A stretch of DNA of 64,000 nucleotides from an uncultured bacterium (GTDB taxonomy: Bacteria > Fidelibacterota > Marinisomatia > SCGC-AAA003-L08 > GCA-2689995): positions 66,872-130,871 of the forward strand of contig CAZGWH010000001.1 in the NCBI GenBank assembly GCA_964529325.1, written 5' to 3'. Made by a program: the position numbers and the translations under genes. Shown here one piece after another: positions 1 to 64,000 of this stretch; the stretch's first letter is position 1; every line of letters starts with the position of its first letter. The notes beneath the pieces are model-generated. The model saw nothing but the letters and a program-made list of their open reading frames with translations, was not told the origin of the DNA and ran no database searches.

Positions 1-2595
1 ACTTTTTCCATTTTTGGAAGGTGTATCAAACCCAATTGCTCTATCTGAACCCAAAGGCATATCTTGTCGTGTTATAAATTGATTAATTATCGACTGTTTA
101 AAATATCTTTTTCCTAACCAAGTACCACCATTGAGTAACATCTGAAAAAAATTACCAATATCTTTTGCTGTTGAAAAGATACCTGCATGTGGTGCGACCC
201 CACCTAAAATAAATGCATTTTCATCATGAACTTCACCATGTACTAATCGTTTTCTAAATCGATTATCAATCTCTGTTGGAACTATTCTTCCCAATATTTC
301 TATGGAAGGATTAAATGAAGTATCATCCATATTAAATGGTTTGAAAATATATCTTTCTGCCAAATTTTCAAATGATTTATCCTGTACAATATTGATAATT
401 TCGGCTAACAATATCATTCCTAAATCGCTATATTTCATTTGAGTACCTGGTTCAAATAATAAATCTCTTTTTAATATATCTTGTATAATTTCATCTTTAG
501 AATTGATATTTTCCTTCAAAAAATATTCGATATATGGTTCAAGCCCTGATGAATGAGTAAGTAAATGTCGAAGTGTAACTTTATTTTTTAATGCACCGTT
601 AAATTCAGGAATATATTGCTTTACTGAATGGTCTAAATTTATTTTTTTCTGGGAAACTAATTTCATTACAATTGGAGTTGTAGATAATATTTTTGTAATT
701 GAGGCAATATCATAAATTGACTGAGCATTAACGGGTGGAGATTTATTCTCATAGGTATGAAAACCAAACCCTTGATTTACTAGAATCTTACCTTTTTTAG
801 AAACAAATAGCTGTGCACCTGGAAATATTTTTTCATTAATAAAATTATCAATTATTGAAAATACATCATTAAAATCAATATCTGTTTTTTTCTCAAAACC
901 ATATTTTCGTTGATCTTTATTTATTCCTCCACCTTTTATATAAATATTATTTAAATTTACAGGTAAAATTCCACTTATTGGAATCCTACCCCAAATTGCA
1001 TCTGCCATTGCTTTTAGACTAATACTTCCATATCCATATGCACATAAATAAGTAGGTATATGATTATAATCAGGTAAATATGGGCTACCAAAACTTGTTA
1101 AAATAAATGGAATTTTTTCATCATTCATCCGTTTTAACAATAAATTATGGGTAGAATCAATTGTTGCTTCACCTTTATCCATTCTAATTCGAACTAATGC
1201 ACTTACTAAAATTGGTTTTGGTTTATTTTTTATTTCACTGATAATATCTTCAATTTGAGATAATTTTAATTTTTGGGATACTAAAATCTCATTCACATTA
1301 CCATGTGTACGGTTCACATCTTTAATAAATGTATTCAATTTTGACTTGATACCATCATCTGTTGACACAATTAAATGAGTTAGCTCTTTTATTTTTTCGG
1401 GCTTTAATGGAATTAATCCTTGATTGTCTTTCACAAGTGTAATGGATTCATTTGCAATTTTTTGAGAAATTGATTTATTTTTTGGTAAACCAACGGAATC
1501 TTCAACCTGTTTCCATTCAGGAATTACCGTTTTAAATAGCCCGAACTTTTCTTTTGATTTTAATATTTTAGAAACAGATAAATTTATTCGATGGATAGAT
1601 ATACGACCTTTTTTAACCGCTGTTTCTATAGAACTGATTGTTTTTTCAACATCAACAGGAAGTAATAGAATATCAGCACCAGCTTCAATTGCTAATATTG
1701 CAGATTCACCAGCCCATGCAGATTGTGTTAATCCACCCATTTCCATTCCGTCAGTAATTACTAAACCATTAAAACCCCATTCATTTTTCAATATTCCAGT
1801 CGTGATTCTCCAAGAATGGGAAGCTGGGTTTTTATTTGAATCTAACCCCGGAACTGAAATATGTGCTGTCATTATTGCACCTACTCCAGAATCTACAGCT
1901 GTTTTAAATGGAGATAATTCAACTTTTTCTAATTCATTTCTAGATCCATGAATTGTTGGTAATGAAGAATGACTATCTGTTGCTGTATTTCCATGTCCTG
2001 GATAATGTTTTGCACATGCAATACGACCACCATCTTGAATTCCTTTTATAAATTGTGTGCCAAATTGAGAAACAGTAATCGCATCATCACTGTATGATCT
2101 AAAATTAATTATTGGATTTTGAGAATTATTATTTACATCCATTACTGGTCCAAGAATTATATGTACTCCTAAAGCTGTTGCTTCTGTTGCAGTAACTCTA
2201 CCAGCGTTGTAAGCATTTAACAAATTATCAGATGCTGTGATTGCCATATTTGATGGAAATAAGGTACCACCTGAAAGCCATTGCCCCGTCCCCCTTTCAT
2301 AATCTGCAGAAATCAATAATGGAACTTTTGTTGTCAAACTTTGGAACATTTTGTTATTGTAATAAGTCCCATGAACACTTCCACCAAATGTAATGACACC
2401 ACCTACTCCATCCTCATTAATCCATTTTTTTAATTGACCTTTATACCAACTTTTTGAATTATAAAAATCACCCCTAACTCTAACCATTATCATTTGGGCA
2501 ATTTTTTCACGCAAAGTCAGTGAATCAATTAAATTCTGTTCAATTCCAAATCCAATTGAGAAAATGAAAATTATAAAATATATTTTGTTTTTCAT
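1..2595 (-). CDS. Glycoside hydrolase family 3 (NagZ-like beta-N-acetylhexosaminidase) fused to a serine beta-lactamase/PBP-like domain; C-terminus lies beyond the window start
   Basis: Absent from the ORF track because there is no stop in the window. My minus-strand translation from the ATG at 2595-2593 stays open to position 1 (865 codons). It gives MKNKIYFIIFIFSIGFG (signal-like), the GH3 motifs KHYPGHG and ITDGMEMG, then an SxxK motif (DIASITKIL) and LLTHSSGL typical of the beta-lactamase fold. The start overlaps the alr stop (ATGA). Confidence 0.8.
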   Translation of the reverse strand, partial: MKNKIYFIIFIFSIGFGIEQNLIDSLTLREKIAQMIMVRVRGDFYNSKSWYKGQLKKWINEDGVGGVITFGGSVHGTYYNNKMFQSLTTKVPLLISADYERGTGQWLSGGTLFPSNMAITASDNLLNAYNAGRVTATEATALGVHIILGPVMDVNNNSQNPIINFRSYSDDAITVSQFGTQFIKGIQDGGRIACAKHYPGHGNTATDSHSSLPTIHGSRNELEKVELSPFKTAVDSGVGAIMTAHISVPGLDSNKNPASHSWRITTGILKNEWGFNGLVITDGMEMGGLTQSAWAGESAILAIEAGADILLLPVDVEKTISSIETAVKKGRISIHRINLSVSKILKSKEKFGLFKTVIPEWKQVEDSVGLPKNKSISQKIANESITLVKDNQGLIPLKPEKIKELTHLIVSTDDGIKSKLNTFIKDVNRTHGNVNEILVSQKLKLSQIEDIISEIKNKPKPILVSALVRIRMDKGEATIDSTHNLLLKRMNDEKIPFILTSFGSPYLPDYNHIPTYLCAYGYGSISLKAMADAIWGRIPISGILPVNLNNIYIKGGGINKDQRKYGFEKKTDIDFNDVFSIIDNFINEKIFPGAQLFVSKKGKILVNQGFGFHTYENKSPPVNAQSIYDIASITKILSTTPIVMKLVSQKKINLDHSVKQYIPEFNGALKNKVTLRHLLTHSSGLEPYIEYFLKENINSKDEIIQDILKRDLLFEPGTQMKYSDLGMILLAEIINIVQDKSFENLAERYIFKPFNMDDTSFNPSIEILGRIVPTEIDNRFRKRLVHGEVHDENAFILGGVAPHAGIFSTAKDIGNFFQMLLNGGTWLGKRYFKQSIINQFITRQDMPLGSDRAIGFDTPSKNGKS

Positions 2596-3677
2596 AAATA
2601 AACTCTTTCAACTCTATCTGATAAATTTACTAAAAATTCATAGGATATTTTTTTATACTTTTTTGATAAATCTTCTAGTTTTAATGACTCACTTCCCCAA
2701 AAAGTCGCATAATCACCAACCTTAATATCTAAATTAAACAAACTACAAGCAACCATATCCATAGATATTTTCCCTCTTATTGGTAATAATGTCCCCTTAT
2801 AATCTAAATTACCGTTATTATTTATTATAGTTGGAATTCCATCTGCATAACCACCTTGAAAAATTCCTATTCTCTCAAATGATGTAGTTTTATAATATCG
2901 ATTATAACCTATTGAATTACCTTTTTTTATAAGTTTTATTTTTATTAATGGGACATTAAATTTCATTACCGACTTTAAATTAGAATTAGATTTATTATTT
3001 GGAGAAACTCCATATAAAGATATTCCAGGTCTAACCAAATTAAAATAAGAATTAGGGTGAAATAATATACCTGAAGAATTCGCAATATGTAGATATTTTG
3101 GATTAATCTTTTTATTTAAAAATAATGAAATAATTGATTTAAACTTATCAATTTGAAAATTTGTATAATCAGAGTTTTGTTCATCCGCACTAGATATATG
3201 AGACCACAAACCAATAACATTCACTTTATATTTAAGAATTTCATCAATTAATAATGGAATTTCATTCAGCTCAAAACCCATTCTTCCCATACCTGTATCA
3301 ACTTTAATTTGCACTCTTGGGCTATTTTTTTGGTTTTTCGGGGATATCAAATTCCTTAAATCATCAAAACTATGGATTGTCGGAATTATATTTTTATTAT
3401 TAAAAAATTCAAATTTATTAAAATCAAACTTACCTAAAATAAAAATAGGTTTCTTAATATTTAATGATAAAATAGATTCTGCCTCAAAAGGAGTTGCAAC
3501 ACAAAACCCATCAACAATATTTAATTTATTTAAGAACTTAACAATTTGAATTAATCCATGTCCATACGCATTTGCTTTTACTACGGGAAATAAATGTTTA
3601 TTACCAATTATAGATTTTATATACTTTGTATTTGATGCAAGGTTTTGTAGATCAATTTCTGCAATTGGATTAAACAT
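2592..3677 (-). CDS. alr: Alanine racemase
   Basis: 361 aa. The PLP-lysine motif VVKANAYGHG is near the N-terminus, and length and overall pattern fit Alr. Confidence 0.9.
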   Translation of the reverse strand: MFNPIAEIDLQNLASNTKYIKSIIGNKHLFPVVKANAYGHGLIQIVKFLNKLNIVDGFCVATPFEAESILSLNIKKPIFILGKFDFNKFEFFNNKNIIPTIHSFDDLRNLISPKNQKNSPRVQIKVDTGMGRMGFELNEIPLLIDEILKYKVNVIGLWSHISSADEQNSDYTNFQIDKFKSIISLFLNKKINPKYLHIANSSGILFHPNSYFNLVRPGISLYGVSPNNKSNSNLKSVMKFNVPLIKIKLIKKGNSIGYNRYYKTTSFERIGIFQGGYADGIPTIINNNGNLDYKGTLLPIRGKISMDMVACSLFNLDIKVGDYATFWGSESLKLEDLSKKYKKISYEFLVNLSDRVERVYL

Positions 3678-4674
3678 TTAATTTAGATTTTAATACAATA
3701 TCCTGTAATAATAAAGGGATTTCATATAATTCTGCAGCAATTAATGCCGAACCGTAAGATGCTGATAAATCTGAAAATGCCCAAGTAATCGATTTAAAAT
3801 CAAATTGTAATGCTTTTGCTATTTGCTGTCTGAAAAATTTATTTTTTAATAGCCCTCCGTTACAATGTAAAATTAATTCATCTTCATCATAATCCATAAT
3901 GTCTTTAATTTGAATTACATATTCAGCTATTTCTCTCGTCGCTTCTAGAATTATTCCAAGAGCTAAATCATTTTCAGCTTCAGCTAACTTACAAATATCT
4001 TTTGCTAATGAGGCAGTGTTTGAAACCTTATCATCCGAATTAACTATATTTTTTATTCCATGATCAATATTTTGTTCTTTTGTCGTTTTTGATAAAATAT
4101 TCGCTAATTCAATAGTTTCATGATCTGTAATTTCAGCTGATTGATTTAAAGATAATTGCCATAATAACTGTTCACCAATCCAAAAACCGCTTCCTTTATC
4201 TCTATCATGACCTAATCCTCCTGTTCGAAATGACTTTCCTTGAATATCTCTCGCATAACATATGACACCCGTACCTACTGAAAGCATTATTCCATAATTT
4301 GTTGGACATACAATTTTAAATGCGGACTCTGCATCACTACAAATAATGGTTTTCTTTGTTAAATTTTCACGGTCTAATTCTTTAAATAATAAATCTCTAC
4401 CATCTTCATTACTTGCACCTGCCAATCCTAATCCAATTGCAGAAATATCATCAATTGAAATTTTTCCAAGTAAACATAACTCTTTAATTAATCCTGAAAT
4501 TATTTGAGGTACGGAAGATGGGTTTAATGAAAGGTTCGTACCAATTTGATTGGATTTTGATATAGTATCACCCATATCATTTAGTAATACGCCGTTTGTT
4601 TCAGTTGCCCCACCATCAATACCAATTATATATTGTTCCATATTATTTTCTAAACCTTTTATTTGAAACCCCAA
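3670..4674 (-). CDS. BadF/BadG/BcrA/BcrD-type ATPase, N-acetylglucosamine/MurNAc kinase-like
   Basis: Contains IIGIDGGATETNG, SVGTGVI and GGLGHDRDKGSGFWIG, the ASKHA phosphate/adenosine motifs of GlcNAc-kinase-type proteins. The true start may be the internal MEQY at 4641, which would remove the overlap with the upstream permease. Confidence 0.7.
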   Translation of the reverse strand: MGFQIKGLENNMEQYIIGIDGGATETNGVLLNDMGDTISKSNQIGTNLSLNPSSVPQIISGLIKELCLLGKISIDDISAIGLGLAGASNEDGRDLLFKELDRENLTKKTIICSDAESAFKIVCPTNYGIMLSVGTGVICYARDIQGKSFRTGGLGHDRDKGSGFWIGEQLLWQLSLNQSAEITDHETIELANILSKTTKEQNIDHGIKNIVNSDDKVSNTASLAKDICKLAEAENDLALGIILEATREIAEYVIQIKDIMDYDEDELILHCNGGLLKNKFFRQQIAKALQFDFKSITWAFSDLSASYGSALIAAELYEIPLLLQDIVLKSKLNV

Positions 4675-5389
4675 ATGAAATTAGTAAAAAGAATATTCCA
4701 GAAATAAGTGTAAAAAAACCACCTGTAAAGCTACCTGAATTCTGTATAGCAAGTGAATGGGCACCCAGAACTAAATTTGTAACAGGGATAAGTTTAATAA
4801 TTGAAAATATTTCTTCAGGGAATCTTTCTACAGGTATAAAACAACCCGTACCAAATGCTAAAACAATAAAATAAATACCAGAAAATGTAATTTGAGTAAA
4901 TTTATTATTTGCGAGTAATCCAGATAATATTGCTAAACCTGAAAAAAATATAATTGCTGGAAATGTTTGTATAAGAATTTTAATGAATTGGCTCGTTGTA
5001 ATAAAATCATTATTTAATAAAGATGTTAATAGAAAACTTATAATCCATTGAAAAAGTGCTAATATAATTGACCAATAAAAAAGCCCTAAAATAATTTGTT
5101 TATTAGAAATGGGTGAATTAGAAAAAGCATCAATTTGGTGTTTTTCATTTAATAAACTATTTATACCATCTAAAGAAATAAGATATGCCATTAATGATGA
5201 CATGAAAATCCATATTCCAGGTGATATCCAATACATAAATTTTAAATCATTTATTTTATTAAGTACTGAATAAAAAGGAAACCCAATAACAATATAAATT
5301 GTCAAAGTAAATATTATAGAAAATAAAATTACAGGTAAAATAGATGGTTTAATTCTTAACCATTCTCTTTTAATTATTATTCCTATCAT
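4643..5389 (-). CDS. ABC-2 type transporter permease
   Basis: 248 aa with about six hydrophobic segments. It is translationally coupled to the upstream ABC ATPase through a 1-nt overlap at 5389. Confidence 0.6.
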   Translation of the reverse strand: MIGIIIKREWLRIKPSILPVILFSIIFTLTIYIVIGFPFYSVLNKINDLKFMYWISPGIWIFMSSLMAYLISLDGINSLLNEKHQIDAFSNSPISNKQIILGLFYWSIILALFQWIISFLLTSLLNNDFITTSQFIKILIQTFPAIIFFSGLAILSGLLANNKFTQITFSGIYFIVLAFGTGCFIPVERFPEEIFSIIKLIPVTNLVLGAHSLAIQNSGSFTGGFFTLISGIFFLLISFGVSNKRFRK

Positions 5390-6315
5390 TATTCTAAACC
5401 GCCTTCAGTTAAACCTAAAAATAAATCACTTAATGTACAGCCTGATGAATCAAATTCTTCAATTTCTTGATTTAATGCAATTCTTAACACATTAAAAAAG
5501 TGGCGCTTTTCTCTTGAATAAAATTCAAAATCTTTACCCCTCAAACTTGGACGAACAACTTTTGGGTTTTCTTTTATTTTTTCAATTAATTTAGATGATG
5601 GGTCATCTTTAAATGTAATTTTATAACGGTTTAATCCATGAGTCGTTTCTATTAATTTATCAATTGTACCATCCATTTTAATATTCCCTTTATAGAGAAT
5701 AGCAATACGGTCAGCATACCGTTCACCTTCTTGTAAATTTTGCGTTGTGAAAATAATTGTCTTTTTATCTTTTAAATTTTCTAATATTTCCCAAATTTTC
5801 AATCGTCTTTTTAAATCTAAACCCGTTGTTGGTTCATCTAATAAAATAACCGCAGGATTATGAACAATTGCTCGAATAAAACATGCTATTCTTAAATGAC
5901 CATAACTTAATTCTTCTGGAAATTTATTAAGATATTGAACAAAATCTAAATCTTCAGCCAAACTATGAATTCTAGGTTTTATTCTTTTTAAATCCATGCC
6001 TTGTAATTGAGCATATAAAGCAATATTATTATAAATATCAATCTCATAATCTAAATTAATTAATTGAGGCATATAACCAGTTAAGGCTCTTGTTTCTTCT
6101 CCACGAGTTTTTATATTAACACCATGGATATATGCAGAACCGGCATCAGTTTCAATTAAACCAACTAATAATTTCAATAAAGTAGATTTACCTGCACCAT
6201 TTTTCCCTACAATTACAAATCGAGTTCCTTTTTCTACTCCAAATGATAAATCTGCTAATACCGTTTTACCTGCAAATTTCTTTGCTATAGATTTCAATGT
6301 TATTGAAGCTTCCAT
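5389..6315 (-). CDS. ABC transporter ATP-binding protein (ABC-2 exporter type)
   Basis: Walker A GKNGAGKST, a signature-like LSYGHLR and Walker B ILLDEPTTGLD. Confidence 0.85.
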   Translation of the reverse strand: MEASITLKSIAKKFAGKTVLADLSFGVEKGTRFVIVGKNGAGKSTLLKLLVGLIETDAGSAYIHGVNIKTRGEETRALTGYMPQLINLDYEIDIYNNIALYAQLQGMDLKRIKPRIHSLAEDLDFVQYLNKFPEELSYGHLRIACFIRAIVHNPAVILLDEPTTGLDLKRRLKIWEILENLKDKKTIIFTTQNLQEGERYADRIAILYKGNIKMDGTIDKLIETTHGLNRYKITFKDDPSSKLIEKIKENPKVVRPSLRGKDFEFYSREKRHFFNVLRIALNQEIEEFDSSGCTLSDLFLGLTEGGLE

Positions 6316-6333
6316 TTATTCCTATTTTTATTT

Positions 6334-9045
6334 TTAATGTGCATTAAACCAATGCTTTCCAATTCCAACATCAACTTTTAATGGAACTTTTAATTTCATT
6401 GCATTTTCCATTTCAAATACCACAATTTCTTGAAGTTGATTTAATTCATTTTCAGGTAATTCAAATATTAATTCATCATGAACCTGTAATATCATTTTAG
6501 ATTTCAATTTTTCAGATTTTAATTTTGAGTAAATATTTATCATTGCCAATTTAATTAATTCAGATGCAGAACCTTGTATTGGCATATTAATGATTGCTCT
6601 AGATTCTGCTTGAGCTTGCTGTCTATTCCCTGTATTTAAGAATCGTGTTTTCCGCTTTCGACCATGAATGGTAGAAACAAACCCATTTTCTTTTGCACTC
6701 GCAATTGTAGAATCGATATAATTTCGAATACCTGGGTATGTATTAAAATAATTATCAATTAAATCTCGTGCTTTTGGCATAGAAATACCTAATTCTTGAG
6801 ACATTCGAAATGGTCCAGCACCATACATAATTCCAAAATTGACAACCTTTGCGGTTCTTCGTTGATCCTCAGTAATTTGATTAACATTTGTATTAAAAAC
6901 TAACGAAGCTGTTCTTGCATGAATATCATCACCATTATTAAAAGCGTCGATTAAAACCTTTTCTTCAGATAAATGAGCCATTATTCGTAGTTCAATTTGA
7001 GAATAATCAGCTGACAATAGTTTCCACCCTTTATTTTCAGGTTTAATTGCTTTTCTAACTTCTCTGCCTAATTCAGTTCTTATCGGAATGTTTTGAAAAT
7101 TAGGTTTTGTGGAAGATAAACGCCCTGTTCCAGCAATCGTCTGATTCCAACTTGTATGAATTCGATTTGTTTTATCATTAACATATTCAGGTAATGCATC
7201 AACATAAGTTGATTTTAATTTTTTATACTGTCGATATTCTAAAATTTTCTCGGGTAAAGGATGGTAATTTTTTAAAACTTCTAAAACTCTAACATCCGTA
7301 CTTCGTTTTCGAACTGTTTTTAACTCAAGCTCATCAAATAAAATTTCAGATAATTGTTTAGGTGAATTAATATTGAATTCTCGCCCTGCCATATCATAAA
7401 TTTCCGAAATACTATTTTCTAATTTTTTGCCTAATTCATTTGATAATTTTTTTAAAAACTTACAATCAACAAATACACCTTCATGCTCCATTTCCACTAA
7501 CACAGGAATTAATGGATTATCAATTTTATTATAATATTCTAATACTTCGTCGTCTTTTAATATACTTTCAAATTTTTTTGTTAATGTAAAAGTTATATCT
7601 GCATCTTCAGATGCATAAAATGAAGCTTTTTCAATAGAAACTTCATCCATAGTTATCTGACTTTTTCCTTCACCAATTAATTCGGATATTGGCATCATTG
7701 AATATCCTAAATATTGTTGAGCTAAGAAATCAAGATTATATTCATGTATTGCAGTGTTCATTAGATGAGCACCAATCATTGTATCAAAGTAAATTCCATT
7801 TAATTCAAATCCAGCATTATTTAAAACAATGATATCAAATTTAATATTTTGACCACATTTCCGAATCGACTTGTCAGCTAAAATTGGATTTAATACTTCA
7901 ATAACTAATTCAATTTTCAGTAATTGTTTTGATTCTAAACCTTTTACTGGAATATAAAACCCAGTGTTTTCCTTGTCAGATATTGATATTCCAACCAATT
8001 CTGCACTATGTGGATCTATAGATGTCGTTTCTGTATCAATAGCAATTAGTGGTAAATTTTTTATTTCTTTACATAGTAAAATCAATTCATCAATTGATTT
8101 TACTAATCTATAATTTTTATTAACTTTTTTAGTTACTATCTTTTCTTTCTTTTCAATTAATAACAAATCGACTTGTTTTTGCAAAGAAAATAATTCATAT
8201 TGACTAATTAGATTAATTAGCTTTTTGCTATTTGCAGGTCTTCGTATAAAATTATTAATATTAGAATCAATTGGTACATTTGTATCTATTGTTACCAATT
8301 TAAGTGAAGTTTTATAATATTCTCTAGCATTTATTAACCCTGCAGATACTCTTTTATTTTTTACGGATTCTGCATTTTCAAATATTGAATCAATATCTTT
8401 ATATTCAATTAATAGTTTACTTGCTGTTTTATTTCCAACACCCTCTACACCAGGAATATTATCAGAAGTATCACCCATTAATGCTAAAAACTCTGTAATT
8501 TTTTCAGATGGAATCCCCCATTTTTCAATTACTTTTTTTTCATCATAGATTGTTGTTGGCTTAAATCTATTTCCAGGGGAATAAACAAAAGTGCTCTCAT
8601 TCACAAGTTGCATTAAATCTTTATCTCCAGAAACAATATAAGTATCAACATCATGCGAACGAGCATTTTCAGTAATTGTACCAATTATATCATCTGCTTC
8701 ATAACCAGGTAATTTTATCATTGGGAAATTTGCAGCTTCTAAAAAATCTAAAATAGGTTGTATTTGTTCAGCTAATTCTTCAGGCATTTTAGGACGAGTT
8801 GCCTTGTATTCCTTATACATTTTATGGCGAAATGTCGGTTCTTTACAATCTAAAATCACAGCAAAATATTCAGGATTTTCATCCCGAAGTAATTTAAAAA
8901 TAGAATTAAAAAATCCATGAATCGCAGAGGTATGATTACCATTTGATGTAATTAATGGGTTCTTAATCATTGCAAAATGTGCACGATATATCAATGCCAT
9001 TCCATCAATTAAGAATAGTTTTTTCTTTGAATTTTTTTTAATCAA
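6334..9045 (-). CDS. polA: DNA polymerase I
   Basis: 903 aa. It has a 5'-nuclease N-terminus (DGMALIYRAHFA), 3'-5' exonuclease motif I (IAIDTETTS), and polymerase motifs A (LLSADYSQIELRIMAH), B (RRTAKVVNFGIMYG) and C (QVHDELIFE). Confidence 0.97.
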   Translation of the reverse strand: MIKKNSKKKLFLIDGMALIYRAHFAMIKNPLITSNGNHTSAIHGFFNSIFKLLRDENPEYFAVILDCKEPTFRHKMYKEYKATRPKMPEELAEQIQPILDFLEAANFPMIKLPGYEADDIIGTITENARSHDVDTYIVSGDKDLMQLVNESTFVYSPGNRFKPTTIYDEKKVIEKWGIPSEKITEFLALMGDTSDNIPGVEGVGNKTASKLLIEYKDIDSIFENAESVKNKRVSAGLINAREYYKTSLKLVTIDTNVPIDSNINNFIRRPANSKKLINLISQYELFSLQKQVDLLLIEKKEKIVTKKVNKNYRLVKSIDELILLCKEIKNLPLIAIDTETTSIDPHSAELVGISISDKENTGFYIPVKGLESKQLLKIELVIEVLNPILADKSIRKCGQNIKFDIIVLNNAGFELNGIYFDTMIGAHLMNTAIHEYNLDFLAQQYLGYSMMPISELIGEGKSQITMDEVSIEKASFYASEDADITFTLTKKFESILKDDEVLEYYNKIDNPLIPVLVEMEHEGVFVDCKFLKKLSNELGKKLENSISEIYDMAGREFNINSPKQLSEILFDELELKTVRKRSTDVRVLEVLKNYHPLPEKILEYRQYKKLKSTYVDALPEYVNDKTNRIHTSWNQTIAGTGRLSSTKPNFQNIPIRTELGREVRKAIKPENKGWKLLSADYSQIELRIMAHLSEEKVLIDAFNNGDDIHARTASLVFNTNVNQITEDQRRTAKVVNFGIMYGAGPFRMSQELGISMPKARDLIDNYFNTYPGIRNYIDSTIASAKENGFVSTIHGRKRKTRFLNTGNRQQAQAESRAIINMPIQGSASELIKLAMINIYSKLKSEKLKSKMILQVHDELIFELPENELNQLQEIVVFEMENAMKLKVPLKVDVGIGKHWFNAH

Positions 9046-9115
9046 AGATGAAGAAATATTATTTCTTATTGTATTTGAGGTTTAATACTAATGGGTTGTT
9101 AATTAACATTAAATG

Positions 9116-9592
9116 TTAATCTTTTATAATACGGATTAATTTTCCGTTCCTATATAATTTTTTTCTATCCAAGCTACCATTATTATTATATGTATATTGA
9201 ATACCATCTAAATAGCCAAAATTATAATTTCGTTTAAATTTATTTTTACCACTTACAAACCAACCTAACTGTTCGCCATGCATTAAACCATATCGATAAT
9301 TTAATACCATTTTTTTTGTACCATTTTTATACCAATGTTCCTGTTCACCATTTAATGAATTATTTTCATAATTCATTTCGGATAATTTTGGAGGGTCGTC
9401 AGATTGTGGTACAGAATAGAAATCAATTGATTTCACTAATTCCATTTGAAAATAATTCCCTTTGTATGTGAGTTCTCTTTTCTTACCACCATTTGGGTAT
9501 AACTCAATTTCTTTTTCTAAAGAAATATTTGAACATCCACTAAAAATTAAAAGGAAAGATAATAATATTATATATTTTTGATTTATAGTCAC
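9116..9592 (-). CDS. Lipoprotein with MORN-variant (YwqK-like) repeats
   Basis: Signal peptide with a lipobox-like LIFSGC. Repeats of the form YxNGxxK...Y..G...G (YPNGGKKRELTYKGN, WYKNGTKKMVLNYRYGLMHG, YNNNGSLDRKKLYRNGKL). Confidence 0.5.
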   Translation of the reverse strand: MTINQKYIILLSFLLIFSGCSNISLEKEIELYPNGGKKRELTYKGNYFQMELVKSIDFYSVPQSDDPPKLSEMNYENNSLNGEQEHWYKNGTKKMVLNYRYGLMHGEQLGWFVSGKNKFKRNYNFGYLDGIQYTYNNNGSLDRKKLYRNGKLIRIIKD

Positions 9593-9657
9593 TGAATATA
9601 GGTTAATTCTATTAGTTGAAATTTATTCATATATCGTATAATTGACCAACCACTGAA

Positions 9658-10014
9658 TTATTTATTTTTCAACATTGTTTTGAATATTTTAGTTGCTTCA
9701 TTTGGGTTTGAATCAAAATATCCTTTTACTTTTTCTTCAATTTCATGGCTTATTTTTTGGCTTGGATTTTCATCTGTTTGAATTTTAGGAATTATTTTTT
9801 CAACCAATTCATTCACTTTCTCTTGATCATTCATATTAATAATTTCTTTTTCTAAATGACTATCTTTTTCATCATCATTTTCATTAATAATATTAATTTT
9901 CATATTAGATGGTTTTGGAATAACTGAATAAGGATATTTACTTCCAGAAATTAAAGTGACAAATAAACCAATTATTACATTTATAAAAACAAATAATATG
10001 AAAAAATAAATCAT
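9658..10014 (-). CDS. Hypothetical membrane-anchored acidic protein
   Basis: 118 aa with one N-terminal TM helix and a Glu/Asp/Lys-rich tail. No recognisable motif. Called only from ORF length and its co-directional position. Confidence 0.35.
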   Translation of the reverse strand: MIYFFILFVFINVIIGLFVTLISGSKYPYSVIPKPSNMKINIINENDDEKDSHLEKEIINMNDQEKVNELVEKIIPKIQTDENPSQKISHEIEEKVKGYFDSNPNEATKIFKTMLKNK

Positions 10015-10017
10015 CTT

Positions 10018-10656
10018 TTATTTTGTTTTAATTAAAATATTTAATTCAATATTATCTAAAATAAGTTTATCACCTAAATCTTCAAAAAACTGCCCCGAAT
10101 TATATTTGATATTCCATTTAGTCCGGTCAAATTCTAAATTAATGTGGCTATAAAAAAAATCATTTTCCTTATTTACAGAACCATCAAATTCTATATTATG
10201 TGTAATTCCTTTAATTGTCAAATCTCCACTAAAATTATATTTTGTTTCATTTATTTGTTCTGAATTAGTGATATTTAGAATAGAAGTTGGGTATTTGGCC
10301 ACATTGAAAAAATCTTCATTTTTTAAATGATTCGATAATTTATTTTTATATTTTTCATTTTCGATATCAGTATTTAAAATTGAAGTCATATCCACTTCAA
10401 TAAATCCAGATTCAAGTTTATTTCCGTTCAATACTAATTCACCATTTGAAATATCAACAATACCTTCATGACTACTCAATATTTTTTTACCAATCCATTT
10501 TATTGAACTGCTATCCGTATCAACAATAATTGTTTTTAGTTTAGATAATTGTAATTGTTCTTTATTTTGTAATTTTAAATTTTCAGAATCTGATTTTGAA
10601 TTACAATTTAATATAAAAATAGTTATTATTGACAGATAACATATTTTTTTCATCAT
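10018..10656 (-). CDS. YceI-like domain lipoprotein
   Basis: Signal peptide with LNC lipobox. The pattern WIGKK...HEGIVDISNGELVL...GDLTIKGITH is typical of the YceI family. Confidence 0.6.
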   Translation of the reverse strand: MMKKICYLSIITIFILNCNSKSDSENLKLQNKEQLQLSKLKTIIVDTDSSSIKWIGKKILSSHEGIVDISNGELVLNGNKLESGFIEVDMTSILNTDIENEKYKNKLSNHLKNEDFFNVAKYPTSILNITNSEQINETKYNFSGDLTIKGITHNIEFDGSVNKENDFFYSHINLEFDRTKWNIKYNSGQFFEDLGDKLILDNIELNILIKTK

Positions 10657-10824
10657 AATGATTTTTCCTTAATTAAATTAATATAATAAAATTAAGCATA
10701 TTTTAAATTTTCTATGCATATAAAAATAAAGTTTCATTATTAAATGAAATCACATAATTCATAAAATAACTATATGAAATTTTTACTAAATATATAATTA
10801 GACTGTAAAAAGTAATAATATTTA

Positions 10825-13005
10825 ATGAATATGAAAAAGATAATTAAAGCATCTGATTTGAAATCATATTATTTCTTTCTCACATTTCTGATATATTCTA
10901 TTTCTTTTTGTAACGAATACCCTAAAATTGGACTCGTATTATCTGGAGGTGGAGCAAAAGGGTTTGCACATATAGGTGCATTGAAAATATTAGATTCTTT
11001 AGAAATACCGATAGATTATATTGTGGGAACAAGTATCGGTGCTATTGCTGGTGCAATGTATTCCATTGGATTTTCTGGAAATGAAATTGAACAAATTGCT
11101 CATAATACAAATTGGGAATCCATGTTTACCGATCAAGTTCCAAGGCGAAGCCTGCCCTATTTTGAAAAAAAAGATTTTGGAAAATATCAACTTGAATTTA
11201 GGCTAAATAAATTAAAACCTGTGGAACCAGATGGATTTATTCAGGGTCAAAGTGCATTATTAGAATTAAATAAAATATTTTCAAAACAAAATAAAATTAT
11301 GGATTTTAGCAAATTTAAAATTCCATTTAAGTGTATTGCAACGGATATAATTACAGGAAATGAAGTCATAATTGATAGAGGTGTACTACCCAAAGCCCTT
11401 CGAGCATCACTGTCAATTCCAACCATTTTTGCACCTATAATTTGGGGAGATTCTCTTTTAGTTGATGGAGGAGTAATTAATAATTTACCAACGGATATTG
11501 TAAAAGAAATGGGTGCGGATATTATTATTGCAATCGATGTAGGTACACCAATGAAAAACAAATCTCAATTAAATGGATTCCGTGAAATAATGGAACAAGC
11601 GATGGGAATATTAGAATATGAAATTGAAGCAAAAAATTCAAAACTTGCAGATTTAATTATAAAACCTGACTTGAAAAATTATAAATCTTCAGATTTTTCT
11701 AATAAAAAAATTAATGGAATGGTAAAAAAAGGATTATTAGCGACACAAAAACATATACCTGAATTAATTAAAATAAAAAATAAATCAAAATTTATTGAGA
11801 TTACAAATAATCTACAAATTCAAAAACAAATTAATATTCATGAAATAAAAATATTCGGATTAAAAACATTCTCACCCACTTTTATTCATCGACTTTTAGG
11901 TATTTCAAAAAATTCAGAAATTTCAATAGAAAAACTAAATAGTAAAATAAATAATATTTATGGTTTAGGGTATTTTAAAATTATAGAATATTATTTTGAA
12001 GAAAATAATAATAAAACTAATTTGATTTTAAAAATAATTGAACAACCCAAAAACAAATTAAGATTTGGAATAAAATGGGATCATGAACATCAAATAATAA
12101 TAACTTCCAATGTTCAATTATCAAATATTCCATTTTCAGGAATTCGATTTGAAAACCAATTTACATTTGGAGGAATTAGACACAACCAACTTAATATTTA
12201 TTATCCAAGTAAAACATTAAACTATCCTATTTATCCATTTTTAAGAATAATTGATAGTTGGCAACCAATAACAAAATATAATAATTATGGTGAAAAAATT
12301 GCAACATTGGATTATTACCAACAGTATTTATCGATAGGATTTGGAACAACAATTGGAAATTATTGGGCATCTGAAATTGATTATAAAATTGGTAATTCAA
12401 CATTAGATAGTGAATTTGAAACAACATATATTGAAGATATTTTATATAAACACAAATATTTTGAAATGGCTTCTTTTGAATTTGTATTAGATAATTTAAA
12501 TAATAACCTATCTCCCCAAAGAGGGGTAAATATTTCTATATCTGGCGATTATAGTTTAAAATATGGGAAGTATAATTTTCATACAATAAATTCTTTTTTT
12601 GATTCTTATTTACCAATTAAAAAACATACCGTTAGAAATTTATTCTATTTTAATTTTGTTAATGGAAATGATATCCCATTTGAATATTATTTAATTAATG
12701 AGGATGAAAAGTTTCATGCAGGTATTCCACGATTTGGACTTTTTGGTGAAAAATTAATTGGAATGAGAAATGAACTTATATACCAATATAAAAAAGATAT
12801 TTTCTTCCATTTATTTTACAATCCAATTGTTTTTGCGCAATATAAAGATTTAAAAATTCAATTGAAAAATGCTGGAGGAATTATGGTTAGTTTAAAATCG
12901 CCCCTTGGGCCAATAAATTTGACATGGAGTTTTTCTCCAAATAGTTTATATTTACCAAGTCATTTTATAACAAATTTTTACTTATCAGCAGGATATGAAT
13001 TTTAA
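10825..13005 (+). CDS. Patatin-like phospholipase with POTRA/Omp85-type C-terminal barrel (PlpD-like, type Vd autotransporter)
   Basis: 726 aa. Oxyanion motif SGGGAKG, lipase serine GTSIGA (GxSxG) and catalytic Asp in VDGGVINNLP. The C-terminal half is beta-strand-rich and ends in YEF, which is barrel-like. Size and architecture match my recollection of Pseudomonas PlpD. Confidence 0.8.
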   Translation: MNMKKIIKASDLKSYYFFLTFLIYSISFCNEYPKIGLVLSGGGAKGFAHIGALKILDSLEIPIDYIVGTSIGAIAGAMYSIGFSGNEIEQIAHNTNWESMFTDQVPRRSLPYFEKKDFGKYQLEFRLNKLKPVEPDGFIQGQSALLELNKIFSKQNKIMDFSKFKIPFKCIATDIITGNEVIIDRGVLPKALRASLSIPTIFAPIIWGDSLLVDGGVINNLPTDIVKEMGADIIIAIDVGTPMKNKSQLNGFREIMEQAMGILEYEIEAKNSKLADLIIKPDLKNYKSSDFSNKKINGMVKKGLLATQKHIPELIKIKNKSKFIEITNNLQIQKQINIHEIKIFGLKTFSPTFIHRLLGISKNSEISIEKLNSKINNIYGLGYFKIIEYYFEENNNKTNLILKIIEQPKNKLRFGIKWDHEHQIIITSNVQLSNIPFSGIRFENQFTFGGIRHNQLNIYYPSKTLNYPIYPFLRIIDSWQPITKYNNYGEKIATLDYYQQYLSIGFGTTIGNYWASEIDYKIGNSTLDSEFETTYIEDILYKHKYFEMASFEFVLDNLNNNLSPQRGVNISISGDYSLKYGKYNFHTINSFFDSYLPIKKHTVRNLFYFNFVNGNDIPFEYYLINEDEKFHAGIPRFGLFGEKLIGMRNELIYQYKKDIFFHLFYNPIVFAQYKDLKIQLKNAGGIMVSLKSPLGPINLTWSFSPNSLYLPSHFITNFYLSAGYEF

Positions 13006-13636
13006 ATTAATCTTTATTACTTTGTTTTCAATTAGTGTTTTATTAAGTACAATATATTCAAAACACTTGAAAATATATAAAAACTTTTTTGTATTAAAAC
13101 CATTAACATTAATTTCAATTATAATAATGGGAGTACTATCACAAAATATTGATCGAAATATATTGAATCAACTCATTCTAATTGGAATATTATTTTCTCT
13201 AATAGGTGATATTTTATTAATGTTTGGAAAAAAAGAATTTTTAATTGGAATGGGTGCATTTTTTTTAACCCATATATTTTATATTAATGCATTTATTTTA
13301 GATGGATTTCAATTGAATATTATTTTTATTTTTTTTACATCTTTATTTTCAATATTATTTTATTTATTTATTTATTCCTCATTAAACTCACATAAAATCC
13401 CTGTATTAATTTATTCTTTGGCGATTAGTACAATGCTTATTACGTCAAGATCATATTTTCAATTACATGATGATATAAATGGGAAATTAATTTTATTAGG
13501 TGCAATTTTATTTACAATTTCTGATATTTTATTAGCAATAAAACAATACAAAGGTGAATTTCCATATTGTTCAACATTTGTTTATCTCACATACTTTTCA
13601 GGACAATATTTTATTTGTTTAACAATGTGGTATTAA
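12995..13636 (+). CDS. YhhN-family membrane protein (lysoplasmalogenase-like)
   Basis: 213 aa with about eight TM helices and YhhN-like FSLIGDILLM and FTISDILLA motifs. It overlaps the patatin gene stop by 11 nt. Confidence 0.65.
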   Translation: MNFKLIFITLFSISVLLSTIYSKHLKIYKNFFVLKPLTLISIIIMGVLSQNIDRNILNQLILIGILFSLIGDILLMFGKKEFLIGMGAFFLTHIFYINAFILDGFQLNIIFIFFTSLFSILFYLFIYSSLNSHKIPVLIYSLAISTMLITSRSYFQLHDDINGKLILLGAILFTISDILLAIKQYKGEFPYCSTFVYLTYFSGQYFICLTMWY

Positions 13637-13728
13637 GAAAACTAATTACAAATTGAAATCATTTCACAAAGTTTATCTATATAGAACTTTAATAAATTAA
13701 CCATATTAATTAAATAGGAATTTTATAA

Positions 13729-14259
13729 ATGAAAATTATCAGTACAACAATTATATTACTTTTAAACATAGGTATTTTATTTAGCGAAAATACAGGGCTT
13801 CCAAATGTAAAATTAAAGGATTTCGATAAGAAAAGAGTTGCTATGAATACTCTGGCAAAGGATGGTCCTATTCTTATAAACTTTTGGACAATGGCATGCG
13901 AACCGTGCAAAAAAGAAATGAAATATTTAAATAAATTTCATAATAAATATGCAGAAAAAGGGTTTCAAGTATTTTCAATAAACATGGATACTCCTCGAAG
14001 TATGGCAAAAGTAAAATCATACATTAAGTCCACAGGATATAATTTTACAGTTCTTTCAGACCCTCGTTCAGAATCATTTAGAAAATTAGGTGCAAAAGCA
14101 ATGCCTCTCATATTATTAGTAAACAAAGATGGAAATATCTATAAACGACATACTGGATATAATCCCGGAGATGAAATTGGGTTAGAAAATGAAATTAAAG
14201 AATTAATTATTCATAATTATCCAGAAACAACTTTTGAATCAAAGACAGAAAGTAGATAG
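13729..14259 (+). CDS. TlpA/ResA-like periplasmic thiol:disulfide oxidoreductase (thioredoxin fold)
   Basis: Signal peptide, CxxC motif in FWTMACEPCKKEMP, and a cis-Pro region (AMPLILLVNKDG). Confidence 0.8.
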   Translation: MKIISTTIILLLNIGILFSENTGLPNVKLKDFDKKRVAMNTLAKDGPILINFWTMACEPCKKEMKYLNKFHNKYAEKGFQVFSINMDTPRSMAKVKSYIKSTGYNFTVLSDPRSESFRKLGAKAMPLILLVNKDGNIYKRHTGYNPGDEIGLENEIKELIIHNYPETTFESKTESR

Positions 14260-16361
14260 TGAAAATATATTTAATTATTTTTTTATCGTTCACCTTTACT
14301 CAAACGGATATTAATTTTTCCCTTGAATCTAAATTTGGTGAAGGGACTAATATTACAAATGAAGGAAGTACAGAAAAGCCTTATAATTATTTTGAAAATA
14401 TTCTAGATGTAAATATGCAATTTTCTTCTGGAGTTTCATTATGGTCACAATGGGAATATAGTGAACCACCCATTTTTGGTGTAAATAAAAATGGTCTAAA
14501 TAAATTTTATTTTGAGTATAGTGAGGATGTGTTTAATGTAAAAGTGGGTGATATTTATACATTATATGGACGCGGTCTTTCATTAAATATGGTGATAAGC
14601 CAAAATGTTGATTTAGATAATAGTATTAGAGGATTAGAATTTGAGTTTTACCCTTCAGATTATCTGCGTGTTTTTTCGCTTGTTGGAAAAGGCAGATATG
14701 ATTATCGGACAAACCCAGCACAAACCATTTCAGATAGGTGGGTAAATAATCGTGTTTATAGCATTGGTATGGATTATGATTTTAATCAATTGGGAATATT
14801 TCAAATGTATTATTTAAATCAATCTTCTGAAATTGATGAATCCATGATGAATTTATATAATAATGAACATCTTGATACGCGTTTAGGAAAAGAGTTTTAT
14901 GACAGAGTTTCTTATGAAGAATATCGAACAGATACTCTTTCCTCCAAAATAATAAATTTAAATTGGACAAATTCTATTGGACTGATTGACTATTATTTTG
15001 AGTATTCAGGAAATAATTATTCAAAATTATTAGGAGATGATACTGATGGATATAAAATTTATGGCTCACTCTCCACCTATCTCGCTGGATTTGGAATTAC
15101 CTATGAATACAAAGATTATAATGAACCATATTTTATTCAATCATTGGGTGGTGCACCAATTGTATACCGAGAATCTACTTCAATACTAGGTTCACGATAT
15201 AATCATTCAATGAATTTTAATGATGAAATAGGACATCAAATTGAAATCCAATATGCAATTAATGAAAACTTGAATTGGATGGTAAACGCATCGCAATCAA
15301 ATTCTCATGTTGGAAAATATTTATCAATTGATATTGATTCATTAGCAAATGAATCAACGCAAAATTATATCCACTCAAACCCATTTAATTTAGTGTTTAT
15401 GCAAGGAAATGATGAGGATTTAGCCTTTAAACCATTTAGACAATTTTACACTGAATTTTCAGGGTATACATTTAATAATCATTTATTTTTTCAAGTTGGA
15501 ATTGACCTTTTAGATGATGTGTTTAAATATCATGATACAAAAGTTTATGATTATGGTGATATTAATATTGATAATTATATTCATTTTGTAGATTCGTCTC
15601 TTTCTATTTGGAATATAGAAGAATTGAATCTTGTCACCAAAAATTACAATAATAATCTGTCAAATTTTAGCGGGATATGGAACGATTATTTTAATTTATG
15701 TGAAAGTTTAGGGGATTATATTTGTCCTGGACAAACAGCGAATGAATATGCAGACTCAACCATATTTTCAAGTTATGGAATTAGTTATGAAGATTCATTA
15801 GCAAACCTTTTTTCAAATTATGAATTTAATTATGAAAATAGAGAGAATGAGTTAAAAGTTGAATCTACAAAAGCTAGATCTGATAGCTTAAAATCAAAAA
15901 AGTATGAATATACAGAACAAACAGTTGTCACTTTACCCATGCGTTTTTCATGGAATTTTGGTGATGGTAGTTCAATTTCTACCTATTGGGAACATCAATG
16001 GAGAAATGTAAATGCAAGCCATGATATTTTATTACTCGATGGAACTATTGATAGTAGGCTAACAAAAATCGAAAATTACTATAATCAGTACTTTTCAATA
16101 TCATATCGTCATCCTAAAAAGTGGTCAATCACTTTATTTTATGACGGCGAAACACATGATAAAAAATTAGGTGGTGAAATTTGGTCTGATAAATATAATG
16201 ATTGGAAAGGTGCAGATTTCACCTTTGACATGAATTCAAGTAGTCAATTATCTATTTTTTATGGAAGCCAAAAAGGTGGGAGAATTTGTGCAAATGGTGT
16301 GTGTGCTGACCAACCCGGATTTAAAGATGGTTTTAAATTAACATATCGAAGCTTCTTTTAA
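14259..16361 (+). CDS. Putative outer-membrane beta-barrel protein, function unknown
   Basis: GTG start overlapping the TlpA-like stop (taGtg). It has a signal peptide, an aromatic/Asn/Tyr-rich alternating pattern, and a C-terminal ...LTYRSFF with terminal Phe, an OMP signature. Confidence 0.5.
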   Translation: MKIYLIIFLSFTFTQTDINFSLESKFGEGTNITNEGSTEKPYNYFENILDVNMQFSSGVSLWSQWEYSEPPIFGVNKNGLNKFYFEYSEDVFNVKVGDIYTLYGRGLSLNMVISQNVDLDNSIRGLEFEFYPSDYLRVFSLVGKGRYDYRTNPAQTISDRWVNNRVYSIGMDYDFNQLGIFQMYYLNQSSEIDESMMNLYNNEHLDTRLGKEFYDRVSYEEYRTDTLSSKIINLNWTNSIGLIDYYFEYSGNNYSKLLGDDTDGYKIYGSLSTYLAGFGITYEYKDYNEPYFIQSLGGAPIVYRESTSILGSRYNHSMNFNDEIGHQIEIQYAINENLNWMVNASQSNSHVGKYLSIDIDSLANESTQNYIHSNPFNLVFMQGNDEDLAFKPFRQFYTEFSGYTFNNHLFFQVGIDLLDDVFKYHDTKVYDYGDINIDNYIHFVDSSLSIWNIEELNLVTKNYNNNLSNFSGIWNDYFNLCESLGDYICPGQTANEYADSTIFSSYGISYEDSLANLFSNYEFNYENRENELKVESTKARSDSLKSKKYEYTEQTVVTLPMRFSWNFGDGSSISTYWEHQWRNVNASHDILLLDGTIDSRLTKIENYYNQYFSISYRHPKKWSITLFYDGETHDKKLGGEIWSDKYNDWKGADFTFDMNSSSQLSIFYGSQKGGRICANGVCADQPGFKDGFKLTYRSFF

Positions 16362-16459
16362 CAATATTGTTACAAATTATATTAATATAATTTATATAAA
16401 CTATTATTATATTTAAAGTAACTAAATATAAATAATTTAACTAAATAAGGAATTGAAAT

Positions 16460-18031
16460 ATGAAAAAAATATCTCTACTAATATTACTAACTTTATCGAT
16501 TGTAAGTGCACAAACTTATGATATGGGAGATGTAATTAGTGAAGACCATCAAAATCAAAGTTTTGATATTTGTTACGGTGACGACAATTCATTATTTCAA
16601 TTCTCTGAATTAAATGGTGCGTTAAATAATGATGGCAAATATTGGATAACCTTCATTGATATGGCTGCAACTTGGTGAGGCCCATGTTATAACGACATCG
16701 GTTCGATGGACGCACATGCTGATTATTGGATGGAACCTGAAGATGGTGAAGATAATAATGAAAATGGTTTAGTTGATGAAAGTGTAAGATATATGGTTGC
16801 ACTTGCTGATATTGGTCAACCATATACGTGTGAACAATGGGGAGATGCAGGTATTAACGGAATTCCATTAATTGTTGAAGACCCTGGAACTATTTTTGGT
16901 TGGCTACACGATTCATATAATGCATACCCTTCTTATGCTATTTTAGATCATGAAATGAGGGTTGTTGATAAACCATGGCCTTATGGCTCAACTGATAATT
17001 TAATTCAAAGTCTATATGAAACTTGTGAAGAAGCAGGATTATGTGGAGCAGTATCTGATTTAGACAATGACGGACTAGTTGGTTCAGATGATAATTGCCC
17101 GAATGATTATAACCCAAATCAAGATGATAGTGATGATGATGGATTGGGTGATTTATGTGATGAATGTTTAAATTCTTCTGGTGATTTAAATGAAGATGGG
17201 TTTATTAATATTACGGATGTAGTTGTAACGGTAAACATTGTATTAAATGGTGGAATAAACTCAAATGCATTTACAGAATGTGAAAAATCCAATGCAGATT
17301 TTACAGGTGATGGAATAATTAATGTATTAGATATTATTCAAGTTGTTAATGTAATTTTGGGAAATACTGCACAATACTGCAATTGTAATAATAGTAATTT
17401 AGATTTAAATAAAATCTCTGGTAGTGTTGAAGCATCATTTATAACACAATCAAATGATTTAATTATTAATTTGGAATCTACTCATTCATTTAGTGGTGTA
17501 CAATTTTTTATTCCCGGTAAAAATACTGATATTAAATTACTTGACAATAGCCATATTAATTTAGAAGCTAACTATTTTAATAATACGACAACTGTAATTG
17601 CCTATTCATTATTAAATCAAGCATTTGATAGTAAAAATGTAATATTTACAATAAATAATGGAGCACATTTAAATATACAAGATATTCAAATAATTATTGG
17701 AGATACCCATGGAAGGGAAATGGAACTTATAAAATCTAATAATGGTACTGTATTCCAAAATGGACCATATGTTTTTGAATTATCAAATATATATCCAAAC
17801 CCATTTAATCCAACAGCAGAAATTAGTTTTTCGCTTGCAGAGGCTGGGTACATTACATTAATGGCGTATAACACAAATGGACAACAAGTGGGAACTATAT
17901 TTGATGGCTATCAAGAAAATGGAATTCATTCTTATTCTTGGCATGCAAGTAATCTGCCATCAGGTGTATATTATGTCAAATTGTCTGATGGTGTTAATCA
18001 ACAATTTAAAAAAGCAATTTTATTAAAATAA
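16460..18031 (+). CDS. Candidate selenoprotein: secreted thioredoxin-fold (W-U-G-P-C) / TSP type-3 repeat / dockerin-like / T9SS C-terminal-domain protein, with the in-frame TGA at 16676-16678 read as Sec
   Basis: Track ORFs 16460..16678 and 16706..18031 are in the same frame, with TGA as the only interruption. Read-through gives IDMAATW-[TGA]-GPCYNDIGSMDAH. The paralogue at 18048..19541 aligns as IDMSATW-C-APC. Also present are a signal peptide (VSA|Q), a TSP3 motif (DNCPNDYNPNQDDSDDDGLGDLCD), dockerin-like DLNEDGFINITD / DFTGDGIINVLD, and a T9SS CTD (YPNPFNPTAEISF...GVYYVKL...ILLK). Confidence 0.6.
16676..16678 (+). other. In-frame UGA, candidate selenocysteine codon
   Basis: TGA sits at the position of the N-terminal Cys of the CxxC redox motif. 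The aligned codon in the tandem paralogue is TGT at 18264-18266. Confidence 0.55.
16683..16718 (+). promoter_or_regulatory. Candidate bacterial SECIS-like stem-loop
   Basis: Hand-folded. The apical stem is CATCG (16696-16700) / CGATG (16704-16708) with loop GTT. CG (16693-94) / CG (16711-12) pairs lie after a small internal loop. The lower stem is CATGT (16683-87) / ACATG (16714-18). The structure starts 5 nt after the UGA. Confidence 0.4.
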
Positions 18032-18047
18032 AGAAAAGGAAGATTAT

Positions 18048-19541
18048 ATGATAAAAAATATAATTATAGGATTCGCATTAATTTCAACCATTTTTCCAGC
18101 AATTTATGGAGTTGGTGATGTAGTTAGTTCGTCTCATCAAAATGTGAGTTACCCCGTATGTTATGGTGAATATGAAACAGAAGGGTTTAAACTTTCGGAT
18201 TTAAATGGTGAATCAAATGGAGGAGTTTTTAAAGTATCTTTAATAGATATGTCTGCTACATGGTGTGCCCCATGCGTTGCTTTTATTCCTGAGTTTGATG
18301 GAATTGTTGATGATTGGTCTGATAATGATGGAGTATTTATTTTTAATGCATTAATGGATATGAATCAACCCTATTCTTGTGAACAATGGGGAGATATGGG
18401 TATTTCAAATATTCCTGTTATTATTGACGATGGTAATGGTGGTGGTAATAGTATTTTTAGTTTTTTTAATACAGGAAGTGCAATTCCAAGTACGGTATTT
18501 ATTGATCATGAAATGAGAGTTCAATATATGTCAAATCAAGTTACGAGTAATCAAGCCAGTAATATAATTCAAAATATGCTAGGTGATTGTACTATGTGTG
18601 GTAATCCTGATTATGATAGTGACTTTGTTTTAAATGAGACCGATAATTGTCCAAATGATTATAACCCAGACCAAGAAGATGAAGATTATGATAATCTTGG
18701 AGATGTATGTGATTCTTGTCACAATATGTCTGGAGACCCTAATGATGATTTATTTGTAAATATTACAGATGTAATTTTAACTGTAAATCTAATTTCAACA
18801 GGAGGAATAACTTCAGAGTTTTATAATGATTGTGAAAAAGCAGATGCAAATTTTAATAGTGATGATACAATTAATGTTTTAGATATCATTCACATGATTA
18901 ATATAATTCTTGGTAACACTGTGTTAAACTCTAATAATGATAATAAGGCTACAGTTAATTTCAATCAAGATAATAACCAATTAAAAATTACGATTAACAG
19001 TGATATTGAAATTTCGGGAATACAATTAAATTCTAATTCACAATTTTCAAATGTTAAATTATTACAAAATAATGAAAAAGAATTAATTTCAAATGAAGAT
19101 ATTATATTAGCTTATTCATTACAAAATATTCCATTTGAAAATAATAAAATAGATTTGGTTTTAGATAATGCTCATAATTTAAATATTGATGATATTCAAA
19201 TAGTAGTGAGTGATATATTCGGAAATGAATTAACATTAGTAAAATCAGAAAATGGTAATATTTATAGTAATGGAGTATATGAGTTTGAATTAGATAATTC
19301 ATATCCAAATCCATTTAATCCAACTACAAAATTGAATTTCTCCTTACCTATGGATGCTAATATTCAATTAGTTGCATATAATATTCATGGGCAAAAAGTT
19401 CAAGAAATTTATAGTGGATATAAGACTGTTGGCTCTCATCAATTCAATTGGAATGCATCTCATTTATCAAGTGGAATTTATATTGTTAAATTAATTTCAG
19501 AAAACCATCAAACAAGTATTCAAACAATACTAATGAAATAA
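18048..19541 (+). CDS. Secreted thioredoxin-fold (WCAPC) / TSP type-3 repeat / dockerin-like / T9SS C-terminal-domain protein (Cys paralogue of the upstream gene)
   Basis: 497 aa with a signal peptide. Contains IDMSATWCAPC, DNCPNDYNPDQEDEDYDNLGDVCD, DPNDDLFVNITD / NFNSDDTINVLD, and a CTD (YPNPFNPTTKLNF...GIYIVKL...ILMK). An RBS-like AAAGGAAG lies upstream, and the gene is 16 nt from the previous gene. Confidence 0.8.
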   Translation: MIKNIIIGFALISTIFPAIYGVGDVVSSSHQNVSYPVCYGEYETEGFKLSDLNGESNGGVFKVSLIDMSATWCAPCVAFIPEFDGIVDDWSDNDGVFIFNALMDMNQPYSCEQWGDMGISNIPVIIDDGNGGGNSIFSFFNTGSAIPSTVFIDHEMRVQYMSNQVTSNQASNIIQNMLGDCTMCGNPDYDSDFVLNETDNCPNDYNPDQEDEDYDNLGDVCDSCHNMSGDPNDDLFVNITDVILTVNLISTGGITSEFYNDCEKADANFNSDDTINVLDIIHMINIILGNTVLNSNNDNKATVNFNQDNNQLKITINSDIEISGIQLNSNSQFSNVKLLQNNEKELISNEDIILAYSLQNIPFENNKIDLVLDNAHNLNIDDIQIVVSDIFGNELTLVKSENGNIYSNGVYEFELDNSYPNPFNPTTKLNFSLPMDANIQLVAYNIHGQKVQEIYSGYKTVGSHQFNWNASHLSSGIYIVKLISENHQTSIQTILMK

Positions 19542-19570
19542 ATTCAATTTAAATTTTCAGTTTATTTTAA

Positions 19571-19596
19571 AGGCAGAGTTATCTCTGCCTTTTTTA
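19571..19596 (+). terminator. Rho-independent terminator
   Basis: AGGCAGAG-TTAT-CTCTGCCT followed by TTTTT, lying 30 nt after the stop at 19541. Confidence 0.75.
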
Positions 19597-19672
19597 TTTA
19601 ATAAATTATTTCAAACTACTATAGAAATAAACCAATATTTAGATAGTTAAAAAATTCGTAACTTTTCTTGCT

Positions 19673-22366
19673 TTGGAACCCCTCTATATTACAAATACCA
19701 TTAAAAAATATTGTTATATATTTATTATATTTTCAATATTCTTATCACACATAAATGCAAGCAGGCTTTGGGGAATTATTCAAAAAGAGAATAAACCATT
19801 TATACATGATTATGAAATAATTTATTCTCAATTACTAGAATTTCAACTTCAAGGTAATTTAGGAAATTATCACGATTGGCCATATAATAGTAATGACGGT
19901 TGGGGATTTGTAAAATATAAAAATAAAATTCTTAATGATTCATTTGATAATATTCATTCTTCAATTACAGCAATCAATGACTCTCAATTTATCCAAGAAA
20001 TCCATAATATATTAAACCCAACAAATAATATTCGGATTGCATTTGGGCATGTTCGAAATGCAACTACAGGGGCTTTTTCTATACCTAACCCCCACCCATT
20101 TACTTATCAATTTAATAATAAAACATATTCATTTGCACATAATGGGACAATTGACAAAATCGGATTATTAAATTTATTAACAGAAAATGGAACCGATTCT
20201 ACATGGATTTTTAATAATCCACCAAATTCATATAATTGTGGTAATTGGAATGATGAAGGATTTAATTGTTTAGTTGATTCAGAATTATATTTTTTATGGA
20301 TTATAAAAAATATAATTGATTTAAATGATGATTATAGGGGAATTACGAATGCCTTAAATATAATTGAAAATACCGAATTTGATATCGATAATATTAATGG
20401 AGAACAACGAAATTTCATTATGTCCAATGGTACGGAATTATTTGCTTATAAATCTTCAGATGACATACATGAAGAATCTAGATATGAATTATTTTATCAA
20501 TCATTTCCAAATCATTTTTCTATAATGTCAACACCACATTCAGTTGATAGTGGATATATTCCAATAAATGATCAAGAATTATTAATTTTTCGAAATGATG
20601 TAATTACACCAATATCTTTATATCCAGTTAATGAAATGAATTATGAAAATGATTATCAAATACTTCAAGATATAATTACAATAAATAATTTAAATGAAGT
20701 AAATTGTAATTCATGTAATAGTGACGGTATATTACAACCATTGGAATTAGGAAATCAGGTTTGGGAAAACAATCGTTTAATTGAATTTAATATTTCAAAT
20801 TACACTACGGATGAAATTAAATACTATCCGAGTTCAATAAAATTATTATCTGAATTAGTTTCTTTTAATGGACCTTTCACTGAAATAATTCCTCAACTAA
20901 ATTGTGTAGAATTAAATAGTCCGTTATCAGATTTTTTTCAATGTAATTCTTTAGGTTGTTCAGATCCAATAGCATGTAATTATAATTATTTTTCAAGTGG
21001 AAATGATGGATCATGTGAATATTCACCCAACAATTATGATTGTGATGGAAATTGTTTAACAGCAATTAATGAAAATAATGATTGTTTAGAAATTTATGAA
21101 TTTGGTTGTTTAGATACACTGGCTTTTAATTATAATCCATTAGCTATTATTGATAATGGAAAATGTATGTATGATAATATTATTTTATTTAAACGAGGAA
21201 ATAATTTAATCAGTTTACATGGCATTCCTGAAACAAGTAATACCGAATTGTTAATGCAACCACTTGAAGAAAGTGGTCTTGAAATAAATTTTATATTAGG
21301 GCAAGGCATGGGATACTTTAAAGTAGATGACGAATGGTCAGGGAACTTACATTCACTCGATATAAATTCAGGCTATTGGTTTAATGTCGGTTCAAATTTC
21401 ACATGGCATATTCCTTTACAAAATAGACCTAATTTACCAACGGATTGTATTTCATATAATCTAGAGGAAGGAAATAATTTAATATCTTATTCAGGTGAAG
21501 ATGATAATTTTACAATTAATTCATTAAATGGTGATGTATTTTCTGAAAATTTTCAATTTATTTTAGGACAAACCGTCGGATTATTTAATACAGAATCTGG
21601 ATGGTCTGGCAATTTATTTAATTTAAAAAATAAAAAAGGGTATTGGGTAAATTCCCTTTACCCAATTGATTTTTATTGGGGTACAAATTGTGAAGAATCA
21701 ACAATTATTGAAGGGTTAAATAAAAATGTTCAATCTAAACTTTCTTATAATCAATCGACAAATCAAGCCTTTTATTTAATTGATGAATTAATAATTGAGA
21801 ACTATTCACCGAATGAAAATGATATATTAATCGCTTATCATCAAGACCAATTAATAGGTAGTACTAAATGGTCTATTGAAAAAATAATTCTACCCATAAT
21901 GGGCAGAGATTTATCCTCTCAAACGGAAGGATATATTGAAGAAGGTGATGTTCCAGAAATAAAATTATACCAATATAATACAGGAAAACTTATTAATTTA
22001 AATGGTGACATTAACTCTTGGCATAATTTATCTGTAAATCTAATAAATAATCTTCATACAAAAACAGAAATTACACCAACCCAATTCAACATAAATCCTG
22101 CATATCCCAACCCATTTAATGCGAAAACAACATTGAGTTTTACAATACCGAATGAATCACAAATAAATATTGAATTATTTGATTTAACAGGGAAAAAAAT
22201 AAAGTCAATTATAAATACAATTTACAAACCTGGAAATCATAAAATCCTAATTAATGGGAAGAATCTCTCAACAGGAGTTTATATCATTAAAATATCTATG
22301 TTCAAAAATTCAAATAGTTTATCACCTATTTTTCAAAGCACTCAAAAAATTATTTTATTAAAATAA
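19673..22366 (+). CDS. Secreted YafJ-type class II glutamine amidotransferase-like (Ntn hydrolase) domain protein with Cys-rich linker, two GNNL...GYW modules and a T9SS C-terminal domain
   Basis: TTG start. Signal peptide ...FLSHINA|SRLWG. Motifs align to my recollection of E. coli YafJ: DGWG, GHVRNATTG...NPHPF, FAHNGTI, VDSELYFLW. CTD: YPNPFNAKTTLSF...GVYIIKI...IILLK. Confidence 0.7.
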   Translation: MEPLYITNTIKKYCYIFIIFSIFLSHINASRLWGIIQKENKPFIHDYEIIYSQLLEFQLQGNLGNYHDWPYNSNDGWGFVKYKNKILNDSFDNIHSSITAINDSQFIQEIHNILNPTNNIRIAFGHVRNATTGAFSIPNPHPFTYQFNNKTYSFAHNGTIDKIGLLNLLTENGTDSTWIFNNPPNSYNCGNWNDEGFNCLVDSELYFLWIIKNIIDLNDDYRGITNALNIIENTEFDIDNINGEQRNFIMSNGTELFAYKSSDDIHEESRYELFYQSFPNHFSIMSTPHSVDSGYIPINDQELLIFRNDVITPISLYPVNEMNYENDYQILQDIITINNLNEVNCNSCNSDGILQPLELGNQVWENNRLIEFNISNYTTDEIKYYPSSIKLLSELVSFNGPFTEIIPQLNCVELNSPLSDFFQCNSLGCSDPIACNYNYFSSGNDGSCEYSPNNYDCDGNCLTAINENNDCLEIYEFGCLDTLAFNYNPLAIIDNGKCMYDNIILFKRGNNLISLHGIPETSNTELLMQPLEESGLEINFILGQGMGYFKVDDEWSGNLHSLDINSGYWFNVGSNFTWHIPLQNRPNLPTDCISYNLEEGNNLISYSGEDDNFTINSLNGDVFSENFQFILGQTVGLFNTESGWSGNLFNLKNKKGYWVNSLYPIDFYWGTNCEESTIIEGLNKNVQSKLSYNQSTNQAFYLIDELIIENYSPNENDILIAYHQDQLIGSTKWSIEKIILPIMGRDLSSQTEGYIEEGDVPEIKLYQYNTGKLINLNGDINSWHNLSVNLINNLHTKTEITPTQFNINPAYPNPFNAKTTLSFTIPNESQINIELFDLTGKKIKSIINTIYKPGNHKILINGKNLSTGVYIIKISMFKNSNSLSPIFQSTQKIILLK

Positions 22367-22374
22367 AAAAGAAA

Positions 22375-24132
22375 TTGAAATCAATATTGAAATATTTATC
22401 TGGGTTAATTATAATAATTTCAATATTTTATTTTTGGATATTACCCTTATTTTCTCAAGATATCATTTTTATTAATGGTAAAATTATTACAATGGAATCA
22501 AAAAATAGTGAGTTTGAAGCTATTTATATTAAAGATGGGTTAATTTTTGAAATTGGTAATACCGAAGATATTATTAAAAATGATAATTGGAAAACGAAAG
22601 TAATAGATTTAAAAGGCAAGACGATGATGCCTGGGTTTATTGAAGCACATTGTCATCCAATCGGAACTGCAATAATTAATCAAGTCTTAAGCATTAGTGG
22701 ATATAACTATAATTCACGGGCAGAAATAATAAATGCAATTAAAACGGAAATTAAAAATCCAAATAATGATGATTGGCTAATTGTCTTCGGGTGGGACCCC
22801 GTAATGGTTGATGATTTAGAAAACCCATCATTATCTGAATTAAATGACATTTCACCAAACAGACCGTTGCTCATACTTACTCAAATGATGCATCATGGGT
22901 TTATCAATTCGGCAGGATATAAAAGAGCTAAAATAACTAAAGATTATCCAGAATTATCAGGAGCTGGTAAATTTTTAAAAGATGATAATGGTGAGCTTAA
23001 TGGAGTAATTTATGAAGTTACAGCTCTTCAATATATTTTAAAACAGCTCCCAAAAACACCATCATCAGCAATTAAATTATTATTAAATATACAATATTCA
23101 AAATATGCTAAAGCTGGTTTTACCTCAATTGGAGTTCTAGGTCCAATAGAAAAAGGTGGCTATCCTTTAGATTTCATGTATAATTTAGCTTCTCAAAAAA
23201 CAATGCCTATTCGAACTTTTATATATGGATTAGAGAACCAAATTGATAGTGCAAATTGGAAACCCAATTATGGTCATGATAATTTCCGCCTTAAAGGAGT
23301 AAAACTCTATATGGATGGTTCGCCATACACGGGTGGTGCTGCATTTAAAGATGCCTATGTAAATTCACATATTACTTTAAATCGAATTGGGTTAAAACCA
23401 AATCATTATGGTGAAGTAAATTATAGTTTAAATGAATTCATTCCAATTGTTGAAAAATACCATAATCAAGGCTTTCAAATTGCAACCCATGTGCAAGGTG
23501 AAATTGCAATAGATATCGCTTTAGATGCAATTGAATATGCATTGAATAAACAACCAAGAGAAAATCACAGACATAGGTTAGAGCATAATGCATTAATCAC
23601 AACAGAACAAATTAAAAGAGCAGAAAAATTAGGTGTAACCCTTAGTATATTTATTGACCATATTTATTATTATGGTGATAAGTTAGACCAAATCGTTGGT
23701 AAAGAAAGAACACAACGATATATGCCTTTAGGAACTGCAATGAAAGTTGGAAATTTTACAACTATTCATACAGATAATCCCGTTACGCCTGTAAATGCTC
23801 TACGGCCAGTAGAAACTGCAATTTTAAGAAAGACACGAAAAACAGGGCAAATAGTTGGAAGTCAGGAAAGATTGTCTAAATTTGATGCATTAAAAGCAAT
23901 TACCATAAATCCGGCATGGCAATTTATTGAAGAAAATAATATAGGCAGTTTAGAAATAGGTAAGTTTGCAGACTTAGTTATTTTATCAGAAAACCCGTTT
24001 GAAATAGATGCTGAAAATTATCAAAACATTAAAATTGAAAGTACTTGGTTGTCTGGGAAAAAAATAAATTCTTCAATATATAATTGGACAAATTTTAAAT
24101 TATCTATTCTTACTTTATGGGAAATGATTTAA
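22375..24132 (+). CDS. Metal-dependent amidohydrolase (Amidohydro_3-like)
   Basis: 585 aa, TTG start, N-terminal TM/signal anchor. Contains the HxH metal motif (IEAHCHPIG) plus later ATHVQGE and HRLEHN, typical of the amidohydrolase superfamily. Confidence 0.8.
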   Translation: MKSILKYLSGLIIIISIFYFWILPLFSQDIIFINGKIITMESKNSEFEAIYIKDGLIFEIGNTEDIIKNDNWKTKVIDLKGKTMMPGFIEAHCHPIGTAIINQVLSISGYNYNSRAEIINAIKTEIKNPNNDDWLIVFGWDPVMVDDLENPSLSELNDISPNRPLLILTQMMHHGFINSAGYKRAKITKDYPELSGAGKFLKDDNGELNGVIYEVTALQYILKQLPKTPSSAIKLLLNIQYSKYAKAGFTSIGVLGPIEKGGYPLDFMYNLASQKTMPIRTFIYGLENQIDSANWKPNYGHDNFRLKGVKLYMDGSPYTGGAAFKDAYVNSHITLNRIGLKPNHYGEVNYSLNEFIPIVEKYHNQGFQIATHVQGEIAIDIALDAIEYALNKQPRENHRHRLEHNALITTEQIKRAEKLGVTLSIFIDHIYYYGDKLDQIVGKERTQRYMPLGTAMKVGNFTTIHTDNPVTPVNALRPVETAILRKTRKTGQIVGSQERLSKFDALKAITINPAWQFIEENNIGSLEIGKFADLVILSENPFEIDAENYQNIKIESTWLSGKKINSSIYNWTNFKLSILTLWEMI

Positions 24133-24149
24133 AAATAACTATTTCTGTC

Positions 24150-24398
24150 TCATATCACCTGACGGGATACATGATGACCTTTTATGGTTTTGGATGTTTT
24201 ACCGTTCCTGGAGTTAGATTTGCTTTTTCCCAAGGAGGAATATTTTGAATAGCCTAAATGGTCTGTCATCTCACCTTCTAGAGCTCGCTTTACAACGGCT
24301 TTAGTTAATTGTTTTAATAAGCCTTCTTCACCCAAAATATCTTCAGGCTTTTTACAACTTTTTAACAGCTCATCTATCAGTTCATCGTTTCTAGTCAT
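24150..24398 (-). pseudogene. Truncated IS256-family (mutator-type) transposase, N-terminal ~75 aa only
   Basis: LLKQLTKAVVKRALEGEMTDHLGYSKY...NSRNGKTSKTIKG matches the conserved N-terminus of IS256-family transposases. The reading frame ends after 82 aa, before the catalytic region, and no second half is present nearby. Confidence 0.7.
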
Positions 24399-24466
24399 TT
24401 TGCTTTCCTTTCTTTGCTTTTATATCAAGCAGTTTGACCATTTACACAAAACTATTTATAAGCCCA

Positions 24467-24522
24467 CTGAGAGAATTCCAATATAGAGTTCTCTCAGTTG
24501 ATTAAGGGTATTTTCATACCCT
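24467..24522 (-). terminator. Two hairpins downstream of acs (possible terminator and/or IS-end remnant)
   Basis: A 7-bp stem AGGGTAT/ATACCCT (24505-24522, loop TTTC) and a 9-bp stem CTGAGAGAA/TTCTCTCAG (24467-24497). Neither is followed by a clear T-run on the minus strand. Confidence 0.35.
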
Positions 24523-24536
24523 CAGAGGAAAGAAAT

Positions 24537-26489
24537 TTACTGCCTACTTTCTAACAAATTATCCACTACAGATGGATCAGCTAATGTTGAGATATCGCCT
24601 AGACTAGAAATATTATTCCCAGCAATTTTTCTAAGAATTCTTCTCATAATCTTCCCAGAGCGTGTTTTAGGTAGTGCTGGGGTAAACTGTACTTTATCAG
24701 GTGATGCATGAGGCCCGATTAATTCTCTCACTTTCATACGAATTCCTTTTAAAGTTTCATCATTTGGTTCTTCGCCAGCCATGAGTGTTACATAAGCATA
24801 AATTCCTTGCCCCTTCACTTCATGAGGATATCCAACAACGGCAGCCTCTGCAACCGTTTTGTATGCACCAATTGCACCTTCTATTTCAGCCGTTCCCAAT
24901 CGATGTCCAGACACATTTAGTACATCATCAACACGACCTGTAATCCAGTAATACCCATCTTCATCTCGTTTTGCTCCATCGCCAGTAAAATAATATCCAG
25001 GATACATTGAGAAATATGTTTCAAAAAATCTTTTATGATCACCATAGATTGTACGCATTTGCCCTGGCCAAGAATGTTTAATAGCAAGTAACCCTTCAAC
25101 ACTATTGCCCTCTTTTTCAACACCTTCTGCATTTAAAATAACTGGTTCTATTCCAAAAAATGGCATAGTTGCTGAACCTGGCTTTGTTGCAATTGCTGAT
25201 GGAAGTGGCGTAATTAAAATTCCACCTGTTTCTGTTTGCCACCATGTATCTATAATTGGACAATTATTTTCACCAATCACATCTTTATACCACATCCATT
25301 CTGGTTTTTTTATAGGTTCACCAACAGTACCTAATACTTTAAGAGTTGATCTATCCCATTTAGTTACATAGTCATCACCCTCACGCATAAGTGCACGCAA
25401 TGCTGTTGGAGCGGTATAAAAAATATTCACTTTATGTTTTTCAACTATTTGCCAAAACCGACCAAAATCAGGGTAATTTGGTACTCCTTCAAACATCATC
25501 GTTGTAGCTCTATTTGCCATTGGTCCATACACAATATATGAATGACCCGTAATCCAACCAATATCTGCTGTACACCAATAAATGTCCCCTGCTTGATAAT
25601 CAAAAATAGTTTCATGTGTGTAAGAAGCAAAAAGTAAATATCCTGCTGTGGTATGCAATACACCTTTAGGTTTTCCTGTTGAACCAGATGTGTATAAAAT
25701 AAATAGTGGATCTTCAGCATCCATTTGTACAGGTTCACATTCTGATGATACTTTGCCCACTTCATCCTGCCACCAAACATCTCTACCATCATCCATATTT
25801 ACAGGTTCACCCGTGCGTTTTACTACAAACACTTTTTCTATTGATGGCGTATTTTCCAATGCTTTATCAGCATTGGATTTCATTGGAATATTTAGTTTTT
25901 TACCTCGAACACCAGTGTCTTGCGTTACTAATATTTTGCATTCAGAATCATTTATTCTATTACGCAAAGCATCAGGTGAGAATGCACCAAATACAATTGA
26001 GTGAACCGCACCAATTCGAGAACAGGCTAACATCGCTATAGAAAGCTCAGGGATCATTTGCATATACAAGCAAACTCTATCACCTTTTTGCACTCCATGT
26101 GCTTTTAATACATTCGCAAATTGAGATACTTTTTCAAGCATTTCATTATAGGTGTACAACGCATCTTCATCTGGGTTATTACCTTCCCAAATAAGTGCAG
26201 TTTGGTCACCATGCCCCGCATTTACATGTCTATCTAAGCAATTAAATGAAACATTAAGTTTTCCACCTTCAAACCACTTAATATTTGCAGTATTAAAATC
26301 ACAATTAGAAACGGTATCCCACTTTTTATACCAAGTTAATCGTTCTGCTTTATCTGCCCAAAATTCATCCATATTTTCAATAGAATTATTGTACATTTTT
26401 TGATATGATTCCATTGTTGGAACATGAGCAATTTGTGCATCTTTATATTGTGTTTTAATCACTTTAGGTGTTTGAATTAATTCAGTCAT
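24537..26489 (-). CDS. acs: Acetyl-CoA synthetase (AMP-forming)
   Basis: 650 aa. AMP-binding motif [19 protein letters not shown], and a C-terminal ...[10 protein letters not shown]. Highly canonical Acs sequence. Confidence 0.97.
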
Positions 26490-26597
26490 CGGTTTTTCCT
26501 TTTCTTAGTTATTAAATTTATTAAATTAGAAAATTTGAATTTTATCTAACTATCTACAATCTATCATCTACCTTTTTAGCAAATCATTACCATAAGA

Positions 26598-27890
26598 TTA
26601 TGCAAATTTATTGGATTTCCCCCTGGTCATTATTAATGCACCAATTAAACATGCAATACCTGCAATAATAAAAGGTGTCATCCAAACGGAGGGGTCTGTA
26701 TTACTTTTAGCAGAATCCTTAAAAAAACCTGCAATTTGTGGTCCTAATATTCCAGCAATACCATATGCTGTAAACATAAATCCATAGTTTTGCCCAACAT
26801 TTTTATTCCCAAAATAATCAGCAGTTGCTGCAGGAAATAATGCAAAATTACCACCAAAATTAAATCCAATTATACTTGAAACTATTATTAGACCAATTGC
26901 AGTTCCAAACAAGATGAATCCATGATAAATAGAAAGCATAATTAAACCTTGCAAAGTAGTCATTGCAATAATCGCTTTTCGTCTCCCAATTTTATCAGAT
27001 ATAATTCCCCAAATAATACGACCTAAACCATTAAAAATTGCATACCAAGCCATCGCTGTACCTGTAATAACTCCAGCGTTTGCGACCCCATGGTGTTCAA
27101 GAGCATCTATACCAAATAACCGAATACAATAAATTACCATTAATCCTGATAATGCAGAAAAAATAAAAACAGACCATAATTTATAAAACTGTGGACTTTT
27201 TAACATTTGGGAAGACTCTACCTCTTCTGATGCAGTTATATTTACAGATGAAACTATATTGGGATCCCAACCTTCAGGTATATAACCTTTCGGAGGGTTT
27301 ACCATTACTAAACTACCCAATAAAACTAAAATTGTAAATACTACTCCGTAAATCACAAATACAGATTGAACACTATTTAGCCCAAATACATTTGCTGTGT
27401 TTAATAACCCTCCAAACCAAGAACCAGCAAGTTTCACCCAAATTGTAGCTCCAAATCCGAACCCTGCTACAGCAAGTCCAGTTATCAACCCTTTTTTATC
27501 TGGAAACCACTTTACTCCAACAGCAATTGGAACTACATACGCAATCCCAATCCCTGCACCACCAACAATACCAATAAATAATAATTGTGTCCAAAATGTA
27601 CTTCCAAAAATCCCACCAAAAATATATCCTGTACCAAGAAGAATTCCTCCTATCATAGTTAATTTAATAGAGCTAATTCGTTGTTGAAGTTGTCCTGAAA
27701 TCACCACAAACATTGAAAAAGATGCTAAACCTGCTGAAAATATCCACGCTGTTTGTTGAGCTGAAAATTTAAATATTCCATTTGAATCTGTGAGTAAATC
27801 CGTAAATACAGACCAAGAATAAATTGCCCCCAAAGCAAGCTGAATCATTATTGCACCCACCACTACAATCCATCTATTTTTAATATTCAT
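26598..27890 (-). CDS. MFS transporter, oxalate/formate antiporter (OFA)-like; possible monocarboxylate transporter
   Basis: 430 aa with about 12 TM helices and an MFS loop motif (SDKIGRRKAI). It is co-directional with and immediately upstream of acs. Confidence 0.75.
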   Translation of the reverse strand: MNIKNRWIVVVGAIMIQLALGAIYSWSVFTDLLTDSNGIFKFSAQQTAWIFSAGLASFSMFVVISGQLQQRISSIKLTMIGGILLGTGYIFGGIFGSTFWTQLLFIGIVGGAGIGIAYVVPIAVGVKWFPDKKGLITGLAVAGFGFGATIWVKLAGSWFGGLLNTANVFGLNSVQSVFVIYGVVFTILVLLGSLVMVNPPKGYIPEGWDPNIVSSVNITASEEVESSQMLKSPQFYKLWSVFIFSALSGLMVIYCIRLFGIDALEHHGVANAGVITGTAMAWYAIFNGLGRIIWGIISDKIGRRKAIIAMTTLQGLIMLSIYHGFILFGTAIGLIIVSSIIGFNFGGNFALFPAATADYFGNKNVGQNYGFMFTAYGIAGILGPQIAGFFKDSAKSNTDPSVWMTPFIIAGIACLIGALIMTRGKSNKFA

Positions 27891-28041
27891 GACATCCTAA
27901 TAATATTTTTCAAATATCGATAATTAGACCTGCTTATCTTATTATAAATTTACGAATAATTTCTATTAATTTTATAGTATAAATTTTAATAACAAAAATA
28001 TCTTTTGCTTTACAAATTAAAAGGTGAATAAATTGGAATTA

Positions 28042-28080
28042 ATGGAAAATTTAACATTTAACTATTGGTGTCACATTTAA
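28042..28080 (+). promoter_or_regulatory. Candidate trp leader peptide ORF (MENLTFNYWCHI*)
   Basis: A 12-codon ORF with one Trp codon (28066-28068). It ends 40 nt before a terminator hairpin that directly precedes trpE. AAGGTGA lies 15 nt upstream. Confidence 0.3.
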
Positions 28081-28120
28081 CGGGTAAAACTGCTCCGCGA
28101 ATGTTCGCTATACAGAATTA

Positions 28121-28150
28121 ACCCCGAATTTTACTTCGGGGTTTTTATTT
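28121..28150 (+). terminator. Intrinsic terminator in the trpE 5' leader (candidate attenuator)
   Basis: ACCCCGAA-TTTTAC-TTCGGGGT followed by TTTTTATTT. It ends 6 nt before the trpE ATG. No plus-strand gene lies upstream for it to terminate, since the neighbouring gene is divergent. Confidence 0.6.
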
Positions 28151-28155
28151 ATAAA

Positions 28156-29622
28156 ATGAAATATACTGAATTTATATCATTATCAAAAAAATACAAAACA
28201 ATACCTGTTTATAAACGGATTATTGCAGATTTACTCACACCTATTTCTGCATATATGAAACTCACAAAAACCTCAACATATTCATTTATTTTTGAATCCG
28301 TTGAAAAAGGTGAGCAATATGGACGATATTCATTTATTGGTAGAGATCCAATAAAAATATATAAAGCTGAAAATCAAAATTCTTATAATCTCATAAATAA
28401 TTCTTGGGAAATAATAAATAAACCATTTCTTCATATTTTAAGAAATGAATTAAAAAATTATAATGCTCCTAAATTGGAAAGCCTTCCATCATTTACTGGA
28501 GGATGGGTGGGAAATTTAGGATATGAAAGTATTCAATGGATTGAAAATATTCCAGTTCATACAAAAGATAATATTAATACACCGGATGCAATGTTTATGC
28601 TTTTCAATGAAATTATTGCATTTGATCATTTAAAAAATGAAATTATTTTATTTTCAAATGTACATATAACAAAAAATACACAATTAAAAAATGCCTATAA
28701 TGAAGCGAATGATAAAATTGATAAAATGGGAGAATCGTTACATGCAGATATAGATTACCAAACCCCAAAAAAATCTAAAAAATCAAAATCAAAATCAAAT
28801 GTTTCAAAAATAAAATTCTTAAATTCAATCAAAAAGACAAAAGAATATATAAAATCAGGCGATGTATTCCAACTTGTTTTAAGTCAACAATTTAGCCGGG
28901 AAACAAATATAGATCCAATAACCTTATATAGAGCATTACGCATAATAAACCCATCGCCTTATATGTTTTTATTGAACATGGGTGGGTTTGAAATCATTGG
29001 TGCTTCACCAGAATTACTTGTAAAAGTTGAAAATGAAAATATTGAAATAAGACCTATTGCTGGTACTCGCCCAAGAGGAAAGAATTCCATAGAGGATATT
29101 GAATTATCAAAAGATTTATTAAATGATGAAAAAGAAAGAGCAGAACATTTAATGTTAGTTGATTTAGGGCGAAATGATGTTGGAAAGTCCGCCGAGATAA
29201 ATTCAGTAAAGGTAAAAGAATTTATGGAGGTTGAATATTATTCTCATGTGATGCATATTGTGTCAGATATTCAAGGAAAATTAGCGAAAGGAAATGATGT
29301 TTTTGATGCTCTATACTCAGGATTTCCCGCTGGAACACTTACTGGTGCACCCAAAATAAGAGCGATGGAAATAATTAATAAATTAGAAAATTGTAAACGC
29401 GGAGTATATTCTGGGGCGATTGGATATTTTGATTTTACTGGCGATATGAATACTTGCATCGCAATTAGAACAATGGTATTAAAAGACAATATTGTTTATT
29501 TCCAATCGGGAGCAGGGATTGTATATGATTCCGACCCTGAAAAAGAATACGAGGAAACTATAAATAAAGCAAAAGCAATAAATTCGGCAATTGACTTTGC
29601 TGAAAATGGATTAATTCAATGA
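28156..29622 (+). CDS. trpE: Anthranilate synthase component I
   Basis: 488 aa with the chorismate-binding C-terminal pattern (GAPKIRAMEII, GYFDFTGDM, GAGIVYDSDPEKEYEET). Confidence 0.95.
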   Translation: MKYTEFISLSKKYKTIPVYKRIIADLLTPISAYMKLTKTSTYSFIFESVEKGEQYGRYSFIGRDPIKIYKAENQNSYNLINNSWEIINKPFLHILRNELKNYNAPKLESLPSFTGGWVGNLGYESIQWIENIPVHTKDNINTPDAMFMLFNEIIAFDHLKNEIILFSNVHITKNTQLKNAYNEANDKIDKMGESLHADIDYQTPKKSKKSKSKSNVSKIKFLNSIKKTKEYIKSGDVFQLVLSQQFSRETNIDPITLYRALRIINPSPYMFLLNMGGFEIIGASPELLVKVENENIEIRPIAGTRPRGKNSIEDIELSKDLLNDEKERAEHLMLVDLGRNDVGKSAEINSVKVKEFMEVEYYSHVMHIVSDIQGKLAKGNDVFDALYSGFPAGTLTGAPKIRAMEIINKLENCKRGVYSGAIGYFDFTGDMNTCIAIRTMVLKDNIVYFQSGAGIVYDSDPEKEYEETINKAKAINSAIDFAENGLIQ

Positions 29623-30206
29623 TATTGATAATTGATAATTATGATTCTTTCACCTATAATTTAGTGCAATATATTGGCTCAATAAATCCAAATCTTGAAG
29701 TTATTAGAAATGACAAAATTACATTTGAAGAAATAAAGGAAAAAAATCCTACACATATCGTCATCTCTCCCGGACCAGGAAAACCAGAAGATGCAGGGAT
29801 TTCAATTGAAATTATTAAAGAATTTGGAGAATATATTCCTATTCTTGGAATTTGCCTAGGTCATCAAGCAATTACAGTTGCTTTTGGTGGAAATGTAGAT
29901 AGATCTGATGAAATTATACATGGAAAAACATCAATCATAAATCATTTTGATTCAAAATTGTTTCATAATATTCCCCAACAATTTAATGCAACACGATATC
30001 ATTCATTAGTTGCAATGAAAGAGGAATTTCCAACAGAATTAAAAATTACTGCCGAATTAAAAAATGGATTAATTATGGGACTTGAACATAAAAAGTTTCC
30101 AATTTATGGGGTGCAATTTCACCCTGAATCTATCGTTACAGAATATGGTATGCAGTTAATAGAAAACTTTATTAATATTTCTAAAATAAATACTCAAAAA
30201 AAATAG
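29619..30206 (+). CDS. trpG: Anthranilate synthase component II (glutamine amidotransferase)
   Basis: 195 aa. Class I GATase triad context GICLGHQ and QFHPES. ATGA overlap with trpE. Confidence 0.9.
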   Translation: MILIIDNYDSFTYNLVQYIGSINPNLEVIRNDKITFEEIKEKNPTHIVISPGPGKPEDAGISIEIIKEFGEYIPILGICLGHQAITVAFGGNVDRSDEIIHGKTSIINHFDSKLFHNIPQQFNATRYHSLVAMKEEFPTELKITAELKNGLIMGLEHKKFPIYGVQFHPESIVTEYGMQLIENFINISKINTQKK

Positions 30207-30246
30207 AAGTATTATTGATAAAGATAAAAAATACAAAAGAATATAT

Positions 30247-31251
30247 ATGAAAAAAATAATAGAACAATTATTAGGACATCAAAGCCTAACTCAAAAAGAG
30301 TCAAGAAATGTAATGTACAACATCATGTCAGGTGAATTTAATGATGCACAAATTTCAGGCTTTTTAATTGCATTAAGGGCGAAAGGTGAATCCTCTGCTG
30401 AAATTGCAGGATTTGCTCAAGCAATGAGAGAAAAAATGACACCAATCAATATTCAAAGCGATGCAATGGATATGTGTGGTACAGGTGGTGATGCGAAAGG
30501 GACATTCAATATTTCAACAGCGTCTTCATTTATAGTCGCAGGTGCAGGCGTTCATGTTGCAAAGCATGGCAATCGCTCCATGACTTCCAAATCAGGATCT
30601 GCAGATGTATTAACAGCATTAGGAGTTGATATTACATTGTCTCCTGAAAAAGTGTCTAAATGTATTGATGAAATTGGAATTGGTTTTATGTTCGCCCCTT
30701 CCTTACACCCTGCAATGAAATACGCAATGGGTGCACGAACTGCACTTGCAACCCGAACCGTATTTAACATATTGGGCCCCTTGTGTAATCCTGCAGGAGT
30801 AAAAAGACAATTAGTTGGTATTTTTGAAGGAAGCCTTACGGATAAAATAGCTGAAGTATTAAAAAAATTAGAATCTAAAACAGCAATGATAGTTCATGGA
30901 TATGATGGATTAGACGAAATTTCAACTACATCTTCAACAAAAATTAGCTATTTAAAAATGGACCAAACTATAAAATCAATGGCAATTTCACCTTCTGATT
31001 TTGGCTTCTCTACAACGACCCTTGAAAATTTAAAAGGTGGAACACCTGAAGAAAATGCAAAAATAATTATGAATATTTTAGACGGAACGGACAAAGGACC
31101 CAAAAGAGATATACTTATTTTAAATGCAGCAGGTGGAATACTCGTTGGCGGTAAAGTAGATTCATTCAAAGATGGAATTAAATATGCAGAAGAATCATTA
31201 GAATCAGGAGAAGCCTTAAATAAATTGAAAAAACTAATTGCGATAAAATGA
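30247..31251 (+). CDS. trpD: Anthranilate phosphoribosyltransferase
   Basis: 334 aa. Contains CGTGGDAKGTFNIST and KHGNRSMTSKSGSADVL. Confidence 0.95.
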   Translation: MKKIIEQLLGHQSLTQKESRNVMYNIMSGEFNDAQISGFLIALRAKGESSAEIAGFAQAMREKMTPINIQSDAMDMCGTGGDAKGTFNISTASSFIVAGAGVHVAKHGNRSMTSKSGSADVLTALGVDITLSPEKVSKCIDEIGIGFMFAPSLHPAMKYAMGARTALATRTVFNILGPLCNPAGVKRQLVGIFEGSLTDKIAEVLKKLESKTAMIVHGYDGLDEISTTSSTKISYLKMDQTIKSMAISPSDFGFSTTTLENLKGGTPEENAKIIMNILDGTDKGPKRDILILNAAGGILVGGKVDSFKDGIKYAEESLESGEALNKLKKLIAIK

Positions 31252-32030
31252 ATATTCTTGATAAAATTATTGAGAAGAAGCAAACTGAAATTGAAATTGC
31301 ATCAAAGATTAACCCCATTGAACAATTAAAAGAAACACAACGATTATTTCAAATTAGAGATTTTAAAAATTCATTAATTTCAAATGAGGTTTCAATTATT
31401 GCAGAAATAAAATTTAAGTCACCATCAGCAGGAAACTTATTAAAAAATATACTTCCAGGGGAAATATCAAAATCATACGAAATTAATGGAGCATCTGCAA
31501 TTTCAGTGCTCACAGATAATCATTTTTTTGGTGGAAATTTAAATTTCATTCATGAAGTGAAGTCAAATTGTGAAATACCTGTTTTAAGAAAAGATTTCAT
31601 TATTACTGAATATCAAATTTGGGAGTCCTTTACTTTTGGAGCTGATGCAATATTATTGATTTCTGATGCATTAGAATTTGAAAAATTAAAAGACTTATAC
31701 CAATTATCAAAAGAATTAGGTTTATCAGTTTTACTCGAAAGCCACTCAAAAGAATCTCTTGATAATGCATTAAAATTAAACCCTGAATTATTAGGAATTA
31801 ATTGTCGAAATTTAAAAACAATGAAAACTGATTTAGATTGGTTTAAAAATTGTATCTCAGATATTGATCATGAATGTATTAAAATAGCTGAAAGTGGAAT
31901 AAATAACCCAAATGATTTACAATTAATTAAAAAATTAGGTTATGACGGAGCTTTAATTGGTACACTATTTATGAAAAGTGGGGAACCTGGAAATGCACTT
32001 GCAAAACTTTTAGGTCGAGTCCCAAAATGA
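31248..32030 (+). CDS. trpC: Indole-3-glycerol phosphate synthase
   Basis: 260 aa. Contains IAEIKFKSPS, LRKDFI and INCRNL motifs. Confidence 0.9.
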   Translation: MNILDKIIEKKQTEIEIASKINPIEQLKETQRLFQIRDFKNSLISNEVSIIAEIKFKSPSAGNLLKNILPGEISKSYEINGASAISVLTDNHFFGGNLNFIHEVKSNCEIPVLRKDFIITEYQIWESFTFGADAILLISDALEFEKLKDLYQLSKELGLSVLLESHSKESLDNALKLNPELLGINCRNLKTMKTDLDWFKNCISDIDHECIKIAESGINNPNDLQLIKKLGYDGALIGTLFMKSGEPGNALAKLLGRVPK

Positions 32031-32668
32031 TACCCATAAAAATTTGTGGAATATCAAATATCGAAAGTTTAAAAATTATATTAAAATACCCTGTATCTGC
32101 GATTGGATTTATTTTTTACAATAAAAGTCCGCGGTTTATTACGCCAATTGAAGCAACTGAACTATCAAAACATATTCCCCAATCTATAAAAAAAGTGGGT
32201 GTTTTTGTTAATGAAACAGTTGAAAAAGTTAAACAGATTTGTAATCATGTAAAATTAGATTTTATTCAATTACATGGTAATGAAGACCAAGATTACATCA
32301 ATAATTTTTCAACTCCAATTATAAAAGCAATAAGAGTTGGAAATGATTTCACCTCTCAATCTCTAACAAATTATAAAGTACATTCATTTTTATTAGATAC
32401 ATTTCAACCTGGTATATTTGGCGGAACAGGTGAAACATTTAATTGGGATTTAATCAAAAAACGAGACTCCCCTATTCCCATTATTTTATCTGGAGGCTTA
32501 AACCCTCAAAATATTATGACCGCAGTTAATAAAGTAAATCCATCAGCTATTGATATTAATAGTGGTGTTGAAAAATGTCCAGGTGAAAAAGATGATATGA
32601 AAATTTCGACATTATTTAGTAAATTAATAATTAAAAAACAAAAAATAAATATTTTTAATGAAATATAA
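32027..32668 (+). CDS. trpF: Phosphoribosylanthranilate isomerase
   Basis: 213 aa. Contains IKICGI, a FIQLHG pattern, and sits between trpC and trpB. Confidence 0.85.
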
Positions 32669-33857
32669 TCAACCTGATAGATTTGGACATTTTAATCAAT
32701 TTGGTGGAAAATATGTCCCCGAGACATTAATTCCTGCGATTTCAGAATTAGAAAATTTATATTTATCAAAAAAATCTAATCCTAAATTTAATTCTACATT
32801 AAATAAATTATTAAAACATTATTCAGGTCGCCCAACTCCTTTATACTTTGCTAAAAGAATTTCAGATGACCTTGGTTTTAATGTCTATTTGAAAAGAGAA
32901 GACTTAAATCATACAGGTGCACACAAAATAAACAATGCATTAGGACAAATTTTATTGGCAAAAAAAATGGGTAAAACCAGAATAATTGCCGAAACGGGTG
33001 CGGGTATGCATGGAGTAGCAACTGCGACAGTATCTGCTCAATTTGGATTAAAATGCGTTATTTATATGGGCGAAGAAGATATAAGAAGACAAAAATTAAA
33101 TGTATTCCGAATGAATTTACTTGGTGCAGAAGTTAGACCTGTTTCATCTGGAAGCAAAACTTTAAAAGATGCAACCAATGAAGCAATTCGTGATTGGGTA
33201 ACGAATGTAGAAAATACTTATTACTTAATTGGTTCTGTTGTAGGTCCACATCCATACCCAATGATGGTTAGAGATTTTCAATCAATTATTGGATCTGAAA
33301 CGAAACAACAATTTAGAGAAATAAAAGGTTCAGCTACTGCATTACCCAATTTCGTAATTGCATGTGTTGGAGGCGGTTCAAATGCAATAGGAATGTTTTA
33401 CCCATTTATAAATGACAATGTTAAATTAATTGGAGTTGAAGCTGGAGGGCATGGTGTACATACGGATAAACATGCAGCTACTATGACAAAAGGCGAATTA
33501 GGAATTCTTCATGGTTCAGCAAGTTACTTACTTCAAACAGAGGATGGCCAAATTAAACTCCCGCATTCTATTTCTGCTGGATTAGATTATCCCGGAGTTG
33601 GCCCAGAACATAGTTTGCTGAAATTTACAAATAAAGCTAATTATTTTTCAGTAACTGATGATGAGGCCGTTTCTGCGTTTCAATGGTTAAGTAAAAAAGA
33701 AGGCATTTTACCAGCGTTAGAATCCTCTCATGCACTTGCTTATTTAAAACAAAAGGATAATGGAATAAAACCCAATCAAAATGTGATTATTTGCCTTTCT
33801 GGGCGTGGAGATAAAGATGTGCATACAATTGCAGATTATTTAGGTACCGAAATTTGA
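32658..33857 (+). CDS. trpB: Tryptophan synthase beta chain
   Basis: 399 aa. PLP-lysine context [11 protein letters not shown], plus ETGAGMHG and GGGSNAIG. Confidence 0.97.
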
Positions 33858-34624
33858 ATCGTATAAGTAACATTTTTAAAACTAAATCTGAAAAAGTAAT
33901 TCCTTTTTTAACTGCTGGATACCCAGCTTTAAATGATACTATAAATTTGGTACTATCAGCTGAAAAAGCAGGTGCAGATATGATTGAGTTAGGAATGCCA
34001 TTTTCTGACCCGCTCGCAGATGGTCCAATTATTCAAAAAGCAAGTCAAATCGCAATTGAAAATGGTGTAAATATAAAATGGATTTTAGAAACTGTATCTA
34101 AAATTAGAACAAATTCTGAAATTCCAATCATTTTAATGGGATATATAAATCCAATAATTAAATATGGTTTAAATAAGTTTTTAACGGAATGTAATTCAAG
34201 TGGCGTTGACGGTTTAATTATTCCTGATTTACCACCAGAAGAGGCAAAAGAATTCATAGAAAAATGTAAATTAAACAAAATTAGTCCAATATTATTAATA
34301 GCTCCAAACACTGAAAATAAACGGATAAAATATATTTCTCATTTAGCGGGGGATTTAATTTATTGCGTTTCAATTTTAGGAATAACAGGATCAAAATCTT
34401 CAAAGAATAATAATCTTGAAAAATATTTACAACGCGTAAAAACATATAGCGAATGTCCATTTGTTGTTGGGTTTGGAATTTCTACTCGAAATGATGTGAT
34501 AAGTATTAATAAAATCTCTGATGGAGCAGTAATCGGAAGTGCAATTATTAATAAATTCAATAAAAATGAACCGCCCCAAGAAACAGTATTCAACTATATC
34601 AAGGAATTAAAAGGAAATGAATAA
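33854..34624 (+). CDS. trpA: Tryptophan synthase alpha chain
   Basis: 256 aa. Contains [17 protein letters not shown] and GFGIS. Confidence 0.95.
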
Positions 34625-35186
34625 AATAGGACTACAAGGGGCAAAAGGAAGCTTTAGTGAAGAAGCCTCTATATTATTTGCAAAAAATCATGGTTTAGAA
34701 AATTATCAACTTGAATATTTAATAAGCTCAGAAAATGTTTTAAATTCATTAGAAAATGGAGAAATTGATTACGGTATAATTGCCATGGAAAATGCTCAAG
34801 GAGGTGTTGTCATTGAAAGTGTAAATGCACTTGCTGGACACCGTTGTAAAATTTTAGAAATGTTTCACTTACAAATTAGTCAAAATTTACTTGTTATTCC
34901 AGGGACACATATTGGCCAAATAACAGAAATACATTCACATCAACAGGCACTTCGACAATGTAAAAATTATTTATCTGAACATTTCTGGACAAGGCCATTA
35001 GTTGAATCAGATGATACAGCAGAAGCCGCAAGAAGACTGCGAGAGGGTGAGTTACCAGATACAATTGGTGTAATTGGAAGTCGCTATTGTGCAGAATTTT
35101 ATAATCTATCAATTCTTGAACCAGATATTCATGATTTAAAAAACAATCTAACCTTATTTTTAGGGATTAAAAAATATGGCAATTAA
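34617..35186 (+). CDS. pheA: Prephenate (or arogenate) dehydratase, catalytic PDT domain only (no ACT domain)
   Basis: 189 aa with a PDT pattern: GAKGSFSEEA, ENAQGGVV, SHQQALRQC, and NLTLFLGI at the extreme C-terminus. The usual regulatory ACT domain of about 80 aa is missing. Confidence 0.75.
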   Translation: MNKIGLQGAKGSFSEEASILFAKNHGLENYQLEYLISSENVLNSLENGEIDYGIIAMENAQGGVVIESVNALAGHRCKILEMFHLQISQNLLVIPGTHIGQITEIHSHQQALRQCKNYLSEHFWTRPLVESDDTAEAARRLREGELPDTIGVIGSRYCAEFYNLSILEPDIHDLKNNLTLFLGIKKYGN

Positions 35187-36423
35187 AGGTACTTTAAAAC
35201 TACCTGGGGATAAATCAATTTCTCATAGAGCACTATTATTTTCTACATTCACTAAAGGAAAAAATTTAATTCATAATATTTCAACAGGCGAAGATGTAGA
35301 ATCTACTCGTATATGTTTATTAAATAGTGGTGTGAAATCTTCTAAAAAAAATAATTCAGTTGAAATATTTGGCGGAAAATTAAAAGATTCATTAACTCCT
35401 CTTAATTGCGGAAACTCAGGCACAACAACTCGCTTAATTGCAGGACTACTTTCAGGGCAAGAAATAAATGCAACACTCATTGGGGATCAATCACTTTCAT
35501 CTCGACCCATGGATAGAATTATTAATCCATTAATTTTAATGGGATCAGATATTAAATCAAATAATTCGCAATTACCTTTAACAATATTTTCATCGATTTT
35601 AAATGGTATTGAATATGAAATTCCCGTAGCGAGTGCTCAAGTAAAATCATGTTTAATTTTAGCAGGATTAGGTGCAAAAACACCATCTCAATTCTATGAA
35701 AAAACGCCAACACGAGATCATACAGAAATAATGTTAGAAAAAATGGGTGCAGATTTATCTGTAGAAAATAATTTAATTACCGTAAACCCATTAACTCAAA
35801 CGCTTAATAATTATGAAATTAGTGTTCCTGGAGACCCATCTACTGCAGGTTTTTTTATTGGTGCAACATTAATTATTCCAAATTCTAAACTAATTATAAA
35901 AAATTTACTATTAAATCCTTCACGAATTGGTTTAATCAAAGTACTTAAAAAAATGAATGCTCAAATTCATATCATCAGACAGTGGGATGAAATTGGTGAA
36001 ACAGTTGGAGATATTCAAGTTTCATATAGTCAATTAAATTCAATTGATTTAGTTAAGGAAGATATTCCTTCAATGGTTGACGAACTTCCTATTTTTGCAT
36101 TGATTGCATCTCAAGCTGATGGAATTACAAGAGTTATGGGTGCAGAAGAACTCCGTGTAAAAGAATCAGATAGAATTAAAGCAATTTGTATTAATATGAA
36201 AGAAATAGGTGTAAATATTGTTGAACTTAAAGATGGATTTATAATTGAAGGAAACTCAAACTTAAAAGGAGGTCATATAAAAACCTTTAATGACCATCGA
36301 ATTGCAATGACTTTTGAAATCGCGGATTTACTTTCTAATGAAAAAATAATTATAGATAATCCTAATTGTATTGACATTTCCTACCCCGAATTCAAAGAGA
36401 CTTTAAAGGAAATTTCCATATAA
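35176..36423 (+). CDS. aroA: 3-phosphoshikimate 1-carboxyvinyltransferase (EPSP synthase)
   Basis: 415 aa. Contains LPGDKSISHRALL, NCGNSGTTTRL and DHRIAM. Confidence 0.95.
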   Translation: MAIKGTLKLPGDKSISHRALLFSTFTKGKNLIHNISTGEDVESTRICLLNSGVKSSKKNNSVEIFGGKLKDSLTPLNCGNSGTTTRLIAGLLSGQEINATLIGDQSLSSRPMDRIINPLILMGSDIKSNNSQLPLTIFSSILNGIEYEIPVASAQVKSCLILAGLGAKTPSQFYEKTPTRDHTEIMLEKMGADLSVENNLITVNPLTQTLNNYEISVPGDPSTAGFFIGATLIIPNSKLIIKNLLLNPSRIGLIKVLKKMNAQIHIIRQWDEIGETVGDIQVSYSQLNSIDLVKEDIPSMVDELPIFALIASQADGITRVMGAEELRVKESDRIKAICINMKEIGVNIVELKDGFIIEGNSNLKGGHIKTFNDHRIAMTFEIADLLSNEKIIIDNPNCIDISYPEFKETLKEISI

Positions 36424-36528
36424 CAATTTTCTACATTTTTTCAATAGTTGTGGATATTAAATAAGCGTTAATTTCTAGTCTATATCTTTTAAGAATTTTA
36501 TTAATTACATATCAATTTGGAGAGTTAA

Positions 36529-38394
36529 ATGATTCGATTATTAAGTAAATTTGTATTCATATCAATTTCAATTATTATTATTTCATTTACTAAAGCAGAA
36601 AGCTATTCATCAACTAGCCCTGAATTAGGTGGAAATGGTTTTGAAGAAATAGCTAAAGAATTAGGCTATACTACCTATATTTTTGATGATGAAGATTTAA
36701 AGTTTTTTGGTGACTCTCGTGCAGTTAAAGGTGGTACTCTCCGCCATGTTACTTCTCGTTTTCCAAATACATTAAGAACCGTCGGACAAAATTCAAATTA
36801 TATTGAAAATTCCACAATAGAAAGTATGTGTTATGAAAGCCTCATTTCAACTCATCCAGTAACTTTAGATTTCGTTCCTGTTCTCGCAACGCATTGGAAA
36901 GTTTCAGATGACAAAATGACTTTCTGGTTCAGGATAAACCCAAAAGCTAAATTTTCAGATGGTATGCCTGTAACTTCAGATGATGTTATCGCAACATGGG
37001 ATTTACTCATGGACGAAACTATTCTTGAACCCTCTTCTCAAATTGTATATGGTAAGTTTGAACCATTTATTGAAAGTAAATATATTGTAAGAGTGGAATG
37101 TAAAAAATTATCATGGCGAAATCTATTATATTTTGGTGGAATGAGTATTCTACCCGCACATATTTTAGATGACATTGATGGATCGGACTATTTAGAAGAA
37201 TATCAATTTAAAATGATGCCTGGTTCGGGTCCATATACAATGTTTACCAAAGATATAAGGAATCAAGAATCATTTATTCTTACACGACGAAACGATTATT
37301 GGAATGCAGATGATCCTACAAGTAAATATTTATATAATTTCAATAAAATAAAATTTATTGTCGTTAAAGATAACTATAATTTAGAATTTGAAAAATTTAA
37401 AAAAGGTGAACAAGATTTTTATACCATGGCTCGTTCGCGAGTTTGGGTTGAAGAAACAGATTTTGAAACCGTTCAAAAAGGATGGATAAAAAAACATCGG
37501 GTTTTTTCAGAAAAGCCTGCTGGTACAAGTGGTTATGCATTTAATATGAGAAAATGGCCATTTAATGATAAAAAACTGAGATATGCATTTTCGTATTTAT
37601 ATGACAGAGAAAAAATGAATAGAGAAATGTATTATAATGAATATAGTATGATGCATTCATTATATTCTGGCTCAGTATATGAGAATCCAAATAATGAAAA
37701 AGTACTTTATAATCCAGAAAAAGCAGTAAAACTGTTACAAGAAGCAGGATATCAAACTAGAAATGAAGAGGGCTGGTTAATACATAATATATCAGGTAAG
37801 GTTCTACGCTTCGAAATTGGAATTGCAAAAGGGTCTGCATATATGGTCACACCTGTTCAGCAAATGATGAAAGAATACGGTATTGATATGCAAATAAAAT
37901 TTGTTGATGGAAATACAAATTGGAATAATTTGATGGAACGGAATTTTACAATTTACATGCAGGCTTGGGGTGGTCTTGTATTTCCAAACCCCGAGACTTC
38001 ATTATTATCTGAATTAGCTGACCAAAATAATAACAACAATATCACTGGTTTTAAAAATGATCGTATAGATGAATTACTGGATATTTATGATAAAGAATTT
38101 GACCAACAAAAACGAATTGAGATAATCCGTGAAATTGACGGAATATATTCAGAAATTCATCCAGCCGCCTGGGGAATTGCTAGAAATTATCAACGATTAA
38201 TGTGGTGGGATGTTTTTGGATATCCTGAATATATAGTTTCCAGATATGGTGGAGATTACAGATCTATTTTTGCATATTGGTGGTTTGATCCTGAAAAAGT
38301 TGCTCGATTAGAAGATGCAAAAAAGAATAATACTTCGCTTCCTGTTGAAGAATTAGATATCAAATTTTGGCCAGAATACTTAAAAAATAATTAA
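36529..38394 (+). CDS. ABC transporter substrate-binding protein, family 5 (peptide/opine/nickel; YejA-like size)
   Basis: 621 aa with a signal peptide and SBP_bac_5-like composition. It is the first gene of a five-gene ABC importer operon. Confidence 0.8.
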   Translation: MIRLLSKFVFISISIIIISFTKAESYSSTSPELGGNGFEEIAKELGYTTYIFDDEDLKFFGDSRAVKGGTLRHVTSRFPNTLRTVGQNSNYIENSTIESMCYESLISTHPVTLDFVPVLATHWKVSDDKMTFWFRINPKAKFSDGMPVTSDDVIATWDLLMDETILEPSSQIVYGKFEPFIESKYIVRVECKKLSWRNLLYFGGMSILPAHILDDIDGSDYLEEYQFKMMPGSGPYTMFTKDIRNQESFILTRRNDYWNADDPTSKYLYNFNKIKFIVVKDNYNLEFEKFKKGEQDFYTMARSRVWVEETDFETVQKGWIKKHRVFSEKPAGTSGYAFNMRKWPFNDKKLRYAFSYLYDREKMNREMYYNEYSMMHSLYSGSVYENPNNEKVLYNPEKAVKLLQEAGYQTRNEEGWLIHNISGKVLRFEIGIAKGSAYMVTPVQQMMKEYGIDMQIKFVDGNTNWNNLMERNFTIYMQAWGGLVFPNPETSLLSELADQNNNNNITGFKNDRIDELLDIYDKEFDQQKRIEIIREIDGIYSEIHPAAWGIARNYQRLMWWDVFGYPEYIVSRYGGDYRSIFAYWWFDPEKVARLEDAKKNNTSLPVEELDIKFWPEYLKNN

Positions 38395-38406
38395 AAAAAG
38401 TATATA

Positions 38407-39696
38407 ATGGGTACATATTTTATAAGACGACTACTATTAATGATTCCAACCTTTATTGGCTGTACGCTTCTTGTATTTTTTATTTTACAAGTTACACCAG
38501 GTGGCCCACTTGAACAAGCAGTTCAAAGACTACAAATGGGAGCAAGTCAAGAAGGTGGAGAGTCAGGCGGTGCAAGTGTATCTGATATTATGGGTGGTGG
38601 CTCCCAAATCCTACCTCAAAAAGCATTAAATGATTTAAAACGATTCTATGGATTTGATAAACCTATTTGGAAAAGGTATCTTATTTGGCTTGGGATATGG
38701 GAACGAGAAATAAAACATAGAGATATTTCATTTAAACCAGGAAAAAATGAAATAATAAAACGGGTTGGAAAAAAGAATCGAAAGAAAATTTATGTAACGG
38801 TTCATAAAAATGATAACCAATTAACAGTCTTTGATGATTCAGGTGAAATAAGCTCGTTATGGCACGCTCATATTGAAAATGAGGATGATGGTGTTTCAGA
38901 AGGTGTTATTTTTCAAACTGAGTATTCAGGGATTCTCACAGGAAATTTGGGGAAATCTTATACTTATCAACAACCTGTCACTGAAGTGATGAAACCCCGA
39001 TTTAAAATTTCTTTATTTTTTGGATTAATTGGAATGACACTCTCATATTTAGTATGTATTCCACTTGGAATAAAAAAAGCATTAAACCATGGTTCTATTT
39101 TTGATTTTACTTCAAGTGTAATGATATTTGTCGCATATTCAATTCCGGGTTGGGCATTTGGTGGGGTTCTACTGGTATTACTAGGTGGAGGCTCATTTTG
39201 GGATGTATTCCCCTTAGGTGGATTTAGATCTCCTTCTGAAATATGGGAATCTTTATCATTATTCGGAAAAATATTAGACCAATTACACCATGCAGTATTG
39301 CCTATATTTGCGTATTCAATTGGAAGTTTTACAACACTTACAGTTCTAATGAAGAACGGACTTCTTGAGCAATTATCTCAAGATTATATTAGAACGGCAT
39401 TTGCCAAAGGAATTTCTGAAAAACGAGCAGTTTGGGTTCATGCAATACGAAATTCATTAATACCAATCGCTGCAGGAATTGGGCATATTCTTGGTATTGT
39501 AATTTCAGGATCATACATTATTGAAAAAGTATTTAATATTGATGGATTTGGTAAAATGTCATTTCAAGCAATTTTAGATAGAGATTATCCAATCGTATTA
39601 TCATTTTTAGTAATAACAGTAATGTTAAAATTAATAGGCAATTTAATATCAGATTTAATTTTAGCCTCTGTTGATCCAAGGATTAGATTTAAATGA
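38407..39696 (+). CDS. Peptide ABC transporter permease (DppB/OppB/YejB-like) with an extended first periplasmic loop
   Basis: N-terminal YFIRRLLLMIPTFIGCTLLVF, typical of OppB/DppB. EAA-loop region DYIRTAFAKGISEKR. 429 aa, versus the roughly 310-360 aa I recall as typical. Confidence 0.85.
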   Translation: MGTYFIRRLLLMIPTFIGCTLLVFFILQVTPGGPLEQAVQRLQMGASQEGGESGGASVSDIMGGGSQILPQKALNDLKRFYGFDKPIWKRYLIWLGIWEREIKHRDISFKPGKNEIIKRVGKKNRKKIYVTVHKNDNQLTVFDDSGEISSLWHAHIENEDDGVSEGVIFQTEYSGILTGNLGKSYTYQQPVTEVMKPRFKISLFFGLIGMTLSYLVCIPLGIKKALNHGSIFDFTSSVMIFVAYSIPGWAFGGVLLVLLGGGSFWDVFPLGGFRSPSEIWESLSLFGKILDQLHHAVLPIFAYSIGSFTTLTVLMKNGLLEQLSQDYIRTAFAKGISEKRAVWVHAIRNSLIPIAAGIGHILGIVISGSYIIEKVFNIDGFGKMSFQAILDRDYPIVLSFLVITVMLKLIGNLISDLILASVDPRIRFK

Positions 39697-40784
39697 TTTT
39701 TTCACAAAATAAAGATATAGATAATACATCACTATCTATTACCCAAAAAAGGTGGATGAAATTTAAATCCATGAAACGCGGATATTATTCATTAATAATA
39801 ATCATTTTTCTATATACAATTTCATGGGTACTCCCCGTATTAGTAAATAATAAAGCCATAATTATTAGCTATAATAATAAAATTCATTTTCCTGCATTTC
39901 ATGATTTTAGTTTAATCCCAGATAAAATTTTCTTAGGCAATGATTTTGGACAAGATAAACCAGGTGAAGCTGATTATATTAAACTTCAACAAAGATGGGA
40001 AAATGAAAATAGCGACAATTGGTTAATTATGCCACTTTATCCTCATAATCCATTAAGTGATATAAATGCAGGAAATAAAATGTTTGAAGCTCCATTTGGG
40101 CAGGGGAACCATATATTAGGAACGGATGATACTGGAAGAGATGTATTTTCTAGACTATTATATGCATTTAATATTTCAATTACATTTGCACTTATTTTAA
40201 CTGTACTTAACTATATAATTGGGATTTCAATTGGTGGTTCGATGGGGTATTTTGGAGGAAAATTTGATCTATTTTTTCAACGAATAATCGAAATTTGGTC
40301 CACTCTTCCCCTCCTCTTTGTAATCATTATTATTGCCTCTATTGTTAGACCTAATTTTGCTGTGTTAATTGGAATTTACTTACTTGTTAATTGGATTGGT
40401 ATGACCTATTTAATGCGTGCCGAATTTTATAGAGAAAAATCAAAAGATTATGTCGCGGCAGCAATATCTATGGGACAAAATAATAAAACAATTATTTTCA
40501 AACATATACTTCCAAATTCACTTGTTCCAATTATCACCTATTTTCCTTTTAGTATTATTGCTGGAATCGGTGCACTTGTTTCATTAGACTATTTAGGTTT
40601 TGGTATGCCTCCACCTACTCCAAGTTGGGGACAAATGTTAGATGTAGGTCTTCAAAATATTTCAAAGTGGTGGATGGTATTTGCACCTGTTGGGGCTCAA
40701 TTTATTACATTATTATTAATTGTTTTTATTGGTGAAGGTATAAGGGAAGCCTTTGACCCTAAAGTTCATTCAAGGTTAAGATAA
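39693..40784 (+). CDS. Peptide ABC transporter permease (DppC/OppC/YejE-like)
   Basis: Contains HILGTDDTGRDVFSRLLY, characteristic of OppC/DppC, and DYVAAAISMG in the EAA loop. Confidence 0.85.
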   Translation: MIFSQNKDIDNTSLSITQKRWMKFKSMKRGYYSLIIIIFLYTISWVLPVLVNNKAIIISYNNKIHFPAFHDFSLIPDKIFLGNDFGQDKPGEADYIKLQQRWENENSDNWLIMPLYPHNPLSDINAGNKMFEAPFGQGNHILGTDDTGRDVFSRLLYAFNISITFALILTVLNYIIGISIGGSMGYFGGKFDLFFQRIIEIWSTLPLLFVIIIIASIVRPNFAVLIGIYLLVNWIGMTYLMRAEFYREKSKDYVAAAISMGQNNKTIIFKHILPNSLVPIITYFPFSIIAGIGALVSLDYLGFGMPPPTPSWGQMLDVGLQNISKWWMVFAPVGAQFITLLLIVFIGEGIREAFDPKVHSRLR

Positions 40785-42253
40785 TGAAAAAATTAGTTCA
40801 AATAAAAAACCTGATTACCCGATTCAAAGTTGGCAAACAATGGGCAACAGCTGTTCGCGGTGTTGATCTCGATATTTATGAAGGAGAAACCTTAGGGATT
40901 GTTGGTGAATCTGGATCAGGGAAATCAGTTTCTGTTTTATCATTAATTCAATTAATTCCTAACCCTCCAGGTGAAGTATCAAATGGTGAAATTTTATTTA
41001 AAGGTGATAAAATATTCGATGGAGATGAATATAATAATATAAAAAAACTCCCTCAATTTAATTATTTTATAAACCTCAAAGGGTACCCTCGTGCAATTAT
41101 TACATTATTATCAATAGTTCTATATACAACTATTCAATTTCAATTCAATTTTTTATTTCTCATTCATTCGATTTTACTGGGGTTAGGGGTCTATTTGACT
41201 GTTAGAATATTTTATTCTTCTCCATATAATTCAGAATTGAATAAATGGCGTAAAAAATTCTTTCATCAAATGAGAAATTTAAGAGGTGATGAAATTGCAA
41301 TGATATTCCAGGAACCAATGACATCTCTAAACCCTGTGTTTACAATTGGATTTCAAATTATCGAATCAATTCGCCCTCTTTCAATCTTGGAATATATAAA
41401 GAATGGGATAATCAATAGTGCTGAAAAGAAATTATCAAAATCAATAAATGAACATTTAAAACCTACCATGGTTTTTGGAATTATTTTTATTGCATTAAGC
41501 CAACTTTCACTGGGTTGGTCATTCAGAATATTTGATATAGTGAAATTTTATTTAATCGGTTCATTTATCCCCATACTTCATTCTATATTAATAGTTATTT
41601 TTTATAAATTAATTTCACAAAATACAATTGATGATTTAAAGAATTTATATGCAGAAGGTGCTAAATTATTAGAAACGGTTGGAATACCCGATCCTATATT
41701 GAGAATGGATGATTACCCTCACCAATTTTCAGGAGGAATGCGTCAACGAGCAATGATTGCAATGGCACTTGCAAAAAAGCCATCTCTATTAATTGCCGAT
41801 GAACCAACAACAGCACTAGATGTTACAATTCAAGCTCAAATTTTAAATCTAATGACTGATTTAAAAGAAATCAATCCTGAGTCTGCTGTTGTATTAATAA
41901 CTCATGATTTAGCAGTTGTTGCAGAAACTTGTGATAGAGTTGTAGTTATGTACGGTGGAATGATTCAAGAAGTTGCATCTGTTGATGAATTATTTGCAAA
42001 TCCAAAACATCCATATACACATGGCTTACTTAATTCAATTCCAAGGCCAAACAAGACTAATAAAAAGAAAAGGCTTGAAACGATTGATGGTATGGTCCCT
42101 AGTATTTTAGAAATGCCAATTGGTTGTAAATTTTGTACTCGATGTGACATAAAAATAGATATTTGTGATACTAAAGAACCACCATTAATTGATATTGGAA
42201 ATAATCATTTCATTAGATGTCATGAAATTGAAACTCAACAAAGTGTAGCATAA
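40784..42253 (+). CDS. Peptide ABC transporter ATP-binding protein (OppD/DppD-like) carrying two hydrophobic insertions
   Basis: Walker A GESGSGKS, Q-loop MIFQEPMTSLNP, signature FSGGMRQR, Walker B LLIADEPTTALD, and a C-terminal oligopeptide-type Cys motif. It is 489 aa because of inserts at about residues 85-160 and 197-285. Confidence 0.8.
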   Translation: MKKLVQIKNLITRFKVGKQWATAVRGVDLDIYEGETLGIVGESGSGKSVSVLSLIQLIPNPPGEVSNGEILFKGDKIFDGDEYNNIKKLPQFNYFINLKGYPRAIITLLSIVLYTTIQFQFNFLFLIHSILLGLGVYLTVRIFYSSPYNSELNKWRKKFFHQMRNLRGDEIAMIFQEPMTSLNPVFTIGFQIIESIRPLSILEYIKNGIINSAEKKLSKSINEHLKPTMVFGIIFIALSQLSLGWSFRIFDIVKFYLIGSFIPILHSILIVIFYKLISQNTIDDLKNLYAEGAKLLETVGIPDPILRMDDYPHQFSGGMRQRAMIAMALAKKPSLLIADEPTTALDVTIQAQILNLMTDLKEINPESAVVLITHDLAVVAETCDRVVVMYGGMIQEVASVDELFANPKHPYTHGLLNSIPRPNKTNKKKRLETIDGMVPSILEMPIGCKFCTRCDIKIDICDTKEPPLIDIGNNHFIRCHEIETQQSVA

Positions 42254-42255
42254 TT

Positions 42256-43269
42256 ATGAAAAATAATACATTAGTAGAAGTAAATAATTTAAAAGTACAC
42301 TTCCCTGTTTACGGTGGAATTCTTTCAAAAATTGTAGCAACAGTAAAAGCAGTTGACGGGATTACATTTTCAATAAATGAAAAAGAAACAATCGGATTAG
42401 TTGGAGAATCAGGCTGTGGTAAAACAACTGTTGGCCGTGCAATGATTAATATTTTAAAACATGTTTCACCAGATGTTGAAATATCAGGAAACATAAATTA
42501 TTATCTAAATGGTGTTGAAGCTGATTTTGTAAAAATACCACCAAAGAAAATGAAAAAGTATAGGTCTGATGTACAAATGATTTTTCAAGATCCATATGCA
42601 TCATTAAATCCACGAATGACGGTTAAACAAATTATTGGTGAACCACTCCAAATTCATACAAAATTATCATCAAAAGAAATTCAAGAAAAAGTGATTTGGC
42701 TTCTTGAAAAAGTTGGCTTACAACCTGAACAGGCAAACCGATTTCCACATGAATTTTCAGGCGGCCAAAGACAAAGAATTGGAATTGCGAGAGCACTTGC
42801 AACAAATCCAAAATTAATTATTTGTGATGAACCCGTGTCTGCTCTGGATGTATCCATCCAGGCACAAGTCATAAATTTAATGATGGATTTACAAGAAGAA
42901 TTTAATTTATCGTATCTATTTATTGCCCATGATTTAAGTGTTGTTGAACATATTTCAGATAAAATAATTGTAATGTATTTAGGGAATATTGTTGAAATTG
43001 GGTCTAGTTCAGAAATATATCACCACCCTAAACACCCTTATACAAAAGCACTTATTTCTGCAGTTCCTGAGCCTGATCCTGCAAATAAAAATAAGAAAAG
43101 AATAATTTTAAAAGGTGATATACCAACGCCAATGAATAAACCGTCAGGATGTGCATTTAGAACTCGTTGCCCAATAACAAAACCTGAATGTGCAATTGAG
43201 ATACCACAATTAATAGATGTTGAAAATGGACATTTAGTCGCCTGTCAATTTTATAATGAAGAATTTTAA
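42256..43269 (+). CDS. Peptide ABC transporter ATP-binding protein (OppF/DppF-like)
   Basis: Walker A GESGCGKTT, signature FSGGQRQR, Walker B LIICDEPVSALD, and HPKHPYTKALISAVP. Confidence 0.9.
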   Translation: MKNNTLVEVNNLKVHFPVYGGILSKIVATVKAVDGITFSINEKETIGLVGESGCGKTTVGRAMINILKHVSPDVEISGNINYYLNGVEADFVKIPPKKMKKYRSDVQMIFQDPYASLNPRMTVKQIIGEPLQIHTKLSSKEIQEKVIWLLEKVGLQPEQANRFPHEFSGGQRQRIGIARALATNPKLIICDEPVSALDVSIQAQVINLMMDLQEEFNLSYLFIAHDLSVVEHISDKIIVMYLGNIVEIGSSSEIYHHPKHPYTKALISAVPEPDPANKNKKRIILKGDIPTPMNKPSGCAFRTRCPITKPECAIEIPQLIDVENGHLVACQFYNEEF

Positions 43270-43352
43270 ATTGATATATTGGAATTCAAAAGTGAATGAA
43301 CTTAATATATTATCTTCCCTATTTATAAATAAAAAGCAATAGGAGTAAACAA

Positions 43353-44027
43353 ATGGATGAATTATTAAAAGATATTATCTTATTCTCTAGTTTATCAGAC
43401 AAAGAATTAGGTCGAATTGAGCAAGTAATGACTGTAAAAACTTTTCCAAAAAATAGTATGATTGTTTTGGAAGAAGAATATGGTGATACTGTATATATTG
43501 TTCGTAAAGGAACAATTAAAATAACACGGCTAAATGACGAAGGTAAAGAAGTAATCTTAGCATTAATGGGATTGGGCGAATTCTTTGGTGAATTATCTGC
43601 TTTAGATGGTGAAGCACGCTCAGCAAATGCGTTGGCTCAAGAAGAATGTCAACTTTATTTATTACATCGTACAGATTTTATACATTTATTACAACATAAT
43701 AATAGAATTGCTTTTACTCTTTTATCTGAATTAGCAAAGCGAATTCGACATTCAGACCAACAAATTGAAGCACTTTCATTAGATGATGCTGAACATCGAA
43801 TCGGTGTGTGTATATTAAACCTTGCTGAAGATAATGGTGTAATTCGAAAAGGTAACGTTACAATTCAAAAACTACCCTTTCAACAAGATATTGCTAATAT
43901 TGCAGGTACTTCACGAGAAACAGTTTCTCGTGTATTAAAATTGTTGGAAGAAAAAGGATTAGTTATTAAAAATGGACACACATTAACTATTCCAAATTAT
44001 GTTTATTATAAAAAAATATTCGGGTAA
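43353..44027 (+). CDS. Crp/Fnr-family transcriptional regulator
   Basis: 224 aa with a cNMP-binding fold (FFGELSALDGEARSANA) and a C-terminal HTH (IANIAGTSRETVSRVLKLLEEKG). AGGAG RBS upstream. Confidence 0.85.
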   Translation: MDELLKDIILFSSLSDKELGRIEQVMTVKTFPKNSMIVLEEEYGDTVYIVRKGTIKITRLNDEGKEVILALMGLGEFFGELSALDGEARSANALAQEECQLYLLHRTDFIHLLQHNNRIAFTLLSELAKRIRHSDQQIEALSLDDAEHRIGVCILNLAEDNGVIRKGNVTIQKLPFQQDIANIAGTSRETVSRVLKLLEEKGLVIKNGHTLTIPNYVYYKKIFG

Positions 44028-44042
44028 TATTTTTTATTCAAT

Positions 44043-44981
44043 ATGTCAAAAATAAATGAATTAATATCGGGTATATTAAGCCACAATACACTTGATATTG
44101 CAAAAGCAATTTCAATAGTTGAAAATAACACAATTGAAAGCCATTCACTTCTTTCTGAAATTTATCAATATACTGGTAAAGCACATCGCATCGGAATTAC
44201 AGGACCTCCTGGTTCAGGAAAAAGTACACTTACAGATTGTTTAATTAAATCATTTACAGATTTAGGTAAATCTGTGGCGATTATTGGTATAGATCCAAGT
44301 AGCCCATTTACGGATGGAGCATTTTTAGGCGATAGAATAAGAATGATGAAGCATTTTGAAAATCAAAATGTTTTTATTAGAAGTATGGCTACACGAGGAA
44401 GTTTAGGTGGATTAGCAAATAAAAGTCGTGAAGTTGCGGATATTTTTGATGCTTCAGGATTTGATGTTATTATTTTTGAAACGGTTGGAGTTGGTCAAAT
44501 AGAATTAGATGTAATGAATGCAACCGACTCAATTCTCGTTGTTCTTGTACCTGAATCTGGTGATGATATTCAAATGATGAAATCTGGATTAATGGAAATT
44601 GCTGATTTATTTGTAATTAACAAAGCAGATAGAGATGGCACAAACAAATTATATATTGCTTTAAATCAAGTATTATCTCTTCGAAATAAGAATTCTGATT
44701 GGTCACCACTTATCCAAAAAACGATAGCAACAAGAACTGAAGGCATAAAAGAATTAACCGAAGAAATATTAAATCACTTTAACATTATTTCCAATAACGG
44801 TGAACTAAATTATAAATCTGAAAAAAGATATTCTCATTTAACCCAACAATTAATATCACAAAAACAAAGAATTGAGTTTTGGGACGAGAAAAAGAAAAAT
44901 GCATTAACTGAACAATTAAAAATGCCAATTACAGAACGGAAATCTCCATATCAATTATCTGATGAAATGTATAATAAATGA
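44043..44981 (+). CDS. meaB: MeaB/ArgK-type G3E GTPase (methylmalonyl-CoA mutase accessory protein)
   Basis: Contains GITGPPGSGKSTL, GIDPSSPFTDGAFLGDRIRM, ETVGVGQ and NKADR. Confidence 0.85.
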   Translation: MSKINELISGILSHNTLDIAKAISIVENNTIESHSLLSEIYQYTGKAHRIGITGPPGSGKSTLTDCLIKSFTDLGKSVAIIGIDPSSPFTDGAFLGDRIRMMKHFENQNVFIRSMATRGSLGGLANKSREVADIFDASGFDVIIFETVGVGQIELDVMNATDSILVVLVPESGDDIQMMKSGLMEIADLFVINKADRDGTNKLYIALNQVLSLRNKNSDWSPLIQKTIATRTEGIKELTEEILNHFNIISNNGELNYKSEKRYSHLTQQLISQKQRIEFWDEKKKNALTEQLKMPITERKSPYQLSDEMYNK

Positions 44982-45706
44982 GCGATCCAAATAAACTTGC
45001 ATTTTGGGACCATTTAGAAGAATTACGTTGGAGATTATTTAAAGGTATATTTGCAATTGTTATTTTTTCTATAATTTCATTTAACTATTCTGATAAATTA
45101 ATGGAAATATTAATATCCCCTACCACCCAGTTAAATGTTAAACTAAACCTTCAGGTATTAAAGGTAACTAGCATGTTTACAATTAAGTTAACTTTAGCTT
45201 TAATGAGTGGTATTATATGTTCAATTCCTTTTTTAATATATCAATTTTGGCGTTTTATTTCCCCAGCTATGGAAGGGAATTATACAATACAAGTGCTGGG
45301 TATTGTACTTTTTTCGTCATTTTTCTTTTTTGGTGGGATATTTTTTGCATATTCAATAATCATTCCCTATTCATTATCTTTTTTTACATCCATGACTTTT
45401 CAAAATTTCCCTGTAAATTATAATTATACTTTAGATGGTTATTTAAGCTATATTTTGTGGCTTATTTTAACCTGCGGTATATTATTTCAACTACCTGTAG
45501 TAACATTCTTTTTTTCTAAAATGGGTTTGCTAACCCCTGCATTCCTTCGTCATTATCGAAAATATGTATTTGTATTCTTTTTAATTTTGGCCGCGATTCT
45601 TACTCCGCCAGACCCATTAAGTCAAATATTAATCGTGATTCCACTCATAATTTTATATGAATTTAGTATATTAATGTCCTGGATGATTCATCGGAAAAGT
45701 TCATGA
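44978..45706 (+). CDS. tatC: Twin-arginine translocase subunit TatC
   Basis: 242 aa with six TM helices. Contains FWDHLEELRWRL and TPPDPLSQ motifs. Confidence 0.9.
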   Translation: MSDPNKLAFWDHLEELRWRLFKGIFAIVIFSIISFNYSDKLMEILISPTTQLNVKLNLQVLKVTSMFTIKLTLALMSGIICSIPFLIYQFWRFISPAMEGNYTIQVLGIVLFSSFFFFGGIFFAYSIIIPYSLSFFTSMTFQNFPVNYNYTLDGYLSYILWLILTCGILFQLPVVTFFFSKMGLLTPAFLRHYRKYVFVFFLILAAILTPPDPLSQILIVIPLIILYEFSILMSWMIHRKSS

Positions 45707-46689
45707 ATTCATTAAATAATGTAATTTATAATATATCTACATTAATTAATGACGATTTCAAACAATTTGAAGAAACTTATTCTAAATCATTAAACTCAAA
45801 TGTAAAATTAATTAATAAAGTAATTAATTATATTTCAAAAAAAAAGGGAAAACAGCTCCGCCCTATTCTCACTTTATTATGTGCGCGAATTTCAGGTACT
45901 CCAACATCAAACACATACTATGCAGCTGCATTAGTCGAAATACTCCATGTTGCAACTCTCATTCATGACGATGTTGTTGATGAAGCAGATATTAGAAGAA
46001 AATGGCCTTCTATAAATAGAATTTGGAAAAATAAAATTGCAATATTAGTGGGTGATTATATGTTTTCAAAAGCTTTATCAAATATGATTCACTTACGAAA
46101 CTTTGATGCACTTGAATTACTTTCATCTACGGCTGAAAGACTAAGTCAAGGTGAAATTTTACAAATAGAAAAAGCATTAAAAAAAGATATGACTGAAGAA
46201 ATTTATTACGAAATGATTGGTGATAAAACAGCAAGCCTTTTTTCTTCTGCATGTAAACTTGGTGCAATTTCGGTAAATGCAACACCTGAACAGCAAGAAG
46301 CATTATTTAAATTTGGAGAATACCTGGGTATTGCTTTTCAAATAAAAGATGATTTATTTGATATAATTGGTAAACTTGATGAAGTTGGTAAACCAATTGG
46401 TTTTGATGTAAAAAAAAACATGCTCACGCTACCTTTTATACATCTACTGAGGGAAATTGATAAAAAAAATAAAAAAAGTATTTTAAGAAAAATAAAATAT
46501 CATGCAAAAAAAAATGAACTCGATAAAATAAAATCAATAATAAAAACTTCAGGAAGTTTAAGTTATTCAAAAAAACAATTAAACAGATTTACAAATAAAG
46601 CAAAAGATTCATTAGACTTATTCAATGAATCACCAGAAAAATTAGCATTAATAGAATTATTAAATTTTAATTTAAATCGAAAATATTGA
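45703..46689 (+). CDS. ispB: Polyprenyl diphosphate synthase (octaprenyl-type)
   Basis: First DDxxD in LIHDDVVDEAD, second in IKDDLFD. 328 aa. Confidence 0.8.
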   Translation: MNSLNNVIYNISTLINDDFKQFEETYSKSLNSNVKLINKVINYISKKKGKQLRPILTLLCARISGTPTSNTYYAAALVEILHVATLIHDDVVDEADIRRKWPSINRIWKNKIAILVGDYMFSKALSNMIHLRNFDALELLSSTAERLSQGEILQIEKALKKDMTEEIYYEMIGDKTASLFSSACKLGAISVNATPEQQEALFKFGEYLGIAFQIKDDLFDIIGKLDEVGKPIGFDVKKNMLTLPFIHLLREIDKKNKKSILRKIKYHAKKNELDKIKSIIKTSGSLSYSKKQLNRFTNKAKDSLDLFNESPEKLALIELLNFNLNRKY

Positions 46690-47330
46690 TAAAATTCAAA
46701 CGCAATAAACAGAGAATAAAGAGAAAACGCTTTGCAACTCGCGAAGACAGAATAATAACTATTGCCAATGGTATAAGTATTAGCCGAATGATTTTGTCAG
46801 TTCCACTAGTCTATTATTTAGATAAAGACAATCTACCGATGGCAATGGCTTTAATTGGAATAATTATTTTCACTGATTTACTTGATGGTTGGATCGCACG
46901 AAAAGCAGATGAAATTACACATTTTGGGAAATTAATTGACCCTGTTGCAGACAAAGTTTGCATGATGATGGTTGTTATATTTCTTGTTTTTAAAATTGGT
47001 CTTCCAATGCTATTATTCTTTTTTATATTAGCGATTAGAGACATTATACTTATCACCATGGGCATTTATTTAATGTTCAAACAAAATAGGGTATTTGCAT
47101 CTAATAAAACAGGGAAATGGTTTATATTCACAACATCACTTATGGTATTAAGTTTTGTATTCTATTCAAGTGAATCTATTAGTGTTACATATATAGGTTT
47201 ACTCAGTATAATTTCATATACATTATATTTTATTTCAATAATTTTATTTATTTTCAGTTCATATTTTTATTTTAAAAGATATATGAAAAATTTCAAAGAT
47301 TTAAAAGGATCGAATGTTCTCACTATTTAA
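46686..47330 (+). CDS. CDP-alcohol phosphatidyltransferase (PgsA-like)
   Basis: TTG start overlapping the ispB stop. Contains the motif D(x2)DG(x2)AR(x8)G(x3)D(x3)D as DLLDGWIARKADEITHFGKLIDPVAD. Confidence 0.75.
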   Translation: MIKFKRNKQRIKRKRFATREDRIITIANGISISRMILSVPLVYYLDKDNLPMAMALIGIIIFTDLLDGWIARKADEITHFGKLIDPVADKVCMMMVVIFLVFKIGLPMLLFFFILAIRDIILITMGIYLMFKQNRVFASNKTGKWFIFTTSLMVLSFVFYSSESISVTYIGLLSIISYTLYFISIILFIFSSYFYFKRYMKNFKDLKGSNVLTI

Positions 47331-48213
47331 AAAAACAATTCAAGGATTAACTAAAACTAGAAATAAAATTAAATATGCTTTTGGCTCTTTAATTGGGAAA
47401 AAGTATTTATCCGATGATGATCTTGAAATGCTTGAAGATTGTCTAATTCAAGCAGATTTAGGGTGGGAAACTACGGATGTAATTATTGACGAATTAAAAA
47501 AGCCTTCTTCTAATTCAAAAAACTGGGAAGAACAATTTAATTCCATTCTAAAAAATTTATTAGAAAATTCACCTAAACAAAAACCATTTGCACAAGTTCT
47601 CATGATTGTTGGCATAAATGGAACTGGTAAAACAACTACATCGGCAAAAATGTCTGCTTGGTTTAAGGAGAAGGGTGAAAATACTTTATTAGTTGCTGCA
47701 GATACATATCGTGCAGCTGCAGTTGAACAACTTCGACAATGGTCTAATAAATTAGGCTTCCAATTGGTAGCAAATGAAAAATCAGCAGATCCCGCTTCAA
47801 TTGCTTTTGATGGAGTAACGAGTGGAATAACAAAAAATATTGATAGAATAATCATCGATACTGCCGGTCGCTTACATAATTCTGAAAATTTAATGCAAGA
47901 ACTCGTAAAAATAAAAAAAGTAGTAAACAGAATTACAAAAGATATTCAAATATTCTTAACCATTGATGCAAATACAGGTCAAAATGCAATGACTCAAGCT
48001 AAAGAATTTTCAAAATACATTCCAATTGATGGAATTATTCTAACAAAAATGGATGGGACGGCAAAAGGTGGAATCGCAATTCCAATAATGTTAGAGTTGG
48101 GATTACCAGTATATTTCATAGGAGTGGGTGAACAAGCGAATGATTTAATTTTATTTGATCAAGAATCATATTTAAATGGATTAATTTCAGAGAAAGAATC
48201 AATTAAAATATAA
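47314..48213 (+). CDS. ftsY: Signal recognition particle receptor FtsY
   Basis: 299 aa. Contains GINGTGKTTT, DTAGR and TKMDGTAKGG. Confidence 0.9.
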   Translation: MFSLFKKTIQGLTKTRNKIKYAFGSLIGKKYLSDDDLEMLEDCLIQADLGWETTDVIIDELKKPSSNSKNWEEQFNSILKNLLENSPKQKPFAQVLMIVGINGTGKTTTSAKMSAWFKEKGENTLLVAADTYRAAAVEQLRQWSNKLGFQLVANEKSADPASIAFDGVTSGITKNIDRIIIDTAGRLHNSENLMQELVKIKKVVNRITKDIQIFLTIDANTGQNAMTQAKEFSKYIPIDGIILTKMDGTAKGGIAIPIMLELGLPVYFIGVGEQANDLILFDQESYLNGLISEKESIKI

Positions 48214-49500
48214 ATGAAAAATATTAATTTAATTAGTTTAGGATGTGCAAAGAATTTAGTTGACTCTGAAATTCTACTCGGAGGGCTAAAAAAATCAAAC
48301 TTTAATATTGTAGATAATTCCAAAAATGCAGATATTGTAATTGTAAATACATGTGGTTTTTTAGATTCTGCAAGAGATGAATCTGTAGATGTAATTTTAG
48401 AAGCAGGTGAGTTAAGAAGTAAAGGTAAAATTGATCAATTAGTTGTAATGGGATGTTTTTCTGAGCGATATGACAATGATTTAAAAAAAGAAATTCCTGA
48501 AGTTGATGCATTTTTTGGTACAAGTGATCATGCAAAAATTATATCCTTTTTAACAGGTGAAGAATATGTTAAATCTGATCCCGATTACTTTAGGTCATTA
48601 CTAACTCCTAAACATTATGCCTATTTAAAAATTGCTGAAGGTTGTGATAATGGCTGTTCTTTTTGCTCAATCCCATTAATGAGAGGATTACAAATAAGTC
48701 GATCTATCGAAGCAAATGTGGAAGAAGCAAGAAGATTGGGAAAGCAAGGTGTAAAAGAAATTTTAGTTATAGGTCAGGATACAACTTCCTATGGGTGGGA
48801 TTTAAATCCAAAAGCATCTTTACATGAATTAATGGATAAATTAAATAAAATAGATGAAATTGATTGGATTCGTTTACACTATGCACACCCAGCCCATTTG
48901 CACAGAGAAATGATTGCCCGTTTTGGGAAATTAGAAAAATTATTACCCTATATTGATATGCCAATTCAACATGCTTCAACTAAATTATTAAAATCAATGC
49001 GAAGAGGATTAGGAAAAGATGGCATTTTAAAGCGAATTGAAGCACTTCGAAACGCTTGCCCCAATATTATACTTAGAACATCGATTATAGTTGGATATCC
49101 AGGTGAAACGGAAGAAGATTTTCTAGAATTATATGATTTTATAAAAAAAATAAGGTTTGATCGATTAGGGGTATTTACATACTCTGAAGAAGAAGGAACT
49201 TTTGCAGAAAAACAACTTAAAGACAATATTCTCCAGCAAGTTAAATATGACCGAATGGATAAAATAATGACTATTCAACAGGAAATCAGTTATGAAAATA
49301 ATCAACAACTTATAGGGACCACACAAAAAATAATAATAGACCAACACTTAGATTCTAATGAATCAATAGGCCGTTCATTTAGAGACTCTCCAGAAGTTGA
49401 TAACTTATTTCGAATTGATGGATTGCACCCAGTAGGTGAATTTATAAATGCAAAAGTAATATCTGCATCTGAATATGAAATAATATGTACAAAAGTTTAA
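48214..49500 (+). CDS. rimO: Ribosomal protein S12 methylthiotransferase RimO
   Basis: N-terminal ISLGCAKNLVDSE, NTCGF, radical-SAM CDNGCSFC, and a C-terminal TRAM-like region. 428 aa. Confidence 0.85.
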   Translation: MKNINLISLGCAKNLVDSEILLGGLKKSNFNIVDNSKNADIVIVNTCGFLDSARDESVDVILEAGELRSKGKIDQLVVMGCFSERYDNDLKKEIPEVDAFFGTSDHAKIISFLTGEEYVKSDPDYFRSLLTPKHYAYLKIAEGCDNGCSFCSIPLMRGLQISRSIEANVEEARRLGKQGVKEILVIGQDTTSYGWDLNPKASLHELMDKLNKIDEIDWIRLHYAHPAHLHREMIARFGKLEKLLPYIDMPIQHASTKLLKSMRRGLGKDGILKRIEALRNACPNIILRTSIIVGYPGETEEDFLELYDFIKKIRFDRLGVFTYSEEEGTFAEKQLKDNILQQVKYDRMDKIMTIQQEISYENNQQLIGTTQKIIIDQHLDSNESIGRSFRDSPEVDNLFRIDGLHPVGEFINAKVISASEYEIICTKV

Positions 49501-49501
49501 T

Positions 49502-49912
49502 ATGATAAAAATATTGGGAATAGAGCATATCGGCATTGCTGTAAAAAATCGAGATAAAACATCCAATTTTTTTGAAAATATTCTCGGTATCAAAAACCCA
49601 ATTTTAGAAGAAATTATAGACCAAAAAGTAATTACTGAAATTTTTAATACTTCAAATGGGAAATTAGAATTATTAGAATCCACATCTTTAGAATCACCAA
49701 TACATAAATTTATCGAAAAAAGAGGAAATGCTATTCACCATATTGCATTATCCGTTGAAAATATTGACTTATCTTTAAAATACTTAAAAGAAAAAAATGT
49801 CCAATTAATTGATGAAATTCCTAGAATAGGTGCTGAAGGATTTAAAATTGCATTTATTCACCCTAAAGCAACAGGCGGAATATTAATAGAACTTTGTCAA
49901 AAAAATAAATAA
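49502..49912 (+). CDS. mce: Methylmalonyl-CoA epimerase (VOC/glyoxalase fold)
   Basis: 136 aa. Contains LGIEHIGIAV, IHHIAL and AFIHPKATGGILIEL. Confidence 0.75.
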   Translation: MIKILGIEHIGIAVKNRDKTSNFFENILGIKNPILEEIIDQKVITEIFNTSNGKLELLESTSLESPIHKFIEKRGNAIHHIALSVENIDLSLKYLKEKNVQLIDEIPRIGAEGFKIAFIHPKATGGILIELCQKNK

Positions 49913-49916
49913 TACC

Positions 49917-51755
49917 GTGATTAATCGGTCAATATTAAAATCAATTCCCTCTCTTCCAGGTGTTTATTTCTTCAAAAATAAATCAAATGAAATTATATAT
50001 ATCGGGAAAGCAAAAATTCTAAAAAACCGTGTTCGCTCCTATTTTATCTCTTCGGGGCATGGTGGCTCAAAAACAGATATTCTTGTCAAAAATATTAATT
50101 CTATTGAATGGTTAGTCGTAAGAGATGAAGTTGAAGCAATTCTAACAGAAGCAAATCTAATAAAAGAACATCGACCTAAATATAATATTTTATTAAAAGA
50201 CGATAAATCATTTCCATATATTCAAATTACAAAAGAACAGTTTCCTCAAGTTATTTTAGTCAGGTTAAAAAAACTACCAATTGATGGTTCTCTTTTTTTT
50301 GGGCCATATACAGATGCTCGTCAACTTAGAGAATCACTAAAAATCATACATAAAATATTTCCGCTAAGAACTTGTAATTTCAATATTAATGACCAAAGTA
50401 TAATCGATAACAAATATCAAATATGTTTGGATTACCATATAAAAAGATGTGATGGTCCATGTGAAGGTTTTGTTTCTCAAAAAACATATAATGAAATGAT
50501 TAAGCTAATTATTCAATTTTTAAGAGGACGAGATCAAAAAATAAAAATTTATTTAAAATCTGAAATGGATAATGCAAGTAATGAACTTCGATTTGAAGAT
50601 GCCGTTCGGTTTAGAGATCAATATAATTCTATATCAAACTTTATGAAAAAACAAAAAAAAGTAACACAGGATGGTATAGACAGAGATGTTTTAGTCGCAA
50701 CTGCTGAAAATAAAATTGGCATGGGTGTTATTCTAAAAGTTAGAAATGGTTTTTTTATTGGGAAAGAAAAATTTAATCTATCCATTTCACTTCAGTCTAA
50801 TAATGAAGAAATAATTACCGAATTTTTCAGACAATATTATTCTTCGACAATGGATATACCAAAAGAAATATTAGTTGAACATACTATTGCAGATATAAAT
50901 GACCATATTTCTTGGCTTTCTAAAATTTCAAATAGAAAAATTTCAATTATTATTCCCAAAATTGGAGAAAAAAAACGATTAGTTGAAATTTGTAGAAAAA
51001 ACTGTGAATTACAATTAAAAGAAATATTAAATAAAAAAGAAAAAAGAAAAGAATTAATTCCAAATGCAGTTGAGCGATTAAAGGAAGATTTAAATATGTC
51101 AGTCCCACCCAGACGAATTGAAGGATTTGATAATTCCAATATTCAAGGTGCTTTCCCAGTAGCTGGAATGGTATGTTTTATTGATGGAAAACCAATGAAG
51201 AAGGAATATCGTAAATTTAATATTAAATCTGTTGATGGCCCTGATGATTTTAAATCAATGTATGAAGTTGTTTCAAGGAGATATTCTCGTGTAATTAAAG
51301 AAAAACGACCATTGCCAGATTTAATTTTAATTGATGGCGGAAAAGGCCAACTATCGGTAGCAAAATCAGCGTTAGATCACTTAGGTTTAGGATTTATTAT
51401 AGTTATTGGTTTAGCTAAAAAATTAGAGGAAGTATTTCTCCCCCATTTTTCAGAACCTCAAAATATTGCAAAACATTCTCCAGGGTTATTATTATTGCGA
51501 CGAATTAGAGATGAAGTTCATCGCTATGCAATTTCTTTTCACAGACAAAAACGGAATAAAGCACAAAATAAATCAATTTTATTAACAATTCCAGGAATGG
51601 GTAAAAATAGAGTGGTATCATTTTGGAATACATTTAAATCATTTAATGATGTAAACGATTTATCTGCTGAAGAAATTCAAAGTAAAACGAATATTCCGAT
51701 AAAAATTTGTGAAAAAATATTAGTTCTAATTAATAAGAAAAACGAAAAGAATTAA
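49917..51755 (+). CDS. uvrC: Excinuclease ABC subunit C
   Basis: GTG start. GIY-YIG domain (GVYFFKNKSNEIIYIGKA), UVR domain (FEDAVRFRDQ), and endonuclease/HhH regions. 612 aa. Confidence 0.95.
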   Translation: MINRSILKSIPSLPGVYFFKNKSNEIIYIGKAKILKNRVRSYFISSGHGGSKTDILVKNINSIEWLVVRDEVEAILTEANLIKEHRPKYNILLKDDKSFPYIQITKEQFPQVILVRLKKLPIDGSLFFGPYTDARQLRESLKIIHKIFPLRTCNFNINDQSIIDNKYQICLDYHIKRCDGPCEGFVSQKTYNEMIKLIIQFLRGRDQKIKIYLKSEMDNASNELRFEDAVRFRDQYNSISNFMKKQKKVTQDGIDRDVLVATAENKIGMGVILKVRNGFFIGKEKFNLSISLQSNNEEIITEFFRQYYSSTMDIPKEILVEHTIADINDHISWLSKISNRKISIIIPKIGEKKRLVEICRKNCELQLKEILNKKEKRKELIPNAVERLKEDLNMSVPPRRIEGFDNSNIQGAFPVAGMVCFIDGKPMKKEYRKFNIKSVDGPDDFKSMYEVVSRRYSRVIKEKRPLPDLILIDGGKGQLSVAKSALDHLGLGFIIVIGLAKKLEEVFLPHFSEPQNIAKHSPGLLLLRRIRDEVHRYAISFHRQKRNKAQNKSILLTIPGMGKNRVVSFWNTFKSFNDVNDLSAEEIQSKTNIPIKICEKILVLINKKNEKN

Positions 51756-51765
51756 AAATAATTTA

Positions 51766-54700
51766 TTATTTCATTAACACAATTTTCTGTGAAGATTGAA
51801 ATAAATCACTTTTAAAATTAACAATATATACGCCACTTGGATGATTTACAGCATTCCATTTAATTGTATGATATCCTGATTCAATATGTCCATCTATTAG
51901 TGTTTCAATTAATCGACCGTTGAGGTCAAATATCTGTAGAGACATTGCGTGTAATGTCTCAGGTATACCAAATTTAATTGTTGTTTCAGGATTAAATGGA
52001 TTAGGATATGCATTTGATAATTTCCACTTCTCTGGAATCACATCTTGAATATCCATTAACTTTTCAATAGATGTTACGCCTAAAGGTGACCATGGATAAA
52101 TTTTATTTGAATATCTATCTTCTGTTAAATTTATTTCAATACCATTATTTTTTATTAGTGTAAATTCAGGTGTATCTCCTATTTCACAGAATCCATCTGT
52201 ATCTTCAGTTAAATCTTTCCCCATTACAGGGATAGCTGAATGTTTACCATTCCATAACCCCGATCCCACATACACATCATTACAATAGGCAAGGATTATA
52301 TCTCCATTTTCTGCATTGTCAATTTCTTCAATTAAGTAAAATGCTTGCTCTGTTGATTGTACAAATTGGTATTCTTCTGGTATTTGATATGTCTCTTCCA
52401 TTCCAAGACCACTACTTTGTGGATTTGCACAATTATCATTTCCCCATGCAAACTGTGGATGTTCACCAATTCCATTTAGCCAATACCCTTTACTATTTTG
52501 CAATGAAACTAAATTTCCACTCCAACCATCTATGGTTTTAAATAAACCAAGTCCCTGGCCTAAAATGAAGTTGAAATTTTCCGTCGCATATTGTTCTCCT
52601 CCTAATGCTTCTAATGTAGCAATATTACCTTCACCCCATTTAAATGAAACTAAGTTATTTCCGTCTGAAAGTCCATATTCTTCACAGTTATTTATCATTT
52701 GTGAATATGAAATCTCCCGAGTTTGTGCTTCATCACCTTCATAATTTACCCAGTATCCTGAATACTTGTTTAAATTAACTAAATTACCACTCCATCCTTC
52801 ATTAGTATTAAAAATACCAAGACCCTGGCCAAGTATGAAATTAACTTCACTAGTTCCATTTAAAATATTTTCTAAAAAATTAATACTATTATTATCTTCT
52901 AATTCTCCAGGAAAACTCACAAGATTATTACCACCTTGAAAATCAATAATTACAATTTGACCATTATTAACTGTTACATCAAATCCATCAGTTATCGTCT
53001 CAACACCATCAGATATAGTGTAACTAATTGAATATACTTGTCCTGCATTTTCTTCGAGAGGAGACCAATTTATAATACTTCCTTCAATAACCATTCCTTC
53101 AGGTCCTGATATAAATGAGAAACTAATATCATCACCATCTACATCTTCTACTATAATTTGATATTGGTAAATTGATCCAACATAGGCATACACAATTGGA
53201 GATGATAATATTTCAGGTGCATCATTTACAGCAGAAATAGATATAGCCAATACCCTTGAATATATATTATGCTCTTCCTGTCCATCATTTGCTGTAATGG
53301 TAATATTTTCTTCTCCATTGGCATTTTCAATAGCAGTTATTATAAGATTACCATTGTCGTCTAATGTAATATTTACTAAATTAGATTCCGATGTTGTAAA
53401 ACTTATAACTTGATTAGACTCATTTTCAGGATGATTTATTTCTGTGGTAATGTTAATTATTTCGGTAAAATCTTCCGTTTGTTCAATACTTGTTGCACTC
53501 AAATTAAATTGAGGCATATCATTTACAGAAGTTACGATTAATGTAAATTCAGTTGTACTACTTTTTTGATTATTTTCATCATCATCTGTTGCAGTTAATG
53601 TAAGTGTTTCAGTTCCAAAATAGTCTTGCATTAAATTAAAACTCATTAACCCATTTGAAAATGAAATAACCGAGCCATTATTTCCAGAAACAGCAAACTC
53701 CATATTTGTAAATTCTGTACCTATGTCAGATACATAATCTTCAAGATTAATTGAAAAAACATCACTGTCTTCTTCTACGCTTATACTCGGTATTGCTGTA
53801 ATAACTGGCGTATCATTATTTACCGTTAGAAAAATTTCAGTCGTGGCTGAATATTCATGCAAAGAACCGACATCAGTTGCAATGATTTGCAATGCAGAAC
53901 TACCTGTCCATGTGGGATCTACAGCAGTTATAAAACCATTGACTTGGTCAGAAAAATCAACAAGGAAAAATCCTGCATTAATTAAATAAGGATTATCAGG
54001 TATTCCATTACTTGAATTTGCTGAAAATGTTAAATTTGCACTGGTGGGATATATATTTCCTCTTAAATCATCAAAGAATTTAAATTTAATTTCCTGTCCA
54101 TTTGTATTGGAGTAAATGGTCATAAAATATACCCAATTACCTGCAAAATCAATTGCAGTAGCAACTCCTCTAAGTTCACCATTACTAAATGCACCTAAAA
54201 TATGACTATTTCCTATTGCAGGGTCACCACCTGATTTAACAGACGCGGTAATGGTCATTGAAAGTTCAAAACCCGCTGGATTAATATTCCATGTTGGAGC
54301 AGGTAATGGTGATTCAAGAGCAGGAAAATCATATTCCCATGCAATATCATCACCGTCAAGTTCAATGATATTATCATTTAAATTTATAGGTGTAAAACTC
54401 TGTCCTATTTCTATTTCTTGGTCTGGGAAATTATCAAGAGAAGGTGCATGGTCTAAAGGTAATATTGAAAATATTACACCTTGTGAACCTGAAAATGATA
54501 ACTCAGATTGATCTGTTGCAGTAAAGAAAATTGTTTCGTTGCCAAGCCATTCATTATTTAATGGTGTAATTGTCGCAATACCATCAGTTAAGTTAACACT
54601 TAGATTCGTGTTCCCACTAGATGACCACTGTATTGGGTCATCATCTACTTCAAGTAAAAAGTCATTTAAATTAATATCATTAAATCCAATACCTTGCTCA

Positions 54701-56988
54701 GTGATTTGGTTTTCAATACCTTCTACAACTGGCATGTGATCAGGTATAATTGTAAGAGTCACGGTATTACTTGCTGAGTAATTATTAAGTGTTCCTTGAT
54801 CTGTTGCTGTAAAAGATATACTCTCTACACCATGCCACTCAGGATCAACAATGGTAAAACCAGCCATATCATTTTCATCAATATCAACCAGTATTGCACC
54901 TGCTTTTAATCCAAGTGGATTCTCAGGTTCTCCCTGTGCAGTATTTGCTGAAAATATTATACTTTGATTGACAGGTAATATTCTACTTGAATTATCATCA
55001 AAAAATTTAAGTTTTATCTCTTCTCCATTCCCATTGGCATATATGGTTAAAAAATACATCCATTTTCCAAAGACAGGAAGTGCAGTAGTCACTCCTCGTA
55101 GTTCTCCATTTGAGAATGCACCCAGGGAATGACTAAATCCTTCTGTCTCAACACCTAATGCTTCTACAGTCGCAGTTATTGTCATTGATAATTCATAATC
55201 AGATGCATTTACATTCCAGTTTGGATTACTCTCTGTATTCTCTTGAGCGTCAAAGGCATAACTCCATTTAACATCATGTCCATCGATTTCTGTTAAATGA
55301 TTATTTAAATCAATATCATCAAACATGCCAAAAAAACCAATCAATTGACTATCCATTGCAGTTACCTCTGGAGCATTATCTGGAATAAGTACGGTAAATG
55401 TAACTTCATCAACGCTAAAAAATTGACTCTCCGTTTGATCTGTTGCGGTAAATGTAACCGTCTCAAAGCCTATAAAATCAGTAAAGCTGATTGTAGCAAT
55501 GCCACCTATTATGCTAATATCTAAATTTGTATTTCCAGATACGGTCCATACTATATCATCACCATCCACTTCCGTTAAATAATCATTTAAATTAATACTT
55601 GTAAAGTTTCCATCACCTTCAATTGTTTGGTTGGGTATATCACTTACCACTGGATTATGATCTGGAAGTACAGTAAATACTACTGGATCTGATGCTTCAT
55701 AATTATTAAGTGTCAATGGTTCAACCGCTCTAAAAGATACCGTTTCACTACCTGTCCATTCAGTATCAACAATACTTATAGATGCAATATCATCTTGAAT
55801 ATCAATAAGTAGTCGTGCAGAATTAATTTCATACGGATATTCAGGATCGCCCAGTGCAGCATTTGCTTCAAAAGAAACCACTTCTACACTAGGAAGTAAA
55901 AATTGATCATTACCATTATAAAACTTAAATTTAATTTCATCATTATTTGAGTTTGCATATACGGTTAAAAAGTAAACATCATGTCCCAGTACATATAAAG
56001 ATGTTGCTGTCCCTCTACATTCATTACCTACAAATGCTCCCAAAACATGACTATTCCCTATCGCTTCAATACCATTACTATTTACAATGGCGGTAAATGT
56101 CATACTAAGTTCATAATCAGATGCATTTACTTCCCATGACGGATATGCTTCATTTTCTATTTGAGGTAATATGGTATATTCCCAATTAATAACATCACCA
56201 TCTTCTTCAATCAGATAATCAGATAAATTAATATGTGCAAATGTTCCACCTGCACCAACAGTTTGGTTTGGAATATCTATTAAGGCAGGTTCATTATCAA
56301 TGCCCCATATTGTAAATATTGCTGTAGTTGAAGCAGATAGTAAAGCGTCTGTATTATCCGTTATGGTAAAAGTAATTGCTTCATTACCTGTCCATTCACT
56401 ATTTACAGGAGTAATAGTTACCGTATTATCATTTGCAATTGTTACCGATAAATATTCATTACCACTAATTGATATCGTAACATTATCCTCATCTTGTAGA
56501 TAAATAAAATCATCTAAATCAAAGCTAGAAAAACTATTTCCAATTTCTATTTCTTGCTCGTAAATTGAATAAATAACAGGTGGGAAATCAAAACCAATAT
56601 ATCCACTAAACGCATACGGATTATCTGGCTGTCCCATACTTCCATTGGGAATAAATGCTTCACTATTTGTTAAATTATATTCACCATCGGTAAATACTCT
56701 AAATTCTAAATCTTCACCAGGCTGATTTGCATATACGGTAATAAAATATAAATAATTATCTAACGCATATATTGGCGTAGCAAATCCTCTACACTCATCG
56801 CCCACAAATACACCGACTTTATAATCAGCATGATCTACCACTTCATTATTAATATTTAGTGTACTGGTAAAAGTCATCGATAATGCAAAATCTGCAGGAT
56901 TATATTCCCAGTCTTGCGATACACCAACACTAAGTAATAAAATTATCTGTAATGAAAATAAATATGTTCTCATGATATTTCCGTTCAT
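51766..56988 (-). CDS. Giant modular T9SS-secreted surface protein (1740 aa)
   Basis: Signal peptide, then four copies of an uncharacterised ~105-aa domain alternating with Ig-like modules. Also VNDxP-delimited cadherin-like modules, a He_PIG-like Ig domain (ISFSFISGPEGMVIEGSIINWSP), two GNNL...GYW modules, and a T9SS CTD (YPNPFNPETTIKF...GVYIVNF...IVLMK). Confidence 0.8.
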   Translation of the reverse strand: MNGNIMRTYLFSLQIILLLSVGVSQDWEYNPADFALSMTFTSTLNINNEVVDHADYKVGVFVGDECRGFATPIYALDNYLYFITVYANQPGEDLEFRVFTDGEYNLTNSEAFIPNGSMGQPDNPYAFSGYIGFDFPPVIYSIYEQEIEIGNSFSSFDLDDFIYLQDEDNVTISISGNEYLSVTIANDNTVTITPVNSEWTGNEAITFTITDNTDALLSASTTAIFTIWGIDNEPALIDIPNQTVGAGGTFAHINLSDYLIEEDGDVINWEYTILPQIENEAYPSWEVNASDYELSMTFTAIVNSNGIEAIGNSHVLGAFVGNECRGTATSLYVLGHDVYFLTVYANSNNDEIKFKFYNGNDQFLLPSVEVVSFEANAALGDPEYPYEINSARLLIDIQDDIASISIVDTEWTGSETVSFRAVEPLTLNNYEASDPVVFTVLPDHNPVVSDIPNQTIEGDGNFTSINLNDYLTEVDGDDIVWTVSGNTNLDISIIGGIATISFTDFIGFETVTFTATDQTESQFFSVDEVTFTVLIPDNAPEVTAMDSQLIGFFGMFDDIDLNNHLTEIDGHDVKWSYAFDAQENTESNPNWNVNASDYELSMTITATVEALGVETEGFSHSLGAFSNGELRGVTTALPVFGKWMYFLTIYANGNGEEIKLKFFDDNSSRILPVNQSIIFSANTAQGEPENPLGLKAGAILVDIDENDMAGFTIVDPEWHGVESISFTATDQGTLNNYSASNTVTLTIIPDHMPVVEGIENQITEQGIGFNDINLNDFLLEVDDDPIQWSSSGNTNLSVNLTDGIATITPLNNEWLGNETIFFTATDQSELSFSGSQGVIFSILPLDHAPSLDNFPDQEIEIGQSFTPINLNDNIIELDGDDIAWEYDFPALESPLPAPTWNINPAGFELSMTITASVKSGGDPAIGNSHILGAFSNGELRGVATAIDFAGNWVYFMTIYSNTNGQEIKFKFFDDLRGNIYPTSANLTFSANSSNGIPDNPYLINAGFFLVDFSDQVNGFITAVDPTWTGSSALQIIATDVGSLHEYSATTEIFLTVNNDTPVITAIPSISVEEDSDVFSINLEDYVSDIGTEFTNMEFAVSGNNGSVISFSNGLMSFNLMQDYFGTETLTLTATDDDENNQKSSTTEFTLIVTSVNDMPQFNLSATSIEQTEDFTEIINITTEINHPENESNQVISFTTSESNLVNITLDDNGNLIITAIENANGEENITITANDGQEEHNIYSRVLAISISAVNDAPEILSSPIVYAYVGSIYQYQIIVEDVDGDDISFSFISGPEGMVIEGSIINWSPLEENAGQVYSISYTISDGVETITDGFDVTVNNGQIVIIDFQGGNNLVSFPGELEDNNSINFLENILNGTSEVNFILGQGLGIFNTNEGWSGNLVNLNKYSGYWVNYEGDEAQTREISYSQMINNCEEYGLSDGNNLVSFKWGEGNIATLEALGGEQYATENFNFILGQGLGLFKTIDGWSGNLVSLQNSKGYWLNGIGEHPQFAWGNDNCANPQSSGLGMEETYQIPEEYQFVQSTEQAFYLIEEIDNAENGDIILAYCNDVYVGSGLWNGKHSAIPVMGKDLTEDTDGFCEIGDTPEFTLIKNNGIEINLTEDRYSNKIYPWSPLGVTSIEKLMDIQDVIPEKWKLSNAYPNPFNPETTIKFGIPETLHAMSLQIFDLNGRLIETLIDGHIESGYHTIKWNAVNHPSGVYIVNFKSDLFQSSQKIVLMK
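53980..56913 (-). repeat. Four protein-level copies of a ~105-aa domain (W-x-[YV]-N-x-x-x-[FY]-[EA]-L-S-M-T ... [LV]G[AV]F ... [EG][CL]RG ... Y[FL][ILM]T[VI]Y[AS]N ... F[KR][FV][FY])
   Basis: Copies lie at about 56605-56913, 55825-56136, 54913-55221 and 53980-54294. Copies 2-4 are spaced about 305 aa apart, forming a super-repeat with two Ig-like modules. Coordinates were derived by residue counting and checked at the W codon 55216-55218. Confidence 0.7.
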
Positions 56989-57003
56989 ATCTTTTTAGAT
57001 GAT

Positions 57004-57057
57004 AAAAAGGGGTAATGGACAAAATTCAATTTGGAGGAACACCCACTACCCTTTTTT
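57004..57057 (-). terminator. Hairpin with flanking A/T runs immediately upstream of the 1740-aa gene start
   Basis: GGGTAATGG (57010-18) pairs with CCACTACCC (57043-51) with one A.C mismatch and a ~24-nt loop. It is flanked by A5 and T7, so it looks like a terminator in either orientation. On the minus strand the T-run ends about 12 nt before the ATG at 56988. Confidence 0.4.
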
Positions 57058-57074
57058 TCTCCTCTTCCTAAATT

Positions 57075-57134
57075 TTAATAAAAAGAGTAGAGTGTCAAAA
57101 TTAACTAACCTAACTGTAGGAATTTTGACACTCT
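57075..57134 (-). terminator. Rho-independent terminator of the >2283-aa gene
   Basis: A perfect 14-bp stem AGAGTGTCAAAATT (57089-57102) / AATTTTGACACTCT (57121-57134) with an 18-nt loop. On the minus strand it is followed by ACTCTTTTTATT. Confidence 0.7.
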
Positions 57135-57149
57135 CTTTTCTCCTCTATA

Positions 57150-60100
57150 TTATTTCAATAATACCATTTTTTTAACGCTGTTATACGCAGGAGTAATCAT
57201 CCTGTAAAAATAAACACCGTTTGAAAGTGGTAATCCTGACATATCACTTGCATTCCATACAATGGTATGATAGCCAGCTTCCATCTGTCCATTCACAAGT
57301 TCAGTTACCATTCGTCCCTTTAAGTCATACACTGCAATTGATACCTGTGCATTATCTGGAAGATCAAAACTAATCGTTGTTTCTGGGTTAAATGGGTTTG
57401 GATAGTTCTGAGCCAAGTTATAACTCATTGGTACAAAGCGTACTTCATATTCAAGTTGTGCACCAGATCTATCAACCACAATAATATTACTTATTGTTTG
57501 TATATCATCAGTTGTAAATAGTATTCCATCATTAATGCCTTTTCCATTGGTATTCATCATCACTGTTTTAAGTGAACCATTCATATTATGAGTAAAGAAC
57601 TCATGTTTAGAATCGATCATTTCGATTCCTGGTAAGTCAAACTGGATACCTGCGATATTATTACTTGATGTAATGTAAACTTCATTACCCTGTACTTTAA
57701 TATCAACAACTAAATCATTATCTGCTCTTACCATTGGAATATCTAAGATGATAGATACCATCTCTACAATGTCAGCAACATTGATATCTTCATCACTGTT
57801 GATATCTGCGACTGCAAATTCATGCACTGAAGGTTGTTCTACATCTAAAATGTAGTTTACCGTTTGTAATACATCAATCACATTTAGAACACCATCAAAT
57901 GATACATCACCCACGGGTGGTTCTGCATTTAAGCTAAATGGAGTAAGTACATCACCTACATTTGCATTTGCAGAAAATGCAGTCTGCTCATAAACTGACC
58001 AGATAATATCATCTTCGGCATCAAACAATTTATAATAAATATCCTCATTTGGTGTATTACTATAAACCATTAAGAATGCTGAATATCTATCTAATGATTC
58101 AATGTATATCGGTTGTGCAACACCTCTGCACTCTTCAACCATTCCATTTTCAGTTTCAACAAGCGTAAATGCACCAATCATATCAGTTTCACTATTTAAT
58201 GATAATCCATTTACAAGCCCAGTTGCAGTCACTGTCATACTATGTTCATATTGATTTACATTCACATTCCAATTTGGAGCATTTAATGCAAGTGGTGATT
58301 CATAGATTTCGTCTATTTCATCACTATCTCTACCCGAAAGTTCAAATGGATAATTTAAATCACCATCCCAAAGAGATTTTAACATATATCCCTGTTTGGG
58401 TGACATATAATTAAGCGACCCAATCCAACCTAAACCTTCAACAAACATGGAGAATGCAAATTGACTTTTCACAATATCACCCGTTGCTGAATTTAATGAT
58501 TCAAGTGCATCATTTACAGGCATACTAAATTGAGAAGAATAACCCACCCAATTCCAACCTGGAACCACTTTTACAGTATCAAGTTCAACATTCACAGGAT
58601 AACCGACCATTTCCATTTCATCTGGATTGGTTAAGTTAATTAAATACATCGACTCATTTGAAAACTCAGATAGTGTTCCTACCCAACCAAAGCCAGAAAC
58701 ATATTGAGCAAACGAAGTCTGATCTTTTATTTGATCACCACCCGCTGGATTCATATTCGATAAAATATTATCCAAGCTCATATCATCATTTTCTAAATTA
58801 AGTGAAAACCAAGTATAACCAGCAGGATAATCCATTGATGAAATAACCTGACTTGTTGCTGTAATAGTTGCTGGACTTGTCGGTGTACCATGAGAGGCAT
58901 TGGCCTCAAATGTATATGTCTCATCAATCCACCCAAGTTCTCTACAATCTGACGCATCCCATACTCTAAATGAAAGCGCTTCACCTGATGGTTGATTGGA
59001 GTACACTGTTAAAAATACTTCATACGCATGAGTATTTGCTAAATCATCTAATGCTTGAATATAATCAACTCGTGCAATACCACGCATTTCATCACCCACA
59101 AATACACCTACAATATCATAAGCATCCTCAGAAAGTTCACCTTCAGTAGATAATGTAGCTGTAATATTCATGGTATATTGATAACTTGCAGGATTTAATG
59201 TCCATTCAGGTTCGTAACATAATTTACGAATATCAATATTCATTGGCTCATCACCCATGGTTCCTGATGCATAAAGCGTAGTTTGATATTGACCAAAATC
59301 AAGGCCTTCTACTAAACTAATTGAAACATCTTGAGCAGACCCAGGAGTAAGCGTTCCATTTAATGGAGATACTTCTAACCATGCTGGTAAAGGTAGTGCA
59401 TCACCACTTGGGATTGCACCTTCCCGTCCATTAATCATTTCATACGACCGATTTGAGCCACCATTATTGACGAGTTGTCTCTGTGTAGAATATTCTTCAT
59501 CCACCCAAATTACAATATTATCAATATTGGTTCCAGACCATTCGATTGGATTTCGATTTACAAAAAATTCCCATACAACGGGCTCTGTACGCGTATTCCC
59601 ATACATATCTTGAAGATTATGAATCTCGGCTCTAAATGTTTGATTTTCAATCCAGCTATTTGCTGGAGCAGGTTCAATCGTAATTGTATTAAACCCACAT
59701 GTATAGGTGAAGTCCAATGGATTACCTGTAACGGTATTAAATAATTGAATATCTCCTGCACCTTGATTAATTTCACCACATTGAACATCTTCATCAAATG
59801 ATGCACCAATAAAATCATCACTTGCTAAAATACCACCTGCTGGTTCTGTTAACCCAAAGACCTGAGGTGCTGACCTGTCAATCAATCCAGTAACCACTTC
59901 AGATGTACCTGCATATTTACCTTCTGTACATTGTGCTTGAGTACGCAATTCATATTCTCCATCAATTACAATTTCTGGATCTATATTAAATGGTAGTAAT
60001 ACATAATCATCAATCAAATCAACTGTTGGAATAGATTGAGTTGAAAACCAATCCCCTCCATCCGCTGGACGATATTGTAAATCAATATCAGTGAAGAATG

Positions 60101-63100
60101 TATCCGCAGGAAAGTTATAGCCATTAATCGCGACCCATAGCGTATCACTCCCATGAGAACCATCTATTAACCATCCATCTTCTAAATTAGCAATATTCGA
60201 TTCTGAACATGGCTCTAAAAAATGAACAGAGAATGGAACTTCAGATGTACCTTGATAATCTCCAATAGCTGTTAAATCTCCTATATCAATTGCACATCCT
60301 GGACCTATTCTCATAATTAAATCATCATAAATATATGCCTCTGGTCCTCGCTCAACTGTAATCACAATTTCAAGAGCTTCATTCGCAGGCATTGATTCAA
60401 TAGCTATTTGGTCAACCATTGGCATTCCAGCAAGTTTAATAACCGCACCATCTAAATTTGATGCAGACATAACATCCAATAAATAATCCCATCCCTCTCC
60501 TGTTTGAGATGTATTTGTTGCAATCAGAGTAATTACCGCAGCTTCATCTGGTGGTACATCAATTGTTAGAGGTGGATCGATAATTAAATCAGTATCTTGC
60601 CTTTCTAAAGTACCATCTTCGTGAGGGCAACTTGATTGACCTCCTAGAACTGTAAACACAGGCATACCTAAAGCAGTATCTGCTTGAACTTGAAATAAAA
60701 ATCCATCACCTGGGCTTTCATCATCAAGCACAAAACCAACTGTTCTTGATAAAGTTTCTTCACTTCCAGTTGAATTTGTACTTGATTCATTCCAATCAAA
60801 ACTTGTTTCTAAATTTTGACCAAACCCTCCAATATTCAATCCAATCTCAGTAAAAGCAGACCAATCAGTTGATGACTCGGTTGTATGTGTAGCAGTAACG
60901 GTACTTGAATTTTCGTAAGAATATTCATAGGAAGCACCTGCATCAAAGGAAATATAAGTATCACCACCTCCTTCACCTTGGCCCTCTACACCAACAGCCA
61001 AAATTGCATCATTTTGTGCTCCTGCCATTAAAATATCATCCCAAGCTAATACTTCATTCCAGTATTCTATGGTTTCTAATGAAGTTTCATCACCATCTAC
61101 ATCATAAATCGCTTGAGCAGTTGGAATCATTACATTTTTAATATAAAAACGAGAATGAATAAATGTATTATTAATTGCATCTTCACTCATAGAAATAGTA
61201 GTATCAATGGATACTGAACAGTTTTCAATATTTAAATCCTGCGCAATACCCATCGTATAGGCTTTACCACCACCAACATAGACGGTTGCATCAACTCCTG
61301 TAACCAATCCATCACCATAAGCAATGTAAGTTTCAGTGGTAGAAACGCAGGTTGTTTTTGTTGAATCATCTGTATCTTCTGTACTGTATTCAAACCCAGC
61401 ACCTATATCCATTTTGCTTGATGTAGTTATCGCACTACTAACACCAATCCCTCCAACAATTACGGTCATATCTCCACCAAATGAGGCAGTGAGTTTAGAT
61501 TCGTTTCCCCATCCATCTACTATTGAATTAGATGTATTTGAACATATTTCGGATCCGTCTTCCATAAAAGTATAGCTACCATCTCCTGGTGGTGTGCGTA
61601 ATACCAACCAAGGATATGCACTAGATTGTACTTGAAAACTAGGACCAGGAATTTCTTTAGTTCCAGTTGTTAATGCCCAAAATTCACCTGAGCTTGATGT
61701 CCCCGTCGCTGAACTTGCAACAACAATGTAAAGGCTATTTTGATATGGATGGGTACCACCAGCAATAGTATTTACCGATTTAGATGAAAATGTAACTGAT
61801 GCTGACTGCCCAGCAAATTCACCATTAACTGATTGAGCATAGGTTGTATCTGAAAAATTATCCGTTACATACACATCAAAAATATCTACTCTACATTCAT
61901 TATCACCATAAGGTTCAAATACATCATAATTTAATTTAAAATACTTTCCCGAGCTAATAGTATAAGGGTATTCTGAGCATTCATTTGGTTCAATTGTATT
62001 TATTACTGAATGATTTATACCATCTATTTCGTTAAGATTATTTATTCGTAGAGAAACAGGTGATCTATAGATAAAATCCATATCTCTATTAAAATTTTTC
62101 ATACTTAATGTATCAGCAAGAAAAGTCTCATCTATCGTTGGATCTGGATGTTCAATACTCACATTATAAATTAATGGAGGTAAATCAGATGTTTCATAAT
62201 TCCCTAACGCATTTGGAATTATTGTTTCTTCAATACAACCATCTATAGATCTATATGTTACTCCAATTTCACCCTGAGAAGGTATAATTGGATAATTACA
62301 AGTCCCACCTGCAACTGCACCAAAACCTTTTCGAGTGGTTTTATCATTAAAATAAAAACCAGTCATCGGTTGAATCATCATCGGTAATTCAATAGACGCA
62401 GGTATAAATTCATGAACCTCCGATGAAATTTGATTTGTATATCTTGTCGATATTATTTGGCCTACTGCTCCTGGTTCAATATCAATAATAAATTTACCAT
62501 CGGTTTCTGTAAAAATTGGCGGTATTAAAGATTCACCATTTAATAATATTTCAACACCCGCTTCAAAGCAAGCTGTATTTTCATATCGAACATATCCACT
62601 GACAGGAATCATTGATTTATCATTAAAATCAACTAAATCGACTGATGTATTACTAGGGTTCAGCGTAGCAGCTCTACTTTCTGGCTCATACCAATGGTCA
62701 AAATATTCATTAAGCGGAATATCTTGTTGCCAAATCTCATCTAACATTACACCTGAAACACCTGTAATAGTACCAGTTACTATACTGGAAGCATCTGTGA
62801 TGAGTAAATTCTCCCCTTCGTTCATTTTCCAATAATGCGAAAGCCCAAATTCATCGCCTTCTAATATTTGATTCTGTGTTCCTGTAATTTGGTCTTGTGT
62901 TCGTCCATTATTCCAAATTCGAGTTTCATCTAATCGACCAGAAAAATACTCTGATGCATCTTCAGGTGATTTTCTTGCAATTACAATTTCTGATAAATCA
63001 GGTGTTTGTTCAATTCCTGAAATTGATCCTATTGCTTCACCATCTATATAAAATACAAATTCACTTGTACTCGCATTACTTGTAATTGCATAATGATGCC

Positions 63101-64000
63101 ATAAATTATCATGATAGGTATTTTCTGAAGTTATTTCATTTTCAAAATGAGCACCAACTAATTGACCCCCATCCATTTTAATAGAAACTTGATGACTATC
63201 ATCTGCAGGATTAACCGTTGCAATAAGTGTTTGTACATCGGTCAATGCCGTTTTAAACCAACCCTCAATAGTATAACCATTTGTTAAATCTACACGTTGT
63301 CCTTCAAAAGCAATATAATCATCTATACCATCTAATTCAACAGAACGACCAATCGGGGAGGATAAACTTGGTGTTACCGTAAATACCGTTCCACTAGCAT
63401 AATAGATGCCTTTTATAACATAAGTACCTGTTTCATCTGTTAATGCACCCAAATAAACTGGAGCAAGATAATCATCTTGTTCTACGGTACAAACCTTGCC
63501 ATCTACTTTTCCAGGTGTTAAATCAAATACCGTTTCACCTTCAACTTCGTCAAACTTCCAATAGGAAGATAAATTATCTTCTTCACCTGAAAGGGTAATA
63601 TCCATCATGGTTTTTAATTCATCCCAGCTTCTATCTGTATTCCATATTCTAAAATCGTCTAAACGACCTCTATAAAATTCCGAATGTTCTGCAGGTCCTC
63701 GTTTTCCCATTACAATTTCGGCTTTATCATTTATTGGTCCATCTGCGGTTCCTTCACCAACTAGAAACCCATCAATATACATGGTCATACTGTTATCATC
63801 GTCTGCATAAACTACTGCAAGGTGATGCCAATCTTCACCAGGACCTGCATACGAATTCACGGTTACCAATTCAGTTGCCATTCCACCCGCAGTAGAATGG
63901 TGCTCCCATTTAACTTGACCTGATTCTGTTAGCCCTAAAGTTAAGTAATGATCCGTAGATGCTGAATCAACTGCGGAAAAAAATACTTGTGTTTCATTAT
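57150..64000 (-). CDS. Giant T9SS-secreted surface protein (>2283 aa; N-terminus beyond the window end) with LamG-like lectin domains, a CarboxypepD_reg-like domain, a dockerin-like module and a T9SS CTD
   Basis: The track starts it at the Met at 63881, but I translated 63882-64000 in frame and found no stop (...WEHHSTAGG-MATELV), so the gene continues upstream. Two LamG_3-like modules (WHHLAVVY...GRLDDFRIWN; LWHHYAITS...GRLDETRIWNN), VSGYVRYEN...TETDGKFIIDIEPG, dockerin-like GDVSFDGVLNVIDV / DINSDEDINVADIV, and a CTD (YPNPFNPETTISF...GVYFYRM...MVLLK). Confidence 0.8.
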   Translation of the reverse strand, partial: NETQVFFSAVDSASTDHYLTLGLTESGQVKWEHHSTAGGMATELVTVNSYAGPGEDWHHLAVVYADDDNSMTMYIDGFLVGEGTADGPINDKAEIVMGKRGPAEHSEFYRGRLDDFRIWNTDRSWDELKTMMDITLSGEEDNLSSYWKFDEVEGETVFDLTPGKVDGKVCTVEQDDYLAPVYLGALTDETGTYVIKGIYYASGTVFTVTPSLSSPIGRSVELDGIDDYIAFEGQRVDLTNGYTIEGWFKTALTDVQTLIATVNPADDSHQVSIKMDGGQLVGAHFENEITSENTYHDNLWHHYAITSNASTSEFVFYIDGEAIGSISGIEQTPDLSEIVIARKSPEDASEYFSGRLDETRIWNNGRTQDQITGTQNQILEGDEFGLSHYWKMNEGENLLITDASSIVTGTITGVSGVMLDEIWQQDIPLNEYFDHWYEPESRAATLNPSNTSVDLVDFNDKSMIPVSGYVRYENTACFEAGVEILLNGESLIPPIFTETDGKFIIDIEPGAVGQIISTRYTNQISSEVHEFIPASIELPMMIQPMTGFYFNDKTTRKGFGAVAGGTCNYPIIPSQGEIGVTYRSIDGCIEETIIPNALGNYETSDLPPLIYNVSIEHPDPTIDETFLADTLSMKNFNRDMDFIYRSPVSLRINNLNEIDGINHSVINTIEPNECSEYPYTISSGKYFKLNYDVFEPYGDNECRVDIFDVYVTDNFSDTTYAQSVNGEFAGQSASVTFSSKSVNTIAGGTHPYQNSLYIVVASSATGTSSSGEFWALTTGTKEIPGPSFQVQSSAYPWLVLRTPPGDGSYTFMEDGSEICSNTSNSIVDGWGNESKLTASFGGDMTVIVGGIGVSSAITTSSKMDIGAGFEYSTEDTDDSTKTTCVSTTETYIAYGDGLVTGVDATVYVGGGKAYTMGIAQDLNIENCSVSIDTTISMSEDAINNTFIHSRFYIKNVMIPTAQAIYDVDGDETSLETIEYWNEVLAWDDILMAGAQNDAILAVGVEGQGEGGGDTYISFDAGASYEYSYENSSTVTATHTTESSTDWSAFTEIGLNIGGFGQNLETSFDWNESSTNSTGSEETLSRTVGFVLDDESPGDGFLFQVQADTALGMPVFTVLGGQSSCPHEDGTLERQDTDLIIDPPLTIDVPPDEAAVITLIATNTSQTGEGWDYLLDVMSASNLDGAVIKLAGMPMVDQIAIESMPANEALEIVITVERGPEAYIYDDLIMRIGPGCAIDIGDLTAIGDYQGTSEVPFSVHFLEPCSESNIANLEDGWLIDGSHGSDTLWVAINGYNFPADTFFTDIDLQYRPADGGDWFSTQSIPTVDLIDDYVLLPFNIDPEIVIDGEYELRTQAQCTEGKYAGTSEVVTGLIDRSAPQVFGLTEPAGGILASDDFIGASFDEDVQCGEINQGAGDIQLFNTVTGNPLDFTYTCGFNTITIEPAPANSWIENQTFRAEIHNLQDMYGNTRTEPVVWEFFVNRNPIEWSGTNIDNIVIWVDEEYSTQRQLVNNGGSNRSYEMINGREGAIPSGDALPLPAWLEVSPLNGTLTPGSAQDVSISLVEGLDFGQYQTTLYASGTMGDEPMNIDIRKLCYEPEWTLNPASYQYTMNITATLSTEGELSEDAYDIVGVFVGDEMRGIARVDYIQALDDLANTHAYEVFLTVYSNQPSGEALSFRVWDASDCRELGWIDETYTFEANASHGTPTSPATITATSQVISSMDYPAGYTWFSLNLENDDMSLDNILSNMNPAGGDQIKDQTSFAQYVSGFGWVGTLSEFSNESMYLINLTNPDEMEMVGYPVNVELDTVKVVPGWNWVGYSSQFSMPVNDALESLNSATGDIVKSQFAFSMFVEGLGWIGSLNYMSPKQGYMLKSLWDGDLNYPFELSGRDSDEIDEIYESPLALNAPNWNVNVNQYEHSMTVTATGLVNGLSLNSETDMIGAFTLVETENGMVEECRGVAQPIYIESLDRYSAFLMVYSNTPNEDIYYKLFDAEDDIIWSVYEQTAFSANANVGDVLTPFSLNAEPPVGDVSFDGVLNVIDVLQTVNYILDVEQPSVHEFAVADINSDEDINVADIVEMVSIILDIPMVRADNDLVVDIKVQGNEVYITSSNNIAGIQFDLPGIEMIDSKHEFFTHNMNGSLKTVMMNTNGKGINDGILFTTDDIQTISNIIVVDRSGAQLEYEVRFVPMSYNLAQNYPNPFNPETTISFDLPDNAQVSIAVYDLKGRMVTELVNGQMEAGYHTIVWNASDMSGLPLSNGVYFYRMITPAYNSVKKMVLLK
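57915..59215 (-). repeat. Two further copies of the ~105-120-aa W-x-x-N...SMT...Y-x-N domain, flanking two G-W-x-G-[ST]-L modules
   Basis: EPEWTLNPASYQYTMNITATL...FLTVYSNQPSGEALSFRVWD (W codon 59202-59204) and APNWNVNVNQYEHSMTVTATG...FLMVYSNTPNEDIYYKLFD (W codon 58269-58271). Between them lie FAQYVSGFGWVGTLSEF and FSMFVEGLGWIGSLNYM. Confidence 0.6.

Follow-up and report, generated by a model that had tools for sequence, protein, structure and literature searches.

In a marine Marinimicrobia bacterium, a 64-kb stretch of DNA (the window, analysed as a whole) carries a cassette of four genes, all on the + strand in its listing of open reading frames (ORFs). ORF calling returned 13729-14259, 14259-16361, 16460-16678 plus 16706-18031, and 18048-19541; the pair 16460-16678 and 16706-18031 is a single frame, broken solely by a TGA at 16676-16678. 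The features of the cassette are as follows.

13729..14259, +: gene 1, exported thiol-disulfide reductase of the ResA/TlpA type, 176 aa, signal peptide or anchor at the N-terminus (Pfam, NCBIfam)
13897..13908, +: CEPC active site of the TlpA-like protein (Cys57-Cys60; WTMACEPCKKE in the translation)
14259..16361, +: gene 2, DUF6029 outer-membrane beta-barrel, 700 aa, GTG start (PF19494, AlphaFold)
15567..15887, +: helical insertion of the barrel, residues 437-543, with its own Cys pair CESLGDYIC (DSSP of the model)
16287..16304, +: conserved Cys pair C677-x4-C682 (CANGVC), tip of the last barrel beta-hairpin (alignments, model)
16460..18031, +: gene 3, secreted selenoprotein, 523 aa (one frame with a single TGA)
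16676..16678, +: in-frame UGA read as probable selenocysteine (Sec), at the nucleophilic position of a WCGPC-type motif (homologue alignment)
16696..16708, +: SECIS-like hairpin CAUCG-GUU-CGAUG, loop 25-27 nt past the UGA (folding, seed alignment)
17054..17359, +: thrombospondin type-3 (TSP3) repeat and dockerin, EF-hand-like Ca sites (NF045500 residues 199-300, NF047638, Dockerin_1 residues 241-299)
17789..18019, +: type A C-terminal sorting domain (CTD) of the type IX secretion system (T9SS) in the selenoprotein (PF18962, 5.2e-10; TIGR04183, 34.9 bits vs a cut-off of 23)
18048..19541, +: gene 4, Cys paralogue, 497 aa, same architecture as gene 3, WCAPC at 18264-18275 (ORF, Pfam)
19569..19599, +: intrinsic terminator ending the four-gene unit (10-bp stem with 5 GC pairs at 19569-19592, 4-nt loop, T-run)

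The TAG stop of the TlpA gene (14257-14259) shares one base with the GTG start of the barrel gene (14259-14261). The original prediction had described four co-directional genes, this overlap and a terminator after the last gene at 19571-19596; each element was found where it had been placed, the overlap being of 1 nt and the terminator strong.

Gene 1, predicted to encode a periplasmic TlpA-like CxxC protein, agrees with that description in its Pfam matches to Redoxin (4.3e-24) and AhpC-TSA (2e-22) and in its CEPC site, whose dipeptide is also that of ResA. Its top NCBIfam match is the ResA subfamily, at 82 bits under a cut-off of 170, and its scores lie under the family cut-offs of ResA, TlpA and DsbE.

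The expected outer-membrane barrel of 700 residues was recovered both as a Pfam DUF6029 match (60.9 bits vs a cut-off of 27) and in the AlphaFold model (pLDDT 86.2, pTM 0.77), a large beta-barrel of about 24-26 strands. Foldseek matched this model to large barrels, namely FimD, TonB-dependent receptors (including the copper transporter OprC), AlgE, MtrB and Occ channels. The top query TM-score (0.41) was that of MtrB, the sheath for trans-outer-membrane electron transfer, and the best E-values were those of the FimD usher and the TonB-dependent receptors. Conserved Cys pairs had been suspected near the C-terminus, and C677/C682 is such a pair: C677 is invariant in both alignments (18 and 80 homologues), and C682 is invariant in the smaller one and conserved to at least 90% in the larger, at identities down to 25%. 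The hairpin that bears them consists of strands 674-678 and 681-685 (DSSP of the AlphaFold model), and strand parity would place this CxNGxC pair, as well as the helical insertion, in extracellular loops. The insertion is clade-specific: within the alignment, barrels of ~680-706 aa alone possess it. The alignment also shows conserved loops and charged residues within strands, which suggest a specific lumen. The barrel may contact the TlpA-like protein. DUF6029 has no established role; its sole mention in the literature is an HHpred resemblance to Wzi-type polysaccharide barrels.

Genes 3 and 4 encode the paralogous exported thioredoxin-fold (Trx) proteins that had been foreseen, with the active sites ATW-U-GPC (W-UGA-GPC) and ATW-C-APC, respectively. 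In gene 3, a signal peptide is followed by a TlpA-like Trx domain (W-U-G-P-C), a TSP3 repeat, a dockerin, a beta-sandwich and the T9SS CTD. The T9SS domains announced for both proteins scored 39.9 (gene 3) and 39.6 bits (gene 4) as Por_Secre_tail, against a cut-off of 27, and the TSP3/dockerin segments of both matched NF045500 and NF047638, the C-terminal part of gene 3 matching NF045500 at 1.2e-15 and Dockerin_1 in Pfam at 29.4 bits. The Trx fold, which the original prediction had left to be checked, is TlpA/ResA-like: the domain of gene 4 (model pLDDT 81.6) matched ResA/DsbE/Etrx in Foldseek with TM-scores of 0.67-0.77. The surface Trx site, being WCGPC-like, belongs to the reductase type, and the cis-Pro, likewise marked for checking, is conserved.

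The UGA at 16676-16678 almost certainly encodes selenocysteine, because it is kept in frame in >40 distinct homologues, is aligned with TGT/TGC Cys codons of paralogues and is followed by a covarying hairpin, TGA being otherwise a normal stop that ends 9/41 ORFs in the window. This hairpin, 20-32 nt 3′ of the UGA, is absent from the Cys paralogues: its mean energy is -3.8 in Sec forms vs -1.1 in Cys paralogues (p=1.5e-4), and its seed alignment contains compensatory pairs, with 74% of cells paired vs 28-52% in slid controls. Against synonymous-codon shuffles, the set as a whole gave p=5e-7 and the window's copy alone p=0.27. Were the UGA a true stop or a pseudogene lesion, gene 3 would reduce to a 72-aa peptide and an N-terminally truncated T9SS protein, as gene callers have it; public databases break up these Sec genes into a 72-aa ORF and a ~400-440-aa "T9SS protein". 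The non-significance of the window's own hairpin would suit such a reading, as would the lack of any Rfam hit or tRNA-Sec in the 64-kb window. It is nevertheless very improbable, since the sequences before and after the UGA form a single conserved Trx domain in >40 homologues, the UGA falls exactly at the catalytic Cys position, and truncation would remove beta-1 together with the active site.

The gene order was surveyed at DUF6029 loci in Marinimicrobia, Ignavibacteria, Bacteroidetes and Rhodothermaceae MAGs. A TlpA gene lies upstream of DUF6029 in 44/44 loci, and a surface-targeted CxxC/UxxC protein is encoded downstream in 47/49 (26 Trx-T9SS, 21 Omp28-like), although these loci are mutually related and the counts are not independent events. 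The synteny on which the original prediction depended is present in dozens of genomes. The barrel gene is followed by 1-4 genes for surface-addressed proteins, adjacency is kept across barrel identities of 24-58%, reciprocal look-ups reached the cassette in 3/3 cases, and the TlpA and barrel genes are translationally coupled, with a stop-start overlap of 1-44 nt in 8/8 gene-called loci. The arrangement is far beyond chance; the same order recurs in about 50 loci. In Marinimicrobia the downstream partner is Trx-T9SS; Ignavibacteria, Bacteroidetes and Rhodothermaceae have an Omp28-like lipoprotein or T9SS protein instead. It thus varies in domain type and export route yet retains its CxxC/UxxC motif and its surface address throughout, which argues for a functional redox link between cassette members rather than mere co-location. 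In two Ignavibacteria loci (L046 and L053), TlpA-DUF6029 is followed by CcmB-like and NrfHA genes and no surface CxxC protein, a context that hints at a cytochrome-maturation role of TlpA there. Neighbouring genes vary between loci: in one (L001), an epimerase gene separates the Sec gene from that of the barrel, and an 86% relative has an ArsR-MerT/HMA insert immediately upstream of TlpA.

We regard it as about an even chance that the cassette is a conserved envelope unit of the FCB group yielding cell-surface thiol/selenol reductases of the thioredoxin type. An inner-membrane donor of the CcdA/DsbD type, with its gene elsewhere, would maintain the TlpA-like protein in the reduced state; that protein would hand reducing equivalents to the surface proteins, with the barrel as the dedicated outer-membrane partner. 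The barrel could act as a docking sheath in which periplasmic and surface partners meet, via the lumen or via its own Cys pair. Extracellular disulfides or oxidised thiols would be the substrates of the surface Trx proteins, plausible targets being neighbouring surface Cys-nucleophile hydrolases (a C25 peptidase and an Ntn/GATase-like protein) or dissolved organic disulfides, and Sec at the attacking position would confer high reactivity and resist irreversible over-oxidation in oxic seawater. The domain architecture given by the original prediction was right; its outward passage of periplasmic electrons to the surface proteins, and with it the crossing of the outer membrane by reducing power, is a step that we also infer. 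In favour of this envelope reading stand the gene content and motifs, the Sec assignment, the synteny, the TlpA-barrel overlap, the partner swaps that keep CxxC/UxxC, the conserved barrel Cys pair, the WCGPC-like site with its cis-Pro, the fold match to Etrx1/2 and the top TM-score of MtrB. Against it stand the weakness of the window's hairpin alone and the lack of Sec-insertion genes and of a CcdA/DsbD electron donor within the 64-kb window, as well as the two Ignavibacteria loci with CcmB-like and NrfHA genes and the relatedness of the loci counted; moreover, T9SS type A cargo may leave the cell instead of staying attached, in which case it could not be recycled.

TlpA/ResA-family proteins usually reduce specific clients in transit, such as apocytochromes, and T9SS cargo acquires its fold in the periplasm, ahead of export. 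The TlpA-like protein could accordingly be a periplasmic holdase-reductase that keeps the Cys/Sec of barrel and surface proteins reduced in transit, with no further electron supply outside, the surface proteins being stoichiometric or fed by environmental reductants. Each client here bears Cys or Sec, and the tight TlpA-barrel coupling would also suit a dedicated folding factor (cf. LptD disulfide handling), but this seems unlikely: it leaves unexplained both a dedicated barrel kept with partners of two export routes and a catalytic WCGPC/WUGPC site with cis-Pro on surface proteins, and Sec would be an expensive residue to spend on an enzyme that turns over just once.

We consider it rather improbable that the cassette serves uptake. 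In that case the surface Trx/Omp28 proteins would bind, as a mixed disulfide or selenosulfide, some thiol-reactive nutrient such as polysulfide, an organic disulfide, a thiophilic metal or a selenium species; DUF6029 would be the channel that lets it in, and the periplasmic TlpA-like protein would free it by reduction. The porin- or transporter-like barrel, with its matches to OprC, AlgE and Occ channels, its seemingly specific lumen and the ArsR-MerT/HMA insert of the 86% relative, would fit; however, the barrel has no TonB box or plug domain, neighbour genes vary, and the cassette includes no conserved periplasmic binding protein or inner-membrane transporter. Still less credit is due to a TlpA-DUF6029 pair that serves cytochrome c/cuproprotein maturation or polysaccharide export, with the Trx T9SS proteins as mere neighbours, perhaps co-regulated by oxidative stress. 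The CcmB-like and NrfHA genes of L046 and L053, the Wzi-like resemblance and the epimerase gene of L001 point that way, but adjacency at such divergent barrel identities, the swap to another CxxC family, the reciprocal look-ups and the lack of OPX or Wza genes near the cassette speak against it.

Several known systems resemble the proposed surface reductase unit in part. In the pneumococcal CcdA1/2, Etrx1/2 and MsrAB2 pathway, TlpA/ResA-fold thioredoxins likewise lie at the extracytoplasmic surface (the Trx domain superposes on Etrx1/2 with TM-scores of 0.71-0.75), and reducing power supplied from inside repairs or activates surface proteins, as may happen here. The Etrx proteins, however, are Gram-positive membrane lipoproteins with no outer membrane to cross, and they have no barrel partner, selenocysteine, T9SS, TSP3 or dockerin modules. 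In the DsbD/CcdA pathways to TlpA/ResA/CcmG, gene 1 shares its fold class and the CEPC of ResA, and presumably the logic of a thiol-disulfide cascade that carries cytoplasmic reducing power outward; those pathways end in the periplasm (cytochrome c, Sco/CoxB, Msr), whereas the conserved downstream partners in the cassette lie in the outer membrane (the barrel) and at the surface. Like the barrels of the MtrCAB porin-cytochrome conduit and LptD/LptE, which enclose a partner protein, this one is large (about 24-26 strands), and it may share their concept of a sheath where periplasmic and surface redox proteins meet, but its likeness to MtrB is generic to big barrels, an enclosed partner is hypothetical here, and unlike MtrCAB the cassette has no haems or cytochromes.

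The window proteins share their TSP3/dockerin C-terminal module with NF045500, the 'Omp28-related selenoprotein' (1e-15 to 1e-16), and for the Omp28-like partners that accompany DUF6029 elsewhere the matches are to NF045500, in its N-terminal part, and to NF033782 ('Omp28 family outer membrane lipoprotein'), but all scores are far under the cut-offs (about 22-61 bits vs 150-200). The catalytic domain in the window is TlpA-like, unlike Omp28, profile comparison aligning the CxxC turn only (probability 6%). UXXC selenoproteins of the Trx fold, including Trx, Prx-like and thiol-disulfide isomerase-like/cd02966 families, have been described from marine metagenomes (Zhang, Fomenko & Gladyshev 2005, PMC1088965; 2026 review, PMC13188914). 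In these too, Sec replaces the first Cys of CxxC, Cys homologues coexist and the origin is marine. The accessible portions of both descriptions present them as single redox domains, which sets them apart from gene 3, and mention neither a T9SS-secreted multidomain form nor a TlpA + DUF6029 cassette.

The cassette would extend the known extracytoplasmic reducing pathways with an outer-membrane barrel and surface partners. It probably equips the cell surface with thiol-reducing chemistry, an arrangement that to our knowledge is undescribed for Gram-negative bacteria.

The window has a GC content of ~28%, and its nearest relatives are MAGs of Candidatus Neomarinimicrobiota (SAR406, Marinimicrobia). 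The elements on which the original prediction of an extracellular thiol/selenol redox module was built are all present in it: four co-directional genes, a GTG start of gene 2 sharing one base with the TAG stop of gene 1, one UGPC and one CAPC protein, and a terminator.

Features of the four-gene unit (positions on the whole stretch)
13729-19599, + strand: four-gene unit of co-directional ORFs, including the terminator
13729-14259, + strand: gene 1, exported Trx-fold protein (Redoxin 4e-24, AhpC-TSA 2e-22)
14259-16361, + strand: gene 2, DUF6029 protein (Pfam 60.9 bits against a cut-off of 27)
15567-15887, + strand: helical insertion of the barrel, ~110 residues, long paired helices predicted; barrels of 679-706 aa
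16460-18031, + strand: gene 3, Sec form, a single frame whose sole interruption is TGA 16676-16678
18048-19541, + strand: gene 4, paralogue of gene 3 with the same domain layout
Stem 19569-19592, unit end 19599, + strand: intrinsic terminator, 10-bp stem followed by a T-run, graded strong

Just upstream of the unit, a 726-aa protein (10825-13005) combines a patatin-like phospholipase (3e-29) with a POTRA and Omp85 barrel; it is also kept in the relative whose barrel is 86% identical to that of the window (P0002). In this relative, three inserted genes separate YhhN from the TlpA-like gene: an ArsR-type HTH regulator, a MerT-HMA fusion and a 73-aa ORF. This thiophilic-metal module at the 5' end of the unit is absent from the window (13636-13729).

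The UGA at 16676-16678 of gene 3 is almost certainly a selenocysteine codon. It lies in frame and aligns with Cys in homologues, the sequence being conserved on both sides. Relatives with barrels 86%, 53%, 41% and 37% identical show the same split by gene callers, into ORFs of 72-97 aa and 409-441 aa, and translation through the gap reads DMAATW*G(P/T)C in each of the three with retrievable DNA, the asterisk standing for the UGA. A motif scan of the collected loci found W-UGA-x-x-C in more than 40 distinct genes, and TGT or TGC at this codon position in about ten paralogues. Set beside these alignments, a true stop retains only a very remote chance. Reassignment of UGA was rejected, since 9 of the window's 41 long ORFs use TGA as their stop codon.

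A SECIS-type hairpin lies 3' of the UGA, with a stem of 4-9 bp and a G/U-rich loop of 3-5 nt that starts 20-32 nt after the codon. Its stem sequence varies among paralogues (CAUCG/CGAUG, CAUCUUCU/AGAAGAUG, CAUCAAUAA/UUAUUGAUG, UCCC/GGGA, ACCCAU/AUGGGU, GCAGGC/GCCUGC). For 35 regions downstream of the UGA, aligned with MAFFT, RNAalifold predicted zero pairs because the hairpin register moves by 1-6 nt between paralogues, and per-sequence hairpin energies with controls were used in its place, together with a same-register seed alignment. The mean best-hairpin energy was -3.8 kcal/mol for Sec forms versus -1.1 for Cys paralogues (Mann-Whitney p=1.5e-4) and -2.4 for shuffles, and the set was stronger than synonymous-codon shuffles with the protein sequence kept (Wilcoxon p=5e-7), these p-values being approximate given the phylogenetic relatedness of the sequences. 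Taken alone, the 5-bp hairpin of the window was weak against synonymous-codon shuffles (p=0.27), and folding of its own 71 nt gave no significance (z = +1.1). The seed alignment revealed compensatory CG-to-AU changes at three of the five inner pairs, with 74% of cells paired versus 28-52% when the partners were slid. A covariance model (R1) recovered mostly orthologues by sequence and added just three Sec sites, and thus constitutes no independent proof of structure. The window contained no tRNA (ARAGORN), no Rfam match at gathering thresholds and no selA, selB or selD.

Genes 3 and 4 both encode a signal peptide, an N-domain carrying ATW-U-GPC or ATW-C-APC, TSP3 and dockerin segments, a beta-rich region and a T9SS type A C-terminal domain (CTD), and profile searches, together with structure comparison for the Trx fold, bore out this layout as originally described. 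Against Pfam thresholds, the N-domain of gene 4 scored 21.1 versus 23.5 for Thioredoxin and 20.9 versus 26 for AhpC-TSA, and that of gene 3 gave no match. The AlphaFold model of gene 4 (pLDDT 81.6) was compared with known structures using Foldseek, where the N-domain superposed on ResA, DsbE, other TlpA-like proteins and Etrx1/2, which are surface thioredoxins of pneumococci (TM 0.67-0.77, rmsd 3.3-4.2 Å). The cis-Pro residue, P147, is invariant in the Trx-T9SS family and the WC/U-x-x-C site is kept, in agreement with the predicted fold and cis-Pro. As modelled, the N-domain is a divergent TlpA-like Trx subfamily, recognised by structure rather than by Pfam thresholds. WCGPC is the canonical thioredoxin site, and U-G-P-C, the commonest site of the family, puts Sec at the attacking position. 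A peroxiredoxin-type function was rejected, as the site is WC/UxxC and the peroxidatic motif PxxxTxxC/U, in the form given in PMC13188914, is absent.

The CTD scored above cut-off in genes 3 and 4, respectively (PF18962, 39.9 and 39.6 against 27; TIGR04183, 34.9 and 36.6 against 23), and three other CTD-bearing proteins in the window imply a T9SS. Scores against NF045500 (Omp28-related selenoprotein) were 57.8 and 61.2 bits versus 200, and only profile positions 272-376, corresponding to TSP3/dockerin, were matched. Both proteins are accordingly classed, from sequence, as predicted T9SS cargo and not as NF045500 members. Public annotation presents these genes as hypothetical or truncated "T9SS type A sorting domain-containing" proteins. 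An exhaustive HMMER search with the N-domain returned 562 clusters at 50% identity, at E up to 1e-3; among the best 150 of the 562 representatives, 69 span the active site, 74 start just past it and 5 stop at it, so that roughly half of these 150 appear to be split at UGA.

The regions 51766-56988 and 57150-63881, both on the - strand, encode two giant T9SS cargo proteins (1740 and 2243 aa), one with Big_9 and cadherin-like domains, the other with LamG and dockerin domains; dockerin modules are thus common among the T9SS cargo of this organism. No cohesin partner for the dockerins was seen in the window. A distant, minimal Sec form (L007:5739-6572, - strand), convergent to TlpA-DUF6029 in another genome, consists of a Trx-like domain (SW-UGA-PTC) directly joined to the T9SS CTD; it is called as 67 + 131 aa, and its hairpin is the strongest of the set (-10.5 kcal/mol).

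Gene 1 belongs to the Trx fold (Redoxin 85.4 bits against a threshold of 26.6; AhpC-TSA 79.9 against 26), with the active site W53-x-x-A-C57-E-P-C60 (WTMACEPC) and an N-terminal hydrophobic segment. Its top NCBIfam match, the ResA subfamily, stays under cut-off (82 versus 170 bits), as do TlpA (52 versus 230) and DsbE (49 versus 123), and none of the curated NCBIfam cut-offs for ResA, TlpA, DsbE/CcmG and StoA is exceeded. Gene 1 is a member of the TlpA superfamily outside these named families.

All homologues found for gene 2 carry PF19494. Its AlphaFold model (pLDDT 86.2, pTM 0.77, 80 homologues in the alignment) has a barrel fold, and the protein starts with a signal peptide and ends on an aromatic residue (TYRSFF). 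The outer-membrane barrel proposed originally is thereby confirmed at the level of the model, Foldseek giving a probability of 1.0 to OM barrels. The search retrieved generic large barrels only, the best E-values being those of the FimD usher and TonB-dependent receptors and the top query TM-score (0.41) that of MtrB. DSSP assigned about 24-26 long strands and a helical insertion of 107 residues (437-543), limited to the barrel subclade of the window, which harbors its own Cys pair (CESLGDYIC; C-x6-8-C kept in close relatives) and should be an extracellular loop. Conservation peaks at the C-terminal FYGSQKGGxxCANGxCAxQPGF. In neither barrel alignment does C677 vary, and C682 is invariant in 18 homologues and at least 90% conserved in 80; the model places both at the tip of the last beta-hairpin. 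In OM proteins, the N and C termini are usually periplasmic and connections from odd to even strands form external loops. By this strand parity, the Cys hairpin, the helical insertion and the conserved loops (70-76, 100-122 and 289-321) would be external or folded into the lumen.

A DUF6029 profile scan, with one genome per species, yielded 47 loci whose barrels are 24% to 58% identical to that of the window, in MAGs labelled Marinimicrobia, Ignavibacteria, Bacteroidetes and Rhodothermaceae, and one labelled Chloroflexota. By tblastn, a TlpA-like gene lies directly upstream of DUF6029 in 44 of the 44 loci having upstream sequence, and a surface-addressed CxxC/UxxC protein directly downstream in 47 of 49; the gene order, for which synteny in related genomes had been proposed as a check, is kept in dozens of loci, and we refer to it as the cassette. 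In all eight gene-called Marinimicrobia loci, the 3' end of the TlpA gene runs 1-44 nt into the barrel gene. Reciprocally, three out of three Trx-T9SS homologues, picked for long contigs alone, were found downstream of TlpA-DUF6029.

The downstream partner is of two kinds: 26 of 47 loci carry 1-4 tandem Trx-like T9SS genes, mostly Sec forms, and 21 an Omp28-like protein. The latter has an invariant ELFTNTSCxPC motif and, near the CxxC, weakly resembles Trx, Grx and DUF1223; its profile matches, both under cut-off, are to NF033782 (Omp28 lipoprotein) and to NF045500, in the N-terminal portion of that profile. In most of these proteins, acidic residues come after a lipobox (SCESND); in two, a T9SS CTD takes its place. 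Apart from weak Trx/Grx/DUF1223 matches, the Omp28-like profile hit a single protein among PDB sequences, P. gingivalis Omp28 (2r2c), in its C-terminal half. Profile-profile comparison of the Trx-like and Omp28-like domains gave a 6% probability of homology with the CxxC turn alone aligned, and they are therefore treated as analogous. The two exceptions are from Ignavibacteria (L046:8741-11701 and L053:3890-4555), where a CcmB-like membrane protein follows TlpA-DUF6029 and the Omp28-like gene is absent at the downstream position; in L046, NrfH/NrfA-like multihaem proteins come after the CcmB-like gene.

Additional genes are found within some loci. In the relative with the 53% identical barrel, an NAD-dependent epimerase/dehydratase gene (L001:10154-11152) lies between the barrel and the selenoprotein gene, the order being otherwise intact. 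In another locus, the Trx-T9SS array downstream of DUF6029 (L058:3173-5362) is interspersed with two genes, one for a Cys-rich protein ending in YEFDW-UGA, the other for a PSCyt1-type cytochrome c (CGGCH) that is secreted, carries a dockerin at its C-terminus and lacks a T9SS domain.

We propose, with moderate confidence, that the cassette is an envelope-spanning thiol/selenol reducing unit. The parts, the addresses and active-site types that they have, and the persistence of their linkage are observed directly, which bears out the redox-module reading in part; the passage of electrons to the surface, its other part, would run as follows. An inner-membrane donor of CcdA/DsbD type, encoded elsewhere (the window's 41 ORFs of 150 aa or more contained none), would reduce the TlpA-like protein, which would in turn supply the Trx or Omp28 proteins at the surface. 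As their dedicated OM partner, the barrel would either be a sheath or dock where the partners meet or act through its own Cys pair, and the surface proteins would reduce extracellular disulfides or oxidised thiols. There, Sec would bring its high nucleophilicity and resistance to irreversible over-oxidation, both established in selenoenzyme chemistry.

The partner changes both domain family and export route yet keeps the CxxC/UxxC site and the barrel, a pattern not readily accounted for by a barrel that is a single-route translocon or a mere neighbour. A bolder version, in which DUF6029 is the OM component of a thiol/selenol-disulfide relay from the periplasmic TlpA-like reductase to the surface Trx/Omp28 proteins, either via its conserved CxNGxC pair or with the partners' active sites enclosed in the lumen, is tentative and rather improbable. 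The same gene linkage could also reflect maturation only, the TlpA-like protein keeping its clients reduced in transit, which we consider unlikely. Uptake, with the surface protein capturing a thiol-reactive nutrient, the barrel admitting it and TlpA releasing it, seems more doubtful still. Least expected of these are functions unlinked to surface thiols: cytochrome maturation, or else polysaccharide export, for which an HHpred remark in PMC9603273 is the only pointer; we hold them to be highly improbable.

As an envelope-spanning reducing unit, the cassette would work like the cascades from DsbD/CcdA to TlpA/ResA, and it is nearest in logic to the pneumococcal CcdA-Etrx-MsrAB2 surface system. 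Unlike the latter, it must cross an outer membrane, a crossing that the dedicated barrel appears to solve. It differs from the MtrCAB porin-cytochrome conduit in having no CxxCH proteins, and thus no multihaem cytochromes, and the MtrB likeness of the DUF6029 barrel is generic barrel similarity only. What is partly supported is an extracytoplasmic reducing pathway that reaches out to the cell surface and has a selenoprotein as its terminal enzyme. Trx-fold UXXC selenoproteins are known from marine metagenomes, among them the "thiol-disulfide isomerase-like" cd02966 family (PMC1088965; PMC13188914). Within the portions covered of the full-text literature on DUF6029 and on Omp28 with selenoproteins, and of selenoproteome papers, neither a secreted multidomain form nor such a cassette is mentioned, and both appear undescribed.

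Surface hydrolases with a Cys nucleophile adjoin the cassette and may possibly be its clients. In one Marinimicrobia subclade, the gene directly upstream of TlpA in five loci (L004:2936-7438, L010, L011, L012 and L056) encodes a dockerin-bearing cysteine peptidase of the C25 gingipain-like type, ~1500 aa long and 46-53% identical between loci. Past the terminator of the window, 19673-22366 encodes an 897-aa T9SS protein whose N-terminal domain is a class-II glutamine amidotransferase/Ntn-hydrolase (GATase_4 1.5e-13, weak EgtC-like match); its role could be that of a Cys-nucleophile client or of a partner that processes gamma-glutamyl thiols. An Amidohydro_3 protein follows it (22375-24132), and a GATase_4-dockerin gene stands immediately upstream of TlpA in another genome (L057:1-615).

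If correct, this reading would attach a function to DUF6029 and to the Omp28-like lipoproteins, both of them unexplained families. To our knowledge, known envelope redox pathways stop in the periplasm, and the cassette points to Gram-negative bacteria of the FCB group running thiol chemistry outside the outer membrane. Were the DUF6029 relay real, it would be the equivalent of DsbD in the outer membrane and a thiol-based parallel to the MtrCAB conduit. The Ignavibacteria DUF6029 profile search returned MAGs only and no cultured organism; cultured relatives of the Ignavibacteria, Bacteroidetes and Rhodothermaceae MAGs with the Omp28-type version, if carriers, would be open to genetics. The predicted T9SS-secreted selenoproteins form a mis-annotated family, widespread in ocean Marinimicrobia, and secreted selenoenzymes bear on marine selenium demand. 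For uncultured SAR406 cells in oxic water, the cassette may explain active surface cysteine hydrolases or, alternatively, may let them process disulfide-bonded organic matter.

Follow-up and report, generated by a model that had tools for sequence, protein, structure and literature searches.

The gene at positions 16460-18031 of the analyzed window, a 64-kb stretch of DNA, very probably encodes one exported selenoprotein of 523 residues from Marinimicrobia (SAR406), and this reading as a whole is the best explanation of the data. The 'stop' codon inside the gene almost certainly specifies selenocysteine (Sec) in the active site of a redox protein of the thioredoxin type. This family of selenoproteins was predicted from ocean metagenomes as early as 2008 and is no discovery of the present work; the Marinimicrobia assignment, the T9SS tail and the conserved operon appear to be new. 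The coordinates of the gene, its parts and its neighbors are collected in Table 1.

Table 1. Features of the predicted selenoprotein gene and its cluster (window positions)
Feature	Position	Strand	Details and basis
TlpA/ResA-like redoxin (CEPC), N-terminal signal/anchor	13729..14259	+	Pfam Redoxin 85.4 bits; co-transcribed
DUF6029 protein, predicted outer-membrane beta-barrel	14259..16361	+	PF19494 60.9 bits; directly 5' of target
Shine-Dalgarno-like AAGGA	16447..16451	+	8 nt upstream of ATG 16460; sequence inspection
Predicted selenoprotein gene (target)	16460..18031	+	523 codons, Sec = codon 73; ATG 16460 to stop TAA 18029-18031
Predicted Sec-type signal peptide	16460..16510	+	MKKISLLILLTLSIVSA, cleavage before Q; by eye: KK n-region, hydrophobic core, V-S-A cleavage motif
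TlpA/ResA-like thioredoxin-fold domain	16517..17044	+	residues ~20-195; family profile, structure model
UGA, candidate Sec codon (U73)	16676..16678	+	conserved TGA/Cys column in homologues
Redox motif U-G-P-C	16676..16687	+	sequence, family alignment
Possible lower stem of candidate bSECIS	16684-16688 pairs with 16714-16718	+	
Candidate bSECIS apical hairpin CAUCG-GUU-CGAUG	16696..16708	+	loop 16701-16703, 22 nt after UGA
TSP3-like Ca-binding Asp/Cys-rich module	17054..17179	+	residues ~199-240; motif DLDNDG...DNCPNDYNPNQDDSDDDGLGDLCDEC
Dockerin type I-like domain	17180..17356	+	residues 241-299; PF00404 Dockerin_1 29.4 bits vs cut-off 22.9
Uncharacterised middle region	17357..17788	+	residues ~300-443
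T9SS type A C-terminal sorting domain	17789..18028	+	PF18962 Por_Secre_tail, TIGR04183
Tandem Cys paralogue (CAPC)	18048..19541	+	TGT 18264-18266; architecture as target's
Terminator-like hairpin and T-run	19569..19592	+	10-bp stem, 5 GC pairs, then TTTATTT; closes cluster

The sole interruption of the reading frame is the TGA codon, which occupies the first residue of W-[TGA]-G-P-C, and in the program-made ORF list the gene appears as two parts, 16460..16678 (72 aa) and 16706..18031 (441 aa). The initial annotation had described this split and the shared frame with its lone TGA; read-through, which gives ...FIDMAATW, the TGA position and then GPCYNDIGSMDAH..., bears out the description, as does the Cys codon found at the aligned position of the tandem paralogue, where the site reads ...LIDMSATWCAPCVAF.... 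Within the 64-kb window, this TGA is unique in joining two non-antisense open stretches of at least 50 codons each, and no further selenoprotein genes were found there. The start codon of the full-length gene is preceded by a Shine-Dalgarno-like motif; no comparable motif occurs in the sequence preceding the internal ATG at 16706.

At the aligned column, 207 homologous gene copies carry TGA (155), TGT (42) or TGC (10). These copies were collected from Marinimicrobia MAGs and marine metagenomes, at least 60 MAGs or metagenome contigs in all, and identity falls to ~23%; over this whole range the protein is conserved on both sides of the TGA and the downstream frames are intact. Tabulated as 155 TGA against 52 TGT/TGC, the column and the conservation 3' of the codon, together with the independent assemblies and the bSECIS signal described below, uphold the core proposal of the initial annotation, in which Sec is encoded at the first redox position of a UxxC motif of thioredoxin type, within a protein that combines a predicted signal peptide, Ca-binding/dockerin-like modules and a T9SS tail.

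A first alternative, in which the TGA arose by nonsense mutation or through faulty assembly or sequencing and the locus is a pseudogene or a pair of separate small genes, agrees with the split made by gene callers and with the non-significant single-sequence fold reported below, but it is scarcely credible and was rejected. It would have to account for the same TGA in 155 copies of highly divergent relatives with conserved frames and flanking protein. The target gene was also found identical (0/1572 mismatches, TGA included) in 8 independent assemblies, which excludes the sequencing error that had been raised as an alternative at the outset. Moreover, a product of 441 aa would have no signal peptide and would be missing half of the fold, and the stretch of 8 codons that separates the TGA from the internal ATG (16706) is conserved and includes the resolving Cys.

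Single-sequence word-index protein searches returned 6 and 2 matches only. The first 6 database matches all begin at the Met just 3' of the TGA, and in the 4 contigs of these matches that were read, 5 of 5 homologous genes have TGA at the column. Among the best 150 cluster representatives, 77 are truncated at this position, ~49 have C, and 12 have 'W', the last being code-4 gene calls. Public gene calls for the whole family are wrong in that the genes are either split in two or given Trp at the active site, and hundreds of database entries would be corrected by a simple rule that looks for TGA at W-x-x-x-C together with the hairpin.

The Trp calls bear on a second alternative, namely, that the organism reads TGA as Trp or Gly under a variant genetic code, so that the motif becomes W-W-G-P-C or W-G-G-P-C. 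Several public gene calls indeed show Trp at the site ('SWWxxC'), and the genome is AT-rich (30% GC); the 'W' calls arise because metagenome gene finders include code-4 models. Against this reading, TGA behaves as an ordinary stop in the window, where it terminates 9 of 43 genes, often in ATGA overlaps (the others end in TAA, 32, and TAG, 2), no second window gene has an in-frame TGA, and the codon aligns with Cys, rather than with Trp or Gly, in 52 homologues. We therefore rejected the variant code, the likelihood of which is close to nil.

Under the favored reading as a Sec codon, UGA-73 would be recoded to Sec, the GUU-loop hairpin downstream acting as a minimal bacterial SECIS for SelB and Sec-tRNASec. 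[quoted passage not shown] The target fits the geometry of this model, with a 5-bp stem, the GUU loop and a distance of 22 nt from the UGA; in this 30% GC genome, its hairpin is weak, at -4.2 kcal/mol by itself and -7.0 kcal/mol when the lower stem is included, versus the threshold of -7.5 kcal/mol, and the family mean MFE over +14..+44 is -6.5 kcal/mol.

Comparison of 122 unique Sec forms with 42 Cys forms revealed a local MFE of -6.5 versus -1.7 kcal/mol and a G within the first two loop positions in 97.5% versus 12%, the p-values of such contrasts being inflated since the two sequence sets are phylogenetically related. In Sec forms, the loop mostly starts at +24 or +25 after the UGA, and subfamilies have differing stem sequences at the same hairpin position. 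In the covariation test on Sec forms, 87.3% of cells were paired, compared with 72.0% in shuffles (0 of 500 as high); the value was also above all slid controls, and three pairs changed on both sides, although part of this covariation could reflect protein constraints, as the paired positions lie inside coding sequence. Covariance downstream of the TGA, named in the initial annotation as a means of checking the Sec reading, thus yields a comparative bSECIS signal, and the Cys forms are without the hairpin. Folding of the single 60-nt sequence after the UGA is not significant (z = 0.79), its minimum-energy structure does not contain the conserved hairpin, and Rfam gave zero matches both at the site, with permissive thresholds, and over the whole window.

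ARAGORN detected no tRNA-Sec, either in the window or in related loci totalling 1.15 Mb; selA, selB and selD are absent from the window, and tblastn with E. coli queries gave no match for them in the same 1.15 Mb. The sole literature trace of Sec genes that we found is an 'orphan SelD' reported in three SAR406 single-cell genomes. These observations bear on a third alternative, in which the hairpin-recoded UGA is read as Cys, constitutively or under selenium limitation, via a Cys-charged Sec-like tRNA or by mis-acylation. UGA-to-Cys recoding systems of this type exist. In favor of such a reading here, selenium is scarce in seawater, the Sec machinery was not seen in the window or the related loci, and a Cys paralogue adjoins the target. 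We nevertheless regard Cys insertion as very unlikely. TGA and TGY copies have been kept side by side in one lineage over long divergence, and such co-maintenance argues that the two codons encode different residues; in addition, the family has been called a selenoprotein family by standard criteria, and SelD is reported in SAR406 single-cell genomes.

The N-terminal domain of the target has no Pfam match at E <= 0.01 and none in NCBIfam, and the Cys paralogue, the redox domain of which is ~41% identical to that of the target, is sub-threshold against the Pfam redoxin-type models. Divergent members of the family score above the Pfam cut-offs for AhpC-TSA (for example, 42.6 and 44.4 bits vs 26) and Redoxin, and a family profile matched 4k9z (E = 2e-8), ResA and others in the PDB. 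For the Cys paralogue, not the target, an AF2 model of the redox domain from a 72-row alignment reached a pLDDT of 87.4 and replaced an earlier version from 11 sequences (pLDDT 49.5). In this model, C73 lies immediately before helix alpha-1 (helix 54-70, model numbering), and Foldseek retrieved Etrx2, ResA, DsbE and CcmG at probability 1.0. Thus, the thioredoxin assignment made in the initial annotation stands by the family profile and the paralogue model but not by Pfam on the target alone.

Residues C38, W72, U73, Q120, P121, C124 and W127 are invariant in the family, and C76 and P157, the latter at the cis-Pro position, are nearly invariant. In a TlpA/ResA-type thioredoxin fold, Sec would be the N-terminal attacking residue of U-G-P-C at the start of helix alpha-1, and we therefore propose that the protein is a selenol/thiol-disulfide oxidoreductase, which would cycle via a selenenylsulfide with C76.

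The modules that follow the redox domain differ in how they were recognized. The TSP3-like module is matched by the C-terminal portion of NF045500 and MtsC; no Pfam TSP_3 match at E <= 0.01 was found in the target itself, one relative reaches the gathering score, and another is just short of it. The region equivalent to the dockerin-like domain was modelled in the Cys paralogue at pLDDT 80-90. The middle region has no family match in Pfam or NCBIfam and is conserved in orthologues of L003 and L085. The sorting domain scores 39.9 bits with PF18962 (cut-off 27) and 34.9 bits with TIGR04183 (cut-off 23), and the C-terminus, ...KKAILLK, is typical of T9SS tails. Of the downstream domains proposed originally, dockerin and the T9SS tail are therefore above their cut-offs, and TSP3 is supported in part, by motif and not by a Pfam match.

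The combination of a predicted N-terminal signal peptide with a C-terminal PF18962/TIGR04183 domain resembles that of T9SS type A cargo of the FCB group, and the N-termini of relatives resemble the predicted signal peptide of the target. The signal peptide would mediate passage across the inner membrane, the type A sorting domain would pass the protein to the T9SS, to be exported and probably attached to the surface of the cell, and the TSP3- and dockerin-like modules may provide Ca-dependent docking. Five window proteins, the target included, carry a T9SS tail, which implies a working T9SS; no T9SS core genes were found within the 64-kb window. A homologous tail is present in 67 of 110 complete Sec forms and 18 of 38 Cys forms; the other 43 complete Sec forms lack it, so that not every family member would be displayed on the surface.

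These tail-less forms are compatible with a true selenoprotein that is periplasmic, like CcmG, ResA and TlpA, and receives its electrons from the TlpA-like protein encoded in the cluster; its C-terminal domain would then have another role or be only partly functional. The closest solved relatives include the periplasmic or membrane-anchored ResA, DsbE, CcmG and DipZ, and electron supply is plausible in the periplasm and not known at the surface; we know of no route for reducing equivalents across the outer membrane to a T9SS-displayed redoxin. Such a location is possible but rather unlikely for the target, given that its tail, with the typical terminal residues, is above both curated cut-offs, that four other window proteins have the same tail, that Etrx2, the thioredoxin ranked first in the structural comparison, is exposed at the surface, and that extracellular proteins are where dockerin and TSP3 modules typically occur.

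The family corresponds to 'Prx-like 3' of the 2008 GOS selenoproteome, for which the UxxC motif and a fusion to the 'Unknown_3' domain were published (PMC2398784). The target aligns with JCVI_READ_1091138274397, listed under 'Prx-like 3', at 51% identity over 184 aa (E = 3e-64) with U aligned, and its residues ~199-299 show the 'Unknown_3' pattern, DNCPxxYNPxQxDxDxDGxGDxCDxC followed by dockerin-like repeats; 'Unknown_3' has three conserved Cys including a CxxC (Fig. S1D, PMC2398784). Common to both are the UxxC motif, a distant Redoxin/AhpC-TSA similarity, the fusion to an Asp/Cys-rich and dockerin-like module, and a marine-enriched distribution. The 2008 work relied on reads of ~1 kb or less, without a taxon, sorting domain or genomic context, and left the fused domain as 'Unknown_3', whereas the present analysis places the family in Marinimicrobia, identifies the module as TSP3 plus dockerin, and adds the T9SS tail and the conserved operon. 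The novelty claimed in the initial annotation accordingly has to be narrowed: the family, its UxxC motif and the TSP3/dockerin fusion were published in 2008 (PMC2398784), and the T9SS tail, the predicted surface location and the taxon are absent from the literature searched, in which no paper linked T9SS with a selenoprotein. The row 'Redoxin family protein, PF08534, UxxC' in a 2026 review (PMC13188914) looks like the same family.

Several other systems resemble the target in part. ResA, TlpA and CcmG (DsbE) share with it a thioredoxin fold with insertions, a W-C-x-x-C-type motif at alpha-1, the cis-Pro position and an extracytoplasmic location. They are Cys-based, membrane-anchored or periplasmic, and act in the maturation of cytochrome c or Cu centres, whereas the target has Sec, the additional invariant C38 and C124, long C-terminal docking and sorting modules, and identity to them below 20%. 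The best structural match to the paralogue model is to Etrx1/Etrx2 (4hqs, 4hqz, 2yp6; E = 3.6e-8, TM 0.76-0.78 normalised to target), surface lipoproteins of Streptococcus pneumoniae that set a precedent for the display of a reductase with a thioredoxin fold beyond the cytoplasmic membrane; unlike the target, they are lipid-anchored Cys proteins of a Gram-positive host. Etrx1/2 are fed by CcdA and reduce MsrAB2. The 'Omp28-related selenoprotein' GOS_C/NF045500, another marine UxxC family, has a C-terminal TSP3/dockerin module in common with the target and an unrelated N-terminal catalytic domain. Membership of the target in NF045500 was rejected, as the match (E = 1.2e-15) is confined to the C-terminal module (profile positions 273-376 of 377) and scores 57.8 bits against a cut-off of 200.

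Comparison of the related loci revealed a conserved operon in which a TlpA-like redoxin, predicted to be periplasmic, and a DUF6029 outer-membrane barrel are followed by between one and four Sec forms and no more than a single Cys form. The TlpA-like redoxin is upstream of the selenoprotein family in 40 loci; no Sec version of it was found, the residue always being Cys. A DUF6029 gene adjoins Sec forms in 66 loci, and HHpred similarity of DUF6029 to plug-less homologues of the Wzi beta-barrel has been described (PMC9603273). By analogy with pneumococcal Etrx1/2, the members of the cluster may act together in extracytoplasmic redox chemistry, for example, by repairing or reducing oxidised substrates in the envelope or at the surface. 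A bolder and quite unlikely arrangement is a trans-envelope redox module, in which the DUF6029 barrel would dock or wire the Sec proteins at the surface, perhaps via dockerin/TSP3, and the reducing power of the TlpA-like redoxin would exit the cell. Such a module, if real, would be the first surface-displayed selenoenzyme system and would make an abundant heterotrophic ocean phylum a major, uncounted sink for dissolved selenium.

Should the T9SS tail be functional, selenoproteins would be displayed outside the outer membrane of a Gram-negative bacterium, which raises the question of how the selenol and thiol are recycled there. As many as four Sec copies stand in tandem at a single locus, and in a marine phylum that is abundant worldwide this points to a real, previously unattributed selenium requirement of SAR406.

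The target gene runs on the forward strand from ATG 16460 to TAA 18029-18031, and the in-frame TGA at 16676-16678 reported in the initial annotation is the sole break in this frame; read-through gives ...FIDMAATW*GPCYNDIGS..., where the asterisk is the TGA codon (U73). As had also been described, a mechanical ORF list cuts the gene into pieces of 72 and 441 aa, and the next downstream gene, the tandem paralogue (18048-19541), has TGT at the aligned codon. A motif like the AAGGA preceding ATG 16460 was not seen on inspection of the sequence upstream of the internal ATG 16706. The window (GC content 30%) contains 43 long ORFs, which end in TAA (32), TGA (9) or TAG (2). Since TGA is used as a stop and, apart from cases antisense to known genes, no second TGA joins two open stretches in the 64 kb, the standard code applies, and the target is the only such gene in this region.

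Features of the target gene and its conserved cluster
Feature	Position	Strand	Details
AAGGA	8 nt before ATG 16460	+	read from sequence
TSP3-like Asp/Cys module	downstream of redoxin domain	+	target
Dockerin type I-like domain	after TSP3-like module	+	29.4 bits vs 22.9
Unassigned region	between dockerin-like domain and sorting domain	+	target
T9SS type A sorting domain	C-terminus	+	PF18962 39.9 vs 27; TIGR04183 34.9 vs 23
Conserved cluster	13729-19592	+	TlpA-like redoxin (CEPC), DUF6029 outer-membrane barrel, 1-4 Sec forms, 0-1 Cys form
Terminator-like hairpin	19569-19592	+	closes cluster in window

The TGA is conserved and not accidental. Six relatives from the first protein search (52-83% identical) each begin at a Met just past the TGA, and the contigs of four of them contain five homologous genes, every one of which has TGA in frame at this column (motifs W*GPC, W*PPC, W*DPC and W*GTC). 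Scanning metagenome and genome collections with the domain alignment yielded 145 loci. The tally of codons at this column that had been proposed as a check was obtained by a motif scan of all collected sequence: 155 of 207 gene copies have TGA, 42 TGT and 10 TGC. The scan used two patterns, of which one, back-translated with Cys, was biased against TGA. TGA is kept down to ~23% identity. Independently, 1.84 billion cluster representatives were searched exhaustively with the Cys paralogue as query; among the best 150, 77 gene calls are truncated at precisely this site, ~49 read C, and 12 read 'W', which is TGA translated with code 4. Eight assemblies from JGI, ENA and Logan samples contain the exact target gene with its TGA (0/1572 mismatches); thus, a sequencing error is excluded. 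A few members have a shifted U-x-x-x-C motif instead of U-x-x-C (SW*PPTC or SWWGPSC; locus L139 around 9874, proteins P0082 and P0094).

The suggested search for covariance downstream of the TGA was informative by comparison but not in a single sequence: the 60 nt after the UGA of the target fold unremarkably (z = 0.79), and an Rfam search gave no match at the site, whereas 122 unique Sec-form (TGA) sequences have a mean local folding energy at +14..+44 of -6.5 kcal/mol, versus -1.7 kcal/mol for 42 Cys-form (TGT/TGC) sequences. Stems of 4 bp or more occur in 98% of Sec forms and 74% of Cys forms, and a G at one of the first two loop positions in 97.5% and 12%, respectively; the loop most commonly starts at +24 or +25. 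Hairpins at this spot differ by subfamily: CAUCG-GUU-CGAUG, CAUAA-GUU-UUAUG, GUCUGA-GGC-UCAGAC, CCCAU-AGUUG-AUGGG and UGCC-GGA-GGCA. When 50 sequences from the target's subfamily are aligned without gaps, 87.3% of cells are paired; shuffles give 72.0 ± 1.4%, none of 500 reaching the observed value, and slid controls give 24-56%. Three of the six hairpin pairs show double changes (e.g. CG 21, AU 19, UA 7). At least four of five core pairs are present in all 53 members of this subfamily, delimited by a peptide pattern, versus mostly one to three in 38 Cys forms that have Ile in this position. In all these comparisons the sequences are mutually related, and the paired bases are also coding. The geometry agrees with the published bSECIS model (loop of 3-9 nt, stem of at least 4 bp, G-first loop, spacing of 16-37 nt; PMC13188914); the energy of the target hairpin with a possible lower stem, -7.0 kcal/mol, falls just short of the -7.5 threshold of the model.

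The TGA count, the Sec-form hairpin and the eight identical assemblies bear out the proposed selenoprotein, and we conclude with high confidence that the target is a genuine selenoprotein gene mis-split by annotation pipelines. Public calls of the family (16460-18031; P0001-P0069, P0079-P0112) are systematically wrong: either the gene is split at the TGA, or the active-site residue is given as Trp ('SWWxxC'), apparently where short contigs were called with code-4 models. Searches of the window and of 1.15 Mb of related loci, which cover the family neighbourhood only, gave no tRNA-Sec, selA, selB or selD; positions 1-64000 hold no tRNA gene, and no Rfam family reaches its gathering score there. 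An 'orphan SelD' has been described in three SAR406 single-cell genomes (Peng et al. 2016).

The N-terminal domain of the target has no direct Pfam or NCBIfam match; divergent members of the family exceed the gathering scores for AhpC-TSA and Redoxin. With a profile built from 36 diverse domains, matches were obtained to solved oxidoreductases of the TlpA/ResA type (4k9z, E = 2e-8; 2lja; ResA 4nmu and 1st9). C38, W72, U73, Q120, P121, C124 and W127 are invariant across the family, and C76 and P157, the cis-Pro position, nearly so. The paralogous domain, modelled in place of the target (72 alignment rows; pLDDT 87.4, pTM 0.85), is predicted to adopt a thioredoxin fold with the first Cys directly before helix alpha-1. 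In Foldseek against PDB, this model ranks Etrx2, ResA, DsbE, DipZ-C, DsbF and CcmG first (probability 1.0, target-normalised TM 0.75-0.81).

DUF6029, tied by HHpred to homologues of the outer-membrane beta-barrel Wzi that lack a plug (PMC9603273), is encoded directly upstream of Sec forms in 66 loci. In 40 loci of this set, the gene of a TlpA-like redoxin (CEPC without exception) precedes it within the recovered DNA; downstream of DUF6029 come one to four Sec forms and then at most one Cys form. In close relatives, a further Sec form (W*PPC or W*VSC, lacking the T9SS tail) sits between DUF6029 and the orthologue (loci L003 1531-2454 and L085 around 9048); the window lacks it, so copy number differs among strains. 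Long Cys-only relatives of 680-787 aa (L035, L045, L050, L061 and similar loci), with the same redoxin domain fused to an FG-GAP beta-propeller and a terminal dockerin, sit outside the cluster. Nearly all genome matches belong to MAGs of 'Candidatus Neomarinimicrobia', Marinimicrobia or SAR406, together with single-cell genome AAA003-L08, the best being NIOZ-UU64 (92% identity). Housekeeping genes elsewhere in the window include DNA polymerase I, the trp operon, an oligopeptide ABC transporter, TatC, FtsY and UvrC.

The novelty initially claimed holds in part. The 2008 GOS selenoproteome (PMC2398784) predicted 'Prx-like 3' (pfam08534 e > 0.001, UxxC), with 68 Sec sequences and a marine enrichment; its Dataset S1 lists clear relatives of the target under this name, one 51% identical with U aligned (E = 3e-64). 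The same work described members fused to a domain named 'Unknown_3', which corresponds to the TSP3/dockerin module of the target. The row 'Redoxin family protein, PF08534, UxxC' of a 2026 catalogue (PMC13188914) looks like the same family. Thus, the central finding confirms rather than discovers. Our literature search turned up no paper that connects T9SS or Marinimicrobia with this family or with any other selenoprotein. What the present analysis adds is incremental but testable: the taxon, an identity for the 'Unknown_3' module, a T9SS tail and the surface location that it implies, tandem arrays of Sec and Cys forms, and a conserved operon with TlpA and DUF6029. Together these raise the interesting question of extracellular selenium redox chemistry.

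Of the downstream domains first noticed by eye, the dockerin-like and T9SS modules score above their cut-offs, and the TSP3-like module is recognisable as a sequence motif. A homologous tail is present in 67 of 110 complete Sec forms and 18 of 38 Cys forms; many shorter members stop after the dockerin. The TSP3/dockerin module (17054-17356 in the target, 18603-18911 in the paralogue) matches the C-terminal 100 positions of NF045500, the 'Omp28-related selenoprotein' model equated with GOS_C in PMC13188914. GOS_C and the target have only this module in common, so two marine selenoprotein families with no relation to each other carry the same docking module.

Five genes in the window encode T9SS cargo. 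Two on the reverse strand (51766-56988 and 57150-63881) specify giant proteins (1740 and 2243 aa) that combine a T9SS tail with Big_9/cadherin-like and Laminin_G_3 domains. An 897-aa protein (19673-22366), followed by an amidohydrolase (22375-24132), combines an N-terminal class-II glutamine amidotransferase (weakly EgtC-like) with a T9SS sorting tail, an odd mix for an exported protein; a homologue lies near the cluster, on either side, in ~10 loci.

Follow-up and report, generated by a model that had tools for sequence, protein, structure and literature searches.

In a 64,000-nucleotide stretch of DNA from an uncultured bacterium (the window), a UGA codon lies within the frame of a thioredoxin-like gene, and an imperfect hairpin follows directly downstream of it. 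An earlier note had proposed that this hairpin is a bacterial SECIS element, which would make the UGA a selenocysteine (Sec) codon. The locus raises the question of whether the hairpin is a genuine signal, and which part of it carries the signal, or whether it reflects chance, the constraints of the encoded peptide, or a UGA that is decoded in some other way.

Results

A UGA at the catalytic Cys position of a predicted exported oxidoreductase

The gene (16460–18031, plus strand) is complete, with 523 codons and a stop, and one frame spans the TGA, which is codon 73 (16676–16678, plus strand). This UGA occupies the first position of a UxxC redox motif, where it aligns with Cys73 (TGT, 18264–18266) of an adjacent paralogue as well as with Cys in other homologues. 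In the resulting U-G-P-C motif, the TGT at 16685–16687 (plus strand) encodes the resolving Cys, which is invariant in alignment A4; in alignment A2, columns T13 and G14 do not vary. Both flanks of the TGA are conserved at the protein level in about 100 homologues, and among the matches of our covariance model, TGG-TGA sites outnumber TGG-TGT sites by 112 to 7. Elsewhere in the window, TGA is an ordinary stop codon which ends nine of the 41 long ORFs, and 16676–16678 is the only credible in-frame TGA. Because TGA terminates these ORFs, we ruled out an alternative genetic code in which it would specify Trp or Gly. The correspondence between UGA and Cys and the conservation of the reading frame across the UGA were observed directly; from sequence comparison, we infer that Sec would actually be inserted at residue 73.

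The product is predicted to be an exported TlpA/ResA-like thiol-disulfide oxidoreductase of Marinimicrobia (Neomarinimicrobiota). Its modules consist of a signal peptide, a TlpA/thioredoxin-like domain with U-G-P-C, a TSP3/dockerin-like module, and a T9SS C-terminal sorting domain. Pfam searches matched Por_Secre_tail and Dockerin_1 in the product, and the family profile matched the thiol-disulfide oxidoreductase 4k9z (E = 1e-7) and 2lja (E = 7.5e-7); similarity to Pfam AhpC-TSA, Redoxin, and Thioredoxin was weak and under the gathering thresholds. An AlphaFold model of the Cys paralogue (pLDDT 75.7) has a ResA/TlpA/DsbE-like N-terminal domain. In Foldseek searches, this model reached a target-normalised TM of up to 0.73 to ResA-like 4nmu (E ∼1e-5), and it also superposes on DsbE-like 3gl3 and TlpA 1jfu. 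The host protein resembles the TlpA/ResA/DsbE extracytoplasmic oxidoreductases in its profile matches to 4k9z/2lja, its thioredoxin fold, and its CxxC-type redox motif. Unlike them, it has a predicted Sec in place of the N-terminal Cys, and it carries extra C-terminal modules for T9SS export.

We found no NCBIfam model that covers this selenoprotein family. The NF045500 model (Omp28-related selenoprotein) scored 57.8 bits against a curated cut-off of 200, with the match confined to the TSP3/dockerin-like module (residues 199–300). Searches of the literature on Marinimicrobia, Marinisomatota, SAR406, or T9SS with selenoproteins likewise gave no description of the family. It shares with the marine UxxC Trx-like and Prx-like selenoproteins of the Sargasso Sea and GOS data (PMC2398784, Table 2) a thioredoxin fold, a marine source, the UxxC motif, the existence of Cys homologues, and weak similarity to Pfam AhpC-TSA/Redoxin/Thioredoxin, but it differs from them in its signal peptide, TSP3/dockerin-like module, and T9SS sorting domain, and in the tandem Sec/Cys paralogues found in Marinimicrobia. 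The family could not be matched to any named GOS subfamily (PMC2398784).

The drawn hairpin is not beyond chance in the single sequence

All of the base pairs that the earlier note had drawn within 16683–16718 are present. The lower stem joins a 5' arm, CAUGU (16683–16687, plus strand), to a 3' arm, ACAUG (16714–16718, plus strand), through the pairs C16683-G16718, A16684-U16717, U16685-A16716, G16686-C16715, and U16687-A16714. The CG step (5' side at 16693–16694, plus strand; partner at 16711–16712) consists of C16693-G16712 and G16694-C16711, and the apical stem of C16696-G16708, A16697-U16707, U16698-A16706, C16699-G16705, and G16700-C16704. The apical loop (16701–16703, plus strand) reads G16701 U16702 U16703. 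There are 22 nt between the UGA and the loop, and the loop G is nucleotide +23, in agreement with the 23 nt originally claimed.

Folded with ViennaRNA, the whole drawn hairpin has an energy of −7.0 kcal/mol, and the apical stem alone −4.2 kcal/mol. The minimum free energy (MFE) structure of 16676–16730 is a different fold (−9.4 kcal/mol), and the expectation that this segment would be more stable than dinucleotide shuffles did not hold (z = +0.70; 147 of 200 shuffles fold at least as well). Comparison with shuffles has limited power when the hairpin is only 13 nt long. The pairing probability of the apical stem is only 0.16 at 37 °C. When the 60 nt that follow the UGA are dinucleotide-shuffled, 16% of the shuffles give an equally good SECIS-shaped hairpin, as do 5% of the 2,867 TGA trinucleotides in the window, and the site does not surpass synonymously recoded versions of the peptide it encodes (p = 0.24 to 0.28). 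The energy outcome depends on the energy model and the temperature; at 10 °C, the drawn structure reaches −13.6 kcal/mol. Judged from the single sequence, the drawn hairpin is not beyond chance.

Homologous UGA sites share the apical stem-loop

We identified 103 distinct homologous TGG-TGA sites at the same Cys position of UxxC, which fall into 41 sequence clusters and come nearly all from marine Marinimicrobia. At 102 of these sites there is a hairpin with a stem of 4–10 bp, a loop of 3–9 nt, and a G in the first two loop positions, usually as GU. The spacing from UGA to loop is 18–32 nt in the family and 21–23 nt at 75 of the 102 sites. The commonest loops at these 102 sites are GUU (29), GGC (13), AGUUC (12), GGUCA (8), and GGA (7), followed by GGUUU and GUC (5 each), GUA and GGU (4 each), and then other types; in 39 of the 41 clusters, the best unconstrained hairpin has a G in loop position 1 or 2. 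Compensatory substitutions alter the stem sequence between subfamilies, and distant subfamilies have wholly different stems, yet with a like shape and a GU-type loop at an equal distance. The peptides encoded at the hairpin site vary by subfamily (DIGSM, SISSM, YGVPA, IEVFD, TPIVDG, LSSFD, and QQGPVG). Compared with synonymously recoded controls, the hairpins had a mean energy of −5.7 versus −2.5 kcal/mol (Fisher combined p = 7e-12), with p < 0.05 individually in 18 of the 41 clusters. For these comparisons, we used the ungapped alignment and scored the hairpin in each sequence against synonymous recodings; a covariance model built on A2 aligned the divergent hairpins poorly and with many gaps, and its figure of 70% paired adds little.

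Among 40 distinct homologues, the apical helix (16696–16700/16704–16708) was 86% paired versus 70.4 ± 1.9% in shuffles, and its covariation score was 0.408 versus 0.149. None of the 500 shuffles reached either observed value, although such controls overstate independence, the homologues being related. Both-sided changes were seen at three of the five apical pairs, and three of the five vary little; the pair 16699/16705 is A-U in 21 homologues, C-G in 14, and U-A in two. Slid controls of the apical helix were 33 to 51% paired. RNAalifold with RIBOSUM scoring predicted the apical helix de novo, and it was likewise recovered by RNAalifold in the clade defined at the protein level by I[GS]x[MI]D. 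With default scoring, RNAalifold returned no consensus structure for the full 40-sequence ungapped alignment because the hairpin is 1–3 nt out of register in seven sequences.

The lower stem and CG step, which the earlier note had included in the structure, paired at the level of shuffles (57.1% versus 57.5%; 336 of 500 shuffles reach the observed value). The lower stem by itself (16683–16687/16714–16718) was 63% paired, with departures via unpaired cells, as in shuffles, and the CG step was 42.5% paired across homologues. L005 and L001_547, although closely related, read ACACA in the 3' arm and already have a broken lower stem, and a structural role for either arm or for the CG step is unsupported. 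In most subfamilies, the stem is extended by the equivalents of 16694/16710 and 16695/16709, which are mismatched in the window. The competing MFE hairpin at 16679–16703 was rejected as a candidate (57.8% paired versus 56.3% in shuffles; covariation 0.076 versus 0.085). The conservation and covariation anticipated in TGA-containing homologues are thus found, strongly, in the apical stem-loop and not in the lower stem or CG step. As a prediction, the SECIS reading is settled by these comparative data rather than by single-sequence energetics.

The Cys paralogue lacks the hairpin

The adjacent paralogue (18048–19541, plus strand), which has W-C-A-P-C at the active site and the same domain order as the Sec gene, served as an internal negative control. 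The earlier note had anticipated no equivalent hairpin there, and this was borne out: in the corresponding SECIS window, from 18264 onward, the hairpin is absent (0 to −1.3 kcal/mol). The covariance model scored 12.9 bits at the Cys paralogue versus 64.4 at the Sec site. Seven of eight Cys homologues are without the hairpin; the exception, L066, retains it.

Comparison with known bacterial SECIS elements

The bSECIS model of Zhang and Gladyshev (bSECISearch; as given in PMC13188914, Fig. 2A) describes an apical loop of 3–9 nt on an upper stem of 4–16 bp, with a G in the first two loop positions that is usually followed by G or U, a UGA-to-apical-loop distance of 16–37 nt, and a free energy of ≤ −7.5 kcal/mol. 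At the window site, the hairpin is inside the ORF and directly after the in-frame UGA, its GUU loop of 3 nt and stem of 5 bp are within the prescribed sizes (as they are at 102 of the 103 homologous sites), G16701 is followed by U16702, and the 22-nt spacing falls in the accepted range. The conservation expected of such an element is found in the apical helix and not in the lower stem or CG step, and the hairpin is missing from Cys homologues with the exception of L066. Relative to the model, the window element lies at the small, weak end, and the drawn hairpin, at −7.0 kcal/mol, does not quite reach the −7.5 cut-off. Nested extension within 66 nt can lower the energy to −9.3 kcal/mol at best, and only via a different, unconserved lower stem. 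We consider it very likely that 16696–16708 (plus strand; CAUCG-GUU-CGAUG), which overlaps the codons for D-I-G-S-M, is the functional core of a bacterial SECIS within the coding sequence, with G16701 and U16702 as the presumed contact for SelB. The original SECIS interpretation is supported, by covariation and by the fit to the bSECIS model, for the apical stem-loop.

The SECIS elements of Escherichia coli fdhF and fdnG are SelB-binding hairpins that were defined by experiment and whose lower part is dispensable. The window element is comparable in that the apical stem-loop appears to be the essential part and presents a loop G-U at a constant spacing from the UGA, and some subfamilies share GGUC or GGUCA loops which recall those of fdhF and fdnG. 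It lacks the bulged U of the fdhF upper stem, has a GUU triloop in place of the fdhF loop, and does not resemble fdhF in sequence; the distance from the UGA to the start of its stem is 17 nt, or 15 nt in the longer-stem subfamilies, versus ∼11 nt in fdhF. The 16696–16708 element is predicted to work like the fdhF-type class, but it is not a member. Rfam searches gave no match at gathering thresholds in the window, and 16600–16800 gave only a chance match to mir-241 (E = 3.7).

Discussion

The evidence suggests the following mechanism. A ribosome at the UGA (16676–16678) would unwind the lower stem and the competing hairpin, which lie within ∼5–13 nt of the UGA codon; the arm at 16683–16687, which is 5–9 nt after the UGA, would presumably be inside the mRNA channel during UGA decoding. 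The apical hairpin, starting 17 nt downstream of the UGA, could still form, and its G16701/U16702 loop would recruit SelB-GTP-Sec-tRNA(Sec), with Sec inserted as residue 73 to give the U-G-P-C active site. The mechanism is textbook, and the locus is an ordinary example of known Sec decoding. Neither the 64-kb window nor 707 kb of related DNA, which comprised only flanks of the gene, yielded tRNA-Sec, selA, selB, or selD, and E. coli selA, selB, and selD proteins used as queries against these flanks gave no matches, which at this scope is uninformative.

Could the hairpin be a product of chance without function, with the UGA perhaps still read as Sec via another signal? Its single-sequence statistics are as unremarkable as that would require (z = +0.70; matched in 16% of shuffles and at 5% of TGAs; recoding p = 0.24), but a like shape recurs at the same distance at 102 of 103 homologous UGA sites, with compensatory changes, and is missing from seven of eight Cys homologues; we regard chance as extremely improbable. 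There is almost no likelihood, either, that the hairpin is conserved only as a consequence of the conserved peptide motif I-G-S-M-D and codon bias, with no selection on the RNA. The conserved DIGSMD of the window's clade, the comparable stems that synonymous recoding often gives (p = 0.24 to 0.28), and the small variation at three of the five apical pairs would all fit such an origin. Across subfamilies, however, few parts of the domain are less conserved than this peptide segment, yet every variant still encodes a hairpin, the combined synonymous-recoding p is 7e-12, and the Cys paralogues share the fold without the hairpin.

Two further explanations concern the UGA itself. If it were a true stop, there would be two genes, encoding a 72-residue peptide and a 441-residue protein starting from ATG 16706, and the hairpin would regulate re-initiation. 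Gene callers, NCBI's included, do start most homologues at this Met, and ATG 16706–16708 forms the 3' arm of the stem. We find this hardly credible: the stop would split a thioredoxin fold within its CxxC motif and would sit exactly at the Cys position, the upstream 72 codons of every homologue contain a signal peptide and conserved motifs, and many hairpin-bearing subfamilies have no ATG there (YGVPAV, IEVFD, LSSFD, TPIVDG). Alternatively, the hairpin might stimulate readthrough of the UGA with insertion of a residue other than Sec, either Cys or Trp via a near-cognate tRNA or by SelB-independent recoding, which we judge to be highly unlikely. This would be consistent with the failure to find Sec machinery in the window and related flanking DNA, and with three SAR406 single-cell genomes which were at one time listed with SelD and without SelA or SelB (PMC5029168), but those genomes are probably incomplete single-cell assemblies. 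The UGA occurs only where the redox motif has its catalytic Cys, which is the hallmark of Sec/Cys exchange, and the hairpin, with its loop G/U and spacing, fits the SelB-type bSECIS model.

We conclude that the hairpin is very probably a genuine bacterial Sec-insertion signal in a secreted thioredoxin-like enzyme, conserved only in its 13-base tip. The alignments indicate that selection acts on this 13-nt tip only, and in AT-rich genomes such a tip can be too weak for the energy cut-offs in common use. Single-sequence thermodynamics would therefore wrongly reject a real element. The gene at 16460–18031 should be annotated as one 523-residue selenoprotein, rather than as a 72-residue fragment and a truncated "T9SS sorting domain protein," and the correction extends to ∼100 public homologues, some of which are translated with the UGA as Trp.

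A broader reading, which we offer only tentatively and think somewhat doubtful, is that these genes constitute a family of TlpA-like selenoproteins that is uncatalogued, specific to Marinimicrobia, and exported by the T9SS, with an expansion into at least 41 clusters and tandem Sec/Cys arrays, consistently incorrect public gene calls, and an unusually minimal SECIS (a stem of 4–8 bp, a GUU-type triloop, and ∼−4 kcal/mol in an AT-rich genome). If this is true, SelB in these organisms would have very low hairpin requirements, and SAR406/Marinimicrobia, formerly listed as "orphan SelD" organisms, would use extracytoplasmic selenocysteine heavily. Marinimicrobia, which are abundant in the deep ocean, appear to devote selenium to thiol-disulfide oxidoreductases that are secreted or located at the surface.

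A UGA-containing gene for an exported TlpA-like protein

The frame 16460–16678 (+) closes at the TGA at 16676–16678, the sole credible in-frame TGA in the window, and the same frame stays open beyond it to a TAA at 18031. Translation across the TGA gives ...IDMAATW-U-GPCYNDIGSMDAHADYW..., and the next gene (18048–19541, +) is a paralogue reading ...IDMSATW-C-APCVAF.... Because TGA is an ordinary stop here, terminating 9 of the window's 41 long ORFs, a reassigned genetic code is excluded. The selenocysteine (Sec) protein has an N-terminal signal peptide, as judged by eye from its N-terminal sequence, together with a TSP3/dockerin-like module and a T9SS sorting domain. Its N-terminal-domain profile matches solved TlpA-like thiol-disulfide oxidoreductases (4k9z, E = 1e-7), and the Cys paralogue, modelled with AlphaFold at a pLDDT of 75.7, superposes on structures of ResA, DsbE, and TlpA. 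The TSP3/dockerin-like module, residues 199–300 in both paralogues (about 17054–17359 and 18603–18911), resembles the C-terminal third of NCBIfam NF045500, "Omp28-related selenoprotein" (58–61 bits against a cut-off of 200), a similarity suggesting that the module is common to another selenoprotein family.

We collected homologues from one metagenome scan (79 loci) and one genome scan (31 loci, 11 of which, L080–L090, were taken into the RNA-model search). In these, TGG-TGA stands at the same Cys position in 103 distinct sites, which form 41 clusters at 80% identity; a further 8 distinct sites have Cys (TGT). Of 14 diverse homologues translated across the TGA, 13 have a signal peptide together with conserved motifs in the upstream 67 to 81 codons, which strongly implies that the UGA is translated through; the remaining one has a longer N-terminal extension. 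Sec paralogues also occur in tandem, with three TGA genes in one 3-kb locus (L074; 405, 1106, and 2545) and two in several other loci, tandem examples including L008, L009, L072, and L073.

The nearest genome, the Candidatus Neomarinimicrobiota MAG NIOZ-UU64, is 92% identical and syntenic. Directly upstream of the Sec gene are a conventional CxxC Redoxin/TlpA-like gene (ACEPC; 13729–14259) and a DUF6029 gene (14259–16361), in the same order on the MAG's contig (L080), and this region may form a cluster of extracytoplasmic redox genes. L080 carries an extra short TGA paralogue (8835–9758) between the DUF6029 gene and the orthologue, which the window lacks. After both paralogues, and syntenic in L080, comes the gene for an 897-residue T9SS-sorted protein (19673–22366) whose N-terminal domain resembles class-II glutamine amidotransferases (GATase_4), which is unusual in an exported protein. 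Relatives L081–L084 have a tRNA Gln-Glu-Arg cluster about 3 to 5 kb downstream of the gene; ARAGORN found zero tRNA genes in the whole 64-kb window. Two giant ORFs on the minus strand (51766–56988, 1,740 residues; 57150–63881, 2,243 residues), with Pfam matches to Big_9 and Laminin_G_3 only, presumably encode surface or adhesin proteins.

Public gene calls of the family (proteins P0001–P0016; 16706 in the window) are systematically wrong. The majority begin at a Met ten codons 3' of the TGA and are labeled "T9SS type A sorting domain-containing protein" by NCBI, and three ENA calls (P0006, P0007, and P0016) read the TGA as Trp ("WWGPC," "WWGTC," and "WWGGC"). There is no NCBIfam model for this selenoprotein family, and literature searches combining Marinimicrobia, SAR406, or T9SS with selenoproteins found no description of it.

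The apical stem-loop is conserved among UGA-containing homologues

The earlier note had drawn an imperfect hairpin at 16683–16718, compatible with a bacterial SECIS, comprising a lower stem (16683–16687/16714–16718), a CG step, and an apical stem (16696–16700/16704–16708) closing a GUU loop (16701–16703). All twelve base pairs are present, and the loop lies 22 nt from the UGA. In ViennaRNA this structure has an energy of −7.0 kcal/mol (−4.2 for the apical stem alone), and the minimum free energy (MFE) of 16676–16730 is −9.4 kcal/mol, reached by a different fold consisting of a hairpin at 16679–16703 and a second hairpin. The predicted pairing probability of the apical stem is 0.16 at 37 °C. 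The 55-nt segment is not unusually stable relative to dinucleotide shuffles (z = +0.70; 147 of 200 fold at least as well), and the Cys paralogue segment behaves alike (z = +0.60). Equally good SECIS-shaped hairpins arise in 16% of local shuffles and at 5% of the window's 2,867 TGA trinucleotides. On the window sequence alone, then, the hairpin is not beyond chance, and with single-sequence statistics no better than shuffles the finding would fall at the stability comparison that the earlier note had proposed first.

Homologues separate the parts of this structure. We used an ungapped alignment of 40 distinct sequences that share one protein spacing; it is TGA-anchored and therefore not fitted to any structure. 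In the apical helix, 86.0% of cells are paired versus 70.4 ± 1.9% after shuffling, with covariation of 0.408 versus 0.149; 0 of 500 shuffles reach either value, and slid controls pair at 33 to 51%. Pair 16699/16705 is A-U in 21 sequences, C-G in 14, and U-A in 2, and pair 16696/16708 is C-G in 32, A-U in 4, and U-A in 2. The lower stem and CG step, in contrast, stay at shuffle level (57.1% versus 57.5% paired, reached by 336 of 500 shuffles; covariation 0.086 versus 0.080), and the rival MFE hairpin at 16679–16703 gives 57.8% versus 56.3% (48 of 500) and 0.076 versus 0.085. RNAalifold on the full alignment returned no structure with default scoring and, with RIBOSUM scoring, exactly the apical helix plus one extra pair.

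Distant subfamilies have quite different peptides at the hairpin and stems without common sequence (CCAUAG-GUU-UUAUGG, ACGGG-GUU-CCCG(C), CAUCGAA-GUU-UUCGAUG, AUUGUCAA-GUU-UUGAUAAU, CCCAU-AGUUG-AUGGG, CCAGCAG-GGUC-CUGUUGG, and CCAUU-GGUCA-AAUGG), and all seven place a small GU- or GG-containing loop 21 to 26 nt after the UGA. At 102 of 103 sites, 18 to 32 nt from the UGA, a stem of 4 bp or more closes a 3- to 9-nt loop with a G in its first two positions; the most frequent loops are GUU (29), GGC (13), and AGUUC (12).

As a control for coding constraint, each peptide was recoded with synonymous codons and the hairpins rescored. Real cluster representatives average −5.7 kcal/mol versus −2.5 when recoded (−6.2 versus −2.2 per sequence), and 18 of 41 clusters are individually below p = 0.05 (Fisher combined p = 7e-12); for the window's site by itself the difference is not significant (p = 0.24 to 0.28). 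With the covariance model, the window site receives 64.4 bits and the Cys paralogue 12.9. Of the 8 Cys homologues, 7 are essentially hairpin-free (0 to −3.6 kcal/mol, with no G-first loop among them). The eighth, L066:1591 (TGT; WCTPCWNAIGQM), has a perfect GCCAUU-GGUCA-AAUGGC hairpin of −9.0 kcal/mol, and its close relatives carry TGA (compare L063 and L064); it is probably a recent Sec-to-Cys conversion with a fossil SECIS.

Relation to known SECIS elements and to Sec decoding

The apical stem-loop is a genuine RNA element under selection, specific to genes with the UGA, and very probably a bacterial SECIS, with SelB binding and Sec insertion as predictions. The SECIS reading is supported for the apical stem-loop but not for the lower stem and CG step, which are not part of the element. 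The published bacterial model specifies a 3- to 9-nt loop with a G in its first two positions, an upper stem of 4 to 16 bp, a UGA spacing of 16 to 37 nt, and an MFE of −7.5 kcal/mol or lower (PMC13188914, Fig. 2A). The window element satisfies the loop and stem sizes, loop G, and spacing but is borderline in energy, at −7.0 as drawn and −9.3 only via another, unconserved lower stem. Like the Escherichia coli fdhF SECIS, it displays an apical loop G-U at a fixed distance; unlike that element, which has a bulged U and an 11-nt spacing, it has neither.

While the UGA occupies the A site, about a dozen nucleotides after it would lie inside the ribosome. This would remove both the competing hairpin and the lower stem, whereas the apical hairpin could still bind SelB-GTP-Sec-tRNA(Sec). 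Such occupancy of the 5' part would account for conservation being confined to the tip and would make in silico competition from the 5' sequence irrelevant.

The Sargasso Sea and GOS surveys already described marine UxxC selenoproteins of Trx-like and Prx-like type (PMC2398784), so proteins of this kind are not new. No tRNA-Sec, selA, selB, or selD was found in the 64-kb window or in 707 kb of related DNA, which comprises flanks of this gene only. An earlier survey placed three single-cell genomes of SAR406 (Marinimicrobia) among "orphan SelD" organisms, having SelD but neither SelA nor SelB and no recognized selenium-utilization trait (PMC5029168, Table 1), which shows SelD in the phylum. The abundance of UGA-containing genes here suggests that the selenium trait of these "orphan SelD" SAR406 bacteria is Sec decoding.
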